DNA from: Escherichia phage AV124 | DNA length: 64,000 nt | Sequence record: OR352954 | Reading direction: 5' to 3' (one strand) | In this document: piece after piece, positions 1 to 64,000 of the stretch | How positions within the stretch are numbered: position 1 is the first letter of the stretch | How the letters are laid out: every line of letters starts with the position of its first letter | The notes under the pieces: model-generated | What the model was told of the DNA's origin: nothing | Seen by the model: only the letters and a program-made list of their open reading frames with translations | Databases searched by the model: none | Position numbers and translations under genes: made by a program

Positions 1-76
1 TAGACGAGCGAGTGCCGTCGAAATGGGGAGCATCCTGAAAAGGATGGTGATATGGTCCGATCCTACGTGAAAACGT

Positions 77-475
77 ATGGCAACACGTAATGGTGTGGGC
101 GAGATTAACGACCTCGCTAAACTTTTGGATGAATACCAGCTCCAGGTTCCTAAGAAATACCTGAAGAAGTGGGAGTTCGACACCCTGGAAGAGGCAACAG
201 CTTTCGTCAAAGAATGGGAAGCAAAAGGCCGGGTATTTGACGGACATGAATGGAGAAAGGCCGTCAAAGATGACAACGGTGATAAAGTCAAGGATGCGGA
301 AGGCAATACAGTCTACGAAGGTATTTTCGGGGACGATGGTAAAATCCACATCCAGTATTGCCCTGTTGGTGAAATGGTCGTAAGATGTGTAGAGAAGGCC
401 GCTCGTATCATGGGCAGTCCTGTACATATCACAGGGGCATATCTTACGGGCGCCAATTGGGCGCAATGTCATTGA
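77..475 (+). CDS. hypothetical protein (132 aa)
   Basis: Intact ORF in the track; weak RBS; no recognisable motif. Confidence 0.5.
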   Translation: MATRNGVGEINDLAKLLDEYQLQVPKKYLKKWEFDTLEEATAFVKEWEAKGRVFDGHEWRKAVKDDNGDKVKDAEGNTVYEGIFGDDGKIHIQYCPVGEMVVRCVEKAARIMGSPVHITGAYLTGANWAQCH

Positions 476-493
476 TATATAAGGATATTTTAT

Positions 494-1129
494 ATGGAAT
501 TATGGAAAGACATCCCCTCTACGGAGGGGAGATACCAAGTAAGTAATTATGGAAGAATAAAAAGGCAACGGTATTCTCGCATAAACAGCAATCAAGCAGC
601 AAGTTGGGAGCAAGTATATGAAACAAAGATATTAAAGCCTTCAAAGGACACACACGGTTACCTACAAGCTTGTTACCTTGTGGAAGGAGAGAGGACTATA
701 GCCCTGGTCCATAGGCTTGTTGCAGAAGCCTTCCTTGCACCGCCAAGTCAAGAGTTGATAGATGAATGTATGAAGGCTGGTCACAAAGTGGTTCTTGTCA
801 ACCACAAGGATGGAAACCCACTTAACAACCATGTTGACAACCTTGAGTGGTGTACTCCTTCTTACAACAATGAGTATAGTCCCCAAGATTATTCAAATAG
901 GTCTGGGGATAACTGTAAACATGCGGTTCTTAAAGAATCTGATGTTGACAAAATACTGGAACTACGTGGTAAAATGAGTCAGCAGGCCATCGCGGATATG
1001 TTCGATGTGAAACAGATCACTATCAGCAACATTTTCACCGGAAGGTCTTGGTCTTCTTATACCGGAATACCTCGCAAAGAGCGTAACAAAGGAAAACGTG
1101 CAGCTAAGACCAAACTGTTATCACAATAG
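494..1129 (+). CDS. HNH homing endonuclease (NUMOD4-like N-terminal motif)
   Basis: N-terminus WKDIPSTEGRYQVSNYGRIKRQ matches the NUMOD4 pattern of phage HNH homing endonucleases; C-terminal helix-turn-helix-like segment; RBS AAGGA upstream. Confidence 0.75.
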   Translation: MELWKDIPSTEGRYQVSNYGRIKRQRYSRINSNQAASWEQVYETKILKPSKDTHGYLQACYLVEGERTIALVHRLVAEAFLAPPSQELIDECMKAGHKVVLVNHKDGNPLNNHVDNLEWCTPSYNNEYSPQDYSNRSGDNCKHAVLKESDVDKILELRGKMSQQAIADMFDVKQITISNIFTGRSWSSYTGIPRKERNKGKRAAKTKLLSQ

Positions 1130-1137
1130 GAGATACC

Positions 1138-1365
1138 ATGTTTCCGAACAAACCTAAAGAAGCCACCCATTATTTTATGTATCCAGGGCATCCTACTCCG
1201 GGTGGTAATTGGGCATACTATGTCAGCTTTTTCAGGAAAGTTGCAGGTGAGTGGATGGTGTACACTACCGATACCGACAATGAGTACCCAGGCTGGACAT
1301 TAGCTTCTCGACGCTATAAGAATAAAAGCTTAGAGACTATGATTGAATATTTGCAAGAAATTTAA
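1138..1365 (+). CDS. hypothetical protein (75 aa)
   Basis: ORF with RBS GGAGAT 6 nt upstream of ATG. Confidence 0.55.
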   Translation: MFPNKPKEATHYFMYPGHPTPGGNWAYYVSFFRKVAGEWMVYTTDTDNEYPGWTLASRRYKNKSLETMIEYLQEI

Positions 1366-1374
1366 AAAATAGTG

Positions 1375-1403
1375 TTGACACCCGTTTCGAATAGCATTAA
1401 AGT
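1375..1403 (+). promoter_or_regulatory. sigma70-like promoter candidate (TTGACA-N17-TAAAGT)
   Basis: Consensus -35 TTGACA at 1375..1380, 17-nt spacer, -10 TAAAGT at 1398..1403, about 60 nt upstream of the 1462 start. Confidence 0.4.
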
Positions 1404-1461
1404 GTATCACATGAAGACGAGAGATCTCGCTTCAAAACAACCTCACAAACAGGAGAACGAA

Positions 1462-3492
1462 ATGACCGCAAAATATGAAACCGTACCTTATGCTGACTTC
1501 GTAAAAGCTCTGAAAGCTCAGTTCGCTGTCATGCAAGCGCTGGGTGCGCTTTACACGGTCGATGTACCGAAAGATGAACTGTACGACCTGTACCTTGATT
1601 CTTTCCCGGAAGGCACCAACCTGATGTATAAAGAGCGCCGTGAATACGACTGCAACTGCTGCAAGAGCTACATCCGTACTCTGGGCCGCGTAGTTGCTAT
1701 TCACAACGGCAAGCTGGTATCTATTTGGGACGTTAAAGTTGGTGGTTATTACCAAGTAGTTGCCGATGCGATGAAAGCGCGTGTTGAAAGCTCCGAGATC
1801 CGCGATCGCTTCTTCCACTTCGAAGGCCGCGTTGGTACTGAGAGCAACGTAGTTCTCCTGGAAAATGGGAAAACCAAAACCTGGACCCACTTCCATCAGG
1901 CCCTGCCTCGCGAACTGGTTAAACGTGGTGAAGATATCCCTTCTGCCCTGGGTGAGTACCGTGACAACGCAACTGTGCTGGCACGTTCTCTGAAAGATAT
2001 CGATATGGACTCTGCCGAAACGGTAATGGACCTGATCAACCAAGGCTCTCTGTACCGTGGTGATGAGAAAAAGCACATTGTTGCTGCCTTTATTAAGGCG
2101 AAACGTGCATACGACAAAACGCCGGAAGACCAGCGAATGAACTTCTGCTGGAAACAAAGTGAAACGCTGGGTAGACTGGGTCGCTTCCGTAATGATGTCA
2201 TCGGAACACTGATGAGCGATCTGGCAGAAGGTGTTGATCTTGAAGCCGCAGTGAAGTCCTTTGAAGACAAAGTCTCAGGGACCAACTACAAACGTACTAC
2301 TGCTCTGGTAACTCCGGGCATGATCAAGGCAGCACAAGAGAAAGTTGAAGCCCTCGGCTTGACTGAATCTCTGGCACGTCGCTTTGCGGTGACCTCTGAC
2401 CTGACGATCAACAACGTGTTGTTTGCTGACCGTTCTGCAAAGGCCCAAATGAACGTATTCGAGCAACTGGCAGCGTCAACCAAAAACGCGCCTAAGTCAC
2501 TGTCGAAAGTGGAAGAGATCAGCATTGAGGATTTCATCAACAACGTTCTACCGAAAGCGGACACTATCGAAGCGCTGGTTGAAGGTCGTCTGACACCGAA
2601 CCTGATGAGCTTGGTTGCCCCGGCAAACGCAGGTGCTCCTAACCTGTTCAAATGGGATAACGGCTTCTCCTGGTCGTATAATGGCGAAGTAACTGACTCC
2701 ATCAAGGAGCGTGTGAAAGCCGCTGGCGGCAGCGTGACTGGTGACCTGCGTGTTTCGTTGTCTTGGTACAACAGTGATGACCTCGACCTGCACGTATTCG
2801 AGCCTGGTGGCGGTCAAATTTACTTCGGTAACAAACGTGGTCGCTCAACGGGTACGCTGGATGTGGATATGAATGCCTATGGCAAGTCAGACGCACACCA
2901 TCCGGTTGAGAACGTTACGTGGGAAAATGAGCGTAATATCACGGAAGGTGTTTACAAGGTTGTTGTTAACAACTATAATAAGCGCATGACTGATCGCGTT
3001 GGCTTCGAAGTCCAGATGGAATACAAAGGCCAAGTGTTCAACTTCGCATACCCGCAAGCTTTGGGTAATAGCAAGAGCCAGACCGTTGTAACATTTAAGT
3101 ATTCTCGTGCGAAAGGTGTTGAAATTGTAGACAGCATCGGGCATACTAAGCAATCTAAAGAAGTGTGGGGCGTCTCTACCGAGACCTTCCAGAAAGTTTC
3201 TCTGGTGCTAAATTCTCCTAACTTCTGGGATGGTCAGACCAAAGGTAACAAACACTACTTCTTTATGCTGGAAGGTTGCATTAACCCTGACGATACTCGT
3301 GGCTTCTACAATGAGTATCTGCGTGACGAGCTGCATGAGCATCGTAAAGTGTTCGAAGTGTTGGGTTCCAAGCTCAAAGCTGAACACTCCGCTGATCAAC
3401 TGAGCGGCCTGGGCTTCTCGTCTACCCAGCGTAATGAGTTGGTTGTGAAGGTGACTGGTTCTTTCAACCGCACCCTGAAGATTAAGTTCTAA
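1462..3492 (+). CDS. large hypothetical early protein (676 aa)
   Basis: Long ORF; start taken at internal ATG 1462 (MTAKYET) with RBS AGGAGAA; no motif recognised; hairpin immediately downstream. Confidence 0.7.
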   Translation: MTAKYETVPYADFVKALKAQFAVMQALGALYTVDVPKDELYDLYLDSFPEGTNLMYKERREYDCNCCKSYIRTLGRVVAIHNGKLVSIWDVKVGGYYQVVADAMKARVESSEIRDRFFHFEGRVGTESNVVLLENGKTKTWTHFHQALPRELVKRGEDIPSALGEYRDNATVLARSLKDIDMDSAETVMDLINQGSLYRGDEKKHIVAAFIKAKRAYDKTPEDQRMNFCWKQSETLGRLGRFRNDVIGTLMSDLAEGVDLEAAVKSFEDKVSGTNYKRTTALVTPGMIKAAQEKVEALGLTESLARRFAVTSDLTINNVLFADRSAKAQMNVFEQLAASTKNAPKSLSKVEEISIEDFINNVLPKADTIEALVEGRLTPNLMSLVAPANAGAPNLFKWDNGFSWSYNGEVTDSIKERVKAAGGSVTGDLRVSLSWYNSDDLDLHVFEPGGGQIYFGNKRGRSTGTLDVDMNAYGKSDAHHPVENVTWENERNITEGVYKVVVNNYNKRMTDRVGFEVQMEYKGQVFNFAYPQALGNSKSQTVVTFKYSRAKGVEIVDSIGHTKQSKEVWGVSTETFQKVSLVLNSPNFWDGQTKGNKHYFFMLEGCINPDDTRGFYNEYLRDELHEHRKVFEVLGSKLKAEHSADQLSGLGFSSTQRNELVVKVTGSFNRTLKIKF

Positions 3493-3542
3493 TTAAACAG
3501 CCCCTTCGGGGGCTAATATTGAAATCATAGAGGAGATAAAAG

Positions 3543-3938
3543 ATGACCACTACTAACCTGTTCGAAGTTGCCACCCGTAAAAAACTGCGTTTTGCAAGTC
3601 CGAAAGGTCTACTGACCACAGAAGATCTGTGGGATCTGCCGATGACTGGTAATACCAGCCTAGATACGGTTTCCAAACTGGCTAACCGTGATGTGAAAGC
3701 ATCTGCTGAAGAAAGTTTCGTTGTCGAGGCCAGTGCTGTAAATGGCGAAGCAAACCTGAAGCTGGATATCCTGAAGTACATCATCTCGGTGCGTAAAGCG
3801 GAGATCGCGGATCGCCAGGCAGCGAAAGAGAAGGTTGAGCGTAAGCGTAAACTTCTGGACCTGCTGGCAGAGAAGGATAACGAGAAAGATGCAGCGATGA
3901 CTCGTGAAGAAATCCTGAAAGAGCTGGAATCTCTGTAA
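3543..3938 (+). CDS. hypothetical protein (131 aa)
   Basis: ORF with RBS GAGGAGA upstream. Confidence 0.6.
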   Translation: MTTTNLFEVATRKKLRFASPKGLLTTEDLWDLPMTGNTSLDTVSKLANRDVKASAEESFVVEASAVNGEANLKLDILKYIISVRKAEIADRQAAKEKVERKRKLLDLLAEKDNEKDAAMTREEILKELESL

Positions 3939-3948
3939 TCTGCCCGCC

Positions 3949-3970
3949 AAGGCCCTTCGGGGCCTTTTTG
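3949..3970 (+). terminator. rho-independent terminator candidate
   Basis: GC hairpin AAGGCCC-TTCG-GGGCCTT followed by TTTTTG. Confidence 0.55.
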
Positions 3971-3983
3971 CATTGGAGAAAAA

Positions 3984-4343
3984 ATGAAAGTAACTGGCAA
4001 ACAAACTGTTGTACAGAACGTGGAAGTAGATATCTCTGATGAAGAGATCATGAATATTGTCAAGGCACAAACACCAGACTACCTCGCAGATGTCCTCACC
4101 AAAGAACTGCTGAGGAACTTCATCTATAGCTTGCCAGCAGATTTTACTGGTGAGCGGGCCGTGTGGGAAACACGTAAAAGAGGATATGAACCGTTTCTTG
4201 TACTTGTCCATGTAGACGCTTGGTGGGACTACCACAACAATGTTGGTGTGGATGAAGAAGTCAGACCGCTCACCGAAGAAGAAACGGCAAAATATAATAT
4301 GATTTGCGGTTTGCGGGACTACATTAAGCATCTGCAAAAATAA
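3984..4343 (+). CDS. hypothetical protein (119 aa)
   Basis: ORF with RBS GGAGAA upstream. Confidence 0.6.
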   Translation: MKVTGKQTVVQNVEVDISDEEIMNIVKAQTPDYLADVLTKELLRNFIYSLPADFTGERAVWETRKRGYEPFLVLVHVDAWWDYHNNVGVDEEVRPLTEEETAKYNMICGLRDYIKHLQK

Positions 4344-4349
4344 TTCAAA

Positions 4350-4384
4350 AGCCTCTTGACTTCATGGTTGAGGGGCTTTATTGT
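4350..4384 (+). terminator. terminator-like hairpin with T-rich tail
   Basis: Imperfect stem GCCTCTTGAC/GTTGAGGGGC followed by TTTATTGTT. Confidence 0.4.
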
Positions 4385-4412
4385 TATGGAAGCTAAATAA
4401 CCTGGGGGGTGT

Positions 4413-4580
4413 ATGTTAGAGGCAATCAATTATTTCTTTTTAGTTCTGGCAGCAGTGGCCTGTGTTTCTTGTGCCTTCGGTGCTGTCTTTTCAAAAGATG
4501 AAACACACCGTACGGTGTACGTGCTTTGTGCAGTCATCAACGCCGCTTTTACGGTGCATCTCTGGAGTATCGCCCTATGA
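4413..4580 (+). CDS. small hydrophobic protein (55 aa)
   Basis: Short ORF below the track cutoff, translated by eye (MLEAINYFFLVLAAVACVSCAFGAVF...); predicted TM helix; stop overlaps next start. Confidence 0.4.
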   Translation: MLEAINYFFLVLAAVACVSCAFGAVFSKDETHRTVYVLCAVINAAFTVHLWSIAL

Positions 4581-4771
4581 AGCTTTCACATTTTATTTAT
4601 GCTGTGTTAGGCCTTATGGCCCTGACCATGCTGACAACGTTGGGGCTTTCATTTACAGCAGGTCATGAGCAACAAACAAAAGAAATTTTGGGCGCAGGTT
4701 TCGGTATGTTCATGCTTGAATTCTTCCTGCTTCTTTTGGGAGGCGTGATTGTGGATACTTCCGGCTGGTAA
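4577..4771 (+). CDS. small membrane protein (64 aa)
   Basis: Start at internal ATG (MKLSHFIYAVLGLMALTMLTTLG...) overlapping the upstream stop; two hydrophobic segments. Confidence 0.5.
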   Translation: MKLSHFIYAVLGLMALTMLTTLGLSFTAGHEQQTKEILGAGFGMFMLEFFLLLLGGVIVDTSGW

Positions 4772-4781
4772 GGAGAAATAA

Positions 4782-4988
4782 ATGCGTGGATTTATGCCTT
4801 TGGTGAAACCTTTAGTAATCGTTGGAATAATTGTGGTAGTGGCGCTTTTTATTGTTGACACAGCAGATACCGTCACTCATAATTGTAAGCCTAACGGTGA
4901 GCAACGCCTTGCAAACAGTGCGGATGGCATTGTCGTTGAGAACAAACTGATCTGCGACGGTGGTCGCGTGAAGTGGTCTCGCTACTAA
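4782..4988 (+). CDS. small membrane protein (68 aa)
   Basis: RBS AAGGAGA; N-terminal hydrophobic helix. Confidence 0.55.
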   Translation: MRGFMPLVKPLVIVGIIVVVALFIVDTADTVTHNCKPNGEQRLANSADGIVVENKLICDGGRVKWSRY

Positions 4989-5023
4989 ATCCTGACTAAA
5001 TAATCTCAAGAGGAGAAAAACAA

Positions 5024-6112
5024 ATGACGATTACTCGCGGCCTTATCTTCGGGAAGTTTGCACCCCTGACCAACGGGCATATTGAATTCATTCGCCAGGC
5101 GGCTTCGCAGGTTAGTGCTCTGTACCTGTTCCTGTCATATGATCAGAAATTCGTTGATGCACAACCAGAATGGATTCGTCCAAAGCTGGGGCTTGCTGAT
5201 CGTTATCGTGACCTGCTGGATGTTATTGCCGATGAGGGACTTGACAACGTGAAGGTAGACTACGTTGATGAGTCGAATATCCCAGGATACCCTGAAGGCA
5301 GTGCTGCCTATGCAAAACTGATCCGTGAAAAGCAACCGTTCGTTAAGTACGATTTTGCTTTCTCTTCTGAGCCGGAGTATGAGTCTTACTTCAGTGAGTT
5401 CTTCCCTGAAGCGAAGCATGTAGTTATCGACGCAGAACGTAAAGCTGTTCCTATCTCAGCCACGATGATCCGTAATGATCCGTACAACAACTTCTACAAC
5501 CTAGCGTGGCCTGCACGTAAGCGCTTCATGAAGAAGGTTGCCATCATTGGTGTTGAGAGTACGGGCAAGACAACCCTGACAAAACATCTGGCGCATACCT
5601 TCGGTGCTGGTTGGATTCCTGAGATCGGACGGCTTATCTGTGAGCGTGAATATCACTCCAGTGAGTTCGCAATGTCTCGTGAAGACTACCTGCGTATCGC
5701 TATGGAGCACCGCCTGAAGGAGATGGAGTTGGCTGGTTGGGGTGATCGTGGGGTTATGTTCTCTGACACCACAAACCTGATCACACACTTCTCTGGTGTT
5801 TGTGCTGATAAGATCGACTACGCAGACCTGTTGTTCCGGACACTAAGCCGTGAAGAGAGCTACAACTTCTATGACCTGTTCCTGCTCCTCACACCAGAGG
5901 TTCCGTGGGTTGCTGATCCTCTTCGCTTGCAGGATACACCAGAGAAACGTAAAGAAACCCATTCTTTGCTTGACACAATGATCAGAGCATCTTACGATAC
6001 AAGCAAGGTGGTGGTTATCTCCGGCAGTGATTACGAAGAGCGTACTCAGAGAGCTGAAGAAGCTGTCCGTAAATTGCTGAATATCAAAGGAGAACAAGAT
6101 GGATCAAACTAA
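5024..6112 (+). CDS. bifunctional NMN adenylyltransferase / ribosylnicotinamide kinase (NadR-like, no DNA-binding domain)
   Basis: N-terminal nucleotidyltransferase motif GKFAPLTNGH (HxGH type); second half has P-loop IGVESTGKTT as in the NadR kinase domain; RBS AGAGGAG. Confidence 0.8.
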   Translation: MTITRGLIFGKFAPLTNGHIEFIRQAASQVSALYLFLSYDQKFVDAQPEWIRPKLGLADRYRDLLDVIADEGLDNVKVDYVDESNIPGYPEGSAAYAKLIREKQPFVKYDFAFSSEPEYESYFSEFFPEAKHVVIDAERKAVPISATMIRNDPYNNFYNLAWPARKRFMKKVAIIGVESTGKTTLTKHLAHTFGAGWIPEIGRLICEREYHSSEFAMSREDYLRIAMEHRLKEMELAGWGDRGVMFSDTTNLITHFSGVCADKIDYADLLFRTLSREESYNFYDLFLLLTPEVPWVADPLRLQDTPEKRKETHSLLDTMIRASYDTSKVVVISGSDYEERTQRAEEAVRKLLNIKGEQDGSN

Positions 6113-6524
6113 TCTGGCAATTCTTCAGTTCTTGAAAGAGGATTTGGAGAGAACCGAGGCATGGACTTTCCACTATGTTATTGAGGAGGCCTTAGACCTC
6201 AGTCCGATGGTGGTGGACATCTCCCTCACGCAACTGGAGCAGGGTAAGATGATCACTCGCTGCCTGTGTGGTTGCAATGGCATTATGATTGCCCCTGGTG
6301 GGTATGAGGTGCTTCCAAAGCCTGAAAAGAAAGAGCAGATTCTGGTCTGGAAAACAGCACAAGGAGATGTTGTCAGGTTGACTCATATGGCAGATGATCA
6401 TCTCCGTAACGCGATGGTATGGCTTCTGGAGCAGCCCTATTTGAGCGAAGAATACGAAGGTGTTGGTATAACGACATGGCTCAAGGAGATGTCAATTGAA
6501 CTGCACAGGAGATTTTCACTATAA
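6099..6524 (+). CDS. hypothetical protein (141 aa)
   Basis: ORF overlapping the upstream stop. Confidence 0.55.
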   Translation: MDQTNLAILQFLKEDLERTEAWTFHYVIEEALDLSPMVVDISLTQLEQGKMITRCLCGCNGIMIAPGGYEVLPKPEKKEQILVWKTAQGDVVRLTHMADDHLRNAMVWLLEQPYLSEEYEGVGITTWLKEMSIELHRRFSL

Positions 6525-6718
6525 TGGCGATCAAAGTAATCTCCGAAGGTACTCCGTTTACGGCAACGTGTAAGAGTTGCAGGTCTGTGGTTGAATACAA
6601 TTACACGGATACCTATGTATATTCCTACACTGTTGCTCGTGGAATGCGGGTAGGTCATGGTGCGTACCGCTGCATCACCTGTCCTGTGTGCTCATCAAGG
6701 ATCAGGCATAATGGCTAA
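6524..6718 (+). CDS. small Cys-rich protein, zinc-ribbon-like (64 aa)
   Basis: CxxC ... CxxC arrangement (CKSC ... CPVC). Confidence 0.5.
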   Translation: MAIKVISEGTPFTATCKSCRSVVEYNYTDTYVYSYTVARGMRVGHGAYRCITCPVCSSRIRHNG

Positions 6719-7064
6719 GGTGCTCAACTTCTACCACATTGGTAAAGTGATCCCTGAAAATGCCGAATACATGGGGCGAGCAATGCCCCATCTAGGCCTG
6801 AAGCAATCTAAATTCGCTAACCCATATAAGTTGTCGAAGGATGAGCCTCGTGGAGCCACCATTGAGCGCTATCGCGTGTGGTTGTGGCAACAGATCCGTT
6901 CTGGGAAAATTACTATTCAAGATCTTCTTGACTTGGATGGTAAAGACCTTGTATGCTTCTGTAAACAGCCGAACAAAGAGGTGGCATGTCATTGTGATGT
7001 GATACTTGCGGCAATCGAATGGGCAAAACAGAGGAAGACAAATGGCAATTCATGCAAAAAGTAA
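6711..7064 (+). CDS. hypothetical protein (117 aa)
   Basis: Start at ATG 6711 (MAKVLNF) overlapping the upstream stop; conserved Cys/His cluster. Confidence 0.5.
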   Translation: MAKVLNFYHIGKVIPENAEYMGRAMPHLGLKQSKFANPYKLSKDEPRGATIERYRVWLWQQIRSGKITIQDLLDLDGKDLVCFCKQPNKEVACHCDVILAAIEWAKQRKTNGNSCKK

Positions 7065-7278
7065 TGGTCTGCTGATCGGCGGTAAGATCATCGAGGAGAC
7101 ACTGACAGGCTGGGTTTTCCAGGCAATGGATAACAAAGGTACTAATTTTGTGTTCAAGTCAGATGAGAAGAACCAAGTTTTTGACGGACCGAATGCTGTT
7201 GACGAAGCAATGGCTTGGCAAACTAAAGTCCGGGCAGAAATGAAAAATAAAAAGAGAAAGGGGCGCAAAAATGGCTAA
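7042..7278 (+). CDS. hypothetical protein (78 aa)
   Basis: ATG 7042 preceded by AGAGGAAGA. Confidence 0.5.
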   Translation: MAIHAKSNGLLIGGKIIEETLTGWVFQAMDNKGTNFVFKSDEKNQVFDGPNAVDEAMAWQTKVRAEMKNKKRKGRKNG

Positions 7279-7531
7279 AGATACATGGGAAGTATTTCAG
7301 GATGACGACGAAATAAAGGTCATTGTCTCAGGCTCTCTTGAGGTAGGTGCCGGGTGGCGATCTTACAGCGACGTGTGTTCAGAGATTAATAACCTTGATG
7401 ATGCAAAACTCATTGCCGCAGCACCTGAATTGCTTGACGCGGTTCTGGATCTGAAGTATAAGTTATACGGTAACGGCGCAGCAAGTCCTAAAATCGAGGC
7501 ACTGTTGAAACGCTTGGAGAGAATTACATGA
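7271..7531 (+). CDS. hypothetical protein (86 aa)
   Basis: ORF in track, overlapping neighbours. Confidence 0.5.
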   Translation: MAKDTWEVFQDDDEIKVIVSGSLEVGAGWRSYSDVCSEINNLDDAKLIAAAPELLDAVLDLKYKLYGNGAASPKIEALLKRLERIT

Positions 7532-7758
7532 ACAAATACTACTTCGCCTTCGGAATGAACCAAGAAACGAAGGATGGTATGTCTCTCGGTAATTACTACG
7601 TCTGCATCGAAGCCAAACACCATTACGATGCCAGATTTGAGATGTTCGATGCTCGTGGCAGTTCTTGGTCTTTTTGCTACACAGAAGAAGAATTTGCTGG
7701 ACAACCAGAAAAATATGGATTAAAGTCTATTTCGTTAGACGAAGTTCGTATCCGATAA
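7528..7758 (+). CDS. hypothetical protein (76 aa)
   Basis: ORF in track. Confidence 0.5.
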   Translation: MNKYYFAFGMNQETKDGMSLGNYYVCIEAKHHYDARFEMFDARGSSWSFCYTEEEFAGQPEKYGLKSISLDEVRIR

Positions 7759-7778
7759 ACAATAGGAGAAAAGATTAC

Positions 7779-8480
7779 ATGATGAATCTATACGTAAAAA
7801 CAACCTGGACAGACTTCTATGGTTGGACAAAACTCGAATACCTTTGGCTTCTAATCTGTTCTGCATCCATTGCAACGGTCTCTATCGTTACAGGTGGTAC
7901 GGTGGTGGAGTTTATTTCCTCCGTCACAGGCATCGTCGGTGCGATTCTGGTTGCGAAAGGTAAACTTTCCAGCTACTATTGGGGCTTCATTGCCACGGTT
8001 CTGTATGCATATATCTCTTTCACGTACAAGTTGTACGGTGAGACGATTATGTACACCCTGTTGTTCACCCCCATGCAGGTCATTGGCGGGGTGATCTGGG
8101 CGCGTAAGTTAACCGTCTCTGCGGATGGTGAGCGTGCGGATGTCATAAAGAAATATCTGACCACAAAACAGCGCTGGATTGTTGGTATCGGGACATTGGT
8201 GACGATCGGATTATACGCCGAGTTCGTTAGCCTATTGAAAGGAAGTATGCCGGGTCTAGATTCTGCGACAGCAATCCTGTCAGTTCTAGCAACCTACCTG
8301 ATGATGGTTCGTTATGCAGAACAATGGCTGATTTGGCTACTGGTGAACACTGTTGCAATTGTTATGTGGGTACAAGCTACGATTCATCATCAAGGAGCTG
8401 GTTCTGCAATTTTGGCTATGTGGGTCACATTCTGGCTCAACTCTCTTTATGGTTGGTATAAGTGGAGAAAGAATGGCTAG
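7779..8480 (+). CDS. pnuC: PnuC-like nicotinamide riboside transporter
   Basis: Polytopic membrane protein (233 aa) with RYAEQWLIWLLVNTVAIV and C-terminal LYGWYKW, resembling conserved PnuC motifs; RBS AGGAGAA. Confidence 0.7.
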   Translation: MMNLYVKTTWTDFYGWTKLEYLWLLICSASIATVSIVTGGTVVEFISSVTGIVGAILVAKGKLSSYYWGFIATVLYAYISFTYKLYGETIMYTLLFTPMQVIGGVIWARKLTVSADGERADVIKKYLTTKQRWIVGIGTLVTIGLYAEFVSLLKGSMPGLDSATAILSVLATYLMMVRYAEQWLIWLLVNTVAIVMWVQATIHHQGAGSAILAMWVTFWLNSLYGWYKWRKNG

Positions 8481-8594
8481 AAAACTAGTGTACGGGGTGG
8501 GCGAGTGATTCAACGCTTTACGGAAGTTCTAGACGGTATACTGGAAGACATTTCAAATTTACGTGAAACAACCAATTTTGGAGGGGGGTAATAT

Positions 8595-8966
8595 ATGATT
8601 GGATTTTGGGAATGGTTGACCATGCACAACAACTGGGTTCCTGGCGTTATCATGTATGCAATGATGTTGCTATGGGCTTTGGTCATCGCTTTCCGTAGTA
8701 CGTGGAAAGGGTATGTTGTTGCAATCGTCTTGATGGCTGGTGTTGGTGGTACACTGTTTAACTTCCTCAGCACATACCTTGACGGTTATGGAATGTATCA
8801 GCGCCATTATACTACTTGCGCAAAGCCAGAGGCTGTGGTATCATTCTATGTGTTTGATGCAAAGAAAGAGCGCTGTTATAAACCTGTTGTTGGATTTGCA
8901 CCTGTTGATGATAATCAGGTAAAGACTCTGACACCGAAACAAATGGAGACTGGAGAATGGCTTTAA
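8595..8966 (+). CDS. membrane protein (123 aa)
   Basis: RBS GGAGGGGGG; two N-terminal hydrophobic helices. Confidence 0.55.
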   Translation: MIGFWEWLTMHNNWVPGVIMYAMMLLWALVIAFRSTWKGYVVAIVLMAGVGGTLFNFLSTYLDGYGMYQRHYTTCAKPEAVVSFYVFDAKKERCYKPVVGFAPVDDNQVKTLTPKQMETGEWL

Positions 8967-9241
8967 CTCGTGAAGAACGCACAGGTGCCAAGTTTGTCGA
9001 GATGTATGAAGCAAGCTTAGGGGACAATCCTAATCTGGAAGAACAGTTAGTTCTCTCATATTTCAAGAAAAATGTAGAGGACCTGCCCGTGGACTTGTCT
9101 GATCCAACAAGTTTCCACAAAGCATTCCGGCAGGTTGACATCTGCCGTAAAGGTTATCAAGACATGGTGATTTGGTCCCTGATGTCTGGTGGAGAATTAA
9201 ATACAATCTGGAAAGTTTTGGAGGAATTTTATGCTAATTGA
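8957..9241 (+). CDS. hypothetical protein (94 aa)
   Basis: ORF in track. Confidence 0.5.
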   Translation: MALTREERTGAKFVEMYEASLGDNPNLEEQLVLSYFKKNVEDLPVDLSDPTSFHKAFRQVDICRKGYQDMVIWSLMSGGELNTIWKVLEEFYAN

Positions 9242-9533
9242 TGAACTTGGTGTTAGTGGCCTTGTCCCAGATGCTTGGGCAGAGGCATATGGTAAGCCAC
9301 AAGCTGATCCTCATTCTGTTTTCGCAGAGCTGCTTGGTGTAACACGACAACAAGCGAAGGTAATCAATTATGAGTATATGTACTCTGAAGAGGCCAAGCA
9401 TGTTCGGGCGATCAAACTGTGGCATCTGGCGGGAAAAGAAACTCGGTATGTTTACCGGAAGCTTGCTAACCTCTTGTTGGAGAATGGGGTTATTGTTCCT
9501 CCACTGAGAGAAATTCTTGAAGAGATGGATTGA
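9231..9533 (+). CDS. hypothetical protein (100 aa)
   Basis: ORF in track. Confidence 0.5.
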   Translation: MLIDELGVSGLVPDAWAEAYGKPQADPHSVFAELLGVTRQQAKVINYEYMYSEEAKHVRAIKLWHLAGKETRYVYRKLANLLLENGVIVPPLREILEEMD

Positions 9534-9939
9534 AATGACTAAAATCCGAAAATTTTTCAAATGGTTATTGGGGTTATTCAGTACAACAACGGTCGTATCT
9601 ATAGGGAAAGGAAACAGCACTTTTGTTAGCCAAACAACCAAGGTGACCACAATATCTTCTGAAGAGCTTAATGAGATGCTCAACAAAGCCTTTCGTCAAG
9701 CAAGACAAAATAGTGAGCGTAGATTGAAAATGTCACCCCCAACGCCACCTTCACCGCCTAAAAGACGTGTGGTCGTGGAGGATGGCGGTTATCGCCGGAG
9801 AAATGATGATGCGGCGATCATCAATACAACCACGATTAGTGATACGTATACCCATCATACGCCAAGTCACTCGTCAAGTAGTCATGACTCGTATTCCTCC
9901 TGTGATTCGAGTTCATCATTTTCAGGTAGTTGTGATTAA
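9517..9939 (+). CDS. hypothetical protein with Ser/His-rich low-complexity C-terminus
   Basis: ORF; start uncertain (9517 or 9535). Confidence 0.45.
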   Translation: MKRWIEMTKIRKFFKWLLGLFSTTTVVSIGKGNSTFVSQTTKVTTISSEELNEMLNKAFRQARQNSERRLKMSPPTPPSPPKRRVVVEDGGYRRRNDDAAIINTTTISDTYTHHTPSHSSSSHDSYSSCDSSSSFSGSCD

Positions 9940-9948
9940 GGAGATAAA

Positions 9949-10170
9949 ATGAAAATTGGTTTCTTAGGTCTTTTGGCGTTGGTATTTATCACGCTTAAAC
10001 TGTGCGGCGTGATCGCCTGGTCTTGGTGGCTTGTTCTACTGCCGCTCTACTTCGGGTTGGCACTTGTTGTTAGTTTCGGGGTGGTTTTTGTTCTCGGAGC
10101 TTTCGGTGTATTCGCTGCTTCTGCGCTTATTGAAAAACTCAAATTCTGGAATAAAAAATCTGGAAAATAA
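9949..10170 (+). CDS. small membrane protein (73 aa)
   Basis: RBS AAGGAGA; almost entirely hydrophobic. Confidence 0.55.
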   Translation: MKIGFLGLLALVFITLKLCGVIAWSWWLVLLPLYFGLALVVSFGVVFVLGAFGVFAASALIEKLKFWNKKSGK

Positions 10171-10173
10171 TTA

Positions 10174-10202
10174 TTGACATAACGAGTGTAAAGGGGTAAG
10201 AT
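10174..10202 (+). promoter_or_regulatory. sigma70-like promoter candidate (TTGACA-N17-TAAGAT)
   Basis: TTGACA at 10174..10179, 17-nt spacer, TAAGAT at 10197..10202; overlaps a GGGG/CCCC hairpin. Confidence 0.4.
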
Positions 10203-10226
10203 ACCCCTTCACTCATAAATGGAGGA

Positions 10227-10568
10227 TTGATGACTGAAGAAGTAACCCCTACCAACGAAGCACGATTCCTTGGACTAGACCCCAATCAGTTCGGAACTGT
10301 GGTCTTCCTCTCAAGTGCCAGCGTTCAGATGGCTGACCATATCAATTCTGAACCCGTCAGAAAAGAAATGGAACGTTTAATCAGTGAAGGCAAACACGAA
10401 ACTATCGAAACGGCGTTGGCCTGGGTTCGTGGTCAGCGTAATGCTGTGATGCAACTGAGCGGAGCTTCAACCTTCGCGCAAAACCTTTTGGCGCAAGTTG
10501 AAGATATGTTGGTTGATCAACTTCTTGCTGTACCAGTTACACAAGCCGTTGAAGAAAAATCTGAGTAA
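10227..10568 (+). CDS. hypothetical protein (113 aa)
   Basis: RBS GGAGGA upstream. Confidence 0.55.
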   Translation: MMTEEVTPTNEARFLGLDPNQFGTVVFLSSASVQMADHINSEPVRKEMERLISEGKHETIETALAWVRGQRNAVMQLSGASTFAQNLLAQVEDMLVDQLLAVPVTQAVEEKSE

Positions 10569-10581
10569 TAAAGGAGAGAAG

Positions 10582-11769
10582 ATGAGCGTAGTAAACGAAT
10601 ACAAAGACCCAATGTCCGGCAAAGTAAACCACTTCGCAAAAGGCAGCATCAAATTCATCAGCATCAAACCCGTGAAGAATGCTGATCAAGATGGTATTAA
10701 GCGTACCCACATCCCTGCACGTAACGGTCAACCTGCTAAGGTGATTGAAGCCACCCACACTATCAGCTTTTTAATGCAGGAAGTTGATGCGGATAATAAC
10801 GTGGTAGACCCACAGAGCCAAGGCGATTGGATTGGTATGGGTGAGAAGAAACTTCACGCCAGCCACACGGATAAGGTTCAGGTCAAGTTTGATTCCGGTT
10901 ATAAAGATATTCTAGCTGGCATGGTTGTATCTTTCCCGCTGAAAGTCTCTAAGAATGGGGATAAAACCTATATCAACGGCACTTTAAGCGGTAAGACATT
11001 CAACATTCTGGATGAAAGCAAAGCGGGCCAAGCTGCCCCTCGTCAACAGCAGTCTTCTGCCCAGGCAGCACAGTCGGGCGGTGGTGTTAAGATCTATGGT
11101 GAGATTACCGAAATCGTAGGTAATCTGGCGACTGTTAATGACGAGAAGAACGGCCCCGGCGGTGTAGTTCTTTCCGATGAACAACTGGCACAGGTATCTG
11201 TTGGTGGACGAATGACTGCCTTTGTGGATATGTCTAACGGTAACATCCTGAATGGATTCAAAGCTTACGGCCCCGCAGGTCAGAACAACGGCGGTTCTGG
11301 TGGTAAAAAGAGTGGTGGGTACGACCAATTTGGTGTTGAAACAGGGCACGCCATTAACGGTCTGAAAGAGTTGATGGGTGCTGGTTATAAAGTGAAGGAT
11401 GAGCTGGAGACAGCTAAAGCCATTCACCGTGCCACATTGGATATGAAAGCGTTCGTTGCGGAGCGTACTGGTAAGCCAGTCGATTCTAACCCGGTTGGTG
11501 CAAGTGCAGGCAACGCAATTCTGGTTGCATGTAGCCGTTTCAATGCTAAGTCAGATGTTTCTGAAGCAACGATTCTGAACGCAGCCAAAGATGTGTATAC
11601 AAAGCTCTCTGAGCCGCTTTATACGTTCATTAGTGAAAGTGCCAAGGGTGCCGATCAAACTCCGTCACAGCCCGTCCAGGAGCGTTTAACGACACCTCCT
11701 GCCCAAGAGGCGCCCGCTATGGATTTTGATGAGCCACCGATGGACTGGGACGAAGAAATACCGTTTTGA
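10582..11769 (+). CDS. putative single-stranded DNA-binding protein
   Basis: Start at ATG 10582 with RBS AAGGAGAGA; Gly-rich linker; C-terminal acidic tip MDWDEEIPF resembling the bacterial SSB DDDIPF tail; OB fold not verifiable by eye. Confidence 0.45.
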   Translation: MSVVNEYKDPMSGKVNHFAKGSIKFISIKPVKNADQDGIKRTHIPARNGQPAKVIEATHTISFLMQEVDADNNVVDPQSQGDWIGMGEKKLHASHTDKVQVKFDSGYKDILAGMVVSFPLKVSKNGDKTYINGTLSGKTFNILDESKAGQAAPRQQQSSAQAAQSGGGVKIYGEITEIVGNLATVNDEKNGPGGVVLSDEQLAQVSVGGRMTAFVDMSNGNILNGFKAYGPAGQNNGGSGGKKSGGYDQFGVETGHAINGLKELMGAGYKVKDELETAKAIHRATLDMKAFVAERTGKPVDSNPVGASAGNAILVACSRFNAKSDVSEATILNAAKDVYTKLSEPLYTFISESAKGADQTPSQPVQERLTTPPAQEAPAMDFDEPPMDWDEEIPF

Positions 11770-12197
11770 TAATGAAAAGATGTTCTAATTGTGGGGCTGA
11801 AAAGCCCCTTGAACAATTTCAGATCAGGAGGGCTTCTAAGGATGGATATACCGCATCGTGCAAGATTTGTCTTAAGGAACGCGACCGAATCAGGGACCAA
11901 GATCCTGAACGTAAAGCAATGAAAGAACGATACGTTAAAGGTATCGGAAGAGAAGCGGCAGCACGAGCAAAGCGGAAGTATATCGAGAAGAATCCGAAGA
12001 AGAGATCTGTGCATATAAAAACAGGTAATGCGATCCGTGACGGCAAGATATTTAAACAGCCTTGTGAAGTTTGCGGAAGTGAAAATGTACAAGCTCATCA
12101 TTGTGATTACGATAAACCTTTAGAGGTTATGTGGCTATGTCCTATTCATCATGAAGAGTGGCACAGGCAATACGGCGAGGCAAAGAACGCTATATAA
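11766..12197 (+). CDS. HNH endonuclease
   Basis: Zn-finger Cys pairs plus HNH core HHCDYDKPLEVMWLCPIHHEEWH. Confidence 0.7.
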   Translation: MIMKRCSNCGAEKPLEQFQIRRASKDGYTASCKICLKERDRIRDQDPERKAMKERYVKGIGREAAARAKRKYIEKNPKKRSVHIKTGNAIRDGKIFKQPCEVCGSENVQAHHCDYDKPLEVMWLCPIHHEEWHRQYGEAKNAI

Positions 12198-12202
12198 AAG
12201 AA

Positions 12203-12230
12203 AAGGCTCCCAAATGGGAGCCTTTTTTAT
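12203..12230. terminator. bidirectional rho-independent terminator at the convergence point
   Basis: Perfect hairpin GGCTCCCA-AAT-GGGAGCC flanked by A-run upstream and T-run downstream, between convergent genes. Confidence 0.6.
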
Positions 12231-13990
12231 TACGGTCTTTGATAGACAGCTACATCATAGACAGTCCCTCTTCCACAATAGGTTACTTGTAGAATTGTAA
12301 CTGAATTTGCAGTAGTGCTGATCGTACCACCATTTATGATTTTATAAGATGCATCAAGGGTGACGGCATGTCCGCCAGTTGCATCCTGGAACAGATAGAT
12401 CGTGGCAGTAAAAGCACTACCAAGATTTGCCCAAGGCCCGATAGTTAAAGTATTTGTCACATCTACGTTGTAGATGTTATTCATCTTCGTCAGATCAGAG
12501 CCTGTCCCTCCTGGTGTCCAAGTTGTTCCTGCGGAAGGTGTGGTAACAGAACCAGGGGTTGTTCCTACAAAATTCGCAGTGACCTTAGGAGCCGTTGCTT
12601 CACCCGTAATAACGAGGGATGCACCTTTTAGAGACCCGTATGCCTCTATTGTGGTGGTTGCCAGAACGGAGTTAGGGTTAATGTCCTTCCCGTTGACATC
12701 AACAGAAACGCCCGTTAGAGTACCAAGTACGTTAAGATTGTTTACAGTTGTTGTGCCTGTCCCACCATTATTAAGGTTGGCGTTTCCAGTAACTGTAAGG
12801 TTGGTGCTTACCGTAGCTGCCCCAGTAACTGCAAGCAGGCCCGTGATGGAGAGGTTTCCTGCAACAGAGCTAGCACTACCGGCTGTAAATCCCCCAGTTA
12901 ATGTGCTGTTTCCATCGACTGTTAATGAACTTACTACGCCTAAATTCTGAATAGAGGCACTTCCGAGAGTTGTTACACCGTTTACAGTTAGATCAGACCC
13001 TATCTCGGCTGTTGTCGTTGTGGCAATAGAGTTGGGGAGAATGTCTAAGCCATCAACACCGACATTGACACCGGACAACGAACCCGTTACTCTTACGTTT
13101 TCAAGTTCTGTCGTTCCGGTTACCTTAAGTCTTGGTTCCGTAGAGGCCTTGGAAGAGTTCCCTCGGATATACACATAGTCGAAGGTGTTATTACCGACAC
13201 CAGTTAATGACATTGTGGTGTTATCTGCACTAGCTGTCCCATTCACAATAACTGCGGAAGTCAGATTATTGGTTTGAACAGAGTTCGGAGATATGATAGT
13301 CTTCAGATAGTTAGAGGCAGCGGTGTAGTCAAAAGAAAGAGTGGCAGTTTGTCCAGATAACGAAATTTTCTGGAATTTACCAAGCACACCAGAGGCATCA
13401 AGCGTCCCACCAAATTGGGATGTCCCAGAAACAACCAATGTGTTAAGGGTTGAAGCACCAACCACCGTAAGAGCAGCATAACTTGGAGAAGACCCAGCAA
13501 GAGAATTGATCGCTGCTGCGACAGCCAAGTTGACAAATGCAGTTGTCGCTATTGCACCACTATTACTTCCCTGAGCAGGGGTAGGCGCTGTCGGAGAACC
13601 GACAAATGCAGGGGTATTAAGAGGTGCAAATTTTTCAGAAACTACAACGGAGTCATTATAAACTTTCCAAGCGGTGCTTGTGGACGGATCGGCAGGTAAA
13701 GTGATAGGTGTAGATGGTGACGCTCCTGGGGCATACCACCAGAAAGTCCCTGCTGAATTGGTGAAGGAATACAGTTGATTAAAAACTGTCGCCTGTGTAC
13801 CAGCCACCCAAGGTTGTGGTGGTGTTTTAAAATACACATTGTCAAGAAGCGCTTTACGTAATGTTGGAATCGTGCTACCATCTTCTACAATAACAGTGTC
13901 GATCGCCGATCCGTTGACCACCTTATGGAGACGCTCAGAATCCTCGATAACCTGATCCACAGCCTGTTCAAATTGTGTTGTATCAGCCAT
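12230..13990 (-). CDS. tail fibre protein (586 aa)
   Basis: Large Ser/Thr/Gly/Asn-rich repetitive beta-type sequence; RBS AAGGAGA; position at end of tail module. Confidence 0.6.
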   Translation of the reverse strand: MADTTQFEQAVDQVIEDSERLHKVVNGSAIDTVIVEDGSTIPTLRKALLDNVYFKTPPQPWVAGTQATVFNQLYSFTNSAGTFWWYAPGASPSTPITLPADPSTSTAWKVYNDSVVVSEKFAPLNTPAFVGSPTAPTPAQGSNSGAIATTAFVNLAVAAAINSLAGSSPSYAALTVVGASTLNTLVVSGTSQFGGTLDASGVLGKFQKISLSGQTATLSFDYTAASNYLKTIISPNSVQTNNLTSAVIVNGTASADNTTMSLTGVGNNTFDYVYIRGNSSKASTEPRLKVTGTTELENVRVTGSLSGVNVGVDGLDILPNSIATTTTAEIGSDLTVNGVTTLGSASIQNLGVVSSLTVDGNSTLTGGFTAGSASSVAGNLSITGLLAVTGAATVSTNLTVTGNANLNNGGTGTTTVNNLNVLGTLTGVSVDVNGKDINPNSVLATTTIEAYGSLKGASLVITGEATAPKVTANFVGTTPGSVTTPSAGTTWTPGGTGSDLTKMNNIYNVDVTNTLTIGPWANLGSAFTATIYLFQDATGGHAVTLDASYKIINGGTISTTANSVTILQVTYCGRGTVYDVAVYQRP

Positions 13991-14001
13991 TTAAGGTCTC
14001 C

Positions 14002-14277
14002 TTATTTAATTTCTTGTTTATCTTCATCTTCCGCTGCCTTTATAGCTAAACCCCAGCGAAGTGAGATTAGCTTGCTTATAAGTTGTGGAGCTGCTACAGT
14101 AGGTGCATATACCCACATGTACCATTCTGTAAGGGTTCCTTTAAATCCCCAGTACAGGAAAACAGCCGTCATGGATGCCAGACCTATATTGCTCCAAAAC
14201 TTGGTATGTGAGGCCTTATCAGGGTCTATAGGGGACCTGACTAAGTCCTTTAGGAACTTCATTATTCGAGTTGGCAT
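14002..14277 (-). CDS. small membrane protein, holin-like candidate (91 aa)
   Basis: Start moved to ATG 14277 (MPTRIMKF...); central hydrophobic helix and charged C-terminus. Confidence 0.4.
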   Translation of the reverse strand: MPTRIMKFLKDLVRSPIDPDKASHTKFWSNIGLASMTAVFLYWGFKGTLTEWYMWVYAPTVAAPQLISKLISLRWGLAIKAAEDEDKQEIK

Positions 14278-14290
14278 TTTACCTCGGGGA

Positions 14291-14764
14291 TCAATGAGTG
14301 AAGAATGGTAATGCCCTGGCAATCACCAACAGGCTTATGACAGTTGCAGTTTTTATCCATTCCTTTATCGTCGTGTCTTTAAAATTTGCACAAAGTATGA
14401 TAATTTCCATCCAAGTTTGGTAGGAAGAATTTATTACAAAATCAAAGAGTCCGGGGATTATTAACGGAAACTGCATGGATATTATCTGGCAGAAGAGAAT
14501 TGGCACTGCTACAGAGAGTGTTAGCTTTTTCTTCCATCCCGATAATATACACGCAGCACCAAAGATAAAAGAGATATCTAGGAACCAACATAGATTAAGG
14601 TAAAGAGATAGATCGAAAAACTGGGTGTTTGAAGAAAACCACCATAGGAGGGTATTCTCAAGAAAGATATGGACCATGCCAAAAACAGACATGATCCTTA
14701 TACCTTTGTCAGAATGAAACAACAAAATAATAAAGCACAGAAAATAGAATACTGAGCTTATCAT
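14291..14764 (-). CDS. polytopic membrane protein (157 aa), AT-rich gene
   Basis: Strongly hydrophobic Phe/Ile/Leu-rich ORF; local base composition visibly AT-richer than flanking genes. Confidence 0.5.
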   Translation of the reverse strand: MISSVFYFLCFIILLFHSDKGIRIMSVFGMVHIFLENTLLWWFSSNTQFFDLSLYLNLCWFLDISFIFGAACILSGWKKKLTLSVAVPILFCQIISMQFPLIIPGLFDFVINSSYQTWMEIIILCANFKDTTIKEWIKTATVISLLVIARALPFFTH

Positions 14765-15075
14765 TTTGCGGATCTTTCCATTAACATCTGGAATTGCTTG
14801 GTGAGGTCTGTTCTTAAATCACCAACATCTCCCTTGATGTCCCTTCTAAGATCGGAAACATCATCCCTAATCGCTTTTAGCTTTTTATCTAAGATATCAT
14901 CCAGCTTTTCTTTAGTGACCATTTCGGCCCTTATACGGATGATATCTTTGTCAAGCTCATCAAGGCGCTCTTGAGTCTTTTTGTAATCCGAGTACGTTAT
15001 TCTTAGGACTCCGATCAGGACAAAGGTAATAACCCCCCAGACCGCCTTCAGGATAGCAAACAGGTCAATAGACAT
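14761..15075 (-). CDS. membrane-anchored coiled-coil protein (104 aa)
   Basis: N-terminal TM helix followed by charged heptad-like region; ATGA overlap with downstream gene. Confidence 0.5.
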   Translation of the reverse strand: MSIDLFAILKAVWGVITFVLIGVLRITYSDYKKTQERLDELDKDIIRIRAEMVTKEKLDDILDKKLKAIRDDVSDLRRDIKGDVGDLRTDLTKQFQMLMERSAK

Positions 15076-15084
15076 AGTGCCCCC

Positions 15085-15564
15085 TTAGGCTGTCTGCGGA
15101 AGCTCTGGTTGAGGGTCTCCCTTGGTCCATCCTCTGAGATCGATGATATATTTCTTCATTGTCTCAACCTTATCTTCTTCACCCAGTGCAGCGTAAGTTG
15201 ATAGCAGTATCGCGGCCCTTTGGAAAAGTCCTTGTTTCTTATTTTCAAAGATTCTGTCTTCCATCCACTCCACTTTTTCGAACTCTTCACCGTTAAAGAT
15301 ATGAGTTCTATTAGAGAAATCACTTGGGAGAGAATCTACAAGACGAAAGTAACAATCTTCCGGGAAGAATTTGGTCGGGTCCGTATCTGCCATATAGACC
15401 TGACCGTTAGAATCGTATTGAATATATAGGCCTTTTTGTTTTTCTTTTAATTGAGATACAAAATCGTACCAATCTTGACCGTTCTCATCTTTTAGATATA
15501 AGGCGCCAGGAACCGCAACCTTTTCTGGAGAATATCTAACCCATTTCATATCAGTTATTTTCAT
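15085..15564 (-). CDS. tail fibre assembly protein-like (159 aa)
   Basis: Start at ATG 15564 overlapping the upstream stop (TAATG); immediately downstream of a tail-fibre gene. Confidence 0.4.
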   Translation of the reverse strand: MKITDMKWVRYSPEKVAVPGALYLKDENGQDWYDFVSQLKEKQKGLYIQYDSNGQVYMADTDPTKFFPEDCYFRLVDSLPSDFSNRTHIFNGEEFEKVEWMEDRIFENKKQGLFQRAAILLSTYAALGEEDKVETMKKYIIDLRGWTKGDPQPELPQTA

Positions 15565-16610
15565 TAAAGCCCCACTGTATACCAAATGCCATCAAGAGCT
15601 TTCTGTAAAAATCTGAACCTTATCTCATCAATGTCGTGAAGATAAACATCTCCGCTGGCGTTCGCATCAATCAGGCCAGTCAATACAGAGCCGTCAGGTC
15701 CACGCGCGAAACGTCCACCTGGACCATAATTCTCAAAATCAACGTTGACTTTGTTTTGTTCTCCACTCCAACGAATGTCAGAAACCCCAATACTGATATG
15801 AAGATCACCATTGGCATTTGCAGCGGTACTATTTACTGCACGAACAATGGATCTTCCACCAACGGTTGCGTTGTTGGAGTTTACTACGAGGTTTTGTAAC
15901 GTAGCTGTACCACTAACACCAAGACTGGTTGTCTGAATATTACCACCATTATTAATGGTTGTCGATGCTAAGGTTCCTGTAGTCATCGTACCTGTGGCTG
16001 TAATATTACCCTGGACCCTTAACAGCGCAGTGTTTGTACCAGTTGCATTAAGCTCCATCATGTTGAATGGTGAAACTGTAGCAGAGTTGTTTACAGGAAC
16101 AAAGCGGAACCTCATGATATCAACATTAGATTGTCCAGCTACACCCGGATTATCACCAATTACAAAATCCAAATAGGTTTGGTCAGTACCTAAGGTGGTT
16201 GTGATGTGTGCAGTATCGCTTGCATCAGATGGGAAGGTAATACGCGGAACAGTCAAAGGACCTGTCATCGTGTCACCTTCAACATTCACATAACGATTAT
16301 CCCCTTCAGCTTTACTATAGACCTCTAGATTAGTACGAGCTGTGGCCTTATTCTCCACATCACTTAAGTTCTGGTCTTTTCTTAAATAATCGGCTGCCAT
16401 ACCAGGAATTTGCTCAGTGGAAATGTAAGACATCCACCAAGTCATCATGTTAAGAACATAGTTAAGTTCTTCACAAGCGGGTTTCTCACCCAAATCCCAA
16501 CCCTTATCCCAAAGATCAGCGATAGGGGAGATTTTATTTGCAGTATGAGCATTAGGTAACACGACGTCACTTTCAGCCCATATCTGAAGAGGAATAGTAG
16601 GAATTGCCAT
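15564..16610 (-). CDS. tail fibre protein (348 aa)
   Basis: Thr/Asn/Gly-rich beta-rich sequence; RBS GGGAGA. Confidence 0.5.
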   Translation of the reverse strand: MAIPTIPLQIWAESDVVLPNAHTANKISPIADLWDKGWDLGEKPACEELNYVLNMMTWWMSYISTEQIPGMAADYLRKDQNLSDVENKATARTNLEVYSKAEGDNRYVNVEGDTMTGPLTVPRITFPSDASDTAHITTTLGTDQTYLDFVIGDNPGVAGQSNVDIMRFRFVPVNNSATVSPFNMMELNATGTNTALLRVQGNITATGTMTTGTLASTTINNGGNIQTTSLGVSGTATLQNLVVNSNNATVGGRSIVRAVNSTAANANGDLHISIGVSDIRWSGEQNKVNVDFENYGPGGRFARGPDGSVLTGLIDANASGDVYLHDIDEIRFRFLQKALDGIWYTVGL

Positions 16611-16619
16611 GATTCTCCC

Positions 16620-17249
16620 TTATAATAGTGTGTTCTCTTCTTCGGAGGTATAGATAAGACTGGATAGGCCACCAGGCCCTGTTCGCGATGTGCTTACAGA
16701 CCCAAAACCAATTGCATAGGAATCGTTTTTAAACCCAAAAGGTAGCCCTTCTGATTTTACCAGTCGAAGGTACGTAGGCATAGGGAGCATATCTTTTATT
16801 TCTTGTATAGCTGTTTCTATCTCGAAACAGCTATTAAAGATATTGATATCAAAACGATAATTATCACCTTTGTAAGTGGTAAAATTCTCGGCTCCGAAGA
16901 GTTGCTTCAGCGTCCCAATTACCTCAGGCCTGGTCCCGTGTTTAGCTGTGCTTGAGAGCAGGATTGTGATAATGGCACGATAATTCATATCACTCAAGCC
17001 ATTTCTGTCAATTCCCACTTGAGCACCAATCTCATCCAAGTTGACTCCTCCGGCATTCTGGAGGAGACGCCCTTCTGCAAGATTGACCATCATCTCATCT
17101 ACAGCCTTCATTCGTTCCAGATACACGGATAAAAATTTTACAAGGTTTTCTTTTTCCCGTAAAAAGTCCCCCGGCAGGTAGTCAATACCGTCCGAAACGA
17201 AATCATCCAATGGATGGATGTGGTTGACATCTTTTATCGTATCTGCCAT
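16620..17249 (-). CDS. baseplate component (209 aa)
   Basis: Position between baseplate and fibre genes; RBS AGAGGGA. Confidence 0.4.
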   Translation of the reverse strand: MADTIKDVNHIHPLDDFVSDGIDYLPGDFLREKENLVKFLSVYLERMKAVDEMMVNLAEGRLLQNAGGVNLDEIGAQVGIDRNGLSDMNYRAIITILLSSTAKHGTRPEVIGTLKQLFGAENFTTYKGDNYRFDINIFNSCFEIETAIQEIKDMLPMPTYLRLVKSEGLPFGFKNDSYAIGFGSVSTSRTGPGGLSSLIYTSEEENTLL

Positions 17250-17257
17250 AATCCCTC

Positions 17258-18751
17258 TTAGATTATCTGTAGGAATGTAATATTATCAGTGTCGATAGAG
17301 AATACCTCATCCATCCCTGCAACAACATCAGAGGTTGTATAGGAAGTATCAGGATCTCCGACGTTCTTGACATCCACATAAAGTTGTGTAAATCTACCAG
17401 CAGAGATAGAAGAACCTACAGCAGATACAAGCTGGATGTTGTATAAAGTGTCAGCAATGTTAAGCGGGTCAATAACACCTTTGAGGGCGGACTTTATAGT
17501 ATCCTGTTCAGTGGTTGAGAGGACCTTTCCTTTATAACGGACACGGATAGCCAAATCCCGTGCCTGTGCTTTACTGTGATAAATTCGTTCTGTCTGATTA
17601 TCCTCAGTAGGGACATCATAAAAAACATTACCATAGGTAGCGTTAGACAAAGCAATTGAATTATAAAGTGCCTTGCTAATATCTTCAGTAGACCCACCAT
17701 ACACCACGGTCTCAAACTTGTACGGTGGTATTCCATTCTGGTCTGTAGTCCCTGTGTTATTTGAGAAGATTTTAACCTTACTTACACCACTCACCCCAAG
17801 GACAGCACTCACCACCGCAGGTCTGGTCGCAGCCGCACTCGATGCTGTTGTGTTAGAAGCCCTGACCTTGTATTCGGTGTCGGTCTCAACATCTGTACCC
17901 TCTGTGAAGGCATTCATGTTGTTAAGGCTGATGAACCCACCCGGTGTTGGGGAAATCGAGGTTACGGTGTTTTTCTCTCTCGACAGTTCACCTGCCTCAA
18001 CAGCAACAACATCCATTGTGATTGTACGTTCACCAACAATTGGTGATGTCCTGAAATCAACACGGCTATTAAGGCCGATCATTTCAAGATTAGTATCATA
18101 CCCAATGTACAATGCCCCGTTTTGAGAGTCAATGATGATCCTATCATTATTAAGCTCGGAGGTATTGTTGACAATAAAGCTCTTGACAGAGGCCATGAAA
18201 GTGTTAAGCTGAGAGCTATTAGGTGTTTTATTGGTCAACTGAAGAGTTGTTTGACTTGTGGTTCCGGTGTTTTGATTATTGATCTGGAAACTATAAGTAC
18301 CTACAACCCAGTCCTTATTGAGAATTTTTTGTGCCAGTATGTTACCTGCAAGGGTGGTGTCGTCATTTAATACAAATGTACCACTATCAAGTGTGTATGT
18401 GTTTTGGGCATATACCATGTTGTAAGGGACAGTATTATTAACTGTCATCTCAACAGATCCTGAACTTTTTGTCTTCCCTCGACGATAAACACCTCTTCGG
18501 GAAAGCAGCTCATCAAGATAAATCCCCTCAGCCCCTGCAAGGGTCTGAGCCGAATAAACTGACGCTGCCAGAAGGATAATCTGATATTCCCTTTCGTTGA
18601 AAATTGTTGTCAACTTGTCAGCAATTGTGTTAGTTTGCGTGTTGAAATTTTCACCAAAAGTTCTAATGAGGGTCTGTTTTGTGTCTGCGATAAGGTCATC
18701 AAGAGAGGGGATAGTGAAACCGTAATCGCTCAATCCATATTGAGTTGCCAA
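17258..18751 (-). CDS. baseplate protein (497 aa), TTG start
   Basis: Long ORF; TTG start preceded by strong RBS AAGGAGG at 5-nt spacing. Confidence 0.45.
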   Translation of the reverse strand: MATQYGLSDYGFTIPSLDDLIADTKQTLIRTFGENFNTQTNTIADKLTTIFNEREYQIILLAASVYSAQTLAGAEGIYLDELLSRRGVYRRGKTKSSGSVEMTVNNTVPYNMVYAQNTYTLDSGTFVLNDDTTLAGNILAQKILNKDWVVGTYSFQINNQNTGTTSQTTLQLTNKTPNSSQLNTFMASVKSFIVNNTSELNNDRIIIDSQNGALYIGYDTNLEMIGLNSRVDFRTSPIVGERTITMDVVAVEAGELSREKNTVTSISPTPGGFISLNNMNAFTEGTDVETDTEYKVRASNTTASSAAATRPAVVSAVLGVSGVSKVKIFSNNTGTTDQNGIPPYKFETVVYGGSTEDISKALYNSIALSNATYGNVFYDVPTEDNQTERIYHSKAQARDLAIRVRYKGKVLSTTEQDTIKSALKGVIDPLNIADTLYNIQLVSAVGSSISAGRFTQLYVDVKNVGDPDTSYTTSDVVAGMDEVFSIDTDNITFLQII

Positions 18752-18861
18752 TTCGTCCTCCTTTCAGGACCATGATTCTTTTGTATATTTTACCATACGC
18801 GGCAGTGTTTTGCAAATAAAGGGGAAGAAGCTACAAATGAAAAAACCACCCCGAAGGGTGG

Positions 18862-19695
18862 TTAGTTGCCGGACAAAGAGTCTTCCAAGGCTGAAAGGCG
18901 CTTGTCAAGATCCTCCTGCACCGCTATTGTTGCTCTAAGTATCCAGAATAAAAGCTCTTCTTTTCTGAAAGCGTACTCCTCGCCTGCTGGGTTATCACCA
19001 TTAGCTTCCCACTTATCATAGCAAAATGCTGAGTATTTCGTCCAATCAAGACCATACTTAAGCATAATCTTGATAGCATCTTGTACAGTAGGTCCCGAAT
19101 GGAGTCTAGCTAAACCTTTTTCAGAAGAGTATTTTGCCAACCATTGCCAGACAGAGTCTAGTTTTCCAATCTCATAGAACGCTTTTACTTCTGCGGTTGA
19201 AATTTGGCGAAGGTTGGTTTTCTTTTTCTTATTGGAAGTAGAAATCACACTATTCACAGCATAAACTTGATTCCAACGAAGAGCTGTAGTACCGTTTGAA
19301 ATAAAGTTATCCCGCTTAGGGTAAAATGCTGCTAATGATGTAGATATCTGGACACCATAAGATCTTTGCACTGGGCTTATAGATATTGTATCTGCATATG
19401 TCCCAACTTCGTTTCCAGAGGTGGCAAAATAATACCCATTAGATAGATTTTGCCACTTGTTTGAAAGACTGTCCAGAACTTGCTGGACAGTTGATCCTGA
19501 ATGTGTCCCGACCAAAGAGGCCCCTGAGACATCCATGATATCACCTTTCTTTAAGATTCCAATATCAGAAATGAACTTACTAATAGTGGTTTTTTCTGTA
19601 TCAACAGATGACTGGATGATTAGCTCATCAGTATCTGATACCAACACCTTATCAGAAAGATTTCTTATCTTAATGACTGGCAAATCAATTGACAT
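18862..19695 (-). CDS. tail fibre with C-terminal intramolecular-chaperone-like domain
   Basis: Start at ATG 19695 (MSIDLPVIKIRNLSD); C-terminal region resembles the self-cleaving chaperone domain of phage fibres. Confidence 0.45.
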   Translation of the reverse strand: MSIDLPVIKIRNLSDKVLVSDTDELIIQSSVDTEKTTISKFISDIGILKKGDIMDVSGASLVGTHSGSTVQQVLDSLSNKWQNLSNGYYFATSGNEVGTYADTISISPVQRSYGVQISTSLAAFYPKRDNFISNGTTALRWNQVYAVNSVISTSNKKKKTNLRQISTAEVKAFYEIGKLDSVWQWLAKYSSEKGLARLHSGPTVQDAIKIMLKYGLDWTKYSAFCYDKWEANGDNPAGEEYAFRKEELLFWILRATIAVQEDLDKRLSALEDSLSGN

Positions 19696-19756
19696 ATTAA
19701 CCTCGTTTTTAAGTCCCTCGTGACACGAAACGGATTTCTTTAAAGCCCCGTAACCG

Positions 19757-20557
19757 TTAGGCTGCAATCTTGCCAATCCGCTCCATCAGATATGCAAAAA
19801 TCACATCCTGGGCACTAGTCCCGTAGGAATACAGACCAGGTATCACTATTGCATCTGACAGTACAGACGTCAGAGGTGAAACAGACCCATCTCCTGCTCC
19901 GCCCAAATTCATTTTTTGAGACGTGGTGTATTCAGGTATCGTATAGCCAGTCACCTGTCTGGTTGTTACCGCAGACTGGTCAGACCTTTGGTATGCAATA
20001 GCGTAAGCCCCTGTATTTTTGTTAGAACACATAACCACGGCGCAAAACAGACCAGCCCCCATATTTGATGGAGTGAAAGGGACATCTGGCTGTGTGCCAC
20101 CATTAAAAAACACAGGGAAACTACCAGATGAAGTTGTGCGAATACCAACCCCATGAGGTGTTGTTTCTTGGGTTGCGATGGCTATCCTATCTGTCGGGGC
20201 TGATGATAATGCACCTGAAGGCAACTGGTAGATGAAGGCGAACGTATTGATGTTTGCGTCCATAACCACTTCGGTATCACCAGCCATACCGGATGCACCG
20301 GAGAAATTAATCCCCTGCAAAACAGGCCCATTCAGCTTTGTGGATGGCTCGAGGCCTGACTGGGAATTGAATTTTCCACCATCTACCCGGTTTGCGAGTG
20401 CGGAAACTTTTTGCCCGATCCCTAGTTTGATAAAATCAACCGTTGCAGGCGACCATATAGTGGGGTTTAAATTTGCCAGTGCTATTTCCGCAGCTGTCAA
20501 AGAATAAACGGGAAGCAATGGGTTATTTAACCCTGTGTCAGTGTAAAGAAGGCGCAT
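19757..20557 (-). CDS. structural protein (266 aa)
   Basis: ORF with RBS; Gly/Ser/Thr-rich. Confidence 0.45.
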   Translation of the reverse strand: MRLLYTDTGLNNPLLPVYSLTAAEIALANLNPTIWSPATVDFIKLGIGQKVSALANRVDGGKFNSQSGLEPSTKLNGPVLQGINFSGASGMAGDTEVVMDANINTFAFIYQLPSGALSSAPTDRIAIATQETTPHGVGIRTTSSGSFPVFFNGGTQPDVPFTPSNMGAGLFCAVVMCSNKNTGAYAIAYQRSDQSAVTTRQVTGYTIPEYTTSQKMNLGGAGDGSVSPLTSVLSDAIVIPGLYSYGTSAQDVIFAYLMERIGKIAA

Positions 20558-20569
20558 TTTTTTTTATCC

Positions 20570-23092
20570 TCAGAAAACGTTGATTCGAAAAGCCGGTAAC
20601 CAGTCGTAGAGGGTTACAGATGTATCGTATACCCACGCGATTCCGGCAGAAGATCTTACACACCCTCGTGCGCCCAAGGTCTTACCAGAAGGTTTGACAG
20701 TCGCACCGCTTTGAAGAGGATTTTCTACTGTCGCATAGGAAACCCGTCCAAAACGGCCAGTAGGAGCAGATGCTAGGTTAATCAGCACGCCCTTTCCGTC
20801 CGAGCTGATCGCTATGCTAGAAATGGCAGGGGGTGACGCCGATTCATCTGTGTAGTTAAAACCGTAATTTGCCAGGCCATCAATACTAATATTGGTCGTG
20901 TCTATCACCAGGTTGGTATACGAAGGGATGTTTATTTGTATTTGCGTGGGGGAGTTCCATACAAAACCATTCGGAACCATACCATACCAGCCGCTCGTAA
21001 ACCACTCCTGGATAATTGCTCTTGCCACAGCCGCTCCACGTTTATTTTGTGCAGCACAGGTGAGGTGCAAACCGTCCGTAATAAAATCGTACTGATACAA
21101 GGTATTTACGCAACGGAACTGCTCACGGCCATGTAGGTTGTTTACTGACATCCTTACACGCTGGCCTGTAAACGCACCATGCCCGTCATTGACATACCCC
21201 AGCTGGGTGATGGCGATGATCGGCGGTTCGTTTTGACCAGTCCTTGCCATGATGTCACTGATGACTTGCCTCTGGTACTGCTTCATCCTAGACTCATACA
21301 TCCCTTCCCGCAACCCAGACCAGTCCTCGTCTGACTCTCCTTGCATCCAGTCAACGCAGAGAACAATCGGCAGCCAGCCACGCGCTTTACAGGCCGTCAC
21401 GCAGTCTTCGATTGAATCCAGCATGTATTGGTACACGGCATTACCGCGTTTTTGGTACTCGTATGCCTGCCCGGATTGGGCACACACGATTGATAGTGTG
21501 CGCGGCATGATTCCGGTAGCTGCAGCCATATCGCGAATGAAGGTGTTTGCCAAGCCAGATGCTGCAGTCTCCTTATCAGTGCCGCTTACTGCCTCAACCA
21601 GTGGCACCAGAGTAGTGCTGCGTGCCCCCGTTCTCCTGACCCCGCCAGATAGCATAAACGCGTTATCAGGATAAACTGGCGTCGACGCGATAATGGTTTG
21701 ATCCGCATCTGGGCAATAGCCGCGTGCATTAGACTGCCCGGCAGTTACAAAAATGAAGCATACCGGAACATCTTCTGAATACGGGTAAGCCGTAGACCCT
21801 GACAAATGGAGTCCATACTCAGGGAGGATAGTCATATCATCGCCGCCACCCCCTCCACTCTCCTGGTTAACAAGAACCAAGCCGCTATCGGAGTAGATCC
21901 AGTGATGGCCGCCAACCGTGTAAGCCTCAACGATCTGGTTTGTCGTGGCGTCAACGATCATGCGCCACACCTTTTCACCGCCGATAAATTGCGGCACTGC
22001 CCCCTCAGTTCCGAGCGCATATAACTCAGCCTCTTGCGGCGTGAGCACTTCATAATATTTTCCGTCAGGACCAATTTGTATTAACCGCCCAGCGGCGTTT
22101 AAAAAAGGAGCCACTCTTTTTGTCTCCGGGTCATAACCCGCCAGGGCCACACTGTTTGATGATATCTGGTATGCGTAGTCGTCACGAGCTATCAACCTAT
22201 CTGTCGGATTAAGAACCCCTGAATTATTCACATACTCATTTGCTAGGGTTGAGTCTGAAGAATTTCTAACCCAACAATGTGCCCCATTTGGGATATTACC
22301 TGCCGCAACCTCATTCTGGGCTACCGCCAGCGATTCATATCCCCGGATGGTATTTATAATGGCCCCTGTTCCTGGAACAGCCGCGACTTCTTGAGCAACC
22401 CCTGCATTATTCTTGTACACTTTGAACGCTACAGAGCTACCACTTCCCTGAGGCACTTGGAAATATTGTCCATCCGTAGTTGCAGCAAGACCTTCACTAA
22501 CAGATGCGTATAAGTTTCCCAGCTCAGAGGCCTGCAATGCATATGCTTGTGCCTCATCTCTCGCATCTTCTGCTTGGTCTTTTGCCTCAACTGCTTCGTT
22601 TTTGATTTCTGTTACTTCATCGAGCAGACTCAAACCACCAACAGTTACCCATGCAGATGCTGAAACACCACCTGTTGTAGACGGGGTGGATTTTTCGGGT
22701 ACTGTCTTGGGGAATGTCCCTCCCCATGTGTAACATTGCGCTCCTGCAATATGCCAAATAGCATCGTTGGCATAGGTTAATGTTGCACCATCTTCGAAAG
22801 AACCTTCTACCAAAGTTAGCCCAAGATCATGAAGTGCTCTTCTCCATAATTCTCTCTCATTTGCACGGGCAGTGTCAAGACTTTGTTGGACATGTGTCCC
22901 ATCAGAGGTCCCTATAAGGGAGGCACCGCCATCCGCCGCCAAATCCCCTTTGTTAGCCAAGTCTAAGTCGGAGATAACCTGGGAGACAGTGGCCTTTTTG
23001 GTCTTATCTGGTTGTTCTACAACAAGGTAGTCGTCTCCGACCACTTGGGTTGCGGAGGGTAACTCCGCAATTTTAATTGTATCAAAGGCCAT
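20570..23092 (-). CDS. tailspike with SASA-type carbohydrate esterase domain
   Basis: Start at ATG 23092 (MAFDTIKIAELPSAT...) with RBS GGAGGG; shared N-terminal anchor motif; esterase signatures FVTAGQSNARG and WMQGESD. Confidence 0.65.
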   Translation of the reverse strand: MAFDTIKIAELPSATQVVGDDYLVVEQPDKTKKATVSQVISDLDLANKGDLAADGGASLIGTSDGTHVQQSLDTARANERELWRRALHDLGLTLVEGSFEDGATLTYANDAIWHIAGAQCYTWGGTFPKTVPEKSTPSTTGGVSASAWVTVGGLSLLDEVTEIKNEAVEAKDQAEDARDEAQAYALQASELGNLYASVSEGLAATTDGQYFQVPQGSGSSVAFKVYKNNAGVAQEVAAVPGTGAIINTIRGYESLAVAQNEVAAGNIPNGAHCWVRNSSDSTLANEYVNNSGVLNPTDRLIARDDYAYQISSNSVALAGYDPETKRVAPFLNAAGRLIQIGPDGKYYEVLTPQEAELYALGTEGAVPQFIGGEKVWRMIVDATTNQIVEAYTVGGHHWIYSDSGLVLVNQESGGGGGDDMTILPEYGLHLSGSTAYPYSEDVPVCFIFVTAGQSNARGYCPDADQTIIASTPVYPDNAFMLSGGVRRTGARSTTLVPLVEAVSGTDKETAASGLANTFIRDMAAATGIMPRTLSIVCAQSGQAYEYQKRGNAVYQYMLDSIEDCVTACKARGWLPIVLCVDWMQGESDEDWSGLREGMYESRMKQYQRQVISDIMARTGQNEPPIIAITQLGYVNDGHGAFTGQRVRMSVNNLHGREQFRCVNTLYQYDFITDGLHLTCAAQNKRGAAVARAIIQEWFTSGWYGMVPNGFVWNSPTQIQINIPSYTNLVIDTTNISIDGLANYGFNYTDESASPPAISSIAISSDGKGVLINLASAPTGRFGRVSYATVENPLQSGATVKPSGKTLGARGCVRSSAGIAWVYDTSVTLYDWLPAFRINVF

Positions 23093-23290
23093 TTTTTGCC
23101 CTCCAAGAAGTTTATTTAGAATAGTCAATGATGACTGTCATATAATTGTTAAAGCTTTACATGGCAGGGGTGGGCTATCATACCCGCAACGGTAGGCTGT
23201 TCTTCCCTAACCGTTGCAGGCCGTAGTTAGTGTGAATTGTTGCGTATGTCATTATTGTGGTCTATTTATACAAACAATAATATTCATAAA

Positions 23291-24970
23291 TTACATAGAT
23301 GGAAGTAGTGAAACGTTCACCGATCTAGCCAAACCATCTACGCTGGTAAGCAATACTGTAATTTCCCCATCTGTTGCTGATATAGACAAAGCAACCTTGA
23401 CCCCTGTGCCAGAAAGGCCAATCCTTCCAGAGTTTGCGACAATTCCGCTGGTGATGATATCAAGATAGAAGTTGTTTTCGTGCCTTACACCTATAGGTAT
23501 TTTTATATAATCACTCTGCGCAGTACTACCAATCCTACACTCAATCAATATGGCTCTGGTGATATACGTATCATATATGCCTTGCAAAATATTAGTTTTA
23601 GTGAATGATAATGTTGCGCCAGCAGATGCGGCAAGGATTCCTGAAGAAAGTGGCCCTATTATACGTCTACCATTGACTACCTGATTCATCCCCACGTTTA
23701 CATCGTCATTAATCCCAAGACATCCAGTAATAGACTTCCTTACCGTCGAGGCTTTTTGATTAATGGCAGATGTCACAAATCCAGTCATATCCGAGCCTGA
23801 AATAAGAAGTGTTCCACCTCCAGCCCCAAGTATTGACACGTTGAAAGATGGCGATGTTGTCCCGCCGTCTCCGCTATCGTTTGCACCCTTCCCGGTTCTT
23901 ACGTTTCCAATTTGTAACTTGCCATTATCAATGATGATGAAGTTAGCAGAGTAATCACTTCCCTCTGGCTGGCTTGCGCCGCATCGCCTTACGTCAGCGC
24001 CGGTTACAATCCATTGTGCATCTTTGCCAGCCACTACACCGCCACGCCCAGCGCGGTCGCACAATTCGCCAATAATTGTATTTTCTACGGACTCATAAGC
24101 ATAATAGTTGTCTGTGGCATTCCATTCGTTTCTGCATGAATCAAAGTTGTTGTTATTTGATCCACCAGTCAAGGCAACGCCGCGATTGTTTGCGTTAATC
24201 ACGCAAGCAACAAGGTTGGAATCAATCAGGTTTCTCACACCGTCACCGCACCCAGACACAGAACAACGGGTGGCAAACAACGTCCCGGTGTAACCAGACC
24301 AACCAAGACCAACCGTAAAGTTGTATATGCCGCAACCTTCAAATCGCGTGCCGTTAAATTGCTCTGAAGAATTGGTGGAATAGAGCAGATAAGTAGTTCT
24401 ATCTCTACCGTTAAAAACAATATCCCTGAAAACGTGCCTTTTGTTGGAGTAAAACGGGAACGTTTTTCCTGTAGCCACTTCAATCACAACGCCGCAATCG
24501 TCAAATGCACTGTCTGTCAATGGGTTGTATGGCCTAAAGCAACCCTCACCAATCATAAAGAAACCAGAAGGTAGTGTGGCAGGGGAGTTCCCAAAGATGT
24601 AGCGACCTTTTACCCTAGGCAGGCATAGTGTCATTACTCCGTCAGAAATAGCATCCTTTAACGCATAGTCACAATCAACCTTAGCCCCGGTTGTTGAAAG
24701 AAGGGTTGCACGGTCAGTATCGTTCAAATAGCTAAAAATTGACTTTTGCGTTATTTCATCAAGTGGCGCTTTGCCTTTGTATACTTTACCAGAACCATCC
24801 GGCTGCGCCAAAGCCGCCAGCGTTGACTGCCCAACAACATCTCCAAGATAATTTAAAACTTGAAATAAAGTTGCCTTCTTTGTATCGTCGGGTTGATCGA
24901 CCACGATCAGATCGTCTTCTGTTAGAGTGTCCGCGCTTGGCAACTCTGAAATTTTAACACTCTGTAGCAT
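23291..24970 (-). CDS. tailspike, beta-helix type (559 aa)
   Basis: Start at ATG 24970 (MLQSVKISELPSADT...) with RBS GAGGGG; same N-terminal anchor motif; Asn/Gly-rich repetitive body. Confidence 0.55.
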   Translation of the reverse strand: MLQSVKISELPSADTLTEDDLIVVDQPDDTKKATLFQVLNYLGDVVGQSTLAALAQPDGSGKVYKGKAPLDEITQKSIFSYLNDTDRATLLSTTGAKVDCDYALKDAISDGVMTLCLPRVKGRYIFGNSPATLPSGFFMIGEGCFRPYNPLTDSAFDDCGVVIEVATGKTFPFYSNKRHVFRDIVFNGRDRTTYLLYSTNSSEQFNGTRFEGCGIYNFTVGLGWSGYTGTLFATRCSVSGCGDGVRNLIDSNLVACVINANNRGVALTGGSNNNNFDSCRNEWNATDNYYAYESVENTIIGELCDRAGRGGVVAGKDAQWIVTGADVRRCGASQPEGSDYSANFIIIDNGKLQIGNVRTGKGANDSGDGGTTSPSFNVSILGAGGGTLLISGSDMTGFVTSAINQKASTVRKSITGCLGINDDVNVGMNQVVNGRRIIGPLSSGILAASAGATLSFTKTNILQGIYDTYITRAILIECRIGSTAQSDYIKIPIGVRHENNFYLDIITSGIVANSGRIGLSGTGVKVALSISATDGEITVLLTSVDGLARSVNVSLLPSM

Positions 24971-25057
24971 CTTATATTTACCCCTCTTCTTAACATTAGT
25001 ACATTTTACCACAAAGTTCAAAGATTTAAAAGAAGGGACCTTACGGTCCCTTGCTAA

Positions 25058-26701
25058 TCATGTTCCAAATCCAACAATTCTATATTTCAAGGATGAGTTG
25101 TTGGTTGTGATGGAGACAACAACACCACCATCGGTTGTCCCATCTACTGTGGACAAAGTAAAGAGTCTTGAACCACCTGTCGTAGAACCAGTTCCTGGTG
25201 TCTGGTCATGATTACCGATAACCGTATAAGTGACCACCCCTTCCCGGTTAGTAGCAATCAGTTCAACAGCCTGCGCCCAACTTGTTTGAGCAGAGGTCCA
25301 AACATCGATAAAAATTTTCTTGGTTGTCCGGTTCGGTATGGTGATAAGTTGAGTATCTCCGGCGGCATAAAGCCCTTTAGTCCTAGTGTGATATTCGATC
25401 CATTGTAGATTATAACCCGGACTGGAAGTTGTCGGTTCTTGAGAGGTGTAGGACCATCTTGTTACTTCCCCGACTTGGCTAACATGCTCAATTTTTCTTG
25501 AAAACTTATCTCTCAGCACGAAACTATAAGACCTCACACCATTGCTTTGGAGGTCTACGTCAGCCTCTTTAGGATTTGGGTAGCTCCCTGTACCACCTAC
25601 TTCGAACAGATCTTTTTTGCCAGCATCTGGCGCAATCCATCCATTTTTATCCATGTTGGCAAAGAATTCCTCAAATGCAAGCCAATACGATTCTTGATGC
25701 CCCAGAAGGTTGGGGTGAACAGTTTGCCCACTGTTAAACAATGAGCTAATGCCATACTTGGCAAGGGCATCGAACCAATATTTTTCGACATCGATAAGAA
25801 CACAACCCATTTCTACAGCAATCTGGCGAATAGCATCGTTTCCTCGCAAGAAACGATGGCCCACCGTAATGGTCACACCATTCCATACTAAATCTACATT
25901 TGACTCGGCAGCGGAAGGGATGATACTATCATCAGAAACGGGGGCCGGGGAAGGGGAAGGCCATACTTGGGCGACACCCGGAGGCATACTCCAAGAATAA
26001 ATGGGGATATTAGGATGTGGGGTGGTAGTAAGAATAACGTCACCACCTGCATCCCTAACATTTCTGATTGCAGCTCTTAATCTTTGCTTAAACCCATTCT
26101 CGTTGAAAGTCTGACCTGCGTTGTAGTTTGCTGTGGGAAAATCATTCATCCCATACACGAATAAGGCAATATCTGGATATGTCCCAGTAGCAACAACAGC
26201 AGGCCATTGGTCAACCAAAAAATTATTGATCGTTGACCCGTTTACAGACCTATTTACAAAGGATAGTGGATATATCCCACCTTTATTAATGGATTTGTTA
26301 AAGAATTCAAAGAATTTAGCCACAGGAGCTTGGGTGGCAGGATCTGGTAATGTTGCACCATTCCCCACAGAAGACCCAAATCCGTACAGTAGAAACTGCG
26401 TCTGCCCAGAGGCACCATGACGATAGGCGGTTAGTTTGTTAATAAGTTGGGGAAAGAGTGCCTGTGAATTCCCCGAAGCAGCCCTAATGGATTCCTCAAC
26501 TGTTTTACCTGTGGCTGTCCCTATAAGGCTCGCACCATCATCATCAGCAAACATAGTTTCTCTGGATATATCCATATCAGAAACTAGTTGACTTAAGGTT
26601 GTCTTTTTCGTAGCATCTACTTGCTCCACAACAAGCAGGTCAGTCCCTGCAAGTGTAGAGGATGGAGGAAGTTCCGAGATCCTTGTGGTTGGTATTGACA
26701 T
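25058..26701 (-). CDS. tailspike with SGNH/GDSL-type hydrolase-like domain
   Basis: N-terminal anchor MSIPTTRISELPPSSTLAGTDLLVVEQVDATKKTT; candidate SGNH blocks (YGFGSS, YGMND); RBS GGGAGAA. Confidence 0.55.
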   Translation of the reverse strand: MSIPTTRISELPPSSTLAGTDLLVVEQVDATKKTTLSQLVSDMDISRETMFADDDGASLIGTATGKTVEESIRAASGNSQALFPQLINKLTAYRHGASGQTQFLLYGFGSSVGNGATLPDPATQAPVAKFFEFFNKSINKGGIYPLSFVNRSVNGSTINNFLVDQWPAVVATGTYPDIALFVYGMNDFPTANYNAGQTFNENGFKQRLRAAIRNVRDAGGDVILTTTPHPNIPIYSWSMPPGVAQVWPSPSPAPVSDDSIIPSAAESNVDLVWNGVTITVGHRFLRGNDAIRQIAVEMGCVLIDVEKYWFDALAKYGISSLFNSGQTVHPNLLGHQESYWLAFEEFFANMDKNGWIAPDAGKKDLFEVGGTGSYPNPKEADVDLQSNGVRSYSFVLRDKFSRKIEHVSQVGEVTRWSYTSQEPTTSSPGYNLQWIEYHTRTKGLYAAGDTQLITIPNRTTKKIFIDVWTSAQTSWAQAVELIATNREGVVTYTVIGNHDQTPGTGSTTGGSRLFTLSTVDGTTDGGVVVSITTNNSSLKYRIVGFGT

Positions 26702-26713
26702 TTTTTCTCCCGA

Positions 26714-27328
26714 TTATTTAATAGTATTAATTGTGTTGTCTTCTGGCGTAACAATAGGCGTACTTTTACGAGTTAGTAATGATCCGGGGGTCACCGGATT
26801 TTCCATATCGCCTGCCCAAGTATTCCACCAAGTTGCATCACCAGTCTTAGGTAATCTAAAGTTGATAAGGTAGTATAACTTATTTCCCCAAGGTATCCAA
26901 CCCTCATCCCCGCAAAGAGTTGTTGTTTCAGGCACCGGCGTCGGGTAGTAGTAATCATCACCGCCTACGAAGGCTATTCTTACAATCTCCTGCTCTTTTG
27001 TTAAGACTTCAAAGAAGGCAGAATAGCTTCTTGTTGTATGGTCCATTACAGACTGGAAATCTGCAATTTCTAAAACATCTGGTTCAAGACGGGTTATTTC
27101 CTTTATCTTATTATCAAGGACCGTCTTCATAACCTTTTTGCTTATGTAGGTTCTATAGGGAAATCCAAAGGTCTCATCAAAATACCAATCCCCTGCCCAC
27201 ACATTAAACCTTAGCCATAAGCGCTGTCGTAGACTTACTTGATTGGAGTCTATCAACTGAAGACCTGTAGAAACATCAAGGTCTCCTGTTACCGGGTCCA
27301 TTAAGAAGTCAGAATAAAGTGTCGCCAT
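26714..27328 (-). CDS. structural protein (204 aa)
   Basis: RBS GGTGAGGAG; within the tailspike cluster. Confidence 0.45.
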   Translation of the reverse strand: MATLYSDFLMDPVTGDLDVSTGLQLIDSNQVSLRQRLWLRFNVWAGDWYFDETFGFPYRTYISKKVMKTVLDNKIKEITRLEPDVLEIADFQSVMDHTTRSYSAFFEVLTKEQEIVRIAFVGGDDYYYPTPVPETTTLCGDEGWIPWGNKLYYLINFRLPKTGDATWWNTWAGDMENPVTPGSLLTRKSTPIVTPEDNTINTIK

Positions 27329-27339
27329 TGCTCCTCACC

Positions 27340-28575
27340 TTAAAGTTGGTCTGGGAATGCGTTATTCTCAGAAATGATATTAGAAATTCCATCTACAATT
27401 GCGGTAGACGCCCTTTTAACGCCTATTCCAAGACCATTTTTTACAGTTACCGATCCTGTTACTGTTCCCTTGGCATTATCCAGCCAAGCACAACCCGCCT
27501 GATTGGCAATGGTCCCGGCGGTATTACCAAGACGCATATTCCCATCCATTACAACAGGTCCGTACTCAGTATCTCCATGAATATCACATGTTCCTGACTC
27601 TATAACAACCATACCGCCAGACACATTATGGTTAAAAGTCCCACCATTGAGTATCATTGTGGTTGTTTCATGATTAGATGCCCCTTGAGCAGATTGTCCT
27701 GGAGCATCTCCATTATAGCTACCATCACAACCATTGAGTATCATGAGGCCAGCGCCTCCAGTTGGGGCATGTTGTCCAAAACCATCGTTACTTATACGAT
27801 AAGCCTTTACATTGGTACATTCTATTCTTTCATTTCTTCCTGTACCACCAACGCCTCCATTAGCACAGTATTCAACCACAGAGTCATACACCGTTAGAAA
27901 ACCTGTACCAGCAGGTTGAGTTGATAAGCCGCAGGATATCCCATTAATCATACAATATCTTGAGACTACATCCCTTACCGTAAGTAACCCGAAACCAACC
28001 GTACCGACACCGAAGTTTCTTCTTGAAACCTCTATTTGATGGGTATTCGGGTCTGAATCATCAGGAAGCCTGACGTATATTGTCGAACCACTATAGCCGT
28101 ATTGTCCTAAACCTGGAGTTGTTGGGGTGGTAGTATTCTGGACAAGCTTAAGATAAAAATCATCTTTGTCGGCTATTGTCTCTGTCATCGTGGTAACAAC
28201 CACTTGCATTACAGATGTGTAATTTATAACCTTAGAATAAATGTTTCCAGAGAGTACCCATCCTGAAGTATGCATTTCAGAACCATATATGTGCCAAGGT
28301 TCATTGTCAATACCCTCCAAGAAAACATTCATGGAAGTATCAAAAATAACTTCCTGGCGTAAAGGGTTTGTTTCTGGTGCAGCAATTTTTATGACATAGT
28401 CAGGAAGCCCAGCGCAGAGACCTAGTGCGAGGGACAAGGAGTTGACAGGATTGTTTAATGATCCTGTTCCTGCTGCGGAACCTCTCACAGTATCAACATA
28501 AAGAGGGTTTGGTGGGTATGTCCTAAGGACCCCCGGCGTGGGAACTCCTGTTCTCCAAGTTTGGGTAACACTCAT
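27340..28575 (-). CDS. tailspike-like beta-helix protein (411 aa)
   Basis: Gly/Asn/Thr-rich repetitive sequence; lacks the N-terminal anchor motif; RBS AAGGTGG. Confidence 0.45.
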   Translation of the reverse strand: MSVTQTWRTGVPTPGVLRTYPPNPLYVDTVRGSAAGTGSLNNPVNSLSLALGLCAGLPDYVIKIAAPETNPLRQEVIFDTSMNVFLEGIDNEPWHIYGSEMHTSGWVLSGNIYSKVINYTSVMQVVVTTMTETIADKDDFYLKLVQNTTTPTTPGLGQYGYSGSTIYVRLPDDSDPNTHQIEVSRRNFGVGTVGFGLLTVRDVVSRYCMINGISCGLSTQPAGTGFLTVYDSVVEYCANGGVGGTGRNERIECTNVKAYRISNDGFGQHAPTGGAGLMILNGCDGSYNGDAPGQSAQGASNHETTTMILNGGTFNHNVSGGMVVIESGTCDIHGDTEYGPVVMDGNMRLGNTAGTIANQAGCAWLDNAKGTVTGSVTVKNGLGIGVKRASTAIVDGISNIISENNAFPDQL

Positions 28576-28576
28576 C

Positions 28577-29329
28577 TTATGCCACCTTTGTCAATCTTAC
28601 TGCCAGAAGAACAATAGCTGTTGCAACGGTATCGTTAGCTGATGTACCATTTCTACCGACACGGACAGTGGTATGTCTTGTTGGGTCAACAGTTAGATCT
28701 TGCAATATCTGTGATTCAACCGCAATATACGGTGTTGCATTTGCCACGGGAATTACTGCTCCGCCTGCTGGCGCTTGGTTGAATGATTCCCCTGCTGACC
28801 AACTGTTGATCAAACCTGAAAAGCTTACTGAACCAGAATTAGATACCATATTTGACCAGATCAAGGAGATTCTCATCTTTGTCCAATGGGACGGGAGGTC
28901 TATCATCTTTGATACGGAAGCATCTACACCGTGATTAAACTGCCAGCCCCCAAGACGTTGTGCGACAGCTCCGTAAGTTGCTGTTCCAATAACGAGATCG
29001 AAATCTTTCGCAGGAATGACTATGGAAGTTACAGCATTTTCAGGATCTGCGGTAATTGCGTCAACGGATGTTTGAAGTTCTGTAAATTGTTGTTTTGTTG
29101 GTAGCTGGCTAGCTGTCTGTTCTGCGCTATCTGCTGCTTGGACGGCTTCATCTTTGGCAGCAACCGCCTCATCCTTGATGTCAGTAATGTCTTGAATAAT
29201 TCCAATATCATTCATTGCCTTATCAAATGTAGCTTTCTTAGTTCCACCTGCCTGCTCAAATATGATAAGGTCGTTACCAGAAACGCTATCTGCATCAGGA
29301 AGCTCTGGAATACGGATTGTAAGACTCAT
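28577..29329 (-). CDS. receptor-binding protein with N-terminal anchor (250 aa)
   Basis: MSLTIRIPELPDADSVSGNDLIIFEQAGGTKKATF matches the anchor shared by three other spikes; RBS AAGGAAA. Confidence 0.5.
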   Translation of the reverse strand: MSLTIRIPELPDADSVSGNDLIIFEQAGGTKKATFDKAMNDIGIIQDITDIKDEAVAAKDEAVQAADSAEQTASQLPTKQQFTELQTSVDAITADPENAVTSIVIPAKDFDLVIGTATYGAVAQRLGGWQFNHGVDASVSKMIDLPSHWTKMRISLIWSNMVSNSGSVSFSGLINSWSAGESFNQAPAGGAVIPVANATPYIAVESQILQDLTVDPTRHTTVRVGRNGTSANDTVATAIVLLAVRLTKVA

Positions 29330-29341
29330 TATGTTTTCCTT

Positions 29342-30043
29342 TTATTGGTTTGGGGCATCAGTATTGTTCTGACCACCATCATCTGTCCAAGTATAGTGAT
29401 GTGTATGGCGAATAAAATAATCATAAAAATCATTCATGTTGACACCACGCGCAGTAATAATATTGCCATCAGGGGTAACTTGAGCGCCATTCATCTTAAT
29501 CGTACCACCAGATTCTGCTGTCAGGTTTGCCGCTCCATTATCGAATTTGAAATTCCCAGATTGGTCAACCACTAATTTACCTACTGGCGTCTCCAGTGTG
29601 AAATCACCAGCAGGCGTCATTGAGAAATGCACCTTGTCGTTCCAAAGTTCAACATTGTCTGGATCTATGGTCATGGCATTCCCATCGCTGTGAACACCAA
29701 TTATTGCCCACCCTGGGAACATATTATGAGTTGTCTGGTCATTATTATCATTCTCATTTCTTTCTGAGAAGCTTAGACCCACAATATCACCAGGCTTCAC
29801 AGGAAGCGTTAGGCGGGCTTTTCCTCCATTACCTGAAGGCATTGATAGAGGAACATCAAAAACAGAACCATAGGCATCCACGGTGCCATCTGGGAAGTTT
29901 GTACTTGCAAGGGGTTGAACTGTTGCAGATGGGATGCTATAGTCTACATCAACTACCTTTGCCCTTAGCCCTGTGTGAATATCTCTGGCCTGTTTCGCAA
30001 ACCATTGATTAAGGGCTGCATCCATACGAGTTATTGCTGCCAT
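29342..30043 (-). CDS. baseplate central spike-like protein
   Basis: Start at ATG 30043 with RBS GGAGGG; C-terminal His cluster RHTHHY reminiscent of spike-tip metal sites. Confidence 0.4.
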   Translation of the reverse strand: MAAITRMDAALNQWFAKQARDIHTGLRAKVVDVDYSIPSATVQPLASTNFPDGTVDAYGSVFDVPLSMPSGNGGKARLTLPVKPGDIVGLSFSERNENDNNDQTTHNMFPGWAIIGVHSDGNAMTIDPDNVELWNDKVHFSMTPAGDFTLETPVGKLVVDQSGNFKFDNGAANLTAESGGTIKMNGAQVTPDGNIITARGVNMNDFYDYFIRHTHHYTWTDDGGQNNTDAPNQ

Positions 30044-31032
30044 TAGCCCTCCACAATTCCACCACGGGTTTCTGCAAGTCCTAACTCTGTGATCCAATCC
30101 CCACCTTCGAGCTGGCCTTTGTGAGTTAAGTATACAACCTTGTAAAAACCTGTATATTTCTGGCTCTTTAAAAATACCGTTGATTCTGGTATGATAGCGC
30201 CATTCATTTCTGTTACCACCACCAACCCAGCGTCTTCTTTTATCTCTGCGGAAGTAGGTTCATGAGGCTTAGAGGATTTTCTCTTAGACTTCGCCTTTTT
30301 TTCCTGTCTCCTCTTTGCAGGCTCGGGGTTCTGTGGCGTTGGAGAATCATGCATACCAGATTCAGCGCTGATCTCAAAAACTGCCCTTTGAAATCTTTTC
30401 CCTTGCGTTGTCCAGTATACAGCCCCATCTTGAACACTGAAAGTAGACCCTGTATTCTTGGCTAATCTCTCCAGGTTATTTGCGGCGAGACCCGTAAAGG
30501 ACATAGAGTGCTGAAGCGTCTGGTCTCCAAACTTGACGATTTTACCAACAGGGAGCTTCATATCAGAAGCGAGATCACTAATTACCGTATCTATTGGCGT
30601 ACCTTTCTTATAAGAGCGGGAGGTCTTTGCCGTTTTAATGTTTACTGTCGCATCACCGAGGATCATCTTTGTCTGACGGGTATTGCCGTCCCACTTATCC
30701 TGAACAAACTCTACGGTCCCAGAAAAGATAGTCTGATTCTCACCATCAAACCCGGCCTCAAGAACGATAGCAATGGACTCTCGTTGGTTAGCATCGAGGT
30801 AGCTCACCGTCTCATCGGAGAGGTTGTAGATGGTAACATACCCTTTATTAGGCTCCTTCGAGTTGTCTTTTTTGACCTCGAACTCGATGTTTGCGGCACC
30901 AGTTTCATTACTGATATAATACGCATCTTTGGCGTTCTGATTAGTGTAATCTGAGATATTGGTAGGCTTTTCACCAACATACACTGGTTTGCCTATCGTT
31001 AGCTTATAGGTTCTTGTTCTGTAAGCAGGCAT
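30043..31032 (-). CDS. baseplate / tail structural protein (329 aa)
   Basis: RBS GAGGAG; position in tail module. Confidence 0.45.
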   Translation of the reverse strand: MPAYRTRTYKLTIGKPVYVGEKPTNISDYTNQNAKDAYYISNETGAANIEFEVKKDNSKEPNKGYVTIYNLSDETVSYLDANQRESIAIVLEAGFDGENQTIFSGTVEFVQDKWDGNTRQTKMILGDATVNIKTAKTSRSYKKGTPIDTVISDLASDMKLPVGKIVKFGDQTLQHSMSFTGLAANNLERLAKNTGSTFSVQDGAVYWTTQGKRFQRAVFEISAESGMHDSPTPQNPEPAKRRQEKKAKSKRKSSKPHEPTSAEIKEDAGLVVVTEMNGAIIPESTVFLKSQKYTGFYKVVYLTHKGQLEGGDWITELGLAETRGGIVEG

Positions 31033-31035
31033 TGT

Positions 31036-31389
31036 TTACTCCTCAGCGGTCGTTACCTCATCATCAGGAGACGAGTAAAGTAGTTGCAAGTCTGACAAAA
31101 ATCCAATATTGTATCTCCCTACACGTTTAGTTGATTGAGTAAAAGAAAATACTCTCAACTGACCATCGGGAATATTGTCAAGATATTTGAAAGGCGCGAA
31201 TATATCGAAAATTGTAGTTAATTTGAAAGATATTGTAGGTTCAGAACCAACATCCCCGAAATAGACAAGCCAAGACTCATCTCTTTCGTTCCATTGAAAA
31301 CGCATTTCATAAGTTTGGCTATCTAGAACCACACGCATTGTCTGATCAGCAAAGCCGTCTATGTCCCAAGAAAATGTGATCGCCGCCAT
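31036..31389 (-). CDS. tail structural protein (117 aa)
   Basis: ORF in track; position. Confidence 0.45.
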   Translation of the reverse strand: MAAITFSWDIDGFADQTMRVVLDSQTYEMRFQWNERDESWLVYFGDVGSEPTISFKLTTIFDIFAPFKYLDNIPDGQLRVFSFTQSTKRVGRYNIGFLSDLQLLYSSPDDEVTTAEE

Positions 31390-32261
31390 TAGTTACCTAC
31401 CGCTTTATTATAGTCGATGATATTACCATTTTGGTCCTTGAGCTTGCCATCCGGCGTCAACGTACCAACCACCTGGTCTTGCTTGGTATAATCGCCGATA
31501 CCCATCTCATCTGCAACCTTTTGCCAACCATCTTGATTAGGACCAGCAAACTTAGTTCTCCTTGCAGTGACTTCTACTTCGTCATCTGTAGCCGAAGACT
31601 GAACAGAACCTTTCTGCTTTGTTTTCCCACCAGATTTTTTAGGGTCGGTATATACCGTGGCTAAGGCTGTCTTCCCAAGGGTAAAAGTACGGAACTCTGT
31701 AAACTCAAGTTGGAACACCAAAGCCGCCCCATCAGAATTGCTACGACTTGCTTCCAAGGAAGTCAAGATATAGTTTTCAATGATACGATCTTCCGTTACA
31801 AGCGTAACGATTTGGCGATCAGTGATGAGCCTTTCTAAAACCTCTAAGGCCTTTTCAGGACGTCGTGATTCGACAGGATTGTTAGGGTCGGTATCTTTGT
31901 CGATATAGTTGTTTTCGATCATATATAGTGGTGAGCTGTTTATTCTCGCACTAAAAGAGAATTTACCATCCTCTATTACGCCGTGATCACTGTATTTGAC
32001 CTTATTCTCTACTGCGTAGGAGGTTTTGTCAACAGTTCTTGTATACGTATGGTCTTCAACAACATCAAATAAGATCGCAATATTATCCGTATAGTTTTTA
32101 TTTTTTAATTCTACATTCCTTCCGCCATTATTAAGGCCGCTAGCAAACAACGTATATTGAACTTCACTACTGGCATTCTGAGCCGTAGAGATCTTTTGCT
32201 CAACGTTTGCTGTAGCCTTACCTTGTTGCGGTTTGGACTGGTTGCTTGCTACAACTGCCAT
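31389..32261 (-). CDS. tail structural protein (290 aa)
   Basis: ORF in track; position downstream of tape measure. Confidence 0.45.
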   Translation of the reverse strand: MAVVASNQSKPQQGKATANVEQKISTAQNASSEVQYTLFASGLNNGGRNVELKNKNYTDNIAILFDVVEDHTYTRTVDKTSYAVENKVKYSDHGVIEDGKFSFSARINSSPLYMIENNYIDKDTDPNNPVESRRPEKALEVLERLITDRQIVTLVTEDRIIENYILTSLEASRSNSDGAALVFQLEFTEFRTFTLGKTALATVYTDPKKSGGKTKQKGSVQSSATDDEVEVTARRTKFAGPNQDGWQKVADEMGIGDYTKQDQVVGTLTPDGKLKDQNGNIIDYNKAVGN

Positions 32262-32342
32262 AAAACCTCCTCAATAAGCTTGTTATGATTTTATCATAAA
32301 TCTTCAAATAAAACAACGAAAAAGGGGCCGAAGCCCCTTGTG

Positions 32343-34754
32343 TTAATCTGGGACACCAAGGATTAAATTGATGTTGCCCATATTCGATGCTTCGATCTGT
32401 TGGTCAATCATATCCTTCAGCTCTCCGGCATCCAGTTTGATAGTTATCTCACCAGAGACAGGCTCTGTCGGAATAACCATAGGCGGGGCAGCAGAAGACT
32501 TACCATTCGCCCCAGGCATCTGATTGTTCAGATAATCTAGGGTTGCCTTATCAGGCCCCCAGAGGTTAGAGAACCAGCTTCCTGTTTTTCCACTGACAAT
32601 GCTATCATGCACATTGGAGAACACTTTACCACGCTCTTCGTTGAAGTCGCTGTACGGATTATATCTGTCGTTAAGTTCAGATCCTAAAGTGAACAGGGAC
32701 AGCAGTCCACCTAAGGAACCTGCCCCTTTAAAGAACTTACCTACACGAGAGAATCTACCACCCTTAGCAGGGCCAGCTCCGCCACCACCTTCGCCACCTT
32801 TAGGCGTAGCTCCATCACCTTTACCAAAAACAGCACCAATACTCTTGATCGCCCCAGCAAGGCCTGCGATCTTAGCGAGGATGTTGAACACCCTGACCAG
32901 AGATGTTGCAAAGAATATAGCACCTATTCCCCAGCCTACCCAGTTCCATGTCTTAGAAATATCTTCCCCATTCTTTCTGAATATGGGAATATATCTTTCT
33001 AAGATCGCATTAACCATCGTAAAGGCATTATACAGAGCATAAGGTATCTTCATAAACCCGTCTATGAATCCTGCGACAAACTGCCCCACAGCTGCGGCGA
33101 GTGGACCATTAGAGTCCAAGATCTTGGCAAGGTTATTAAATGTCTCTGTCATCTTATCACCAAAACCAGATTCGAAGATCTTGTTCTGGAAGTTCATCCA
33201 AGTCTGGGTAAGGCGTTGCATAGCAACCCGGTTACCTTGTAAAGCTTTCTGTAGTGCTCCACCCTTGTTAGCAGCTTCAGCATAGTATTTAGCAACGAAC
33301 GGAAGCACTTTAGCAGCCTTCAGCTCACCCTTCTGCATCATATCCATCAATTTAGTAACGTCGATGGTGGAGTCGTTAAAAGCTTCTTGCGATGCCTTTA
33401 TGAACACCTGTAATGATCCGGGGATACCTTCAGCAAGCTGTTGCTTAAGTTCTTCAGCCATGATCTGGCCTTTACCCATCATCTGTTGAATAGCTGTAAT
33501 ACCGCGTTGGTATTTTACAGGGTCAACCTGAAGGGCAGTTGCATACTCAGAGAATGACTTGAAGAGTTGGTCGTTTTGTGATTTAGTAAGCACACCGTTT
33601 GCTGCGATAGACATTTGTGTGTAACCCTGGGCCGCTACCTTAAGGTCGAGACCTAAACGATACGCCTGGTTTCTCACAAATTCAATACGCTTACCAGCCT
33701 CTGCGGAGTCATCGGATACCATCAGCATTGTTGCTTCCATACCCTGGAAGAACTGACCCGTTTTCAGAACACTTGCAGCGGCATTAAACGCCCCGTATGC
33801 TGCTGTAACGCTGATCAATGTGCTACGTAAAGTTCTCAGACCATCATTCAGGGAAAGAGTATTAGCGCTGGCCTTACGAAGTCCAGTTTCCATAGAGGCA
33901 AGTTCTGCACGGAAATTTGATGCCTTCATGTTCCCGCTCTTCATATAGCGGTTGACTAAAGAATCATACCCCGGCATCTTTCTTGCATATTTGTCACCAT
34001 ACTTGGCACGAAGACGAACGTTGGCGTTAGAGATTGTGCTGATCTTCGCTTCACGCGCTCTTGCTCTTCTCCCTGCCTCGCGCTCTTCATCGCGAATCAT
34101 TTTCTCTCTGGCTTTATTGTCAGCCTTGTCCTGTTTTACTTGTTCTCGGCGTATTCTCGCATGGCCACGTTCCATTGCCTTGCGTTGCTGTTCAGCAACT
34201 TTCGGGTCATAAGCCGTAGCATTTGCATTGAGAATCGGAGATCCCCAGCCCTGAGAACCTTTATTTTTTAGACTCTCTTCATATGCTGCCATGCGAGCGG
34301 CAGCGATAGAAGGATTCGTACCATACGTACCATTCTTAGCCGCAAGCTTTTCTTGTTGACGCAGTTGAGCCTTTAAAGCATTATAGTTTGCCTGAGATTC
34401 TGGAGACCGTCCAGCCGTTAATCTCGATACGGCTGCTTTTCTCCTGGCTTTTTCTATCTTATCAATGGCCTCTCTTGCACGAGCTTCCTTTTTAGCCATC
34501 GCGATGTTATGTGCGGTAGTTTTTGCTGCTTCAGCTCGTTCTACTTGATTGAGACGCTTGTTTACCATCCTTGCTTGCATGGCAGAACGTTTAAGAGCAG
34601 CAGCGGGATCGGCTTTAGCAGAAGAAAAAGCTTTCCCGGTCTTTTCCCATTCGGAGCGAATTTGCTTTACAGCCTTCAAGGCGCGTCCAAAGGACGTTTT
34701 GTCAACGTCCCATGTGACCTTGTTGACTGTAGAAGTCACTATAATATTTGCCAT
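32343..34754 (-). CDS. tail tape measure protein (803 aa)
   Basis: Ala/Lys/Arg-rich coiled-coil N-terminal half, Gly-rich C-terminal segment; RBS GAGGAAA; downstream of the chaperone. Confidence 0.75.
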   Translation of the reverse strand: MANIIVTSTVNKVTWDVDKTSFGRALKAVKQIRSEWEKTGKAFSSAKADPAAALKRSAMQARMVNKRLNQVERAEAAKTTAHNIAMAKKEARAREAIDKIEKARRKAAVSRLTAGRSPESQANYNALKAQLRQQEKLAAKNGTYGTNPSIAAARMAAYEESLKNKGSQGWGSPILNANATAYDPKVAEQQRKAMERGHARIRREQVKQDKADNKAREKMIRDEEREAGRRARAREAKISTISNANVRLRAKYGDKYARKMPGYDSLVNRYMKSGNMKASNFRAELASMETGLRKASANTLSLNDGLRTLRSTLISVTAAYGAFNAAASVLKTGQFFQGMEATMLMVSDDSAEAGKRIEFVRNQAYRLGLDLKVAAQGYTQMSIAANGVLTKSQNDQLFKSFSEYATALQVDPVKYQRGITAIQQMMGKGQIMAEELKQQLAEGIPGSLQVFIKASQEAFNDSTIDVTKLMDMMQKGELKAAKVLPFVAKYYAEAANKGGALQKALQGNRVAMQRLTQTWMNFQNKIFESGFGDKMTETFNNLAKILDSNGPLAAAVGQFVAGFIDGFMKIPYALYNAFTMVNAILERYIPIFRKNGEDISKTWNWVGWGIGAIFFATSLVRVFNILAKIAGLAGAIKSIGAVFGKGDGATPKGGEGGGGAGPAKGGRFSRVGKFFKGAGSLGGLLSLFTLGSELNDRYNPYSDFNEERGKVFSNVHDSIVSGKTGSWFSNLWGPDKATLDYLNNQMPGANGKSSAAPPMVIPTEPVSGEITIKLDAGELKDMIDQQIEASNMGNINLILGVPD

Positions 34755-34804
34755 AATTTCCTCAATAAAAAAGCCAGGCTCCTGAAAAGGAACCTGGCTT
34801 GAGA

Positions 34805-35082
34805 TTAACCTCTTCTGCCTTTGCTTCGGGGTTTAGCTGCTTCGGCGTCTGCTCTCGATTTCTCTTCTTTCTCATTAACATCGTTGATGAAATCTTCGAC
34901 ATCGAGATATTCGTTTAGCTTAAGCAAATATTCCATATCGGCAGACTCAAGGGAGATATAAGATTCTCCCTTAAAGTTCTTCAGAGCACGGCACCAGAGA
35001 TAGTCGAACCACGTCAGGGAACTATTTTTTCTTGCATAATCAATAGCTCTTTGGACGACTTTAGAAATTTTGGACGGTGTTA
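34805..35082 (-). other. -1 frame extension of tail assembly chaperone (putative programmed frameshift product)
   Basis: The -1 frame stays open from inside the chaperone gene for about 90 further codons with no start codon of its own, filling the gap to the tape measure gene. Confidence 0.35.
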
Positions 35083-35559
35083 TTCCGCTGCCACTTCCGT
35101 CGGTTCCTGATCCACCGTCGCTACTTGGTGAACCATCCCGAAGTTGCCCAGAAGTCCCTGAAGGTCTGCGAAACCGTCTTTCGTGAAAAAACAGCCGTAG
35201 TTAATCTTCAGAACCTCCGCTACCAATTTGATCAGATCCAACATCTTGTCCTGGAAGATTGTATCAATATCAATCTTGCCAGCCATTCCGTTCACAGACA
35301 CATCTTCAAGGATGAGGTCGAATAATTTTTCGATATCATCTTGCTCCATCTGCTCAAACAGGTATAGAATTGCGGTAGGTAGTGCTTCAGAGAGGTTAGA
35401 CCCTCCGGTAAACAATGCACCACTAATAGTAGCCATTGGAACTGCGATATAACGACCAATCTTAGGAAGGTTTTTCATAACCTTGGACGGAGACCAGTGT
35501 GTGATTACAAAGTTCTTACCAGCCAGATCGATTTCTGTGGTAGGTCTAAAATTCATCAT
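35080..35559 (-). CDS. tail assembly chaperone (159 aa)
   Basis: Start at ATG 35559 with RBS AGGAG; lies between tube and tape measure as in contractile-tail modules. Confidence 0.5.
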   Translation of the reverse strand: MMNFRPTTEIDLAGKNFVITHWSPSKVMKNLPKIGRYIAVPMATISGALFTGGSNLSEALPTAILYLFEQMEQDDIEKLFDLILEDVSVNGMAGKIDIDTIFQDKMLDLIKLVAEVLKINYGCFFTKDGFADLQGLLGNFGMVHQVATVDQEPTEVAAE

Positions 35560-35640
35560 GTGTACGCTCCTGCGTCTTTTAAAGTGTGGATATCCATGCG
35601 TGTTTGAAAAGGCCACATCCTTGTGGCACACGAAACGCTA

Positions 35641-36114
35641 TTAGATGATACCTGCAAGGCCAGCCAGACCGAAGCCTGTAGCGTACAGAGTATCTGGGCT
35701 TAACCATGCGTCCAGGATTCCGATTTCCCAGTCCATTTGGCCTACTTCAGTACCGTAGGTCAGGTCAGGCTGTTTCTGAATCCAACCAACTGTGCTCAGA
35801 CCCATACCCTGGGAGCCTTCAAGAAGGACAGGGAAGAAAATCAGACCAGTGATGGAAGCTTGTTTCTGCCAGTTAGCCAAGTACCCGTTCCATACCGAAG
35901 TGTTCTGTAGAGAGACAGTCAGGACACCAGATTGGTTACGAGACAGCGCTGCTGACAGTTCACCATCAACCCCCATGTGGGGGATGATGTTATCTTCGTT
36001 GCGAGCAACGACGATCTTGGTATCCGCTGCGAACCCAGTGACGCGCTGAGTCATCATATAGAGACGCGCTTTCTGTGGGTCGTAGGCATACGGGGTTAAA
36101 ATTCTTGTATCCAT
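35641..36114 (-). CDS. tail tube protein (157 aa)
   Basis: Size and position directly downstream of sheath gene; RBS AGGAGTG. Confidence 0.55.
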   Translation of the reverse strand: MDTRILTPYAYDPQKARLYMMTQRVTGFAADTKIVVARNEDNIIPHMGVDGELSAALSRNQSGVLTVSLQNTSVWNGYLANWQKQASITGLIFFPVLLEGSQGMGLSTVGWIQKQPDLTYGTEVGQMDWEIGILDAWLSPDTLYATGFGLAGLAGII

Positions 36115-36117
36115 TTA

Positions 36118-37614
36118 TTACACTCCTGCTGTTACTTGTCCGCTGGAAGAAGTAGACCCGGTTTTGTCTAGCAGAACAGAGATGCGAATCTTGACGAAAT
36201 GCAAGGAACTGTTGTAGACTAACTCTACCTTAACATTGTTAAGGGTACGAGATGCAAGGTCGTTAGATGGGATGCTTGCACGAAGCGGAATTGTTACAAC
36301 CGGATCGTAGAACACCTTGTTGACGGAATCATATCCGGTCAAAATAGACCCATTAGTGATACCGACGTTCAGAGGACTGTTCATCAGGACTGCTTTTAGG
36401 TTCGGCATATCATCATCGCTCATCTTCATGGAAAGGCCAAGATTAGAACGGCGAGACATATATGCGAAGATACTCTCTTCACTTCTGAATTTCAGCCAGT
36501 GTCCGAAACGAACTACGTCAACATACTGACCGGAAGCACACTTACCTTCCCAGAATGCACCAACACCATTAATCATACGATAGAAGTTCAGGTTCTGTCC
36601 CCAAATTGTTGGGCGATCGGAAGAACTGAGTGTTGGAGCAACTACGCCAGGCATTGTCTTCAGGTGAATAGAATCACCATATGAAGGATCATTAGAAGCC
36701 ATAGCCCCTATGATTCCTCCTTCGGAGAATGCACTATCCGCAAGAGGGTCGTACATACCAATACTGGTATCATATTGGAGAGCTTTTAGCTGATTAGCGA
36801 TAGAATTGCCATCAACAACCAAGGATAGTTGGTCAGCTGTTGAATATACATGCAGCTTATAATTAGCAGATGCATAAGCGGCTGCACCAAGAATCGCAGA
36901 TGCAATATGTTGCTCTGTACTCAGGAAATACCAGTTGTTATTTGCGGTTTCAATCTCCGGGAGAATTCCGCTAACTGTTTCCGTAGAGGTATTTGTAAGT
37001 GTACAATTACCATAATCGATACCGATGCTGAATGGCTCGCCGATAACATCAGAAGATGTTGCCATAATGCCCTGGTCAGATTCGGTTGTAACCACCTCGT
37101 CATTGTTAGTCGCCAGCAGAGAGCCGTCGCCTTTCGGGGTGATTGTTACAACACCAGCGGTAGCTACTGCACCGACAATTACGTTAAGCGTGGTATCAGA
37201 GTTGATTGCAGATGCTAGGGCTGTTGCAATACTGTCTGGCGTAGATGCGGCAGTAACAGGAATAACGATGCTTTTAGTATATGCGCCTGCTGCAACGTTG
37301 AAACTTACCGGGTTATTAGGATCTACGTTTGTCTGCCCTGTGAAATTGATAACTGTTGATTCCCATGCTTGTCTTCCGATCATAAGCGCTTGGGGGCGGA
37401 AAGTCCCAGCAAAGGCTTTTGTCGCAAAAGTATACGCAGGGGAACCTACAGCGAAACCATCCGCAGCGAGTTCATCCAGATCTGTATATGTACGTACTCG
37501 TTCTGGGAAAACGTTGTGAATTGCGATAAATAGAGGGGTTTCAAACCCTACGGTGTCGATTGGTTGTGTCCCGAGAACAACCGTTACGTCAACAACCTTA
37601 TCATTATAAGCCAT
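36118..37614 (-). CDS. tail sheath protein (498 aa)
   Basis: Size, composition and position upstream of tube; RBS GAGGAAA. Confidence 0.6.
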   Translation of the reverse strand: MAYNDKVVDVTVVLGTQPIDTVGFETPLFIAIHNVFPERVRTYTDLDELAADGFAVGSPAYTFATKAFAGTFRPQALMIGRQAWESTVINFTGQTNVDPNNPVSFNVAAGAYTKSIVIPVTAASTPDSIATALASAINSDTTLNVIVGAVATAGVVTITPKGDGSLLATNNDEVVTTESDQGIMATSSDVIGEPFSIGIDYGNCTLTNTSTETVSGILPEIETANNNWYFLSTEQHIASAILGAAAYASANYKLHVYSTADQLSLVVDGNSIANQLKALQYDTSIGMYDPLADSAFSEGGIIGAMASNDPSYGDSIHLKTMPGVVAPTLSSSDRPTIWGQNLNFYRMINGVGAFWEGKCASGQYVDVVRFGHWLKFRSEESIFAYMSRRSNLGLSMKMSDDDMPNLKAVLMNSPLNVGITNGSILTGYDSVNKVFYDPVVTIPLRASIPSNDLASRTLNNVKVELVYNSSLHFVKIRISVLLDKTGSTSSSGQVTAGV

Positions 37615-37646
37615 TGATTTCCTCTTCTTCTATTTCTTTCATAAAG

Positions 37647-38192
37647 TTATTGTTGATCATCTGGAGCCGGATAGTAATAAACCATCTCTGCATTCACCCT
37701 TTCGATATCCTCGAAGGCCCCTGTATCTGTCACGCCAACGCAGACGTTAAACGTGATAAGTACAGTTGCACGGTTTTCGAAGGTTTGCATGTTCAACGGA
37801 ACTCTCTGGCGCGATACCGTTGAGGAAGAAGAATATGCAAATGGGGAATTGGTTGGAAAATACTTGTCGCAGATGTAGGGGAGGCTCAAGGCCTGTAGAA
37901 TCCGAGTTAATGCATTTGATGCTTTTCCTCGAAATGCTGTCAGGTTGTAAACCACCTCGTAGTTGTGAGTTATTACAGCGTTACCGCTCTCATCTACCCA
38001 CTCGTTCGCAGCCCAGTCCATCTGGTCAGCGGTAACTTGGTTGAGCATGATGAACTCACCCTCTACCTTGGATATGACGTCTCCGTCCCCGTCAATTATT
38101 TTTCTCCCCGTGACTTCTTTGCAAAATCTGGCGAGCGTAACTGCGAGGGCGTCAAAAATATCATCGGAGTTTGTTACGAAGTCTGCCATCAT
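37647..38192 (-). CDS. head-tail joining / tail completion protein (181 aa)
   Basis: Position between capsid and tail modules. Confidence 0.4.
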   Translation of the reverse strand: MMADFVTNSDDIFDALAVTLARFCKEVTGRKIIDGDGDVISKVEGEFIMLNQVTADQMDWAANEWVDESGNAVITHNYEVVYNLTAFRGKASNALTRILQALSLPYICDKYFPTNSPFAYSSSSTVSRQRVPLNMQTFENRATVLITFNVCVGVTDTGAFEDIERVNAEMVYYYPAPDDQQ

Positions 38193-38626
38193 AGGCCTCC
38201 TTCTGTCCCCGCAGGCGTAGAGATCACATACGCTCTGTAACGGCTCACCCCTGTCGTCTGATACGGATCAGACTTGATAACAGTAAACCATTCCATTTCC
38301 CCACGGGAATTCATGAGCTGGATTTGATCTGCTAGCAGGAAAGAACCTTCGACAGGACCTTTAAGAAGAGTTGACGAATATACAGTGAATGAATCATACT
38401 GTCTGCCGCCAGCCTCGGTCAACTGAGAAGTGTAGTCTCTTGCTGCCTTGCCTGTCAGAGGCTGAACAACGCATTCCAAGACATCAAACTCTTCATACTG
38501 AATAGCGATCTCTTGGTTTTCGAATGGATTGTCTGGGTCTGGCTGGGAAAAAGTACGATGTCTTCCGATGAAGGTCTTTCTCGGAATCAGCTTATTCCTG
38601 CCTATTAGTCTGTAGCCTGGTGTCAT
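38189..38626 (-). CDS. head-tail joining protein (145 aa)
   Basis: Position; overlapping stop/start. Confidence 0.4.
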   Translation of the reverse strand: MTPGYRLIGRNKLIPRKTFIGRHRTFSQPDPDNPFENQEIAIQYEEFDVLECVVQPLTGKAARDYTSQLTEAGGRQYDSFTVYSSTLLKGPVEGSFLLADQIQLMNSRGEMEWFTVIKSDPYQTTGVSRYRAYVISTPAGTEGGL

Positions 38627-39096
38627 TTAGTCCCCTTCCCAGTGGAAATCTTATAGGTTGCAGATGACTTCAGGTCGCCGTAGTGGAACATGGCCTCTTT
38701 AAATCCTTTGACATCAGCCCACGCATCAGATACGATGTTATTAGGGAACAGACCACCTTCGATGACATATCTAATCTTGTCTGCACCTGCTTGACCGATT
38801 TGTTTCAGGACTGGAGTCGGGTCTTGTGCTCCCGCAGCCAATTGACCAAAGAGGTCGATCTGAAATTTTTTAAGTTCTTTCTGGAAAAGAACACCCGCGC
38901 TGGTCATGAAAGTACGAGCCGGGAGGTTATTCCAACCCTCTTGATGAATCGCTGCAAGAGTTGCAGTATTCAGGCCGGAATAGTGAGGATCGTCGAAAAA
39001 GCCGTAGCTTACCTGACGATAATCCAGCTTCTTAACCACATTAAAGAAGTTCATCAGCTGGCTAAGATCTTGCGTACTTGTGAAATTTGGTCTCAT
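38623..39096 (-). CDS. head-tail joining protein (157 aa)
   Basis: Position; overlapping stop/start. Confidence 0.4.
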   Translation of the reverse strand: MRPNFTSTQDLSQLMNFFNVVKKLDYRQVSYGFFDDPHYSGLNTATLAAIHQEGWNNLPARTFMTSAGVLFQKELKKFQIDLFGQLAAGAQDPTPVLKQIGQAGADKIRYVIEGGLFPNNIVSDAWADVKGFKEAMFHYGDLKSSATYKISTGKGTK

Positions 39097-39161
39097 GACT
39101 GCATCCGTTTAGGTATTTTACCACATTATCTTAGCAAAATCAATGATAAAGGTTTGGATAA

Positions 39162-39680
39162 TTAGTAAGGCCAACGGCGAGGGTATCGACGAGGAATTCC
39201 GGGTACTCCAGTCTGTGGAATTATGCCACCCACATCGAAAGGTCCACGGGAGTTTCTGTCGTATTTAACACGGTTGAACTCGTCTTCACGAACGCCCCCA
39301 ACGATAACAAGGCCTCTGACCGCACTTAAGCAATCATTGACATAGTCAGGGTTTTCAAGCAGCCAGTCGAGGAAGTCTTTCCAATTCTGGTAAGGAGAAC
39401 CACCTTTAATCTGGATAGTTTCATCACCAATCTTTTCAAGGCGATCCGTGATTGATGCCTCTCCTGTGTTCACTTCCTGAAGAATCAACCAACGTACCAC
39501 GTCAACAAGGGTATTGTAAATAACGTAGTAAACGGTGCATGGCGTGTTATCATCACTGGGGTAATTAGCCTTTGATTTCTCTATTGCCAAAAAGGCAAGG
39601 ATAATCTCGTCGGGTAAGACTTCCGGGGAAATGGACCCAAGGAGCAGGCGGATATAAGCAACAATTTCTTGGTCTGTCAT
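39162..39680 (-). CDS. head completion protein (172 aa)
   Basis: Position. Confidence 0.4.
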   Translation of the reverse strand: MTDQEIVAYIRLLLGSISPEVLPDEIILAFLAIEKSKANYPSDDNTPCTVYYVIYNTLVDVVRWLILQEVNTGEASITDRLEKIGDETIQIKGGSPYQNWKDFLDWLLENPDYVNDCLSAVRGLVIVGGVREDEFNRVKYDRNSRGPFDVGGIIPQTGVPGIPRRYPRRWPY

Positions 39681-39804
39681 TTTCGCTCCTTCAAGCTCTT
39701 CTATTTATCAATATCTTATCATAGAACGTCGATTTTGTCATCAAAAACACTTGACATCGTGGAACAGGGTGCTATTCTCAAAGAAAATTATTGAGGAGAA
39801 TCCC

Positions 39805-40203
39805 ATGAAAGCAGTAATAGCCGGTGTTATCACAGCCATCGTTGTCTCGGGTGGACTTATCTACTTTATGAAAACCAACCCCAATATGAACAAATTCGAC
39901 GATGTTTCTTCAAGCTGGTTGTCGGCTGAAGAAAAAACAGAGGCCATTCATCGGATTGCTGGGATGAAATGCGATACAGAATTCAGAAAGGCATTCATTC
40001 CCGGCACTCTGACGACGCAGACAGGTATGTTAGATGAGATGGAAGAACAAGAAGATAGTTTCCAAGTAATGAGAAATATGGGGATAGTGAACGGTACTGT
40101 TCTTGCAACAGGAACTTACATCTGTAAATATTATAAGGATGGCCGACAACCTTATCTTCAGGTATCTTTGAAACCGGAGGCGAGACCGCTACTAAAAAAA
40201 TAA
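39805..40203 (+). CDS. membrane-anchored protein on the opposite strand (132 aa), moron candidate
   Basis: Start ATG 39805 with RBS GAGGAGAA; N-terminal hydrophobic anchor; the only plus-strand gene inside the minus-strand structural block; TTGACA about 50 nt upstream; hairpin at its 3-prime end. Confidence 0.5.
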   Translation: MKAVIAGVITAIVVSGGLIYFMKTNPNMNKFDDVSSSWLSAEEKTEAIHRIAGMKCDTEFRKAFIPGTLTTQTGMLDEMEEQEDSFQVMRNMGIVNGTVLATGTYICKYYKDGRQPYLQVSLKPEARPLLKK

Positions 40204-40222
40204 GGCCCCGGAGGGCCTTTAT
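40203..40222. terminator. hairpin between convergent genes
   Basis: GGCCCCGGAGGGCC hairpin followed by TTT. Confidence 0.4.
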
Positions 40223-40223
40223 A

Positions 40224-40520
40224 TTACGCCATAATGCCAGCAGCCTTCAGCTTGGAAAGAAGGGCATTAAAGTCGGTAACCAGTCCAGCTACGTCAGTCG
40301 CCACCGTGTTGGCCTGTGTTTCTGCCATTTTAACACCGCCAACCACAGAAGTGGTTGCAGCCACGGGAGCAAAAGTGGTAGGCTTGCCAGTAATGTCGGC
40401 CCATGCCACAGCTCCACCGCCTGCGACAGCGATTACATCAGCGAAGGAAATAACTCCGCCAGTTGCAAGGTCAATCAGTTTTGTACCGTAGACCAGTCCA
40501 GCTACACCAGATGTTGCCAT
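40224..40520 (-). CDS. small Gly/Ala-rich protein, N-terminal paralog of the collagen-like protein
   Basis: N-terminus MATSGVAGLVYGTKLIDLATGG resembles [23 protein letters not shown] of the upstream gene; RBS AAGGAG. Confidence 0.5.
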   Translation of the reverse strand: MATSGVAGLVYGTKLIDLATGGVISFADVIAVAGGGAVAWADITGKPTTFAPVAATTSVVGGVKMAETQANTVATDVAGLVTDFNALLSKLKAAGIMA

Positions 40521-40532
40521 TTTTCAATCTCC

Positions 40533-41672
40533 TTAGATTGCGGGTAATTGTGTTGCAGATTCAGGTACAACCTGTTCTGCGATTAACAAAATAGTTGAAG
40601 GGATGAATGTTGATCCAACAGCGGAAATCAAACACTGAGTCCCGTTTGTCGCCATATTGCCATTAACATCCACGCTGAACATATTGAGTAAGTTAATTGT
40701 ATCCTGTTGAGATGTACCTTGTACACGAGCTGCCGTTAGTCTGTTACCGACTGAAGGTGGGAAATTTAATTCTATCGCACGGTTACTTGAACTACTCGAC
40801 CAAGTTCCAATCAAATTCAGCTTAAAGTAAACGCTAAAGTTTGAGTTGTATACAATCATCTTATCGACGGTGGTATTGAAGAGCGGAGATAAACTACCGG
40901 AATGGGGTATATTCTTCAGAAGAGTGATAAGATTTGTTTCTGGACCTATCGTTACATCTGTAAGATTTGTCCAAGTAACTTCCACCTTTCTTCTTATACG
41001 AGATTCCGCAGGGGTTCCTGGCTCACCATCATCACCTTTTGGTCCCTCTGGACCCTGAGGTCCAGATGGGCCTTGTGGACCAGCAGGCCCTGTAGGCCCG
41101 ACCGGGCCTGTAGCACCTTGTGCTGCCATTAATGCCCAGTGTGTGGCAGAAGCCGGGTCTCCAGTAGGAGGCACTCCAGTTGACGTCAGTGTGTTGAAAT
41201 ACAATGCCCCGTTGTAAACAGCAGCATCGTTCTCAACATATGTTGTCGTTGAGGAATAGTTACCTTTAAACTCTAGACCCGTAGCCCCAGAAGGTCCCGT
41301 AGGTCCCTGTGGCCCCGTTGGGCCTTGAGGCCCTTGAGGGCCAGTTGGTCCTGCTGGTCCTTCTTCACCTTGAGGCCCTTCCGGGCCTTGAACTCCACGA
41401 GGTCCCTGCGGGCCTTGGGTTCCAGGTATTCCTTGGATTCCCTGAGGACCTGTAGCCCCATCCTGCACATTTATAATCGTTTTTACAGCATCTTGGTCAG
41501 CTGCTTTTAATATCTCTTTACCAATATCAGACGCATCGGTGATAGATTCAACAGTAATCTCACCTGACCCGCCATTCATGATATCATCAAAATCGATCTT
41601 ATTACCAGTCTTCTGACTAACAAGTGTTCTTCCATAAACAACACCAGCTACGCCAGCCGAAGCTATTGACAT
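40533..41672 (-). CDS. collagen-like repeat protein (379 aa)
   Basis: Uninterrupted Gly-X-Y tract ([58 protein letters not shown]) plus a second shorter tract. Confidence 0.7.
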
Positions 41673-41688
41673 ACTCTACCTCTCAGGC

Positions 41689-42222
41689 TTAAGCTGTCAG
41701 CGCTGCCTCAAGATCAGCCAACATGTTTTCGAAGGTCTTGGTCTTCGACAGAGTAACACCTTTGTTTGCTGCGAATTCAGCAAGTTTATCTTTGCTGCCT
41801 TTTTTATCCGCATCATCTCGTAAAGCAGAGGCTTCCGCAATAATTGCTTTCACATCGGGGTTTACTTGCTCATTGGCTTTTGCATTATCTTCTATAACCT
41901 GTGCAACCACGGTTTCTTCAACCTTTTGTTTAGCCACTGACGACTTAACATCAGAAGGTGGTGTAATCTCACCATTAAAGAATACGATAAAGTTGCCCAT
42001 TCTCAGGGTGGAGGCCTTAGTATCTACAGGAAGACCTGACAGGTCTGCAAGTTCCTGGAAGAACTCCATGAAAGAACGAAAAGCCTTCATTTGCTTACCA
42101 AGGGCGAATCCATTTAGGGGTAAGCGGCTTGAAGCACTAATGTTCAATTCGGGAATGTATGCACCAAAGAACTTGAAAAGCTCTACCTTGTTCGGGAAAA
42201 TGCGATAATTTTGATTTGCCAT
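41689..42222 (-). CDS. head-associated protein (177 aa)
   Basis: Start at ATG 42222 (MANQNY) with RBS AAGGAG. Confidence 0.45.
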   Translation of the reverse strand: MANQNYRIFPNKVELFKFFGAYIPELNISASSRLPLNGFALGKQMKAFRSFMEFFQELADLSGLPVDTKASTLRMGNFIVFFNGEITPPSDVKSSVAKQKVEETVVAQVIEDNAKANEQVNPDVKAIIAEASALRDDADKKGSKDKLAEFAANKGVTLSKTKTFENMLADLEAALTA

Positions 42223-42280
42223 AGAATCTCCTTTGATCCTCATAAACCTCTTGACATATAAGATCACTATGCTAATCTTA

Positions 42281-42320
42281 AAATGAAAAAAGGGAGAGGT
42301 GATTAACACCTCCCCCTCTT
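42281..42320 (-). terminator. rho-independent terminator downstream of capsid gene
   Basis: On the minus strand: hairpin GAGGGGGAGGTG-TTAATC-ACCTCTCCC followed by TTTTTTCATTTT. Confidence 0.55.
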
Positions 42321-42340
42321 AGAGGTAGCTTTAAGCTATA

Positions 42341-43354
42341 TTACGCGAAAGTACCAGTCAGTTTAACAACCAGCTCTGGGCGGCAGTTAACTGTCAGGAA
42401 GGAAGTTTCAGACTCTACCTTCTCTTCACGCAGGTAAGCAGAAGATTTGTACCACAGGTACAGTTCTTGTGCCGGAGTATTCGCTTCACGAACATCATCT
42501 GCTGGCGCATAGTGGATCTGGAACATGTTGTCGATACCGCGCGGCAGCATGTAAGCTTCACCGTCCGGGATGTAACCGGAGATATCTTCGATGTACAGAA
42601 CGTTTTTGTGAACGAAGGAACGGTTGTTAGCGTTTTCCTGACCTTCACCAAGACGACGACGCAGCGGCTCTTGAGTAGAGCTGTAGTATTGGTATGCGTT
42701 CATGATCAGCGGGTGAGCGATGAAAGCAGAGAACCATTTACGAGAAGCCAGGACTACGATGTCGTAGTTGTTTCCGTTGTCACCAGCGTTGTCGATGATG
42801 AATGCACGACCATCGTTTTCGAGCAGGTCAGACGGGTCAACTGCAACGTCAGTGAAATCTACGTTAACAACTTCCTGGGTAACACCCCATTCGGTGAAGT
42901 AGTTATACTGAGCGGTCGGGTCCTGCGGTGCCCAAGATTTACCCATGATTGCCTGAAGCATTGCTTTTTCTTTAAGCTGTTCATGAGAAATACGGATACG
43001 ACGAACAACACGTTCAACTACGTCCTGTACAGATTTAGGAGCATCCGCAGTGAAATATTTACGGAAGTTCTGTACGTCTGCCGGAGTGATCTGACGATCC
43101 AGCGGGAAGAACGGGATGTTGAAGTTTTTCAGTTGGGCCTTTTCAGTACCAACGTAGTTACGTTCACCCTGACGACGACGAGCTGGGAAGTCGGTTACAA
43201 CTTCGTCAACACGCTCGATCTGGGCGATAGTAGAGACACCGTGATAAGCCTCGAAAAGGTTCATGTTGGTGATCATACGGTACTGACGAGGTACGATTTC
43301 CAGAGTTGCGCCTAGATCGACGATCTGGAAATCATTAGTGCGTACTACTGCCAT
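42341..43354 (-). CDS. major capsid protein (337 aa)
   Basis: Size, strong RBS AAGGAGA, position after scaffold/protease and before a strong terminator; fold not verifiable by eye. Confidence 0.55.
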   Translation of the reverse strand: MAVVRTNDFQIVDLGATLEIVPRQYRMITNMNLFEAYHGVSTIAQIERVDEVVTDFPARRRQGERNYVGTEKAQLKNFNIPFFPLDRQITPADVQNFRKYFTADAPKSVQDVVERVVRRIRISHEQLKEKAMLQAIMGKSWAPQDPTAQYNYFTEWGVTQEVVNVDFTDVAVDPSDLLENDGRAFIIDNAGDNGNNYDIVVLASRKWFSAFIAHPLIMNAYQYYSSTQEPLRRRLGEGQENANNRSFVHKNVLYIEDISGYIPDGEAYMLPRGIDNMFQIHYAPADDVREANTPAQELYLWYKSSAYLREEKVESETSFLTVNCRPELVVKLTGTFA

Positions 43355-43374
43355 TATTTTCTCCTTGGTGTAGA

Positions 43375-43794
43375 TTAGATAGACGTTACTGGGATCTCAA
43401 CGGAGCCGTCGTAATATTTATCAGTGATCTTCAGACCTTTGGCCTCAAGAGCAGCGATAGCAGCAGCGTTGATAGCAGTAGTACCGTCAGCAAAGAACAG
43501 TTTGGATTTGTTCAGGGTCAGACCACGAACAGCCACAACGAAGTTGTATTTAGTACCAACAACAAACTCACGAGGAGCATCGTATGCAGGAACCAAATCG
43601 CGGTCGGTGATTACACCAAATGCGCTTGCAGCGTCGGAAGTTGCAGCCAGAGTACCATCAGACTTGACGATCATCCCAGCCTTCAGCCCTGCGGAATAAG
43701 TGATTTCCATTTCCAGGAAGCTGTAGCCCTGATCAGAAGAATCAACTTTACCCAGGACGATGTCAGAGTAGTACCCTTGAATCGGATTAGCCAT
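43375..43794 (-). CDS. head decoration / capsid accessory protein (139 aa)
   Basis: Position between scaffold and capsid genes; RBS GAGGAGA. Confidence 0.4.
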   Translation of the reverse strand: MANPIQGYYSDIVLGKVDSSDQGYSFLEMEITYSAGLKAGMIVKSDGTLAATSDAASAFGVITDRDLVPAYDAPREFVVGTKYNFVVAVRGLTLNKSKLFFADGTTAINAAAIAALEAKGLKITDKYYDGSVEIPVTSI

Positions 43795-43813
43795 TTATAT
43801 TATCTCCTCGATA

Positions 43814-44809
43814 TTAGGCAGTTTTGCGAGCGCGAGCAGCTTCTAGAGCTTTCTGCACGTTTGCTTTAAGAACGTCTTCGGCAGATTTAGCCAGGTCATC
43901 AGTCACAACCTCTTGGTTGATGCCATTTTCCTGAGTGCCGAACTCTTTCTTCACAGTTTCAACTTCTGTTTCCAGTTCGCTAATACGAGCTTGGGCTTTT
44001 TCCAGAAGAGCCACCACTGGGGCGTTAGCTTTTTCAATGATGAAGTCAGCAAGAGATTCATGATCTTCTTCAGCGGCAAAAGTAAAACCTTTGGCTTTTG
44101 TAAGAGCATTTTTCTTTTCTGCTTCAACAGCAGCCTTGATAATCAGTTCTGCTTGGGCATTTTTTGCATTAGCTTCTTCAAGCTTTTTAACCAGGTCCAG
44201 GTACTCCTGGGATTTGGTTACATCAACAGTATCGGACACAGAGGTCTCCTTGTTTTCAATTGTATTTTGAACAGGTACGTCTGGTTTAGCAGCGTCCTTG
44301 ATGACCTCAGTCTCCTGAGTGTCTTTGGCATCAAAAATGACACCGTGCTCTGCAACACCCTTCTCAAACATCTGTTGGAGTTTGATTAGTTCATATTGCT
44401 TCACAAGGTCCAGCTCTTCACCTGCATTTGCAGCTTTGGCGATAGAGATGGACTCCATCTTCGATTCTAACCATTCTTGGTTATCATCATTCCAACGTTG
44501 CAGCCACTCATCATCAGGATTTTCAGCAGCAGCGTTTTCCAGTTCTGTTTCGAAGCCCAAAAGTTTGGCAAGGAGTTCAGCATCACTACTCCACATATCG
44601 AAGAAGCGACGAAGGAATTCTTCAAAGCTCATATCGACAGTAACTTGGCGAAGTGCCTTAACCACGTCTTTGGTAATCTGTTCAGGTGCAAGGTCAGACT
44701 TCATCAGAAGACTAACCGGACGCATATTTGCAGAATAACCTTGACTCTTGTGGCAGAGTGCGATACCCTTATCCTTAATAGTTTTGGCCTTGACTACGAG
44801 TGCGCTCAT
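43814..44809 (-). CDS. scaffolding protein (331 aa)
   Basis: Highly acidic, Ala/Glu/Lys-rich coiled-coil sequence; RBS GAGGAAA. Confidence 0.5.
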   Translation of the reverse strand: MSALVVKAKTIKDKGIALCHKSQGYSANMRPVSLLMKSDLAPEQITKDVVKALRQVTVDMSFEEFLRRFFDMWSSDAELLAKLLGFETELENAAAENPDDEWLQRWNDDNQEWLESKMESISIAKAANAGEELDLVKQYELIKLQQMFEKGVAEHGVIFDAKDTQETEVIKDAAKPDVPVQNTIENKETSVSDTVDVTKSQEYLDLVKKLEEANAKNAQAELIIKAAVEAEKKNALTKAKGFTFAAEEDHESLADFIIEKANAPVVALLEKAQARISELETEVETVKKEFGTQENGINQEVVTDDLAKSAEDVLKANVQKALEAARARKTA

Positions 44810-45435
44810 TCGTTTTCCTCGGCAATCTCAATCCCGAAATCGAGTCCGGTGATTTCACCAGTCTCCTTGTCTGTGTAGCCAGAGCATTGAATGCTCAGTC
44901 CACCGACAGCGTTGGCCTTTTTCAAGAGCCACAGTTCAGGATCATTGTATTTAACCTTAGCTACCCAGGTGCCAGCTTTAATGATTTGCTCGCTACCGAT
45001 AACCACGACATCGAACTCTTCTTGAATCCAAGTCTTCTCGATGGTAAAGGCATCAGTCTCGACAATGTGGAACAGGTTCTCTTTAACAAGACCAGCCGCT
45101 CGCGCAGCATCGAAACTTTCCTTACCTTTGACGATTGTCTCTGGAGACATCCATTCACCGTGGGCATCCCTAGTGTTTGGTTCATAAATGACTTCGTAAG
45201 AAATCATTTGTTCTCCAGCATCTTTGACAACAGATACAGGCTTGGCATTCTTTTGAATTGCTGTCTTCTTCAGCCCTACATGGAGTACATCTTTAGATGC
45301 TTTCTCAATAGCGGCTTCAGGAGATAGGCCTGAATCAATCAGGCCATTTGCGAGAACCAGTACCTTGCTCTTCTGAATGAGAGACAGATTCGATACTGAT
45401 GCAGGAAGGTCAGCAATACTTGAGTATTTCATCAT
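44806..45435 (-). CDS. prohead protease candidate (209 aa)
   Basis: Position between portal and scaffold; overlapping stop/start; catalytic residues not confirmed. Confidence 0.4.
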   Translation of the reverse strand: MMKYSSIADLPASVSNLSLIQKSKVLVLANGLIDSGLSPEAAIEKASKDVLHVGLKKTAIQKNAKPVSVVKDAGEQMISYEVIYEPNTRDAHGEWMSPETIVKGKESFDAARAAGLVKENLFHIVETDAFTIEKTWIQEEFDVVVIGSEQIIKAGTWVAKVKYNDPELWLLKKANAVGGLSIQCSGYTDKETGEITGLDFGIEIAEENE

Positions 45436-45499
45436 TTTCCCCGTTGATAGTTATTTTAACACCGTTTATTTTCTTTTGCAAGTTATTTCAGTGAGTTGC

Positions 45500-47047
45500 T
45501 TAGTTATCCAAGTTAGAGACAGAATTATCTCTTACTTTAGACGTCCCATTACCAGAAGTACCTTGCTTCATTCCATCACCGGAGCGACTGGTATCTTCCC
45601 CAAGGATCTTGAGTAGTTCCTCTTGAGATGTGTTTTCAGGAATCTCTTCATCAAACCCACCAACCTCAAGGATCTTATTGATAACTGTAGGTGTCTTCGG
45701 CAGATAACCAACAGCACCAATTCTCTGAACAAATTTGGAGAAGCTTTCCATATCAACTTCCTGGATAGCTCCAGGCTTAAGTCTCGGCATGTCTTCATCA
45801 GACAAACGGATATTATTAAGAGCGAGTAGTTGAGGAATCAAGTTCTTGTTGAATGATTCACAAATAATATCGATATCTCGTTGAACAAAATGCCCGTGGA
45901 TTGTTTGTTTTGATTCCGACAGGTTGTAAGACCCTTGACCATCATTCCCTAAGTTGATGAACCCCGCACCAAATCTGTCCAAGATCGCCTTCTTACGCTC
46001 TTGTATTAGATCCTTGGTACTATACTGTTTACCAACCCCATCGATTCCCTTAAGGGTCATCTTATACTGCTCACCGCCCTTATCATTCATATCTGAAGGT
46101 AAGATGAAGTAAGATTGTTCACCTGAGTGTGCGTTTGCAGCGTCAGCCATCAGACCACGAACCATATCTGCTTCAGGTGATCTCGGGTCCATAGACGCCT
46201 TATTCAGAATTGAAGAAGGGATCTTTAATTCAATGATACCACCGAGGTCCTTAGATGCCCCTATAACTTCAAGGTTTTCGATCAGGATTTTTTCACGGAA
46301 TGCACGGTAACAACCAACAAGAGGTGATACACCTGTAGGGTTTGATTCTGTCCCACCAAGAGACATTATCATCAACTTATTCACAGGGATGAATTTCTCA
46401 TCCGCACTTCCTGACAGATTTGTGACGAGACTCATAGCCCCAGCAATCTGGTTCATCCCGTTCTGAAAATTAGCAAAAGCCAGTGCGCTTTGATAAACAC
46501 CCGTAATTGTCCTTCCATCATCGCTGAAGACAAAAGGTTTTGTACGAGAGAGGCTTGACTGAGGACGGAAAGCAATTTTGTCGATCGTCATATAGCCTGC
46601 GTACTTAGATGGCGCGGATTCTGTTCTGTAGACCTTTTCGAATACAGAGAAACCATACTCGTTAAATGTCGCAGCACTTCTCGCCACATCGCGAAGCGTC
46701 TGTTGGTTAGCAAGATTCTTCAGAGCATACTCGACGAAATCTGCCGCTTTTTTAGACTCTTCACTATCTCGGTTGAAAAGAATTTTAAAATCATTGAAAG
46801 CCTTGGTGACAAAAACATATTTCGTATCCAGCGCTGTGGCAACAGTATGGTCTTGCTTCATGGAATCCACTGTTGCGAGGAACATAGGCCAGCGGAGTTC
46901 TTCAACCTTCATAATCTCAGATTCAGCACGAATCTGAGACAATGCTCCACTACCAAGTTCTCCAGTACGGACACGACTCACAGCAAGGTTTTCATTCCCT
47001 GCTTTTGCCACCGCATTCTTTCTTTTTCTGTTTCTGCGATTTGACAC
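45500..47047 (-). CDS. portal protein (515 aa), GTG start
   Basis: Size and position directly downstream of large terminase; GTG start preceded by RBS GAGGGGA. Confidence 0.55.
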   Translation of the reverse strand: MSNRRNRKRKNAVAKAGNENLAVSRVRTGELGSGALSQIRAESEIMKVEELRWPMFLATVDSMKQDHTVATALDTKYVFVTKAFNDFKILFNRDSEESKKAADFVEYALKNLANQQTLRDVARSAATFNEYGFSVFEKVYRTESAPSKYAGYMTIDKIAFRPQSSLSRTKPFVFSDDGRTITGVYQSALAFANFQNGMNQIAGAMSLVTNLSGSADEKFIPVNKLMIMSLGGTESNPTGVSPLVGCYRAFREKILIENLEVIGASKDLGGIIELKIPSSILNKASMDPRSPEADMVRGLMADAANAHSGEQSYFILPSDMNDKGGEQYKMTLKGIDGVGKQYSTKDLIQERKKAILDRFGAGFINLGNDGQGSYNLSESKQTIHGHFVQRDIDIICESFNKNLIPQLLALNNIRLSDEDMPRLKPGAIQEVDMESFSKFVQRIGAVGYLPKTPTVINKILEVGGFDEEIPENTSQEELLKILGEDTSRSGDGMKQGTSGNGTSKVRDNSVSNLDN

Positions 47048-47062
47048 GAGTCATCCCCTCTA

Positions 47063-48562
47063 TTATAATCGTGTATACATAGTCGGAGCAACAATCCTTG
47101 GGATTACGACAGGTCTGATGATCTCCGTTTTCTCCAGGAAGTTAATACCTGAAGAGATGGCGTCAACCCAATCGTCCTTACGGGACACGGTGCTTCGCTC
47201 GCCATTAAATTTCTCAAGCTCATTCATGAGGGCTTCATATGTCTTTGCATCAAAACTACTACGTACAATACGGACAAAGCCTTGCTGTGCAAGCTGGGCA
47301 AATGGTGCAAAACGAGTAAGTTTCGACTTGTTGCCTGGCGTAGGGTCTTTCTCAACCACATAACCATCCGCGAGCAATGCTCTTGAGCTGGTGAGGAATT
47401 CGCTTATACCAGCTTGGCCTGGGTCAACTGAGAAAATAATCGTTACATCATCGCCATCATGTTCTGCTTGTTTTTTGATAATTGCATCACGTTCGCCAGC
47501 CTTCTTACAGAAGCGGCCCTGCGTCCCGGTAGAATAAGGACCATCATCAACAAAATCTGGGTGATAGTCACCAGAAAGATAATAGAATCCCTCGGTATCT
47601 TTACTTACCTTGACCGATGCAGTAAAGTCAGGGAACTTGTTGCCTGTTGAGCGTTCAGTTCCCGCCTTGTCGTATGGTCTTACAGAAGTGCAGCCTAAAG
47701 GTAGCGTCGCGACTTCTTTCAAGAAAGACCTTTGGAAATAGTTTGCACCTTCTGGGCGAACCTTCCAGTTACCATACAACAGCTGTGCTTTTTCAACTTC
47801 AGGAAGACCTTCAAGAAATGCAAGATAATCTGGGTTGTTTTCCAGCATTGGCGGATTATCGAAAATTGTTGCGCTAATAAACGAGAAGGAGAGCGGCTTA
47901 GGCTTCTTGTGGATATCTTCACCATCCCAGTATCGTTCAATCAATTCTTCTGCGCTATCACCCCAAATGAAATCACCATCACGACGGATGAACCAACGGA
48001 TAACACCATCACGTTCTGGGATAGGATAACCATCCTCGTCGAGATACCAATCTATCAACTCTTTAATCTTATGATCAGGATCAGGGTTACAAGAGATGAC
48101 CATACGGCTTGGGTATTTAGATTCGGAACGTAAACGAGACATCAGATATTCGATCTGCGTCCATTCAAACTGTGTTCCTTCGTCAAACCCTACAAAAGTA
48201 TACTGAAGGCCCTGATGAGAAAGCTTGTCTTTCTCATATTCCATGTGCGACCATTTAACTTTTGCACCCGAAGGGAAGATAGCCTTCAGGTCTTTTTCTC
48301 GGAAGCGCGGCTTCCACTCAGGCGACAATTCACTATAGATACCACGAGCTGTTTCATACAAACCACCCGCACCGACAATCTGCGGTGTAAGTCTTCGGAA
48401 CATGATACAGTTTGAGCGAGGATCATCTATTAAGGCTAAGGGCATAAGTTGCAACAGGTAAGATTTACCTGATCCCGCAGCGCCCCCAATGATCAGGATT
48501 TGCGCCTTGTTTTCCAGGATCATTTTCTGCTTGGGGCTGGCGGGTCCAAAAGTGGTACTCAA
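47063..48562 (-). CDS. terminase large subunit, TTG start
   Basis: Walker A P-loop IIGGAAGSGKS near the N-terminus; TTG start with RBS GGAGGT. Confidence 0.8.
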   Translation of the reverse strand: MSTTFGPASPKQKMILENKAQILIIGGAAGSGKSYLLQLMPLALIDDPRSNCIMFRRLTPQIVGAGGLYETARGIYSELSPEWKPRFREKDLKAIFPSGAKVKWSHMEYEKDKLSHQGLQYTFVGFDEGTQFEWTQIEYLMSRLRSESKYPSRMVISCNPDPDHKIKELIDWYLDEDGYPIPERDGVIRWFIRRDGDFIWGDSAEELIERYWDGEDIHKKPKPLSFSFISATIFDNPPMLENNPDYLAFLEGLPEVEKAQLLYGNWKVRPEGANYFQRSFLKEVATLPLGCTSVRPYDKAGTERSTGNKFPDFTASVKVSKDTEGFYYLSGDYHPDFVDDGPYSTGTQGRFCKKAGERDAIIKKQAEHDGDDVTIIFSVDPGQAGISEFLTSSRALLADGYVVEKDPTPGNKSKLTRFAPFAQLAQQGFVRIVRSSFDAKTYEALMNELEKFNGERSTVSRKDDWVDAISSGINFLEKTEIIRPVVIPRIVAPTMYTRL

Positions 48563-48651
48563 AGGACCTCCATTATTATATGCTATAGGAGGATTTTACC
48601 ACGAAAGATCATAAAAATAAAGCCCTTATCACGAAATAAGGGCCTTGTCAA

Positions 48652-48942
48652 TCACTTTTGAGGTGTAAATATGTTACGAATGTATGCCTGAAGGATAAGC
48701 AACTTGCTACGTGTATCTGCTGCTTCAAGATTATTTTTCTTAACAATAGCACTGTTTTTAGCGTTATCAGCACCATAGGGAAGTGGTGTTGGGTCAGAAG
48801 GGGGAATCATCGCGTGAGCAGGCGGCTTAGAAAGCACCTCAGAGGGATTAAACTTCTCAACCACTGGAACTACCTTCTGTGGAGACTCGCATCCAACAAG
48901 CATGATTACAGAGAGGAATATGGCAAGCAAACTCTTTCTCAT
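48652..48942 (-). CDS. o-spanin (outer-membrane lipoprotein, Rz1-like)
   Basis: Signal peptide with lipobox LVGC; Pro-rich mature part; overlaps the i-spanin stop by 4 nt. Confidence 0.65.
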   Translation of the reverse strand: MRKSLLAIFLSVIMLVGCESPQKVVPVVEKFNPSEVLSKPPAHAMIPPSDPTPLPYGADNAKNSAIVKKNNLEAADTRSKLLILQAYIRNIFTPQK

Positions 48943-49343
48943 TTAACCCCCAAGCTTTCATTATAGATATCAACAAAGTCGTTATCCAGCCCAAACTTTT
49001 TACCCGCTTCAGATTTGTTATATGCCTGTTGTTTTTCATCGAGTCGGGATCTAAGTAAATCATTCTTAGCCTTCTCTTCTGCAAGCTGGCGACTCAGTTC
49101 ATCAGAGAAGTCTTGCTGCCCATTTTTGAAATCTTGATTTGCATATTTGTTGTTTCTCATTTGCAGAACCCATTTGTTATCCGTATCATTAACCCCACGG
49201 CTATAGGCCTGCTGTATTTGGTCATCATACCACCACTTAACTTCAAAAGCGCCCCACAGGAGCGCCAGAGAAAGGACAGCAATGATAACCAGTTTGGTGT
49301 GTCCCTTTATAAAGGTCCAAACCACACTGATAAAATTTATCAT
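48939..49343 (-). CDS. i-spanin (Rz-like)
   Basis: N-terminal TM helix followed by charged coiled-coil periplasmic domain; ATGA overlap with upstream gene. Confidence 0.6.
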   Translation of the reverse strand: MINFISVVWTFIKGHTKLVIIAVLSLALLWGAFEVKWWYDDQIQQAYSRGVNDTDNKWVLQMRNNKYANQDFKNGQQDFSDELSRQLAEEKAKNDLLRSRLDEKQQAYNKSEAGKKFGLDNDFVDIYNESLGVK

Positions 49344-50797
49344 GAGATATCCCCATCACAATCTAATAATTCAACAATAGTCACCTTATTCCGAGGAGCC
49401 TTATCTTCTCGGTTTACAGACACTCGCCCATCTCCCTCGTACTCAAGGATAAGCGGGTCTTCCACGATAACCTTAAACAGACAAGCACCAGGTTCTATAC
49501 CCCCAACGTGCCAACTCCCCTGCACCCCATTCTTGCATAGCAGCTTATACCTCTCTTGTGCAGCATCAAGATCAAAATAAATACTGATCTTATCTAGCAT
49601 CTCTGGATTGTCGATGCTATTGCTATTAAGGCCGAATACGTGTTTTTCGGTATGCGCTTGCATCATGTAAAAATGCACAGCACTAGATACAGCCCAGAAC
49701 TCCTTAAAGTACAGGCGATCGGTGTTTTTACGCAGGCGTTGGAAAACATTGAAGATATCTTTAGCTTCAAGATTGAAACGCCGTTGCCCTTTACGCTTGT
49801 CGGTGATAGTGGCAATCGTACTGATAGTAATATCCCCTGCGTTATCCAGTTTATCAAATAATCGTTCAAATGAAAACGGTTCTTTTGTATCGAAGAGTTC
49901 TTCAACGTTTGTCCCGTACATACCACTAAGATGCTTTTTGGCATCCTCCCAGCTTTCCATTTTGAGACCTGCAACGGCAACACCCAACTTCATTGTTTCT
50001 CGACGGGAGATTGTATACCCACGGGCCTCGTACTTTGACGCTCGGAGCATACTGATGATCGGGTAGTCTGTCGCTGGATTAAGAACCAACACCTTCTGTG
50101 CAGCATGTTTAAGAAAACGACTGTCAAACACCCATGTTTCATCACCAAATGAGAAGGCACCCATATTGATGGTATAGTCAAACTTATCAAAGATCTGCCC
50201 AGCGTTCTCAAATACCGAGAATGCAATGCATTGCATCACCGGATTAGAACCCTCTGAAAACATAATGCTTTTGTCTGTCATGCCGATATTACGAACATAT
50301 GAGACTTTCTCCTTTCTACTTTCGAGCAGTTTTTCAATACCATCCCAAGTCGATTCAGAGATATCAGACAGATCAAAAGGGCAGTCACTGGCAAACTTAT
50401 CTTCCATCTCCACGATCTCTTGCTTAGACACTTTCTGAGAAAGAACCTTGAATCTTGGCGCACGGGATTCCCATACCTCTTTCCCATTGTCTAAAATGAA
50501 GAAATCACGATAAACACGTTTCTCTTCATTGTATCCCTTCGTTTTAGGCGACAGGTCATGTTCACCTTTTCGTAGGTCTATGTCGATCATATAAGTAATA
50601 AAGATCTCTAGGTCATCCCATGAACGGAAGTACAGGTCGAGATCATTAACTTCCCGGTTGGTAAAGAGAGCCGTGATAGCGCCTCCTGCGATTATAACAT
50701 CGAGGCTGCGAAGGATATGGTAAATATCCTCAGAGAAAAAACTTTTTAGTAAACGGTATTCTCGAAGATGTTCACTCTTCTCGTAAGTGTGGATCAT
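49340..50797 (-). CDS. Pol-beta-superfamily nucleotidyltransferase, CCA-adding-enzyme-like head motif (485 aa)
   Basis: Start at ATG 50797 (MIHTYEK) with RBS AAAGGAGACC; motif VIIAGGAITALFTNREVNDLDLYF (GGA, 11 residues, DxD) has the same spacing as the tRNA nucleotidyltransferase / poly(A) polymerase head domain but lacks the RD of GGxVRD. Confidence 0.55.
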   Translation of the reverse strand: MIHTYEKSEHLREYRLLKSFFSEDIYHILRSLDVIIAGGAITALFTNREVNDLDLYFRSWDDLEIFITYMIDIDLRKGEHDLSPKTKGYNEEKRVYRDFFILDNGKEVWESRAPRFKVLSQKVSKQEIVEMEDKFASDCPFDLSDISESTWDGIEKLLESRKEKVSYVRNIGMTDKSIMFSEGSNPVMQCIAFSVFENAGQIFDKFDYTINMGAFSFGDETWVFDSRFLKHAAQKVLVLNPATDYPIISMLRASKYEARGYTISRRETMKLGVAVAGLKMESWEDAKKHLSGMYGTNVEELFDTKEPFSFERLFDKLDNAGDITISTIATITDKRKGQRRFNLEAKDIFNVFQRLRKNTDRLYFKEFWAVSSAVHFYMMQAHTEKHVFGLNSNSIDNPEMLDKISIYFDLDAAQERYKLLCKNGVQGSWHVGGIEPGACLFKVIVEDPLILEYEGDGRVSVNREDKAPRNKVTIVELLDCDGDIS

Positions 50798-50829
50798 TCT
50801 GGTCTCCTTTAGTAAGTTACTTTTAGAGT

Positions 50830-50864
50830 GTACCAGAAAAAGAAAAGCCCCGCAAGAGCGGGGC
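50830..50864 (-). terminator. rho-independent terminator between tRNA array and nucleotidyltransferase gene
   Basis: On the minus strand: hairpin GCCCCGC-TCTT-GCGGGGC followed by TTTTCTTTTTCT. Confidence 0.55.
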
Positions 50865-50908
50865 GAGGCAAAGGAGAGGAGATATAATAATTTATTGTTA
50901 TTAGAATT

Positions 50909-50984
50909 TGGTTGCGAGCAGCGGAATCGAACCCCTCTGAACAAGCTTATGAGACTCGTGAATTCACCAGAATTCTAGCTCGCA
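50909..50984 (-). tRNA. tRNA-Met/Ile2 (anticodon CAT)
   Basis: Cloverleaf read by eye: acceptor TGCGAGC/GCTCGCA, D-arm GAAT-TCTGGTGA-ATTC, anticodon stem CGAGT/GCTTG with wobble pairs, loop CTCATAA, T-loop TTCGATT; CCA encoded. Confidence 0.7.
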
Positions 50985-50990
50985 ATTGTT

Positions 50991-51067
50991 TGGCGGGACG
51001 GGGTGGATTCGAACCACCGACACCATGATCTTCAATCAAGTGCTCTACCAAACTGAGCTACCGACCC
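50991..51067 (-). tRNA. tRNA-Phe (GAA)
   Basis: D-arm GCTC-AGTTTGGTA-GAGC, anticodon loop TTGAAGA, T-arm GGTGG-TTCGAAT-CCACC; CCA encoded. Confidence 0.75.
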
Positions 51068-51073
51068 GATGTG

Positions 51074-51158
51074 TGGTGGGCAAGGAGAGACTCGAACTCT
51101 CACGTCATAGGACGCCAGAACCTAAATCTGGTGCGTCTACCAATTTCGCCACTTGCCC
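51074..51158 (-). tRNA. tRNA-Leu (TAG)
   Basis: Anticodon arm CCAGA-TTTAGGT-TCTGG, long variable arm, T-loop TTCGAGT; CCA encoded. Confidence 0.75.
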
Positions 51159-51403
51159 TAATCGATCCTTCGGGAGAATGCCACCCTCGGACAAATACCA
51201 TGATAAGCACTTATAGGCAATATACTCATCAATCCTCGCTCCGTTTTGATATCGTTACCGCCACAAGGACGCATTGCGAACCATCAATATCCGAAGACTC
51301 GCCTTATCGTTGTACACCGAGTCGGGCTTCCTCTTTATTAGTTTGCTCTGTTACGCCACACGTAAATCCTGCAAGCCAGAAGGTCTCTACAGGAGAGCAA
51401 ATA

Positions 51404-51476
51404 TGGTGTGGATGGAAGGACTCGAACCTACATCAAACGGCTTCGTAGACCGTTGCCTGTCCGTCAGGACACCCAC
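51404..51476 (-). tRNA. tRNA-Arg (ACG)
   Basis: Anticodon arm ACGGT-CTACGAA-GCCGT, T-loop TTCGAGT, acceptor GTGGGTG/CATCCAC; CCA encoded. Confidence 0.75.
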
Positions 51477-51482
51477 ATAATT

Positions 51483-51559
51483 TGGTCTCCATAGAGTGAC
51501 TCGAACACTCAACCTCCTGGTCCCAAACCAGGCGCTCTACACTATTGAGCTACACGGAG
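51483..51559 (-). tRNA. tRNA-Pro (TGG)
   Basis: D-arm GCTC-AATAGTGTA-GAGC, anticodon arm CCTGG-TTTGGGA-CCAGG, T-arm GAGTG-TTCGAGT-CACTC; CCA encoded. Confidence 0.8.
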
Positions 51560-51657
51560 AGAAGTGCAGAATTTTAATTATCCCAGACACTGCAACTGGT
51601 ATTGCTGGCTAGCTAATAAGTTCTCCAAGCAAAGTTTTAATTTGCAAGGAGGATGTT

Positions 51658-51734
51658 TGGCGGGACCGAAGGGAATCGAACCCTCATTTTCCGCATCGAC
51701 AGTGCGGCACCATTACCTTGTCAGCCACGGCCCC
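51658..51734 (-). tRNA. tRNA-Asp (GTC)
   Basis: Anticodon arm CCGCA-CTGTCGA-TGCGG, T-loop TTCGATT, acceptor GGGGCCG/CGGTCCC; CCA encoded. Confidence 0.8.
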
Positions 51735-51741
51735 ATAAATT

Positions 51742-51826
51742 TGGCGACGAGCGTAGGAATTGAACCTACATAGAGCTAATGCTCGCGGATTAACAGTCCG
51801 CCGTTCTACCAATGAACCAGCTCGTC
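51742..51826 (-). tRNA. tRNA-Asn (GTT) with enlarged variable region
   Basis: D-arm GTTC-ATTGGTA-GAAC and anticodon arm GCGGA-CTGTTAA-TCCGC; variable region is 15 nt with a GAGC-ATTA-GCTC mini-hairpin; CCA encoded. Confidence 0.65.
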
Positions 51827-51886
51827 ATTTAAATACTTTATCAGTGAAAACAACCTTTTGCAAGAATTATTTTAACTGATTTAATT

Positions 51887-51962
51887 TGGCGGGAAGGGAA
51901 GGATTTTAACCCATCGTCTCTTCGCTTAAAAAGCGAATGCCTGACCGCTCGGCTACCTACCC
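51887..51962 (-). tRNA. tRNA-Lys (TTT)
   Basis: Anticodon arm TTCGC-TTTTTAA-GCGAA, T-loop TTAAAAT; acceptor has one mismatch; CCA encoded. Confidence 0.65.
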
Positions 51963-51970
51963 ATATTGTT

Positions 51971-52059
51971 TGGAGGAGAGCAACAGAATCGAACTGTCAC
52001 CGTATCTCTACGGTGGGACCGGGTTCAAACCGGAGCCTGCACCATGCAGCCTGCTCTCC
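51971..52059 (-). tRNA. tRNA-Ser (TGA)
   Basis: Anticodon arm CCGG-TTTGAAC-CCGG, long variable arm, T-loop TTCGATT; CCA encoded. Confidence 0.7.
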
Positions 52060-52064
52060 AAAAT

Positions 52065-52150
52065 TGGCGGAAGATGCAAGGGTTGAACTTGCACACCCTT
52101 TCGGATGGCGGTTTAGCAAACCGCTGTGGCTACCATTTCACCAATCTTCC
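52065..52150 (-). tRNA. tRNA-Ser (GCT)
   Basis: Anticodon arm GCGGT-TTGCTAA-ACCGC, long variable arm, T-arm GCAAG-TTCAACC-CTTGC; CCA encoded. Confidence 0.75.
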
Positions 52151-52296
52151 AATTGTTCTTTAATTTCTTTACGAAGATCTGCTTTTTCTTTCGCACGAGT
52201 AATAGGGACTGATTGAATCTCTTCTGCAACACCACAGTTACTACCGTGAAGTCTACAGCGTCCAAACACTTTCTTGCAACGCAAAAGTTTCTGCAT
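52138..52296 (-). CDS. small Cys-containing protein inside the tRNA array (52 aa)
   Basis: Start at internal ATG 52296 (MQKLLRCKKVFGRCRLHGSNCGV...) with RBS GGAGG at 4-nt spacing; three Cys in 13 residues; the 3-prime end of the frame runs into the adjacent tRNA-Ser. Confidence 0.35.
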   Translation of the reverse strand: MQKLLRCKKVFGRCRLHGSNCGVAEEIQSVPITRAKEKADLRKEIKEQLEDW

Positions 52297-52311
52297 AAAT
52301 CCTCCATAAAG

Positions 52312-52401
52312 TGGCGGAGAAGGAGAGAATTGAACTCTCAAGCCGTTTTACCAGTCAGCACCTTTCCAAGGTGTTTTCGTCACCTATCGATTTGCTTCTC
52401 C
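52312..52401 (-). tRNA. atypical type-II tRNA, possibly tRNA-Ser (GGA)
   Basis: Acceptor GGAGAAG/CTTCTCC and T-arm GAGAG-TTCAATT-CTCTC are clear; candidate anticodon arm ACACC-TTGGAAA-GGTGC; D-arm irregular; 90 nt; CCA encoded. Confidence 0.45.
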
Positions 52402-52405
52402 ATAT

Positions 52406-52482
52406 TGGGGTGGCTAGTGGGACTCGAACCCACATAGGACTGCCTCACAAGCAGTGTCATTATCCAGTTATGATATAGCCAC
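52406..52482 (-). tRNA. tRNA-His (GTG)
   Basis: Anticodon arm ACTGC-TTGTGAG-GCAGT, T-arm GTGGG-TTCGAGT-CCCAC; CCA encoded. Confidence 0.7.
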
Positions 52483-52554
52483 ATCAAAAGGCACTCCCAG
52501 CTTTCGGGTGAATTTCAAGAGCGGCTGCGCAACCACTTGAAGTACCTTTTGATA

Positions 52555-52630
52555 TGGCAGGAAGATCAGGACTTGAACCTGAACTACGGATTTCAAAGAC
52601 CCGTGTGCTAACCAATTACACCATCTTCCT
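52555..52630 (-). tRNA. tRNA-Gln (TTG)
   Basis: Anticodon arm CGGGT-CTTTGAA-ATCCG, T-loop TTCAAGT, D-arm GTGT-AATTGGTTAG-CACA; CCA encoded. Confidence 0.75.
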
Positions 52631-52785
52631 ATAATCGGTGAGGGCGCCTGAAACCGAGCCAGGCTAAGTATTGGACTGCAATCCTCAACTTATTTTGTTG
52701 CCGCCATGCTTACTTATGACCGACAAGAGTTCCCGTTGCAGCGGTAGATCATAGTCATTTTCAACATCCGGTCGCCCCCATTATT

Positions 52786-52859
52786 TGGAGCGTCTAGAGG
52801 GAATCGAACCCTACTCTGCGAGGCTTGGAAGGCCTGCGACACACCTCGTGCTTAGACGC
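52786..52859 (-). tRNA. tRNA-Trp (CCA)
   Basis: Anticodon arm AGGCC-TTCCAAG-GGCCT, T-loop TTCGATT; CCA encoded. Confidence 0.7.
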
Positions 52860-52866
52860 TTTAAAT

Positions 52867-52941
52867 TGGTGGGAGTATCTGGGATCGAACCAGAGACCTC
52901 TCGATTATCGGTCGAGCGTTCTACCGCTGAACTATACTCCC
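52867..52941 (-). tRNA. tRNA-Ile (GAT)
   Basis: D-arm GTTC-AGCGGTA-GAAC, anticodon arm CTCGA-CCGATAA-TCGAG, T-arm TCTGG-TTCGATC-CCAGA; CCA encoded. Confidence 0.8.
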
Positions 52942-53074
52942 ATTAATTGGTGCGCCCCTTTATAAAAATGTCTTCAAGCGGAGTCTTTATTGAAACAATA
53001 AATTTACTCACTCACCTAATCTTATTTTTACTCAGATGGACGTCTTTAGCGGAGCGTCCTCCACCTTCTTCGTT

Positions 53075-53161
53075 TGGTACGCCGTGATAGAGTCGAACTA
53101 CCCGAGCCTTTTGAGCAACAGATTTACAGTCTGTCCCGCTACCCCTACGGTCTAACGGCGC
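53075..53161 (-). tRNA. tRNA-Tyr (GTA)
   Basis: Anticodon arm ACAGA-CTGTAAA-TCTGT, long variable arm, T-loop TTCGACT; CCA encoded. Confidence 0.7.
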
Positions 53162-53163
53162 AT

Positions 53164-53514
53164 TTAGCCTTGTTTGAACTGAACAATATCTGTTGTGAAT
53201 GGCTTACTCATAGGAGTAGATTTCTTATCATCAACATTAGTTGTTTCAGCTTCTTCATTCTCTTCATCGAAGTAATCAGAAAGCATTTGTTCACCTTTCT
53301 CAATTACAAATCGAGCAATATTTTCCCTGATGTTGTCCTTTGTTGTGGCGCTTGTCATAAGGTCTTTTAGCACTTTATGAGCATCAGGAATCATAGCAAT
53401 CATATTGGTCTTAAGGTCAAGGATATTCTTCTCAAGCTGAATAGCATTAGACTCTTCTTTAAGGGGTCTACCTTTTCCTCTACGACGCTTTGTAAGTTGT
53501 TGTTTTACTGCCAT
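53164..53514 (-). CDS. hypothetical acidic protein inside the tRNA array (116 aa)
   Basis: ORF with ATG start; Lys/Glu-rich. Confidence 0.5.
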   Translation of the reverse strand: MAVKQQLTKRRRGKGRPLKEESNAIQLEKNILDLKTNMIAMIPDAHKVLKDLMTSATTKDNIRENIARFVIEKGEQMLSDYFDEENEEAETTNVDDKKSTPMSKPFTTDIVQFKQG

Positions 53515-53599
53515 AATAACCCCACTTATTAATATTATCAGATTTAAATTTATCTGTCAAGGGTCATTTTATCATTTTTTATAAAAATATTCAACAACT

Positions 53600-53674
53600 T
53601 GGAGCACGGTAGGTGAATCGAACACCTGACATTTCTTTTGCAGAGAAAGCTGTTGCCACTCCAGCAACCGTGCT
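53600..53674 (-). tRNA. tRNA-Cys (GCA)
   Basis: Anticodon arm TTTCT-CTGCAAA-AGAAA, T-arm AGGTG-TTCGATT-CACCT; CCA encoded. Confidence 0.75.
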
Positions 53675-53789
53675 TTCGGGGGACCCGATTATTTCAATTC
53701 GCTTCCACACATTCGGGTCAAGACGTGTCCTATAGTCTTTCGACGCTTCCACAGCTCGGAGTAAACCCGTCCCGGCTGTCCTGTGAATT

Positions 53790-53871
53790 TGGCGAAGGCG
53801 GCAGGATTCGAACCCGCATACTCCAATTACTCGATTAACGACGGGTTAGAAGCCCGTTGAGATACGCCCTC
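53790..53871 (-). tRNA. atypical tRNA-like gene (anticodon-like loop TCT, no recognisable D-arm)
   Basis: Acceptor GAGGGCG/CGCCTTC and T-arm GCGGG-TTCGAAT-CCTGC are clear; only one further hairpin ACGGG-CTTCTAA-CCCGT, followed by a 23-nt unpaired region; CCA encoded. Confidence 0.4.
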
Positions 53872-53877
53872 TTAAAC

Positions 53878-53966
53878 TGGTGCGGGATGAGGGATTCGAA
53901 CCCTCAAGGCCTAGAGGCCTACGAAGTCTTAAGCCTCGTGTGTACTGCCAATACCACCAATCCCGC
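53878..53966 (-). tRNA. tRNA-Leu (TAA)
   Basis: Anticodon arm CGAGG-CTTAAGA-CTTCG, long variable arm, T-arm GAGGG-TTCGAAT-CCCTC; CCA encoded. Confidence 0.75.
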
Positions 53967-54148
53967 AGAAATCTATTTTGTGAAGTCCCGATGTCCTGAC
54001 AACCGCCGTTGTCTCTCCGAAGCGCCTCTACTTGCGAAGAAGAGCCTACGCCATCCCTTTCATCAACTTGATATCAAAGCCGACACAGAGATCACACCCC
54101 ACTAGATGCAGGAGATTTTAAGTGTTTCAGAACCTCGCAGAATAGATT

Positions 54149-54257
54149 TGGAGCAGGGTGGTGGAATCTAACCACCTATGTATTTAGCCATGCTGTTAGT
54201 TCTGGCATATTTTTCAGGTCTGGATGGACCTCGCGGTTGACAAACCGCCTACCCTGC
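54149..54257 (-). tRNA. oversized tRNA-like gene (109 nt) with internal insertion
   Basis: Acceptor GCAGGGT/ACCCTGC, D-arm GCGG-TTTGTCAA-CCGC, T-arm GGTGG-TTAGATT-CCACC; stem AGGTC/GACCT closes a 6-nt loop; about 37 extra nt before the T-arm; CCA encoded. Confidence 0.35.
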
Positions 54258-54259
54258 AT

Positions 54260-54334
54260 TGGCTTCTCGAACAGGAATCGAACCTGTACCGTCCCTATCG
54301 TGGGACCGCTCTAACCAAAGTAAGCTATCGAGAA
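54260..54334 (-). tRNA. tRNA-like gene with 6-nt anticodon-position loop
   Basis: Acceptor TTCTCGA/TCGAGAA, D-arm GCTT-ACTTTGGTTA-GAGC, T-arm ACAGG-TTCGATT-CCTGT; stem GTCCC/GGGAC closes loop ACGATA; CCA encoded. Confidence 0.5.
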
Positions 54335-54340
54335 ATTGTT

Positions 54341-54416
54341 TGGTGCTCGCAGTAGGACTTGAACCCACGACCTTCTCCTTACAAGGGAGTTGCTCTACCA
54401 ACTGAGCTATACGAGC
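54341..54416 (-). tRNA. tRNA-Thr (TGT)
   Basis: D-arm GCTC-AGTTGGTA-GAGC, anticodon loop CTTGTAA, T-arm GTGGG-TTCAAGT-CCTAC; CCA encoded. Confidence 0.75.
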
Positions 54417-54817
54417 AAGAAATGCTGTTTCCGATTAACAGCCTGGAGGAGTCAGTTAGCCATATCTTGTGAGCTAAGATCCTATATCCAGGATTTAAGT
54501 AATCAAAGAAATTTTAGCTTTATGGTTTAGAAGTTTCAAGTTTAAACATTAAGCTTTGAACGATAATCTTTGAATGCTGAATGTTGAAGTCTTTCGAATT
54601 CGCGATTCGACAATTTCGATCAAGCCGCATCATTGTGCGGTCTGACGGAAAGATATGTTTAAGTATCATCCTATACGATTATGTTCGGAGCAGTTTAACC
54701 TCCGGCCCCGGTAGAGGCAAGATGTTTCTGACTTCGCTAACCAAAAACAGCATTTAAAAACTTTACCAGCTATCCACAGGAATTACAAGATGTTAATCAA
54801 GAATTCCTGCAAATATT

Positions 54818-55465
54818 TTAGATTGATCCTTCAATCTCTACTTCAGTCCGTGCATTTGACTCGGAAAGAACAAAGTCAACGTTAGACTTAAAGTCTTCAA
54901 TCTCTGCTTCCAGAGAACGAATGCGATCTGCCAGGCCCAGTGGATCGACAATGGAAGGAGTTCCCATGCTACGAACTGGCGCTTCTACTACAGCCAACTG
55001 TGCAGCGTCTGGCGCTTTATCACGTTGGACATATGGAGCACGAGCTGCTTCAAGCTTCGCTTCGAATTCCTGTGTATCACGGTTCAGGCGAACCTGAGCA
55101 TGATTATACTGAGACTTCAGTTTGCCAAGCAGAAGCTCTTTGAAAACGATGGTGCGTTTACGCTCAATCGCCTGAGCTACGGTCATAGACTCGCCAGCGA
55201 TCTCAACTTTTGTTACAGCGTTTGACTGAACAACTTTCGCCTTCAGGTCGTCGCGAACAGCCAGAAGATCCTGAACACCCTGGAAGTCTGCCTGAGCAGA
55301 TTTCTCGAAGTCCTCAACGCTCTGGATAGAGCCTGGGATCTGACGGTTTGCGTCAGTGCCTTTCGCGATGTGAATCGTGTTCAGCGCTTCGATACGCTTC
55401 TGAATCTTTTCCTCAACCTTGGTCAGGGTAGCCAGAGCGCGGGTTACAGACATCTTAGTAGACAT
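54818..55465 (-). CDS. coiled-coil protein (215 aa)
   Basis: Ala/Glu/Lys/Arg-rich heptad-like sequence. Confidence 0.5.
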   Translation of the reverse strand: MSTKMSVTRALATLTKVEEKIQKRIEALNTIHIAKGTDANRQIPGSIQSVEDFEKSAQADFQGVQDLLAVRDDLKAKVVQSNAVTKVEIAGESMTVAQAIERKRTIVFKELLLGKLKSQYNHAQVRLNRDTQEFEAKLEAARAPYVQRDKAPDAAQLAVVEAPVRSMGTPSIVDPLGLADRIRSLEAEIEDFKSNVDFVLSESNARTEVEIEGSI

Positions 55466-55539
55466 AGAATTCTCCTCTCATGAAATTTAAAATTTAAGTT
55501 ACTTCAAATATTTGCCGACATCCGTGTCGGCACTACGCA

Positions 55540-56151
55540 TTAGTTTTTGCCAGTATTAACAACTACGCCCTGGCGGTTAGCATCAGCTTTTGCGATTTCC
55601 AGACGGGTTTCGCGTTCAGCCTTCAGATCACCACGCGCTGCTTCAAGCTGTTCGGTCAGCATTGCAATGCGGTCATCCTTAGCCTTGCTATTAGCAGTAA
55701 GTTCTGCAATTGCAACCTTGTGAGCAGATTCCAGATTTGCCTTAACCGCATTCAGTTCGATTGCAGCGCTACGTTTAACGTCGGCAACTGCGCTTTCTAC
55801 AGCTTCAGCATTGTTCTGCTGAGAGATCGCCAGCTCTGCACGAAGGTCTTCAACAACACCCGGTTCTACAGCTACAAGGCCGCGAGATTTCAGGATAGAG
55901 TTCAGAACGGAATCTTCGTTTTCCAGAACTTTGATCTTCAGCTTGGATTTTTCTTCAGCCAGTTTTTCGTTGAACTGAACTTCAATTTGTCCCAGTTCCT
56001 GCTGCTTAAACTGAATTTCCTGACTGATCTTTTCAGACCCTTCTGCCAGAGATTGCAGTTCAGCGACTACTTTAGTCAGACCAGTAGCGGCAGTGGTTAC
56101 TGCTTTAGTGGCACGTTCAGTTACGGAAATTACAGTTTTAGAATCAGTCAT
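55540..56151 (-). CDS. coiled-coil protein (203 aa)
   Basis: Ala/Glu/Lys-rich heptad-like sequence. Confidence 0.5.
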   Translation of the reverse strand: MTDSKTVISVTERATKAVTTAATGLTKVVAELQSLAEGSEKISQEIQFKQQELGQIEVQFNEKLAEEKSKLKIKVLENEDSVLNSILKSRGLVAVEPGVVEDLRAELAISQQNNAEAVESAVADVKRSAAIELNAVKANLESAHKVAIAELTANSKAKDDRIAMLTEQLEAARGDLKAERETRLEIAKADANRQGVVVNTGKN

Positions 56152-56189
56152 TAAGTTATCCTTTGCGTTAAATTAGGTTTTAAATACTA

Positions 56190-56330
56190 CACTTACAGAT
56201 TGTGTTTGTCAAGCGAATCTTTGATTATTTCTTCGGTGGTAGGGTTGTTTTCAAACCATGACCAATAATACCAAAGAACAAGCAGGAAAGAGATCACTGA
56301 CATGATGATGAAGATAACACCGACACTCAT
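56190..56330 (-). CDS. small membrane peptide (46 aa)
   Basis: Below the track cutoff; translated by eye (MSVGVIFIIMSVISFLLVLWYYWSWF...); ATGA overlap with upstream gene. Confidence 0.4.
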
Positions 56331-56515
56331 CGTACAACGTCCTTAATGGAGTCACAAACTTCACCAACGACGTCTGCGGTAGGTGATACGACAATCTCAT
56401 CAGCGGCGTCAAAAACTTCTGCGGCTACATCTACAAAAGGTTCTGCAACAGTTGCAGTGACAACAACAGCAGTACCAACAATATCGCCAGCCATACGTAA
56501 TAATGTCCCTAACAT
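56327..56515 (-). CDS. small acidic protein (62 aa)
   Basis: Start at internal ATG (MLGTLLR) with RBS AAGGAGAA. Confidence 0.45.
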   Translation of the reverse strand: MLGTLLRMAGDIVGTAVVVTATVAEPFVDVAAEVFDAADEIVVSPTADVVGEVCDSIKDVVR

Positions 56516-56642
56516 TTTGTTCTCCTTTTGGTTCCGATTTGAAACGAGAGCACTTTCGTCCATTTAAGCTATCGCCCTGTGCCACTACGCGAGCCGGTCC
56601 AGCAAGAACGGGAGTCGAACCCGTATCTCTCTCATTTCAAAT

Positions 56643-56717
56643 TTGGTGGGGCATGAAGGATTCGAACCTTAGACAAACCGATTAAGAGTCTGCTACTCTA
56701 CCACTGAGTTAATACCC
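56643..56717 (-). tRNA. tRNA-Lys (CTT), anticodon stem imperfect
   Basis: Acceptor GGGGTAT/ATGCCCC, D-arm ACTC-AGTGGTA-GAGT, T-loop TTCGAAT, anticodon loop CTCTTAA with one stem mismatch; CCA encoded. Confidence 0.6.
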
Positions 56718-56782
56718 CGAAATAAGATCCGTGTTTTTAAAGACGTTTCACGGAATCGTCATTGTTCCCCATGCCGGAGGAA

Positions 56783-57094
56783 TTATTTTTTCTTCTTACC
56801 ATTTGGAGCTACGGTTTCAATAACCTTAGCTTCCTTCACTTTACCAGCACGTTCACGTTTTGTCTTACCTGTGCGAACACGGTAAGATGCAGAGATAATC
56901 TGACCACCCTCAATGCGGGTTTCTGACTTGTATTCACCCTTACGGCGATCAAATACCGAAACAGTCTTCTCTACACCACCAAGACGTACATCATGCGGAG
57001 CAGAATGCGTCTGAGTAGACTTTGACTCAAACTGGAAAGGCTGTTTGATAGCGTCAATAGCAGATACTTTCTTAGTAGAATTTTTCTTAGTCAT
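56783..57094 (-). CDS. basic hypothetical protein (103 aa)
   Basis: ORF with Lys/Arg-rich termini. Confidence 0.5.
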   Translation of the reverse strand: MTKKNSTKKVSAIDAIKQPFQFESKSTQTHSAPHDVRLGGVEKTVSVFDRRKGEYKSETRIEGGQIISASYRVRTGKTKRERAGKVKEAKVIETVAPNGKKKK

Positions 57095-57186
57095 AATTTT
57101 CTCCTTTGCATTTTATTTGGGAATTTCTCCCGTTTATGTTCATGAGGATATTAACTCAATCAATTATCCTCGTCAACATTTTTTAA

Positions 57187-57264
57187 TTGGTGACCCCCGG
57201 AGGATTCGAACCTACCTACCTCTCGATTATGAGTCGATTGCTCATACCTTATGAGCTTGAGGGC
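57187..57264 (-). tRNA. tRNA-Met/Ile2 (CAT)
   Basis: Anticodon loop CTCATAA, T-loop TTCGAAT, acceptor GGCCCTC/GGGGGTC with wobble pairs; CCA encoded. Confidence 0.65.
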
Positions 57265-57267
57265 CTT

Positions 57268-57340
57268 ATCGTTCAGAGTGGACTTGAACCACTGACCTTA
57301 TCCGTATGAAGAACATGCTCTACCAACTAAGCTACTGAAC
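57268..57340 (-). tRNA. tRNA-Met/Ile2 (CAT), no encoded CCA
   Basis: Acceptor CGTTCAG/CTGAACG, D-arm GCTT-AGTTGGTA-GAGC, anticodon arm TGTTC-TTCATAC-GGATA, T-arm AGTGG-TTCAAGT-CCACT; 3-prime end lacks CCA. Confidence 0.65.
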
Positions 57341-57365
57341 GGTTGTACTGTTGATGTGGTAGATA

Positions 57366-57566
57366 TTATAGATTGCCTGTTTCATTGTCAACGTCTTTTT
57401 TACTATTCTCGCAAATAAAACAGAAAATTTCTCTTTTAGGACCTATGTACTCCTTCCCGCAGTTAGTACAGGCTGAATGATAATACATACCCCGCAGACT
57501 TTCACCAGGCCAGTCTCTTTCAGAGAATGCGATGCAGTGATTGGAATTAGAAGTCTGGGTGCTCAT
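57366..57566 (-). CDS. small zinc-ribbon protein (66 aa)
   Basis: Start at internal ATG (MSTQTSN...); two CxxC pairs (CTNC ... CFIC). Confidence 0.45.
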   Translation of the reverse strand: MSTQTSNSNHCIAFSERDWPGESLRGMYYHSACTNCGKEYIGPKREIFCFICENSKKDVDNETGNL

Positions 57567-57666
57567 CAGAAGAAATCCCCTCTCCGAAACCAACGAAAAC
57601 ATCTACGTCTTCAGCCTGACGAATTCCTTCGCCGTAAACAATAAAGCCGTCAAATTCATCTTTCAT
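57547..57666 (-). CDS. small acidic protein (39 aa), overlapping the downstream gene start
   Basis: Below the track cutoff; translated by eye (MKDEFDGFIVYGEGIRQAEDVDVF...) with RBS AAAAGGAG. Confidence 0.35.
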   Translation of the reverse strand: MKDEFDGFIVYGEGIRQAEDVDVFVGFGEGISSDEHPDF

Positions 57667-57729
57667 CGTTTTGCTCCTTTTCGTTTTGAACGACTGATCG
57701 CCGCTTCAGCACGGCGTTGTTTGCGATTC

Positions 57730-57975
57730 TTAAATTGTTCGGAAGATTCGGAGAGCGTATTTGATTGTGAGATCTTCGTCATTGGGGTAGAAATAGTATA
57801 ATCCACCTTCTTCGCCGAAGGAGGCAACGTATTTCCAGGCTTCAATTCCAAAACCAGTTGTAGAAAAAGCGATCTCATCCGCTTCATCAGTGGCTTCATC
57901 CAGTTCCCTATGATTCGATTCGTGTTCAATATACTCTCCGTTATCAGATTTATAAACGAGTTTTAGTTTAAACAT
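57730..57975 (-). CDS. hypothetical acidic protein (81 aa)
   Basis: ORF in track. Confidence 0.45.
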   Translation of the reverse strand: MFKLKLVYKSDNGEYIEHESNHRELDEATDEADEIAFSTTGFGIEAWKYVASFGEEGGLYYFYPNDEDLTIKYALRIFRTI

Positions 57976-58049
57976 AGTGTCCTACCGTGTAAGTTGTTAA
58001 GAGTCAAGTTATTTCGATAACTCAATCTTACCAGCGGACACCTTTTTTG

Positions 58050-58298
58050 TCAATCCATGATACCTGAGTCGTTGACACCACGACGGTATTCTGCTATGGA
58101 AAGTGCTCTGATACGTTCTATGAACTCATCATCAGTTTCCCATTCACAGTCATCATCGTAATATTCATCAAGACCATCTTCAATCTCAGGAACCCAAGAC
58201 TTCTTCTGATCTTCATGAACAGATGCCCTATTGAAATCGTGTTTAGCGACTAAATTACGCACTGAAATCAGACCCCTTAATCTGTTTTGCGGTTTCAA
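58050..58298 (-). CDS. hypothetical protein (82 aa)
   Basis: ORF in track; 3-prime overlap with neighbour. Confidence 0.4.
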   Translation of the reverse strand: MKPQNRLRGLISVRNLVAKHDFNRASVHEDQKKSWVPEIEDGLDEYYDDDCEWETDDEFIERIRALSIAEYRRGVNDSGIMD

Positions 58299-58566
58299 CG
58301 AGATCTACATTTCCCGTTTTCGTGTTTACCCAGCGGGTTTCGGTCTTTGTTGCGTGCATTGTATGTCCACAACCAAAGGAAATGATGCAAACACCTGGTC
58401 CATGAGCCTCAAGATCGGCTTCAAACTCCTGTTTACAGACTTTACATTCCATCATTACGGGTCCAAACATTTTAGGCTCCTTAATATAATACGGGTTTGT
58501 CGGTGTATTATTACATGTTAGGCAATCATGTACCGGGACTTCATGCCACTTGCATGGATTTTCCAT
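58255..58566 (-). CDS. Cys-rich protein, zinc-finger-like (103 aa)
   Basis: Multiple CxxC pairs (CLTC, CKVC, CIISFGC). Confidence 0.45.
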   Translation of the reverse strand: MENPCKWHEVPVHDCLTCNNTPTNPYYIKEPKMFGPVMMECKVCKQEFEADLEAHGPGVCIISFGCGHTMHATKTETRWVNTKTGNVDLVETAKQIKGSDFSA

Positions 58567-58574
58567 AGTGTACC

Positions 58575-58600
58575 TATCAGAAAAGCCCCCGAAGGGGCTT
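58575..58600 (-). terminator. rho-independent terminator downstream of nadV
   Basis: On the minus strand: hairpin AGCCCC-TTCG-GGGGCT followed by TTTTCTGAT. Confidence 0.55.
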
Positions 58601-58605
58601 ATTGA

Positions 58606-60282
58606 TTACAGTTGAGCGGCTGCGCGTTCACGAATCGTTGTCAGGTCTTCATCGACAATCAATTTACCGTTGTAGAACACACGACGCAGTTCATTATCTT
58701 CAGACTGTACTTCTTCCAGTTGGCAATTGTCAATCAGTTCTAACTGACCGAACATGTTGCGAACAACTTTGAGGAAGCCTTTCGCAGATTTCTTACTGAG
58801 GTCGGTCTTAGGCTCTTTGACAACCATGATCTGCTGACCATCAATCACAGCACCAGTTGCCTTCACAGCCATGCCCAGTGAATCGCGGGTTGTATACTGA
58901 GTGGTGAAAGAACCGACGCCGTAAACAATGTTGCTGGATGCGAAGCCTTTTTCTTTCAGACGTTCAAAGATGTCTTTTGCACGAGCAACAGTGATTGAGT
59001 CACCGTAGATCAGACCAACGTGGGTGTCGAGGACCTTGTAACCTTTGGAGTTAACTTCACCACCAAAGATCTCCCACAGGCACTGAATTGCACCAATTGC
59101 CTCATGACGAGTAATCTCTTTATCGTCATCATCTGTCTGTGACAGAAGAACATAACGGTCGGTGTCTTTGAAGTATGCAACTTCTGTCTTCAGTGCGAAG
59201 GAACCTTTGTTATAGAAACCGTCTTCTGTTTCGAATTCTTCAATTCGATAACCAGCAATGATATGTTCAGGAATGCCGGAGTCAGGACGGAAAACAACAC
59301 GACCATCACGTGCCATGATTTCCTGTTTCAGGATCGCTGCTGCTTTGGTGATAATAGCCCAGAAATCATAGCTGTCTGCTACGTAGGAAACAAAACCTTT
59401 CGGGAAAATTTCCGTGATATAGCGTTTCAGGAACTCAACTTCAGCCAGAAAACGTTTCTGGTCGAGGCTCATAAACTCTTGTGTTACAGTATTCTCTTCG
59501 ATTTCTTTTACAATAAATCCGATGTTCGTGGTTGCAACAGAGTGTTCAGATGCAGGAATAGAACCAGCAACGAACTTGCCTTTCATGTTGTAATAACGAC
59601 GAGCATACAGAATCGCTGGGATAGTGTCTGTACCCATAGAGTTGATCAGTTGACCGAATTCGCTCTGTGCTGCGTCGTGAGTACCAGCTTCACCGCGATA
59701 TGCGAAGCAGTGGTTCTGGAATGCAACATGGTCGTTGTTATCACAGGTCGCAGCAGCCCATTTTTCGGACAGCTTGCGATACTGCCAGAACGTCGTTGCA
59801 GTTGTGATAGTTTTCCAAGTTTCTGCGGAGATCACACTTTCCAAGAAGTTAGGCAACCAGTAAAAATCCGGGTGCGTATTCTGGATTGTAAACATTGGGA
59901 TCTGAACCGGAGAAAGCGTTCCTTCTGGAAGAGCACGGATTTCCAGAGGAAGATAACCGAGATCATGAAGAGCCTCAAAGCCCCAGGTTTCTACCATGCC
60001 AATGCCGATGCTGGAGTCGCAAACCTCACGATAATCAGCAACCGCTACTTCTTTCGGGAGGTTGAAGAAGTTATTGTTGAACATGTCGATAAGGAACCAC
60101 TTAATAAATCCCTGAAGGCCAGCAAACATGACACGCTGGTCGTTATCAGCGAAGTGAATGAAGTGCTTCGCGTTACGAGGGGTCATGTTATCCTGAACAA
60201 TTTCAGAACGTTTATCATACATGGAGATGTGTGAAGGTTTGTAAAAGTCAGCGAACAGGATAGGACTTTCTTGATTAAGCAT
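58606..60282 (-). CDS. nadV: nicotinamide phosphoribosyltransferase (Nampt)
   Basis: Start at ATG 60282 with RBS AAGGAGAAA; N-terminal LFADFYKPSH resembles the Nampt signature (LLATDSYKVTH in the human enzyme); size about 558 aa; adjacent to prs. Confidence 0.75.
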   Translation of the reverse strand: MLNQESPILFADFYKPSHISMYDKRSEIVQDNMTPRNAKHFIHFADNDQRVMFAGLQGFIKWFLIDMFNNNFFNLPKEVAVADYREVCDSSIGIGMVETWGFEALHDLGYLPLEIRALPEGTLSPVQIPMFTIQNTHPDFYWLPNFLESVISAETWKTITTATTFWQYRKLSEKWAAATCDNNDHVAFQNHCFAYRGEAGTHDAAQSEFGQLINSMGTDTIPAILYARRYYNMKGKFVAGSIPASEHSVATTNIGFIVKEIEENTVTQEFMSLDQKRFLAEVEFLKRYITEIFPKGFVSYVADSYDFWAIITKAAAILKQEIMARDGRVVFRPDSGIPEHIIAGYRIEEFETEDGFYNKGSFALKTEVAYFKDTDRYVLLSQTDDDDKEITRHEAIGAIQCLWEIFGGEVNSKGYKVLDTHVGLIYGDSITVARAKDIFERLKEKGFASSNIVYGVGSFTTQYTTRDSLGMAVKATGAVIDGQQIMVVKEPKTDLSKKSAKGFLKVVRNMFGQLELIDNCQLEEVQSEDNELRRVFYNGKLIVDEDLTTIRERAAAQL

Positions 60283-60343
60283 GTTTTGTTTCTCCTTTGT
60301 TTGTTTAATAGGGCGATTGTACGCCCACTTATTCATTTGTCAA

Positions 60344-61144
60344 TTAAAAGTTTTCGGTCCAGTCGTGGTACGCATAGATTTCATCAACGCCGCCTTCGTA
60401 GATAACTTCTTTGCCGAAGGAAAAGATACCGTGTGTTACGTAAAGAATAACACGTTTTGCACCTTTTGCCTTCAATGCTTGTGCCAGGGCAATGAATGTG
60501 CGACCACCATCGCAGATATCATCGACAATAACACACTCGCGACCTTCAACATCACCGAAAACAGCAGTCCCGGTAATTTCATTTGTCTTCAGATCGCGCA
60601 CTTTTCCAGCTTCCACCAGAGGGAGGCGGAGACGATCGGAAACTTTCTGAGCTTTTTTACGTGCTCCGGCGTCAGGTGCCACGATAACAACATCTTTTCC
60701 AACCAGGCCTTCATGGAATTTCGCAATAAGAGCATCCTGACCACGAATTTTAACGTTGTTAAGTAGTGCTGCGGAGACATCGCTGTGCGGATCATCGACA
60801 ATTATCTTATCAAACCCAAGAGAGTTGACGATATTTGCGAAAACTTTGATGGATAACGCTTCACCAGGTTGCATTACGCGGTCCTGACGTGCATATGGAA
60901 TATATGGCAAGTGCAAAGTAAATTGTGCAGTATGATGGAGACCTTCAAGGCGAGAACATGCATCCACCAACATGGCAAGTGCCATAACATCAGTAGAATT
61001 TTTAATTTTCGCAGTGATGTCTACGAAACCAATACCACCTTTTGGGGTATGCGTCATGTCAATTTTAACCTGTTCTTCACCACCTTTGAACGTAAAGTGA
61101 TCAACAGGAACTACCAGTTTGTTCAGACGAAGTTCTAAACTCAT
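60344..61144 (-). CDS. prs: ribose-phosphate pyrophosphokinase (PRPP synthetase)
   Basis: Type I phosphoribosyltransferase PRPP-binding motif VIVDDICDGGRT plus upstream VIVAPDAGA. Confidence 0.8.
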   Translation of the reverse strand: MSLELRLNKLVVPVDHFTFKGGEEQVKIDMTHTPKGGIGFVDITAKIKNSTDVMALAMLVDACSRLEGLHHTAQFTLHLPYIPYARQDRVMQPGEALSIKVFANIVNSLGFDKIIVDDPHSDVSAALLNNVKIRGQDALIAKFHEGLVGKDVVIVAPDAGARKKAQKVSDRLRLPLVEAGKVRDLKTNEITGTAVFGDVEGRECVIVDDICDGGRTFIALAQALKAKGAKRVILYVTHGIFSFGKEVIYEGGVDEIYAYHDWTENF

Positions 61145-61515
61145 TTCATGTATCCTCTATTAACAATTATGTAATGTCTGGGTTTTGCATTCCCATTTGA
61201 ATCCTGAAAACCAGAACGTATCCTTCGAATGTATCCAAGAGACTCCATCTTTGTCAAGAACTCTGATACTTTCGGTTGTGACTTCTCGCTCAACCCAAAC
61301 AGATGACACAAAGATTTTTGAGATGGGTAAAAAACTTCATCGCCACCATCTGGGTTTAGACTCTTGAAGTAATCATACCTCCACCAAAGCTTGATTAATC
61401 TTTGCAAATCTTGGGGTGAGAGACGATCATCAAAAAGCCACTGCGTCGGAATGGTGACATATGCCCCATCTCTGATATTCACAGTGTTGTCACCAATCTT
61501 TATCTCCACCACCAT
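61141..61515 (-). CDS. hypothetical protein, possible DNA-binding regulator (124 aa)
   Basis: First gene of the minus-strand early unit, next to palindromic operators; the RBS AGGAG directly abuts the ATG, so the true start may be the GTG one or two codons downstream. Confidence 0.45.
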   Translation of the reverse strand: MVVEIKIGDNTVNIRDGAYVTIPTQWLFDDRLSPQDLQRLIKLWWRYDYFKSLNPDGGDEVFYPSQKSLCHLFGLSEKSQPKVSEFLTKMESLGYIRRIRSGFQDSNGNAKPRHYIIVNRGYMK

Positions 61516-61582
61516 CTCCTATTTATTCCGCCATAGGTATAATTAGAGACTACACCACTAACCCAATACTGTCAACTCTAAT

Positions 61583-61624
61583 TATTCCCGATTAGGAATA
61601 TCTAATTATTCCCGAACAGGAATA
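61583..61624. promoter_or_regulatory. tandem palindromic operator candidates (2 x TATTCC-N6-GGAATA)
   Basis: TATTCCCGATTAGGAATA at 61583..61600 and TATTCCCGAACAGGAATA at 61607..61624, each within a CTAATTATTCCCGA direct repeat, 24 bp centre to centre. Confidence 0.45.
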
Positions 61625-61784
61625 CAATACTAACTTATCATTTAAACTAACTTATGATCTTTAAAAACAATAAAACATAAGATCTAAAACAAGATCTTTT
61701 ACTACAGAGTATAAATATTCTATATCATAGAGTCGATGACTCGATGAGTTTGATTATCGTATGAAGAAAAGATGATGTCAAGTG

Positions 61785-61812
61785 TTGACATGAACTTTTT
61801 AACGTGTAAAAT
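61785..61812 (+). promoter_or_regulatory. sigma70-like promoter candidate (TTGACA-N16-TAAAAT)
   Basis: TTGACA at 61785..61790, 16-nt spacer, TAAAAT at 61807..61812, about 25 nt upstream of the ATG at 61838 (RBS AAGGAG between them). Confidence 0.5.
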
Positions 61813-61837
61813 CTAGGTAATGTTAAAGGAGATTGCT

Positions 61838-62161
61838 ATGTTTTCAAGTAAAGAAACAAAAGTTATTGGTGAAATAGTCTGTGGTAAGCCACGACGGAAA
61901 ACGGAGCAGACCGATGAAGAGAAGACCAAGCTGATGATGATACGTGAAGTGTATCATGAATGTGGTGAAGACCACAATGTGTGCGTGGTATTACCAGATG
62001 GTATACCAGTTGACAAGGTCTTCGATAACTTCTATGCTTCGATAAAGTCGAGACTAGCTCGACGTAATGTGTGTGTAACATATGCAAAGGACTTGACTGT
62101 GGAACACATCGAGAACAACAATGTTGTAGTGGATCTAAGCGAAATCCGTATAACGCTCTAG
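61838..62161 (+). CDS. hypothetical early protein (107 aa)
   Basis: Start at ATG 61838 (MFSSKETK) with RBS AAGGAGA. Confidence 0.55.
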   Translation: MFSSKETKVIGEIVCGKPRRKTEQTDEEKTKLMMIREVYHECGEDHNVCVVLPDGIPVDKVFDNFYASIKSRLARRNVCVTYAKDLTVEHIENNNVVVDLSEIRITL

Positions 62162-62278
62162 GACGCATCCTAAGGCGTTATAAGTGTGTGGTGGTACACT
62201 TGGGTTACCAACCCGTATTAAATTAAATACAGGGCCTCCCAGAGGCTCTGAGAGGTATTGTGGAGGATTATTTTGGAT

Positions 62279-62548
62279 ATGAAGAGCATTACCCGTGATG
62301 ACTCCATCTATAAAGGTGCTTATCTAGCTCTGAGAGACATCATGAAGTCTATGGAGAAAAAGTATGGTGTGAAACTGTACTTAGATAGCCGGGTAGACTG
62401 GGGAAAGACATGGATGGATGCTTCAGTTTACATTCATGGTGATAGGCATATCGTTAACTTGGTGTGCATGAAACTTATTGTGTGGCAGCACTACCAGAAA
62501 ATAAGGGATGGAATTCTGTTCGCCTACCCCGCTGAGGATATGAAATGA
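62279..62548 (+). CDS. hypothetical protein (89 aa)
   Basis: Start at ATG 62279 (MKSITRD); RBS GGAGG upstream; track start 62258 is TTG. Confidence 0.5.
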   Translation: MKSITRDDSIYKGAYLALRDIMKSMEKKYGVKLYLDSRVDWGKTWMDASVYIHGDRHIVNLVCMKLIVWQHYQKIRDGILFAYPAEDMK

Positions 62549-62829
62549 AGAAAGATATCAAGAAACCTGTCAAGGAAAAGTTTGATACCTCTGCATTTGT
62601 GTTCACAACCGATGTGGGTGTGATTAAAGATGCTCTACAGCTACTGAATGAACAGGAGGCAGATCCTGAAGCGGAACCACTGACAAAGGATCAGATCTAT
62701 TGGATGGGTTGGTGGGAGCTTAACATGCCGGAGGTTGATCGTCGCGGATTAACACGTGTATTGACATGTGCTCAGGAAAATGCTGCACTGGGTCTGTATA
62801 AGAAAACTACGAAGAGGAAGAAAAAATGA
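62545..62829 (+). CDS. hypothetical protein (94 aa)
   Basis: ATGA overlap with upstream gene. Confidence 0.5.
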   Translation: MKKDIKKPVKEKFDTSAFVFTTDVGVIKDALQLLNEQEADPEAEPLTKDQIYWMGWWELNMPEVDRRGLTRVLTCAQENAALGLYKKTTKRKKK

Positions 62830-63065
62830 GCAGACTTGCAAAACTAAACAGAAGAAAGAAAATGTTGAAAGAAAAGCAGAAAAACATCACGGCTACTTTC
62901 CAAGTATGCCGAGAGGCTATGAAGGCAAATCTGATAACACCTTCGCAGAGACAGTTGATCCGTGATATTCTTCGTCCTGTGCTCCACGACCTTGAAGGTG
63001 AAGTTCGTGATGTTACACTTCATATTCAAGAGGAACTTGTAAAAAGATATCAGGAGGATACATGA
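62826..63065 (+). CDS. hypothetical protein (79 aa)
   Basis: ATGA overlap with upstream gene. Confidence 0.5.
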   Translation: MSRLAKLNRRKKMLKEKQKNITATFQVCREAMKANLITPSQRQLIRDILRPVLHDLEGEVRDVTLHIQEELVKRYQEDT

Positions 63066-63655
63066 TCGACCACGTCACGTCAGACACGCATTGGTGGCAT
63101 ACCAACATCCTTGGTTTCCCATCGTGTGATAAATTCCGTAAGAACCTGTACGGTCCAAAAGAAGACCGTGAAAGTCTGTATGCAATGAATGAAGGTATGA
63201 TTGAAATCTGGAATAAGCACGTTAAACCAGATGATGTCGTAGCGCACCTTGGTGACTTCGTGATTGCTTACGGACGTTACATGGAGCCTCGCGTTCGTGA
63301 CATCCTTGAAAAGATCAACGGAAAGATCATTCTGGTTGGTGGTAACCATGACAACCGAGATACGAAACGTATCTTCCGTGAATTCGGTCATGAAGTTGTT
63401 GATTATAAAGAGATTAACTTCAGCACTGGAAAAGAGAAGGTGCATGTGTGTATGTCTCACTATCCGTTCGCATCGTGGAACAAAGCACACCACGGGTCAG
63501 TTATGTTGCACGGGCATAGCCACGGCTCCTATACAGCCCCCGGTGGACGTATTCTCGATGTAGGTTGGGATGTTCATGGTCGTCCTCTGACGATGCGTGA
63601 GGCCGTCCTGATGTGCCTCAAAAAACCAATCTACACTGCTGACCACGGAGAATAA
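63062..63655 (+). CDS. calcineurin-like metallophosphoesterase
   Basis: Metal-ligand motifs in canonical order: SDTHWWH (DxH), LGDFV (GD), GGNHD (GNHD), then His cluster HGHSHG. Confidence 0.65.
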   Translation: MIDHVTSDTHWWHTNILGFPSCDKFRKNLYGPKEDRESLYAMNEGMIEIWNKHVKPDDVVAHLGDFVIAYGRYMEPRVRDILEKINGKIILVGGNHDNRDTKRIFREFGHEVVDYKEINFSTGKEKVHVCMSHYPFASWNKAHHGSVMLHGHSHGSYTAPGGRILDVGWDVHGRPLTMREAVLMCLKKPIYTADHGE

Positions 63656-63656
63656 G

Positions 63657-64000
63657 ATGCATAACAAAGAACGAAATTTCATAGCACGTAACACGGCGAA
63701 GTCTTTCTTCGCTACTATTCACATTGCCGGGGATTATGCTCAGGCCGAGAATTTGTGTCGCCAGTGGGTTATGCAAGGTGCTTGTGTGCAGATTGCTCCA
63801 TGCACCTATGTTTACACAGGTGGTGTCGAAGATGGTATGACTGTGCGGTTGATGCAGTATCCACGTTTCCAGCGTCAGGAGCATGAGATATTATCAATGG
63901 CTGTCGAACTTGGAAAATATCTTGCTCAGGAGATGTGCCAGATAAGCTTCAGTATAGAAACTCCTTATAATACAACATATTATCAGGCGGAAGGTTATGA
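63657..64000 (+). CDS. hypothetical protein, 3-prime partial
   Basis: ATG at 63657 (MHNKERNF...) immediately after the upstream stop; frame open to window end. Confidence 0.4.
   Translation, partial: MHNKERNFIARNTAKSFFATIHIAGDYAQAENLCRQWVMQGACVQIAPCTYVYTGGVEDGMTVRLMQYPRFQRQEHEILSMAVELGKYLAQEMCQISFSIETPYNTTYYQAEGY

Follow-up and report, generated by a model that had tools for sequence, protein, structure and literature searches.

Two conserved, overlapping small genes for an acidic micro-protein and a predicted four-cysteine zinc finger in a Mydovirus-type phage

Organization of the locus

Bases 56000–59000 of the window (the whole 64,000-nucleotide stretch of Escherichia phage AV124, OR352954, analyzed here) share 95% identity along their entire length with vB_KpnM_NDO71 (NDO71), Proteus phage Mydo, KB57 and others, and judged by its nucleotide sequence the window is that of a Mydovirus-type (Vequintavirinae) phage. 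The genes described here lie on the minus strand, within a cluster of 21–22 tRNA genes and beside a nicotinamide phosphoribosyltransferase gene. ORF-A (57547..57666, minus strand) encodes a 39-residue product, MKDEFDGFIVYGEGIRQAEDVDVFVGFGEGISSDEHPDF, that belongs to phrog_6828, and is preceded by a Shine-Dalgarno sequence, AAGGAG (57674..57679, minus strand), 7 nt upstream of its ATG and kept in NDO71 and Mydo. ORF-B (57366..57566, minus strand) encodes 66 residues, MSTQTSNSNHCIAFSERDWPGESLRGMYYHSACTNCGKEYIGPKREIFCFICENSKKDVDNETGNL, and is a member of phrog_8931, with phrog_10481 as the second PHROG listed for its family; its two CxxC pairs are CTNC at residues 33–36 and CFIC at residues 49–52. 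The ORF-B ATG (57566..57564) is located inside ORF-A, and the two genes overlap by 20 nt (57547..57566). A preliminary description of this DNA had noted a 39-aa acidic open reading frame with a good ribosome-binding site overlapping the start of a 66-aa frame with two CxxC pairs, and this is borne out as read from the sequence. An ATG at 57602 would extend ORF-B to 78 aa, but it is absent in NDO71, P8734, Ro1 and PVP-SE1; because this upstream ATG is not conserved, M13 of the 78-aa reading is the real ORF-B start.

Upstream of ORF-A is a co-transcribed gene for an 81-aa acidic protein (phrog_5676; 57730..57975, minus strand) that is syntenic in all Vequintavirinae loci examined, and between the two is a hairpin, CGCCG-N8-CGGCG (57699..57716, minus strand), whose sequence is conserved. 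A sigma-70-type promoter, TTGACA-17-(TG)TAAGAT (58025..58053, minus strand), precedes the 81-aa gene, ORF-A and ORF-B; it is kept in Mydovirus, Seunavirus and Hena1, and the Certreviruses CR3 and phiTE have TTGACT-17-TAAAAT. The earlier assignment of this segment to an early region agrees with the presence of a sigma-70 consensus promoter upstream of the operon that is conserved across genera, and the conserved promoters indicate, as a prediction, that the ORF-A/ORF-B locus is transcribed early.

A second sigma-70-type promoter, TTGACA-17-TAATAT (57363..57391, minus strand), is embedded in the last codons of ORF-B, where V-D-N is encoded by GTTGACAAT, and faces the tRNA genes. The arrangement TTGACA-17-TAnnnT at the end of ORF-B is kept in Mydovirus, Seunavirus (except PVP-SE1), Certrevirus and UPEC06. 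Directly downstream on the same strand are two tRNA genes (57269..57341, tRNA-Met, and 57191..57265; tRNA-Met x2 in Mydo and NDO71), which the embedded promoter probably serves; a search of the region against Rfam returned tRNAs only. That 'VD[NK]' is conserved near the end of ORF-B is put down to the embedded –35 box, TTGACA, and this explanation largely replaces one in terms of protein function.

Related phages already have homologues of both genes on record as hypothetical proteins (ORF-A/ORF-B homologues being gp090/gp089 in PVP-SE1, CPT_Mydo_183/185 in Mydo, and gp156/gp157 in Ro1), and the NDO71 annotation omits ORF-B. Within Mydovirus, the phrog_6828 and phrog_8931/phrog_10481 homologues are 85–98% identical and have the same order and overlap. 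Because small open reading frames are abundant by chance (there are 55 of at least 25 aa in 4 kb), we used substitution patterns as the test for genes. Third codon positions account for 19 of the 31 variable sites in ORF-A among ten genomes of two genera, dN/dS relative to the Seunavirus copies is 0.016–0.056 (Nei-Gojobori), and stops are present in both alternative frames. Of the 81 variable sites in the ORF-B core, 40 fall at the third codon position, with pN of 0.11–0.16 versus a saturated pS of 0.77–0.93. By third-position bias, dN/dS, and pN relative to pS, both reading frames, whose conservation the preliminary description had left to be checked, are conserved, and on these substitution patterns ORF-A and ORF-B are under strong purifying selection and are real coding genes, co-oriented and overlapping behind conserved host-type promoters.

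It is thus extremely improbable that either is a chance open frame or a decaying, functionless remnant, an explanation refuted by the substitution patterns. Apart from the frequency of small frames, it could draw on the existence of damaged copies (the second peptide gene of phiTE and the ORF-B tail of FENT2 are frameshifted, and GAP31 and KP12 have ORF-A reduced by deletion to 23 aa) and on ORF-B being left uncalled in NDO71, but it does not account for purifying selection in exactly these frames, for the stops in both other frames of ORF-A, for cysteines that are invariant across ~30% identity, or for families with hundreds to thousands of members. ORF-A is a frame of only 39 codons that annotators sometimes skip, yet it is under very strong selection.

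The acidic peptide family and the four-cysteine domain

The ORF-A product contains 11 acidic and 2 basic residues (net charge –9), 6 aromatic residues and 6 glycines, and matches the phrog_6828 HMM over its entire length (E 2.9e-22; residues 1–39 against profile positions 1–40 of 40). It can be read as a series of short modules in the order DEFDGF / (V)YGEGIR / QAEDVDVF / VGFGEGI / DEHPDF, and includes an internal repeat, F-[IV]-G-[YF]-G-E-G-I. The 23-aa form in GAP31 and KP12 has a deletion between the repeats, and P8734 carries a 2-aa insertion. AlphaFold2 (AF2) predicts no stable fold (pLDDT 50, pTM 0.15), and we infer that the peptide is intrinsically disordered, low AF2 confidence being weak evidence for this. 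Searches of Pfam, NCBIfam and PDB sequences with ORF-A gave nothing above threshold.

A profile search with an alignment headed by the 41-aa P8734 variant identified approximately 197 clusters of related micro-proteins, all 29–63 aa long and mostly from contigs of 140–150 kb, with a few from contigs of 175–182 kb. Six modules are found in the family, DEFDGF, [IV]G[YWF]GEGI[RS], [AE]EDVD[VF]F, EEDWG[LV], DE[HR]PD[FL] and EENW[GD][VF], and their order and copy number differ among members, as illustrated by MKDEFDGFITNEENWGFGKVGFGEGIRSEEDWGLFEENWDV, MKLIEIIIRQAEDVDFFDERPDLISTGFGEGIAQEENWGV and MMEENWAFIGYGEGIRQEEDWGVCDERPDLVGWGEG. Of the full-length members that close with an acidic module, nearly all have F, L or V as their final residue, preceded by D, E or G. 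Certreviruses have two acidic-motif genes in tandem, the second of which is frameshifted in phiTE. ORF-A belongs to a family of ~200 micro-protein clusters with an unusual module-shuffled architecture. The preliminary description passed over both this modular family and the conserved dual-coding overlap described below.

ORF-B matches the phrog_8931 HMM with an E value of 1.3e-34 (residues 4–62 against profile positions 2–60 of 60). Its predicted zinc-binding core, C33–C52 (57411..57470, minus strand), is defined by alignment and by AF2 and has the form CxxCG-x4-GPKR-x3-CxxC. Across an alignment of 32 homologues, with identities as low as 28%, residues C33, C36, G42, P43, K44, C49 and C52 never vary; a DWP motif upstream is common among these homologues, and C11 is not conserved. 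The AF2 model has a mean pLDDT of 68, with 74–86 in the core and below 50 for residues 1–11, and contains a beta-hairpin (strands 28–32 and 39–43) with the first CxxC in its turn and the second CxxC opening a helix at 50–56; the hairpin (28–43) and the helix are the best-supported parts, with pLDDT of 83–86. The preliminary description had called this a zinc-ribbon protein. The invariant four-cysteine site is consistent with zinc binding, and the predicted fold appears to resemble a treble clef more than a classical zinc ribbon. ORF-B probably folds as one compact Cys4 zinc-binding domain, its N-terminus being disordered and its GPKR loop exposed at the surface.

Pfam (E up to 1), NCBIfam and PDB searches with ORF-B gave nothing above threshold, nor did searches with long family members, and no helix-turn-helix or other domain was found. 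A profile search of 1.84 billion representatives yielded 1,489 proteins at E up to 0.001, mostly of 55–130 aa, although some members are 200–500 aa long with the variant RDWPEDFxHENGxYxCxCxxCxxxFxGHKRRxxCKxC. The members found by this search have no Pfam domain and no informative name, the source names of distant members are all 'hypothetical', and the matches of the GHKRR subfamily in a tblastn search are likewise all hypothetical proteins. An uncharacterized Cys4 domain, DWP...CxxC...GPKR...CxxC, is thereby defined, with ~1,500 representatives and no Pfam model.

Two other small cysteine-rich frames in the window, at 6524..6718 (plus strand) and 58255..58566 (minus strand), had been described as similar to ORF-B. 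Both exist and both are real conserved genes (phrog_2834 for the former; phrog_12146 with an N-terminal phrog_26411 piece for the latter), but homology among the three was rejected, the BLASTP E values against ORF-B being 0.22 and 0.36 and the PHROGs being different.

Linkage of the two genes and the dual-coding junction

One or more acidic genes lie immediately upstream of the zinc finger gene in Mydovirus, Seunavirus, Certrevirus, UPEC06 and new metagenomic contigs (including L041 and L044). Among the loci obtained by scanning IMG/VR with a degenerate DNA pattern, 13 contained an acidic-motif gene, and in 12 of these every such gene adjoins a zinc finger gene, with no acidic-motif gene elsewhere in the flanks (up to 14 kb). 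The exception is phiTE, where two of the three motif genes are frameshifted remnants of 8–12 aa at the same site. The 13 loci are not independent because the motif patterns come from the same family and from closely related phages.

The association extends to T4-like phages, whose 'a-gt.2'/'46.1' proteins (CC31p053, PG7 CG98_gp054 and EcS1 ORF054) share with ORF-B an N-terminal DWP...CxxC...[YF]xGPK[RL]...CxxC, with approximately 45–50% identity over 40 residues, and are also accompanied by acidic-motif genes or tails. In CC31 and PG7 a 21-aa frame, MFSLRKFDAEDVDVFDEFDGF, ending in AEDVDVFDEFDGF, overlaps the 3' end of the zinc finger gene; PMBT63 has a 27-aa acidic frame, MVNEENWGFIDLDEHPDFITSEENWDV, upstream of its zinc finger; and EcS1 ORF055 (61 aa) ends in SAEDVDFFDERPDL and has a 20-nt overlap with the zinc finger start, MKDLISN. 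Codons differ at synonymous sites between the two families of phages, so the conservation is at the protein level. These relatives differ from ORF-B in having an additional C-terminal helical region, DUF5486 (PF17588), which is above the Pfam cut-off in P0025 and just below it in the PG7 homologue and to which ORF-B has neither a corresponding region nor a match, and in adjoining the recombination nuclease gene 47, whereas ORF-B lies in the tRNA/NAMPT region.

The two families are also found as a natural fusion protein (P0022), and each occurs alone. Hena1 has peptides without a zinc finger, RB43 and a 175-kb contig have a peptide after the Cys-rich uvsY.-2/DUF2685 gene and beside uvsW, and in two other contigs a peptide lies between uncharacterized proteins; X20 and distant zinc finger homologues have no adjacent peptide. 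The pairing is recurrent but not obligate.

Where the two genes meet, the sequence GATGAGCACCCAGACTTCTAA (57547..57567, minus strand) is read twice: in frame 0 as D-E-H-P-D-F-stop, the end of ORF-A, and in the +1 frame as M-S-T-Q-T-S-N, the start of ORF-B. The junction is common to the window, NDO71, Ro1, PVP-SE1, CR3, POP18, UPEC06 and the T4-like phage EcS1, with the consensus GATGA[GA]C[AG]NCCNGAYYTYTAA, which encodes D-E-[HR]-P-D-[FL]-stop and, in the +1 frame, M-[SNK]-[TD]-[QRL]-[TI]-[SF]-N. Because of this dual coding, the disordered N-terminus of the zinc finger is largely a by-product. Such compact dual coding, with the tail of the peptide written over the start of the next gene and the C-terminal tail of that gene over a tRNA promoter, misleads naive conservation analyses.

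The same junction can be followed by other genes. Most Mydoviruses, unlike the window, have an extra 40-aa gene (phrog_34792) between the ORF-A and ORF-B homologues, as in Mydo and KP12, and a 121-nt insert with a nearly identical copy of this gene is present in 18 phage records, all of Klebsiella or Proteus phages; the 3' end of the insert repeats the junction. In the contig L040, an HNH endonuclease with the start MNDLIFN is at the junction. From the distribution of the junction and the insert, the direct A–B arrangement seen in the window is the wider and probably ancestral one.

Within ORF-A, 10–12 nt upstream of the ORF-B ATG, is a Shine-Dalgarno-like sequence, GGAGAGGGG (57577..57585, minus strand), that encodes the G-E-G of GFGEGI. 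Its core, GGAGAGGG, has zero substitutions in 10 genomes, and only the ninth base is variable (G or T). It is a candidate ribosome-binding site for ORF-B, and we suggest that ORF-B is translated mainly through coupling to ORF-A. A programmed frameshift producing an ORF-A–ORF-B fusion was also considered, and was rejected, since Seunavirus does not keep the extended frame of ORF-B and no conserved slippery site was seen.

Coupling raises the question of whether ORF-A is simply a leader that feeds ribosomes to a weakly initiated zinc finger gene, its peptide having no function in trans. The start of ORF-B within ORF-A, the long spacing of 10–12 nt between GGAGAGGGG and the ATG, and the reuse of the junction and its embedded ATG for any following gene, including the HNH endonuclease and the 40-aa gene, are all as such an explanation would have it. 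A leader, however, has no need of a dN/dS of 0.02–0.06 along the whole of ORF-A, nor of the same amino acid modules being kept by synonymously divergent DNA in T4-like phages, and the peptide persists without a downstream zinc finger in Hena1, RB43 and L047/L048. We therefore regard a purely leader role as quite unlikely.

Possible roles of the two proteins

Our preferred interpretation, which we put forward tentatively and consider possible rather than probable, is that ORF-A and ORF-B together make up an accessory module conserved in large enterobacterial myoviruses and encode small protein-binding modulators, with ORF-A acting as a tail decoy. The promoter at 58053..58025 is positioned such that host RNA polymerase would transcribe the 81-aa gene, ORF-A and ORF-B together early in infection; ORF-A would be translated from its strong Shine-Dalgarno sequence, and ORF-B mainly by coupling through the dual-coding junction. 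The ORF-A product would be a disordered array, with a net charge of –9, of acidic and aromatic linear motifs ending in ...DEHPDF-COOH, each motif consisting approximately of two acidic residues, three others, and then a hydrophobic residue. Both products would bind proteins rather than act as enzymes or bind DNA, and ORF-A might serve as a multivalent decoy of the acidic, hydrophobic-ended tails with which DNA-metabolism proteins recruit their partners. The ORF-B zinc finger would then act on the target of ORF-A or on the same pathway. The host-factor inhibition that the preliminary description had put forward for such proteins is plausible as a putative role of the zinc finger.

The decoy idea is an analogy. 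Acidic C-terminal tails are a feature of the T7 proteins gp2.5 and gp4. The SSB-Ct hexapeptide of E. coli is DDDIPF (PMC5872125), and, like ORF-A, which ends in ...SSDEHPDF, it consists of an acidic run that leads into a hydrophobic or aromatic residue at the C-terminus of a disordered stretch, this being a match at the level of pattern only. In the EcS1 protein the acidic module is a C-terminal tail on a larger protein. ORF-A differs from SSB-type tails in having no OB fold, a different motif sequence, and motifs that are also internal and in tandem, and the likeness is a loose resemblance of pattern only. Apart from the definition of SSB-Ct, a literature search on 'a-gt.2', 'DUF5486', small zinc proteins of Vequintavirinae and phage mimics of SSB-Ct turned up no relevant work.

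Several observations hint at a role of this kind: terminal acidic modules regularly end in F, L or V, the EcS1 module is itself a C-terminal tail, the T4-like peptide and zinc finger sites adjoin gene 47, uvsY and uvsW, and the window encodes another protein that ends in ...PPMDWDEEIPF. ORF-B has a net charge of –2, counted from its sequence, and no nucleic acid-binding signature, as might be expected of a protein-binding role. Against this interpretation, the pairing of the two genes is not obligate, many of the modules are internal and so have no free carboxylate, and the embedded promoter, rather than protein function, accounts for some of the conservation at the C-terminus of ORF-B. Should the ORF-A peptides indeed act as decoys of SSB-type tails, phages would have in them a new strategy of takeover or anti-defence, and they would be a source of peptide inhibitors of the interactions between SSB and its partners.

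The peptide might instead act on its neighbour, the two products forming a complex in which ORF-A regulates, masks or chaperones the zinc finger, as an inhibitor, partner or antitoxin-like protein, and the zinc finger is the sole effector. The tight adjacency, the translational coupling, which favours stoichiometric co-synthesis, and the natural fusion in P0022 would all fit with this. We nonetheless consider it unlikely: with a net charge of –2, ORF-B has no obvious charge complementarity to the peptide beyond the GPKR loop, either family occurs without the other in some phages, and the copy number and order of the peptide modules vary freely while the zinc finger is constant.

Alternatively, ORF-B could be a small nucleic acid-binding regulator, for instance of the tRNA cluster or of the promoter embedded at the end of its gene, and the acidic peptide gene would then be an unconnected occupant of the same hyperplastic region. 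In favour of this, binding to DNA or RNA is common among C4 zinc fingers, a basic GPK(R) loop is conserved between the cysteine pairs of ORF-B, and the gene overlaps a conserved promoter and is followed by tRNA genes. ORF-B shares its small size and two CxxC pairs with P2 Ogr and P4 Delta, with DksA/TraR-type proteins and with generic zinc ribbons. However, the DksA/TraR and Ogr/Delta proteins have the spacing CxxC-x17-22-CxxC, whereas that in ORF-B is 12 residues, and there is no Pfam match (E up to 1) to these DNA-binding zinc fingers; the protein is net negative; the T4-like homologues are in other contexts, beside gene 47, with no tRNA genes; and linkage to the peptide that recurs across two phage families speaks against pure coincidence. 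A nucleic acid-binding role with a chance neighbour thus seems rather doubtful.

A bolder extension of the decoy interpretation takes the ORF-A peptides as an undescribed class of micro-protein, in which combinatorial arrays of six acidic/aromatic hexapeptide modules (written for this purpose as DEFDGF, G[YWF]GEGI, AEDVDxF, EEDWGx, DE[HR]PD[FL] and EENWxx) appear to be reshuffled by recombination between whole modules and to have spread between Vequintavirinae and T4-like Straboviridae. They would be multivalent SSB-Ct-like tail decoys that hijack or block host replication, recombination or defence proteins, with the Cys4 DWP...GPKR zinc finger as their usual partner and the dual-coding DE[HR]PD[FL]-stop/ATG junction as a portable cassette for translational coupling and recombination. 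Taken as a whole, this is a speculative proposal that we think improbable.

The hyperplastic regions of T4-type phages contain shuffling cassettes built from a promoter-early stem-loop. Both these and the junction locus have short conserved boundaries flanking interchangeable small early genes, with insertions and deletions at the repeated boundary. The boundary here is a dual-coding protein junction, in contrast to the promoter-plus-hairpin of the T4-type cassettes, and, unlike in those cassettes, shuffling at this locus also occurs within the peptide, in modules of 6–8 codons.

Insertions and damage at the acidic/zinc-finger junction

The 39-aa acidic gene (ORF-A, 57547..57666, minus strand) ends in a dual-coding junction, at which its terminal DEHPDF-stop codons overlap the ATG start of the 66-aa zinc-finger gene (ORF-B, 57366..57566, minus strand). 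In eighteen phage records, every one from a Klebsiella or Proteus phage, the two genes are separated by a 121-nt insert containing a 40-aa ORF (METLERMHSLSLRLNDIIVEMKARARQLFPEVYTDERPDL, phrog_34792; in Mydo at L002 3030..3152); the window has no such ORF between 57547 and 57566. A copy of the junction stands on either side of the insert, and the first copy has lost its ATG in the insert-bearing genomes through a GAT to GAC change. In the Logan contig ERR11042462_6940 (L040) an HNH homing endonuclease gene (455..955; first residues MNDLIFN) has inserted precisely at the DERPDL-stop/ATG junction. The zinc finger downstream of it is fused in frame with the first 15 residues of an acidic peptide (natural fusion protein P0022).

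Damaged copies are also present among the relatives. A 1-nt deletion in FENT2 frameshifts the zinc-finger tail, which reads on into a tRNA gene (L016 1323..1547), and the second acidic ORF of phiTE (L012/L023, about 1116..1209) is split into MFDEFDGFVGWG-stop and VFDERPDL-stop fragments.

Neighboring small reading frames

An 88-aa ORF identified in the sequence at 57663..57929 (minus strand) overlaps the acidic 81-aa gene in an alternative frame and terminates at the ORF-A start with an ATGA overlap. The basic stretch KNRKQRRAEAAISRSKRKGAKR at its C-terminus is kept in both Mydovirus and Seunavirus; 4MG (4MG_088) and FENT2 (phrog_38874) have it annotated as a short CDS. The 88-aa ORF could encode a genuine small basic protein, or the KNRKQRRAEAAISRSKRKGAKR conservation could instead be that of intergenic DNA, of which the hairpin at 57699..57716 is part.

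The 103-aa Cys/His-rich ORF at 58255..58566 (minus strand) looks composite, with residues 2-20 corresponding to phrog_26411 and residues 33-103 to phrog_12146. Several relatives have only the C-terminal 71-aa part annotated, and in NDO71 the counterpart and the following gene form one fused 171-aa ORF.

tRNA genes and an embedded promoter

A third tRNA gene at 57191..57265 (minus strand) is detected by Rfam (42 bits) but not called by ARAGORN; it is annotated as tRNA-Met in Mydo and NDO71. ARAGORN also reports a tRNA at 54260..54334 (minus strand), leaving its identity undetermined with a two-base anticodon call, 'ga'. The final codons of ORF-B contain a sigma-70 promoter predicted from sequence (57363..57391, minus strand), whose -35 box TTGACA doubles as V-D codons and whose -10 box adjoins the stop codon. 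It is kept in several Vequintavirinae genera and likely serves the downstream tRNA genes.

Related features elsewhere

In Pseudotevenvirus-type phages, acidic micro-ORFs (L046 1140..1311 in a T4-like contig; L050 907..993 in RB43) come directly after uvsY.-2, whose DUF2685 product is also small and Cys-rich, with uvsW.1/uvsW opposite. This is a second instance in which an acidic peptide neighbors recombination genes as well as a small Cys-rich protein.

The window also contains a 423-aa ORF (10498..11769, plus strand; phrog_4477, function unassigned) that has no match in a Pfam search. Its C-terminal end, APAMDFDEPPMDWDEEIPF, nearly copies, in duplicate, the bacterial SSB C-terminal tip DDDIPF; the ORF may encode the phage SSB or some other protein that borrows SSB-partner interactions.

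Follow-up and report, generated by a model that had tools for sequence, protein, structure and literature searches.

Escherichia phage AV124 carries a predicted NARP1 gene pair for NAD+ restoration from ADP-ribose and nicotinamide

Two adjoining minus-strand genes of Escherichia phage AV124 (sequence record OR352954), one Prs-like and one Nampt-like, very probably constitute NARP1, in which an ADP-ribose pyrophosphate synthetase (Adps) and a nicotinamide ADP-ribose transferase (Namat) would make NAD+ from ADP-ribose (ADPR) and nicotinamide. The pair belongs to an already known system, and the original prediction made from the same DNA had rightly flagged it for counter-defence but mis-assigned its mechanism. 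It had proposed that Prs supplies PRPP from which Nampt makes NMN; homologous operons have been tested and work otherwise, and the AV124 proteins group with Adps and Namat. The pair is expected to be an NAD+-restoring module that counters NAD+-depleting immunity, a role that homologous operons do play in experiments and that had been foreseen for AV124.

The gene pair and the proposed pathway

In the ORF list of the window (the whole stretch of 64,000 nucleotides that was analysed), a 266-aa Prs-like ORF at 60344..61144(-) adjoins a 576-aa Nampt-like ORF at 58606..60336(-), as originally described. The second gene probably starts at the ATG at 60282, which is M19 of the ORF: this codon is preceded by an AAGGAG Shine-Dalgarno sequence (60297..60292) and agrees with the KB57 annotation, while the ATG at 60336 has no Shine-Dalgarno sequence. 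The start at 60282 leaves a gap of 61 nt between adps and namat. The 576-aa ORF matches Pfam NAPRTase (1e-28), NCBIfam PRK09198 (5e-144) and phrog_448 (2e-193), and the 266-aa ORF matches Pribosyltran_N, Pribosyltran and Pribosyl_synth, TIGR01251 (5e-49) and phrog_619 (9e-95), so that the HMM check suggested earlier returned Prs and Nampt/NAPRTase family matches far beyond chance. In the PHROG profiles, both proteins also match phrog_12872, one half each, and this appears to be a family of fused Adps-Namat proteins.

The presence and order of the genes, the family and sub-family placement of their products and the signature residues are all observed in AV124 itself. The adps gene lies directly upstream of namat, which is the order that defines NARP1, and a Namat neighbour is found beside 97% of Adps-clade genes (Osterman et al. 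2024, bioRxiv 10.1101/2024.02.11.579819). Orthologues in Klebsiella phage KB57, Proteus phage Mydo, KNP2 and Escherichia phage 4MG occupy the same genomic position, represent the same system and are catalogued as NARP1 with an ‘Adps-associated’ Namat (Tables S1/S2 of the same preprint), in line with the earlier suggestion that the genes match phage NAD+ reconstitution pathways from the literature. Identity to KB57 is 98.5% for Adps (KB57_094, which is listed as an Adps with a Namat neighbour) and about 98% for the Namat backbone; Namat overall is 86% identical, with different cassettes in two variable segments, V1 and V2. Among homologues with experimental data, the closest reach only about 40% identity, and none of them comes from this phage genus. 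A literature search on NARP1 in Vequintavirinae returned nothing relevant.

In the proposed pathway, Adps would transfer the beta,gamma-pyrophosphate of ATP to the terminal ribose of ADPR, giving ADPR-PP and AMP, and nicotinamide would then displace the pyrophosphate of ADPR-PP on Namat to yield NAD+ in one step. The two substrates, ADPR and nicotinamide, would be just what immune NADases (SIR2, TIR and SEFIR effectors) release, so that NARP1 would run only while the host depletes NAD+. Each NAD+ would cost one ATP, and no PRPP, NMN or NMN adenylyltransferase (NMNAT) would be required.

Both reactions and the anti-defence phenotype are predicted for the AV124 pair from homologues with 29-41% identity, namely Bas63 (in vivo) and SPbetaL1, FADO and ICP1 (in vitro or in vivo). 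These are the tested NARP1 systems, with Escherichia phage Bas63 (JohannRWettstein) contributing genes 79-80 (Osterman et al. 2024), and NARP1 structures have been reported as well (PMC12774641, PMC13586617). Osterman et al. 2024 found the annotation reading as Prs and Nampt to be wrong for such phage pairs: the purified SPbetaL1 enzyme formed no Prs-type product and converted ADPR with ATP to ADPR-PP; the second enzyme, given PRPP and ADPR-PP together, produced only NAD+; and Bas63 overcame SIR2-HerA even in a host mutated in both pncC and nadR. In the same study, homologous operons countered SIR2-HerA, type I Thoeris, DSR1, DSR2 and SEFIR. Namat enzymes do keep PRPP-dependent NMN synthesis in vitro, and some flux may therefore pass through NMN.

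An alternative is a NARP2-like salvage route, in which a true Prs and a true Nampt make NMN that the NadR-like NMNAT encoded at 5024..6112 adenylates to NAD+. This would fit the matches to the Prs and Nampt families at the Pfam and NCBIfam level and the presence of an NMNAT in the genome, and the pair has been so read in older genome papers (PMC7344957). The reactions that it predicts were, however, tested and rejected for homologous operons, with host NMN-utilising enzymes being dispensable, and together with the protein features described below this makes it very unlikely. NARP2 of Vibrio phage KVP40 (Nampt plus Nmnat/Nudix) resembles the AV124 pair in its homologous Nampt fold, in NAD+ as the end product and in countering NADase defences, but it uses PRPP and proceeds via NMN. 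Reading the pair as NARP1 also has corrective value, as databases and pre-2024 genome papers (e.g. the CB7 paper) label the genes ‘Prs’ and ‘Nampt’, which leads to the wrong pathway being read from them.

Sequence features of Adps and Namat

The assignment of the 266-aa protein as Adps, the predicted first enzyme of NARP1 (60344..61144, -), draws on its domains, its scores and the KB57 orthologue. It scores 158 bits against Bas63 Adps and 146 bits against ICP1 Adps versus 96 bits against E. coli Prs, and 31 solved Prs sequences give at most 96 bits. On TIGR01251/PRK01259 it reaches 167/137 bits, compared with 96-139/65-101 for the four validated Adps proteins and 423/533 for E. coli Prs, and on phrog_619 it reaches 318 bits, compared with 246-333 for Adps and 193 for Prs. 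AV124 Adps therefore stands above all four validated Adps proteins on generic Prs models (TIGR01251: 167 versus at most 139), and it clears the cut-off of the broad sub-family model TIGR01251 (167 versus 113), a point in favour of NARP2-like salvage. This is the only cut-off that it clears: it stays below that of PRK01259 (137 versus 297, with E. coli Prs at 533) and below those of all Prs equivalog models, and its scores are like those of validated Adps. The alignment also stops about 45 residues short of the E. coli Prs C-terminus (canonical Prs has about 315 aa). Adps proteins are described as being devoid of the alpha11-alpha12 regulatory/filament C-terminal module of PRPS (PMC13586617), and AV124 Adps, the shortest when compared with the tested systems, is likewise without it, which again speaks against a true Prs. 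Canonical Prs (EC 2.7.6.1) was rejected for the 266-aa protein on account of the failed equivalog cut-offs and the short C-terminus.

The catalytic and acceptor residues point towards Adps as well, and the donor site does so in part. The PP loop, which binds donor and acceptor phosphates and is described as a remodelled donor site in Adps (PMC13586617), reads DDICDGGRTF in AV124 (aa 208-217; 60494..60523, -) and is identical to that of Bas63 Adps. The corresponding sequences are DDICDGAASF in ICP1 and DDMIDTGGTL in E. coli Prs; C211 and F217 are common to AV124 and ICP1, with A218, A219 and S220 of ICP1 replaced by G, R and T. The predicted catalytic lysine K181 (60602..60604, -) aligns with ICP1 K185 and SPbetaL1 K162, both of which are essential by mutagenesis. 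Besides K181, the alignment shows F19, R86, H120, D158, D208, D209 and D212 to be kept, the reference residues being R87, H121, D161, D212, D213 and D216 for the acceptor and F18 and F92 for the adenine contacts. ICP1 F92, which contacts the adenine of ADPR, is M91 in AV124 Adps, as in Bas63.

Namat, the predicted second enzyme (558 aa from M19; 58606..60282, -), is identified by its scores and by its clamp motif. Against the sequences of the SPbetaL1 Namat crystal structures 9W5W/9W5X it scores 409 bits, compared with 177 bits or less for any Nampt. The four validated Namats (FADO, SPbetaL1, Bas63, ICP1) give 338-401 bits at 40-41% identity and NARP2-clade Nampts 98-159 bits at 25-27% identity, where phiAS5, D480 and leE stand in for the Nmnat-associated Nampt clade in place of KVP40 Nampt. 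Namats are thus 2.5-4 times closer in bit score than the Nampts that NARP2-like salvage would call for. The profile phrog_15800 separates the groups in the same manner (AV124 Namat 382 bits, Namats 261-480, Nampts 79-114); phrog_448 and PRK09198 were dropped as discriminators because both groups pass them. In every discriminator that separated the groups, the proteins of the window fell on the Adps/Namat side.

The selectivity-clamp helix carries the motif GSFTTQYTTRD (aa 457-467; 58882..58914, -), which fits the published Namat signature GS-X-Phi1-X-Phi2-X-Phi3-TRD, whose aromatics at positions 3 and 7 stack with adenine; in AV124 these are F459 and Y463. Position 5 is Thr, unlike in the tested NARP1 systems, the usual residue being an aromatic one (Tyr or Phe). 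S458 and T465 agree with Namats and differ from the G and D of Nampts, and NARP2-clade Nampts read GGGLLQK/Q-xDRD at this site, with G and K/Q in place of the two stacking aromatics. The presence of an adenine clamp in AV124 and its absence from Nampts (GGGLLQ.. in phiAS5 and D480) is a further argument against NARP2-like salvage. The Nampt of NARP2 also has no Prs-like gene next to it. The identity of the 558-aa protein as a Nampt of the NARP2 type was therefore rejected, given its clamp residues, the adjoining adps and the identity of 25-27% to NARP2-clade Nampts.

The clamp loop was judged by R, K or Y at the third residue plus a stacking residue. It reads NAKHF in AV124, with K39 in third place as in Bas63, FADO and ICP1, followed by His40 and Phe41 and not by Trp or Tyr, so that adenine would be stacked with His here, in contrast to Trp, Tyr or Arg in the tested systems. 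The loop sequence was discarded as a discriminator by itself since the NARP2-clade Nampt of D480 also has K-F there. The catalytic residues D12, Y14, F193, R196, D219, H247 (ASEHSV), R332, D334, G427-D428 and R466-D467 are kept in Namat. Catalytic residues, whose absence on alignment would have spoken against the original prediction, are thus present in both proteins, and AV124 shares with the tested NARP1 systems the adps-then-namat order, the catalytic Lys, the acceptor residues, the Namat clamp motif and the catalytic core.

Two segments of Namat are insertions relative to SPbetaL1 Namat, and Bas63 Namat has insertions at the same two sites. These lineage-specific insertions follow the catalytic His247 and the RPDSG motif, respectively, at a distance of about 10 residues, and behave as exchangeable cassettes in an otherwise almost invariant protein. 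V1 (aa 257-279; 59446..59514, -) has 3 alleles among 121 homologues, and at its sharp edges the DNA identity to KB57, 0.96 or more outside, falls to 0.31. For the hypervariable V2 (aa 344-397; 59092..59253, -), 121 proteins with an overall identity of 78-100% provide at least 17 alleles, 54-85 aa in length; its entropy is 1.5-1.7 bits per bin, and that of the backbone does not exceed 0.55. Of the pairs with a backbone identity of 97% or more, 55% fall below 50% identity in V2, whose DNA boundaries are likewise sharp. Nothing like this cassette variation was seen in the adjacent Adps. A structure prediction for Namat (32 close homologues) gave a mean pLDDT of 45.9 and a pTM of 0.47, too poor for fold searches; the V2 stretch alone was locally confident in the model. 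It is a speculative and rather doubtful idea that V2 is a surface module under diversifying selection in an arms race, which might, for example, let Namat evade inhibition or sensing by a host factor. If the cassettes are selected, they would hint at a host countermeasure against NARP1 that is yet to be discovered; a literature search on hypervariable insertions in Namat returned nothing relevant. In the related phage CB7, V1 is interrupted by a gene for an HNH endonuclease, located between the positions equivalent to aa 264 and aa 271.

Expected role and the NARP3-like module

The NARP1 reading predicts that the pair works without any NMNAT, that it acts only while an NADase yields ADPR and that it defeats SIR2-, TIR- and SEFIR-type NAD+ depletion. 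The aRES defence, which makes ADPR-1''-phosphate, should not be defeated because AV124 has no Adpp near the pair, and its NARP1 should be unable to use this compound. NARP1-AP of Vibrio phage Gary (Adps-Adpp-Namat; bioRxiv 10.64898/2026.01.28.702374) shares the Adps and Namat core with AV124, but a Pfam scan of the flanking ORFs (E up to 1) found no Macro-domain Adpp within two genes of the AV124 pair, and none is listed in the K54_rec1 annotation across the equivalent region. A metallophosphoesterase at 63062..63655 was considered as a NARP1-associated phosphatase and rejected, since Adpp, as described, has a Macro domain and is encoded inside the operon. As the relatives of AV124 are Klebsiella, Salmonella and Escherichia phages, the pair is of relevance to phage therapy.

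NARP1 chemistry could also serve mainly a housekeeping purpose: ADPR and nicotinamide set free by phage-encoded or host NAD+-consuming enzymes would be recycled so that phage replication is well supplied with NAD+. In favour of this, genes for a Sir2-like NAD-dependent protein and for a nucleotide pyrophosphohydrolase occur in close relatives a few kb past the window end, and a second NAD+ supply route (see below) suggests a general investment in NAD+. Such a role appears highly improbable: Bas63 NARP1 gave no surplus NAD+ without a defence system, only hosts that express an NADase revealed a phenotype when it was lost, ADPR is reportedly scarce in uninfected cells, and the ligase of the relatives is annotated as ATP-dependent and not as NAD-dependent. 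Counter-defence is thus the expected role of the AV124 pair.

The original prediction had completed its pathway with an NMN adenylyltransferase at 5024..6112. The gene is there, as its product has an NMNAT domain, but the pair would not need it because ADPR-PP and nicotinamide would give NAD+ directly. The product (5024..6112, +) combines the NMNAT domain (CTP_transf_like) with an AAA_28/RNK domain, matches phrog_3462 (6e-140) and covers positions 65-408 of PRK08099, which makes it a predicted NadR-like bifunctional RNK and NMNAT without the HTH. Its best solved relative is Bas30_86 (9X6F/9X6H; 204 bits), to which it is 35% identical with 14 of 16 functional residues unchanged. At 7779..8480(+) follows a 233-aa PnuC-like nicotinamide riboside transporter (PF04973 5e-36; TIGR01528 111 bits with a cut-off of 42; phrog_1880 8e-75), which the original prediction had not mentioned; it shares 37% identity with the Bas30_87-type protein.

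Judged by these matches, the two genes are a separate, putative NARP3-like module, with the NadR-like enzyme outside NARP1. NARP3 of Escherichia phage Bas30 (TrudiRoth; genes 86-87, PMC13464706) is alike in having two components and a NadR-like protein without HTH. Its genes abut, in contrast to AV124, where six small ORFs (6099..7758, about 1.67 kb) lie between them; moreover, of the three reported residues that bind nicotinamide riboside (NR) in the transporter, Q94 and N180 are kept (Q100 and N190 in AV124) and N45 is replaced by G51. NARP2-like salvage is further disfavoured by this arrangement, as the NMNAT is encoded 52 kb from the pair, on the opposite strand and in one array with the PnuC-like transporter, and NadR-like and PnuC-like genes co-occur across phages with almost equal genus counts. 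The phage lineage could deliberately combine NARP1 with a split NARP3-like module. If so, NAD+ could come from imported nicotinamide riboside where ADPR is unusable, as for instance under aRES defence, and the phage may be unusually robust against NAD+-depleting defences.

Genomic neighbourhood and regulation

The pair had been placed at the head of a minus-strand early unit. It is indeed near the head but not strictly the first, since a 124-aa ORF at 61141..61515(-) precedes it and overlaps the start of adps by ATGA. This ORF matches phrog_8453, has a weak HTH/DnaD-like similarity and is conserved in KB57 (99%) and K54_rec1 (95%), with another gene between it and adps in the latter. No counterpart was detected next to NARP1 in Bas63, ICP1 and SPbetaL1, for which reason the ORF is not treated as a component of the pathway.

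Upstream lies a divergent region at 61516..61819, a candidate regulatory region by consensus and repeats. It holds back-to-back sigma-70-like promoters, 61781..61753(-) and 61785..61812(+), both of which agree with the consensus at 11 of 12 positions, as well as a tandem pair of 24-bp operator-like repeats, ATTCCTGTTCGGGAATAATTAGAT and ATTCCTAATCGGGAATAATTAGAG. The minus-strand run goes on to a 21-tRNA array and then to lysis, terminase, head and tail genes. An early unit is plausible for only the first few kb beside the divergent promoters (61753..61812).

The adps-namat intergenic region (60283..60343, -) contains a promoter-like site, TTGACA-16-TACAAT at 60343..60316, with 11 of 12 sigma-70 consensus positions, in addition to the namat Shine-Dalgarno sequence; this 61-nt gap with a promoter-like site sets AV124 apart from the tested NARP1 systems. 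A 91-nt stretch at this region is identical in KB57 and K54_rec1, which is weak evidence of constraint as both are close relatives. The promoters near the pair and the promoter-like site and Shine-Dalgarno sequence of namat itself fit early expression by host RNA polymerase, a timing that is suggested by promoter consensus only.

In 4MG and GAP31, an extra 177-aa ORF is found between adps and namat. It was considered as an Adpp or as a degenerate HNH protein and rejected as either, being unlike the CB7 HNH proteins and having no Pfam match (E<=0.1). In P8734, K54_rec1, Ro1 and SSE121, a gene of the wHTH/T5orf172 type is located just upstream of adps.

Identity and chemistry of the gene pair

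The two adjacent minus-strand ORFs at 60344..61144 (266 aa) and 58606..60336 (576 aa) have the limits originally predicted, and their family matches in Pfam, NCBIfam and PHROG are far above chance level. The longer ORF matches the expected Nampt/NAPRTase models (Pfam NAPRTase, 1e-28; NCBIfam PRK09198, 480 bits; phrog_448, 2e-193) and the shorter one matches Pribosyltran_N, Pribosyltran, Pribosyl_synth, TIGR01251 (167 bits) and phrog_619 (9e-95). The pair had been read as PRPP synthetase (Prs) and Nampt, which would supply NMN to an NMN adenylyltransferase (NMNAT) encoded at 5024..6112.

The same gene pair in phage Bas63 was the starting point of the work of Osterman et al. (bioRxiv 10.1101/2024.02.11.579819; later in Nature). 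Bas63 remained able to overcome SIR2-HerA when the host was a pncC nadR double mutant, and infected cells contained a new metabolite, ADPR-pyrophosphate (ADPR-PP) (bioRxiv 10.1101/2024.02.11.579819). The purified "Prs" of SPbetaL1 pyrophosphorylated ADPR and gave no Prs-type product, and the "Nampt" converted ADPR-PP and nicotinamide to NAD+, with NAD+ as the only product from PRPP mixed with ADPR-PP; the authors coined the names Adps, Namat and, for the pathway, NARP1 (bioRxiv 10.1101/2024.02.11.579819). Their tables class the orthologues from KB57, Mydo, KNP2 and 4MG as Adps having Namat next to it and as "Adps-associated" Namat (bioRxiv 10.1101/2024.02.11.579819), and according to the authors NARP1 and NARP2, the pathway of Nampt and Nmnat, do not occur together in any phage.

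Both proteins of the window fall in the Adps and Namat groups. The 266-aa protein scores 158 bits to Bas63 Adps, 146 to ICP1 Adps and 96 to E. coli Prs, with at most 96 bits to any of 31 distinct solved Prs sequences. HMM scores were calibrated with E. coli Prs and four validated Adps as controls. For TIGR01251/PRK01259 they are 423/533 bits for E. coli Prs, 96-139/65-101 for the validated Adps and 167/137 for the window protein, which misses all Prs equivalog cut-offs; phrog_619 reverses the order (Adps 246-333, window 318, E. coli Prs 193 bits). The protein is without the C-terminal module of about 45 residues that is reported lost in Adps (PMC13586617). The PP loop, DDICDGGRTF, does not differ in any residue from the one in Bas63 Adps; the protein also keeps the catalytic lysine (K181) and the acceptor residues, and where ICP1 Adps has F92 it has Met, as does Bas63.

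Among all solved structures, the Namat of the window scores 409 bits to 9W5W/9W5X, which the depositors' paper identifies as SPbetaL1 Namat, whereas no Nampt exceeds 177 bits. By BLASTP it reaches 338-401 bits (40-41% identity) with the Namats of FADO, SPbetaL1, Bas63 and ICP1, and 98-159 bits (25-27%) with Nampts of the Nmnat-associated (NARP2) clade. The whole catalytic core, which the original prediction required, is found on alignment. The selectivity-clamp motif reads GSFTTQYTTRD, in which S458, F459, Y463 and T465 stand at Nampt G, G, K/Q and D, respectively; the alignment is validated by this residue mapping, which returned SPbetaL1 numbering as published. The clamp loop, with K39 followed by H40 and F41, is an ambiguous feature: it is arranged as in Bas63, except that Bas63 carries Trp in place of the His. 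The 547 positions of phrog_12872 are matched by Adps proteins at 3-224 and by Namats at about 236-539, and the window proteins match its two halves. This suggests a fused Adps-Namat family; such natural fusions, if they exist, would independently support functional coupling.

The gene pair is thus very probably NARP1. By analogy with homologues about 40% identical, from which we infer both chemistry and phenotype, Adps would, with ATP, pyrophosphorylate ADPR at its terminal ribose, and Namat would swap the pyrophosphate of ADPR-PP for nicotinamide to give NAD+. The input would be the two products of immune NADases. The expected purpose, NAD+ reconstitution against NAD+-depleting immunity, is upheld by way of the homologous NARP1. 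The proposed PRPP and NMN chemistry has to be abandoned because the proteins lie on the Adps/Namat side and the enzymes of the homologous pair made ADPR-PP and NAD+; with it goes the assigned part of the NMNAT, which NARP1 does not need. Pfam scans of the flanking ORFs found no Macro-domain Adpp within two genes of the pair, which points to plain NARP1 rather than NARP1-AP (Adps-Adpp-Namat). By analogy, it should be ineffective against aRES, which makes ADPR-1''-phosphate. As NARP1 has been described and catalogued for this phage group, the system is a known one; the parts worth pursuing are the variability of Namat and the occurrence of a split NARP3-like module together with NARP1.

Arrangement and transcription of the probable NARP1 locus

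The start of namat is most likely the ATG at 60282 (M19 of the long ORF), since AAGGAG lies 9 nt 5' of this codon and no such site precedes the ATG at 60336, and since the annotated KB57 orthologue begins with MLNQ. This leaves a gap of 61 nt between adps and namat (60283..60343). On the minus strand of the gap, at 60343..60316, is a sigma-70-like promoter sequence, TTGACA-16-TACAAT, that matches at 11/12 positions and is identical in KB57 and K54_rec1. With a promoter-like site in this place, namat may be transcribed alone as well as together with adps.

The pair does not stand at the head of its unit, as had been supposed: it is preceded by a 124-aa ORF (61141..61515, minus strand; phrog_8453, weak HTH_36/DnaD-like similarity) whose stop overlaps the adps start (ATGA). 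This ORF is kept in KB57 and K54_rec1, and no counterpart is detectable beside NARP1 in Bas63, ICP1 or SPbetaL1. Upstream is a divergent control region (61516..61819, both strands) with back-to-back sigma-70-like promoter sites (61753..61812), each matching at 11/12 positions. Two tandem 24-bp repeats in this region, each with an inverted repeat ATTCC..GGAAT, lie just upstream of the minus-strand TTGACA and look like operators for a regulator. Nor does the notion of a single early unit hold, because the minus-strand run goes on through 21 tRNA genes and then lysis, terminase, head and tail genes. Early timing, which we infer from promoter consensus only, would plausibly apply just to the stretch beside the divergent promoters.

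The tRNA array (50909..57341, minus strand) separates the NARP1 region from the structural genes, and the ARAGORN anticodon call at 54260..54334 is irregular. On the strand opposite NARP1, some 2 kb away, is a gene for a calcineurin-like metallophosphoesterase (63062..63655), with no evidence found tying it to NAD+ pathways. In close relatives, plus-strand genes just past the position equivalent to 64000 encode a Sir2-like NAD-dependent protein, an ATP-dependent DNA ligase and a nucleotide pyrophosphohydrolase; the relatives' genes some 2-5 kb past the window end include KB57_107 (14153..14929 of KB57, L011) and, in the relative's sequence L013, 45549..46325 and 48692..49301. The Sir2-like protein is possibly a phage-encoded NAD+ consumer.

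Variable segments of Namat and selfish elements

The Namat is 100% identical to an annotated protein of Escherichia phage AV124, and the region shares 94-96% identity with Klebsiella phages P8734, NDO71 and KB57 and Proteus phage Mydo (genus Mydovirus, Vequintavirinae). Adps is 98.5% identical to that of KB57 whereas Namat is only 86% identical, with the differences restricted to two segments inside namat on the minus strand, V1 (59446..59514; aa 257-279) and V2 (59092..59253; aa 344-397). These are the two insertion sites of enterobacterial-phage Namats relative to the SPbetaL1 structure. At their sharp edges, DNA identity between the window and KB57 drops from at least 0.96 to about 0.3, which indicates replacement by recombination.

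Among 121 Namat homologues with overall identities of 78-100%, V1 occurs in 3 alleles and V2 in 17, the latter 54-85 aa long. Entropy per 20-aa bin is 1.5-1.7 bits in V2, 0.6 in V1 and at most 0.55 elsewhere, and in pairs with a backbone identity of 97% or more, V2 identity is below 50% in 55% of cases. The alleles of the two segments reassort independently: in the window, V1 is the allele of Salmonella phage SSE121 and V2 that of P8734 and VLCpiM5a. V1 and V2 behave as exchangeable cassettes; Adps of the same phages has no similar hot spot. V1 begins 10 residues past catalytic His247 and V2 10 residues past D334 of the RPDSG motif, and from topology both should lie in loops of the catalytic face; the AF2 model is too poor to place them. 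A loose core, sEVVxVxGKYYxI, is common to the V2 alleles. The insertions go unmentioned in the Namat structure paper, and no description of the cassette behaviour was found in the literature searched.

At least for V1 a more mundane origin could apply, namely mosaicism through gene conversion around the target sites of selfish elements. In Pectobacterium phage CB7 (L024, 7971..9938) an HNH homing-endonuclease gene sits inside namat between the equivalents of aa 264 and 271, within V1, and the V1 allele of the window resembles the CB7 sequences flanking it; V2, with its many alleles and lengths, is left without such an explanation. According to the CB7 paper, the element is not spliced out. CB7 has a second HNH gene between adps and namat, and P8734, K54_rec1 and SSE121 have a gene of the wHTH/T5orf172 type just upstream of adps (relatives' sequences L014 3133..3702, L013 40009..40572 and L021 1739..2299); a gene there in Ro1 is likened to these by position and size only. 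These genes mark the NARP1 locus of Vequintavirinae as a hot spot for selfish, homing-endonuclease-type elements, although the window and KB57 have neither type at the locus. In Seunavirus relatives, adps and namat are parted by a 177-aa ORF (4MG_092, L020 3101..3634; GAP31_181, L023 1399..1932) at the place where NARP1-AP has Adpp; Pfam gives no match for this ORF, and it shows no similarity to the HNH proteins of CB7.

A NARP3-like module at 5024..8480

The ORF with an NMNAT domain at 5024..6112 (plus strand) is real. It also has an AAA_28 kinase domain and matches PRK08099 at positions 65-408, as an HTH-less NadR-like enzyme. Its best solved relative is Bas30_86 (9X6F/9X6H) with 204 bits, whereas no bacterial NadR exceeds 111 bits, and 14 of 16 functionally tested residues are identical, the other two being conservatively changed. 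A PnuC-like transporter is encoded at 7779..8480 (plus strand; TIGR01528, 111 bits against a cut-off of 42). In NARP3, nicotinamide riboside is imported by PnuC and converted to NMN and then NAD+ by a NadR-like enzyme (PMC13464706). The two genes can therefore be described as NARP3-like, but their products are only 35-37% identical to those of Bas30, six small ORFs (6099..7758) part them, and N45, one of three reported NR-binding residues of the transporter, is Gly. One of the six ORFs encodes a DUF4326 protein (6657..7064, plus strand), for which no evidence was found linking it to NAD+ pathways.

Matches to the NadR-like and PnuC-like proteins have a nearly equal genus distribution in the phage collection. 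No discussion of NARP1 and NARP3 co-occurrence was found in the NARP literature examined. Crosstalk is possible, though not required: the NadR-like enzyme could adenylate NMN that arises from a side activity of Namat. K54_rec1 and Ro1 have all four genes, and the NadR-like and NARP1 genes also occur together in ICP1 isolates and Bacillus phage PBC2.

Follow-up and report, generated by a model that had tools for sequence, protein, structure and literature searches.

The window, a 64,000-nucleotide stretch of Escherichia phage AV124 (record OR352954), is 96.5% identical at positions 60300-63700 to Klebsiella phage vB_KpnM_KB57 (Mydovirus, Vequintavirinae). Central to it is a divergent intergenic region, located between the orthologs of KB57_095 (leftward) and KB57_096 (rightward), at the point where a leftward block of about 46 kb meets a rightward block of about 35 kb. 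In the leftward block, the gene for a small winged-helix protein is followed by prs, nadV, tRNAs, lysis genes and structural genes. For all genome-wide counts and statements of uniqueness, we joined the window to the remaining KB57 sequence; "the genome" below refers to this 145-kb pseudo-genome.

The first gene of the leftward unit is the winged-helix gene (phrog_8453; 61141..61515, minus strand). Its reading frame is real and encodes 124 amino acids from ATG 61515 or 122 from GTG 61509. A ribosome-binding site, AGGAG (61516..61520, minus strand), is kept in relatives and lies 6 nt upstream of the GTG. Because AGGAG directly abuts the ATG, we prefer GTG 61509, which is probably the start of the gene and gives the 122-aa product annotated for KB57_095. 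The first rightward gene (61838..62161, plus strand) is the KB57_096 ortholog; it has a ribosome-binding site, AAGGAG, at 61826-61831 and encodes a 107-aa protein of phrog_4868, a family of unannotated function. Inside the intergenic region we found no conserved small open reading frames of 20 aa or more.

Two exact palindromes of the form TATTCC-N6-GGAATA occupy 61583-61600 and 61607-61624, 24 bp apart start to start, and each is enclosed by one copy of a 24-bp direct repeat, TCTAATTATTCCCGAnnAGGAATA (61577-61600 and 61601-61624). The initial annotation had described this arrangement, and it is correct. We refer to the promoter-proximal copy, TCTAAT followed by TATTCC-CGATTA-GGAATA (61577..61600), as site 1 and to the distal copy, TCTAAT followed by TATTCC-CGAACA-GGAATA (61601..61624), as site 2; both are candidate iterons or operators. 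A third copy had been overlooked. The core of site 3, TATTCCGCCATAGGTATA (61524-61541; TATTCC-GCCATA-GGTATA), departs from the pattern at one position and carries an ATTAGAG flank, the extended arm running from 61524 to 61548. Judged by its asymmetric CTAATT flank, site 3 runs in the opposite orientation to sites 1 and 2. A motif search across the rest of the genome, which had been suggested with the initial annotation, found the palindrome (at most one mismatch) nowhere in the 145 kb except at these three sites. They fall within 101 bp, against an expectation of 0.10 +/- 0.30 occurrences per 64 kb.

Three sigma70-type promoters are predicted in the region, of which the initial annotation listed only the rightward one. 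The proximal leftward promoter, P_L1 (61547..61575, minus strand), consists of TTGACA (61575..61570), a 17-nt spacer and TAGTCT (61552..61547), and is recognized from sequence and conservation together: a perfect -35 element with a TAnnnT -10 element at 16-17 nt is kept in 13 of 14 orthologous loci, and the depositors of phage FBKp34 annotated its equivalent. P_L1 is located between site 3 and the tandem pair. The centre of site 1 precedes the -35 element by about 16 bp, and site 3 lies between the -10 element and the ribosome-binding site, placing sites 2, 1 and 3 at about -75, -51 and +1 to +17. A distal leftward promoter, P_L2 (TTGACA-17-GATAAT; 61753..61781, minus strand), agrees with the consensus at 11 of 12 positions; it is kept in Ro1, FENT2 and PVP-SE1 and missing in Hena1. 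Its transcripts would traverse both the AT-rich DNA described below and the sites. The rightward promoter P_R (61785..61812, plus strand) is the near-consensus TTGACA-N16-TAAAAT promoter already annotated; it likewise agrees at 11 of 12 positions and is kept in relatives. The -35 elements of P_R and P_L2 stand back to back, 3 bp apart. The palindromes had been described as operator-like sites of a divergent regulatory region. A role as operators for both divergent units is not supported: the sites are about 160-260 bp away from P_R and flank P_L1 only.

By tblastn, the winged-helix protein was found in 73 phage records, at identities from 100% down to about 34%. These include Mydovirus, Seunavirus, Henunavirus, Avunavirus, Certrevirus, the Serratia phages, a few unclassified Escherichia phages and FBKp34 (Stephanstirmvirinae). 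In the relatives' loci that we examined, the gene is always the first in a divergent unit. Upstream of its TTGACA promoter, 14 phages of several genera and the metagenomic contig L024 carry the palindrome TRTNCC-N6(7)-GGNAYA, in one or two copies. All 14 phage regions follow one plan: each has clustered GATC/AGATCT sequences, a run rich in T (ATGTTTTATTGTTTT or a variant) and the palindrome(s), accompanied either by a pair of ATAAGTTAGT repeats or by large inverted repeats of AT-rich DNA; the TTGACA is perfect in 13 of them. The 24-bp tandem spacing of the sites recurs in five relatives and in L024. Equivalents of site 3 are present in Ro1, FENT2, PVP-SE1 and Hena1, and L024 also has an inverted third copy. 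The rV5-type phages have neither the winged-helix protein nor a matching region. Hence, HIDEN-SEQ essentiality data for the Vequintavirus Bas54, in which a 2-kb divergent intergenic region tolerates no insertions, are not transferable to this locus.

The half-sites vary symmetrically among relatives at positions 2/17 and 4/15, giving TATTCC/GGAATA, TGTCCC/GGGACA and TATGCC/GGCATA. The protein varies with them. Residue 80 lies where the predicted recognition helix begins, immediately after an invariant Ser79; it is Gln where the site reads TAT...ATA and Arg where it reads TGT...ACA. This correspondence between residue 80 and base 2/17 (Gln with A, Arg with G) holds at 16 of 16 loci, the metagenomic locus included. 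Gln80 occurs in both the KB57 group and the UPEC06 group, which form separate clades, indicating at least two independent switches. The covariation is our strongest evidence, and from it we infer that the adjacent winged-helix protein almost certainly binds the palindromic sites. Our literature search found no published description of the protein family or of its sites.

Could the inverted repeats instead act as RNA hairpins in the P_L2 leader, or as DNA cruciforms? Symmetric, compensatory-looking changes that preserve the repeats would be expected of either, P_L2 would transcribe the repeats, and the leader folds slightly better than its shuffles (z = -1.95). However, the stems are just 6 bp long and AU-rich, and 6 of 22 sites, including all three in Hena1, have an A.A mismatch at the centre of the stem (TATACC...GGAATA). 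Hena1 moreover retains the sites without P_L2, base 2 covaries with a residue of the recognition helix, and an Rfam scan of 61100-62300 matched nothing at E values up to 1. We regard folding of the repeats as a highly improbable explanation for them.

What kind of protein would bind these sites? An AF2 model (pLDDT 89) shows a beta-hairpin and then a winged helix, and the 122-124 residues are winged-helix domain throughout, leaving no C-terminal domain for partner recruitment. The fold resembles that of a DnaD N-terminal domain. In Pfam scans, the protein reached 16.9 bits (E 0.0055) against HTH_36 (PF13730), below the 25-bit cutoff, and matched neither HTH_3/Xre families nor, at E values up to 1, RepA_N (PF06970). 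Its own PHROGs family, phrog_8453, is functionally unannotated, and its weaker PHROGs matches are exclusively to DnaD-like helicase-loader and replication-initiation families. A PDB sequence search gave nothing below E 0.1, and Foldseek found weak PDB matches (best E 4e-3). Named matches in BFVD include replication initiator, protein O and RepA-like, together with generic helix-turn-helix and a few regulator-type names; one match is a Hena1 protein encoded beside the second module described below. An exhaustive profile search yielded 26 cluster representatives among 1.84 billion proteins, and a plasmid collection contained no homolog of the family. The remote, longer relatives match the initiator PHROGs 428, 270, 8102, 2880, 678 (O-like) and 186 and the Pfam families HTH_36, RP-C and DUF6945. 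By fold and profile matches, the best reading is that the protein belongs to the class of replication-initiator N-terminal domains and is not of the cI/Cro/Xre type, although winged helices are also common in repressors, which counts against an initiator.

Three long family members (233-253 aa) end in an acidic tail (...DTVPF, ...DWVPF or ...IDPPF) that resembles the C-terminal acidic tip of SSB (as in E. coli), which docks replication proteins. One of the long members is preceded by tandem sites 24 bp apart, an AT-rich stretch containing GATC, a promoter and a third site in inverted orientation. The contigs carrying the long homologs P0051 and P0053 are too short for their genomic context to be read.

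The protein's promoter is flanked by its three sites, one of which, site 3, spans the predicted start; this makes autoregulation likely. The initial annotation had nominated the adjacent 124-aa protein as a regulator, and to this extent we agree: it has a winged helix, its residue 80 covaries with the sites and it probably controls its own synthesis, but a cI/Cro/Xre-type regulator it is not. Perhaps autoregulation is all that the region does? The protein would then merely repress the leftward early operon (itself, prs and nadV) through the three sites, and the AT-rich block would consist of promoters and UP-like DNA, with no origin. Besides the placement of the sites around P_L1, several findings fit such a plain operator. 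Every ortholog retains a site beside the -35 element of the gene's own promoter; the motif occurs at no further target in the genome, which is what an autoregulator would show; synteny with prs-nadV is kept in most relatives; the protein has no helicase-recruiting domain; and the PcCB7V ortholog was labelled "transcriptional regulator" by its depositor. On the other hand, the fold and profile relatives of the protein are replication initiators, not regulators, and UPEC06-like phages retain the module without prs-nadV downstream.

Spacing also bears on this question. Between site 1 and the -35 element, orthologs have anywhere from 3 to 11 bp, whereas the distance from site 2 to CAATACTAACTTAT is invariant, with no indels in between, in a six-phage alignment that includes FBKp34. 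Spacing that is rigid on the AT-rich side and loose toward the -35 element indicates that the sites are mechanically coupled to the AT-rich DNA rather than to RNA polymerase. We consider a plain operator less likely than an origin, but it is the main rival explanation. The same looseness is incompatible with activation that depends on the face of the helix. As an activator, the protein would bind at about -51 and -75 and recruit RNA polymerase to P_L1, or would serve an early-to-middle switch. Sites 1 and 2 do lie upstream of the -35 element, and P_L1 pairs a perfect -35 with a weak -10 (TAGTCT). However, site 3 over the transcription start suggests repression, and the genome offers no other target promoter. 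Activation is thus very unlikely.

The DNA to which the sites appear to be coupled is unusual. Two direct ACTAACTTAT 10-mers (61629-61638 and 61646-61655) stand at a fixed distance from site 2 and are nearly invariant across genera. They are followed by a candidate DNA-unwinding element (61656..61698) made up of a GATC (61656-61659), an A/T run (ATGTTTTATTGTTTTT on the minus strand) and the palindrome AAGATCT-N6-AGATCTT (61679-61698). This palindrome had been annotated previously, at 61677-61697; its presence is confirmed and its coordinates are corrected here. The 100-bp segment with the lowest GC content in the genome (19%) starts at 61626, 2 bp past site 2, and 61669-61729 are the third least stable 60 bp (z about +4.1).

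The minus strand of the block reads AAGATCTTGTTTT-AGATCTTATGTTTT-ATTGTTTTTAAA-GATCATAAGTTAG, a tandem series of T-rich units, each led by GATCT and directed at the protein sites. The unwinding element of E. coli oriC likewise has tandem GATCT-led, T-rich repeats on one strand, with the same polarity toward its initiator sites (box R1 in oriC), and AGATCT is the single-strand DnaA 6-mer (ssDUE DnaA box) of that element (PMC4285127). Within the candidate unwinding element, GATCTTATGTTTT agrees with the oriC 13-mer consensus (GATCTnTTnTTTT) at 10 of 11 positions. The region as a whole has one 10/11 match and one to two 9/11 matches, real oriC scores 10, 10 and 9, and five matches of at least 10/11 occur genome-wide. 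The spacing of the 13-mer-like units is 12 and 25 bp, versus 15-16 bp in oriC. Clusters of GATC/AGATCT are present in every orthologous region. GATC density as such is unexceptional, many 60-bp stretches of the genome containing three; the sole informative features are that the cluster is conserved across phages and that AGATCT is paired.

The 9-mer DnaA box found in oriC is not adjacent here: a search for TTATCCACA with at most one mismatch gave none in 61500-61850, a test that is uninformative because near-matches number 62 genome-wide. An IHF site (WATCAANNNNTTR, at most one mismatch) was not found in the region either. The global minimum of cumulative GC skew falls at 61705. We give this little weight because it coincides with the switch in transcription direction, with which it is confounded; skew tracks transcription direction in rV5 too, and the rV5 genome paper, which sought an origin by skew analysis, defined none (PMC3606486).

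Motifs of the AT-rich block recur at one other place. By pattern search, four features occur exactly twice each in 145 kb: AGATCT.?ATGTTTTA, TTATTGTTTT, a pair of AGTTAGT and a pair of AGATCT. Their two locations are the intergenic region and KB57 129.5-129.8 kb, which we call module B; the AGTTAGT pair, defined as two copies within 40 bp, is restricted to the ACTAACTTAT block and module B. A blastn-short comparison of the intergenic region with the genome returned nothing beyond short chance words. No 60-bp stretch of the genome is less stable than the one in module B, which directly follows KB57_217, a 98-aa HTH_36 protein (36.1 bits, above the cutoff) that matches phrog_8102, "replication initiation protein", at 1.7e-34. 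KB57_217 also matches phrog_8453 at 6.7e-6 and is therefore a distant paralog of the winged-helix protein. Between this gene and the cassette lie allele-specific repeats: CCGGACA three times in KB57, TGCAAAATTTGCA twice in PVP-SE1 and TGACAAATTTGTCA in Hena1; the repeats are likewise allele-specific in 4MG. Since module B is not a place where promoters diverge, the cassette that the two loci share must be more than promoter DNA, and its recurrence beside a paralogous initiator-type protein is a further argument against a plain operator.

A more specific possibility is that phages of the Mydovirus/Seunavirus type have two origins. Each would be specified by a minimal initiator of its own, RepA_N-like, single-domain and about 95-125 aa long, and both would use a shared unwinding cassette (AGATCT pair, ATGTTTTA/TTATTGTTTT run and AGTTAGT pair) that imitates the oriC unwinding element of the host. 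Recruitment of the replisome would be left to host factors that bind the unwinding element or the SSB tip, or to a phage SF1B helicase, and not to a C-terminal domain of the initiator. We consider this proposal unlikely.

Several well-studied systems resemble the region in part. In iteron plasmids such as pSC101, F, P1 and R6K, an autoregulated Rep is both origin binder and autorepressor. The order of elements is the same here: an AT-rich, 13-mer-like unwinding element, initiator-bound repeats, a promoter with an inverted repeat and the rep gene. Repeated candidate initiator sites beside an AT-rich, easily melted element, the arrangement of an iteron-type theta origin, are thus present. However, each plasmid Rep protein contains two winged-helix domains and binds its iterons as a monomer, and the plasmid origins usually contain more iterons together with DnaA boxes and IHF sites, which we did not find. 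The lambda origin is embedded in the O gene and comprises four repeats, bound by dimers of the winged-helix N-terminal domain of O; the C-terminal domain of O recruits P-DnaB, and the origin is activated by transcription. Both regions have tandem, dyad-symmetric repeats of 18-19 bp at a spacing of about 24 bp beside AT-rich DNA, and remote members of the winged-helix family match O-like PHROGs, but a counterpart of the O C-terminal domain is absent here. With the lambda operators OR and OL (cI/Cro), the region shares tandem palindromes of about 17-18 bp, 23-24 bp apart, divergent promoters and a small adjacent DNA-binding protein. It differs in that the sites miss P_R, the protein is an initiator-type winged helix rather than an Xre/cI helix-turn-helix, and the phage is virulent.

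Another parallel is with the RepA_N initiators, whose N-terminal domain binds DNA as a dimer (staphylococcal pSK41/pTZ2162 RepA, PDB 4pta; PLE RepA, PDB 4ro3). The latter structure is the N-terminal domain of RepA from Vibrio cholerae PLE, a protein shown by EMSA to bind its iterons and required for PLE to replicate (PMC7145576). [quoted passage not shown] Like them, the 24-bp direct repeats here contain inverted sub-repeats around a T/A tract, the spacer being TTTTTA or TTTTTG in relatives, with T-tract spacers in PVP-SE1, FBKp34 and the Serratia phages. There are also differences. The protein does not match Pfam RepA_N and has only 122 aa. The genus-specific C-terminal domain with which RepA_N initiators recruit host replication proteins is absent, and an acidic tail appears only in the distant long relatives. 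The sites lie upstream of the gene, around its promoter, instead of inside the gene, and the host of the system is a large virulent myovirus of Enterobacterales. A point in common is that PLE replication depends on a phage SF1B helicase and the present phage group encodes a PIF1/RecD-like helicase, as reported for rV5 (PMC3606486).

On the sequence evidence, we favor, with about even confidence, the reading that the region is an iteron-type replication origin with an autoregulated, minimal RepA_N/DnaD-like initiator. Our confidence goes no higher because the protein has no recruiting domain, the skew is confounded, DnaA and IHF sites were not found and GATC density is ordinary. Two further facts count against an origin: the 2+1 sites are fewer than is typical of iteron origins, and AT-rich divergent promoter regions are common. 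Iteron origins, RepA_N-type initiators and autoregulated Rep proteins are already known, and the region is a variation on them, not a new category.

Under this origin reading, host sigma70 RNA polymerase would use P_L1 (and P_L2) for leftward and P_R for rightward transcription. The first leftward product would be the 122-aa protein with its predicted RepA_N/DnaD N-terminal fold. A dimer of this protein would bind the two tandem 24-bp repeats (61577-61624) and the inverted third copy at its own start (61524-61541). Occupancy of site 3, possibly looped to the upstream pair, would restrict synthesis of the protein itself. The tandem pair keeps a constant spacing to the ACTAACTTAT repeats and to the stretch at 61629-61698, which is the most AT-rich of the genome, is among the least stable and has oriC-like GATCT/T-rich repeats; protein bound at the pair would help open that stretch, leading to loading of the phage helicase and primase. 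Transcription from P_L2 through the AT-rich stretch may assist opening.

Vequintavirinae and their relatives are widely used as therapeutic candidates against Klebsiella, Salmonella, E. coli and Cronobacter. For these phages, our analysis supplies a candidate origin, a cognate protein with a predicted specificity residue (position 80, Gln/Arg versus A/G) and a second, paralogous module. Confirmation would widen the range of RepA_N/DnaD-like initiators, rarely seen in Gram-negative systems, to large virulent phages of enterobacteria, where they would be reduced to a single domain. Engineering of such phages would also gain parts, for example ori cassettes and orthogonal protein-operator pairs.

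One further element lies between P_L2 and the AT-rich block. The palindrome GAGTC-GAT-GACTC (GAGTCGATGACTC) is present as initially annotated, at 61730..61742 rather than 61729-61741, just downstream of the P_L2 start, and is a single copy in the genome. It is kept in Ro1 and FENT2, and PVP-SE1 preserves its symmetry by a double change, GAGCC-AGT-GGCTC.

A second origin-like module lies outside the window, immediately following KB57_217 (L017:43513-43827, corresponding to 129.5-129.83 kb of Klebsiella phage vB_KpnM_KB57). KB57_217 encodes a 98-aa HTH_36 protein annotated as a 'replication initiation protein'. The module contains three copies of (A/G)TGTCCGG, paired AGATCT and AGTTAGT motifs and an AT-rich run, as well as the palindrome ATCCACTTGTGGAT, inside which we found a DnaA box with one mismatch (TCATCCACA). 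Among 60-bp stretches of the genome, the least stable falls at this same module. PVP-SE1, 4MG and Hena1 keep the module, its repeats being allele-specific.

Within the window, the palindrome GAGTC-GAT-GACTC (61730-61742) occurs only once in the 145-kb genome. It is also present in Ro1 and FENT2, and in PVP-SE1 a double change preserves the palindrome (GAGCC-AGT-GGCTC). Hena1 carries a related palindrome, GAGTCACTC, in the spacer of its rightward promoter.

In UPEC06-like phages, Certrevirus and Serratia phages, two large, AT-rich inverted repeats centred on TGAATG..ATGAAT (e.g., ATAATTATTATGAATGAATATGAATAATAATTAT) stand in place of the ACTAACTTAT repeats, roughly 150-250 bp 5' of the winged-helix gene (loci L006, L007, L008, L009, L010, L011, L012 and L015). 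When the genomes of the Escherichia phages UPEC06, A7_1, A5-4, A73, W70 and LTH01 were compared with their own intergenic regions, each had two matching places. Hence, sequence matching suggests that the cassette is duplicated in these phages too.

The window's site arrangement recurs beside a remote, longer member of the winged-helix family. At the P0052 locus on a metagenomic contig (L024:840-1080), TGTTCC/TGTTAC-N6-GGAACA sites form a tandem pair 24 bp apart with an inverted third site, as in the window. In P0052 and two further long versions, P0051 and P0053 (all three 233-253 aa), the protein has an acidic C-terminal tail that ends in DTVPF, DWVPF or IDPPF and recalls the SSB C-terminal tip.

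Transposon mapping of Vequintavirus Bas54 recovered zero insertions in an intergenic region of about 2 kb between divergent genes (bioRxiv 10.1101/2025.11.20.689424). The winged-helix family is absent from rV5-type phages, and so the Bas54 region is not homologous to the divergent intergenic region of the window. By analogy, the two regions may nevertheless play similar roles.

For the winged-helix ORF itself, ATG 61515 leaves no gap to the AGGAG, and GTG 61509 has an ideal 6-nt spacing and agrees with the KB57_095 annotation (122 aa). Directly 3' of the gene on the minus strand lie prs (ribose-phosphate pyrophosphokinase) and nadV (nicotinamide phosphoribosyltransferase; together 58606-61144), an NAD+ salvage pair whose synteny is kept in most relatives; UPEC06-like phages lack prs-nadV at this position. 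In the rightward unit, a G+C-rich stem-loop of 9 bp (CCTCTCAGAG/CTCTGGGAGG; 62234-62255) separates genes 1 and 2. A terminator scan gave it a terminator-like score on the minus strand only.
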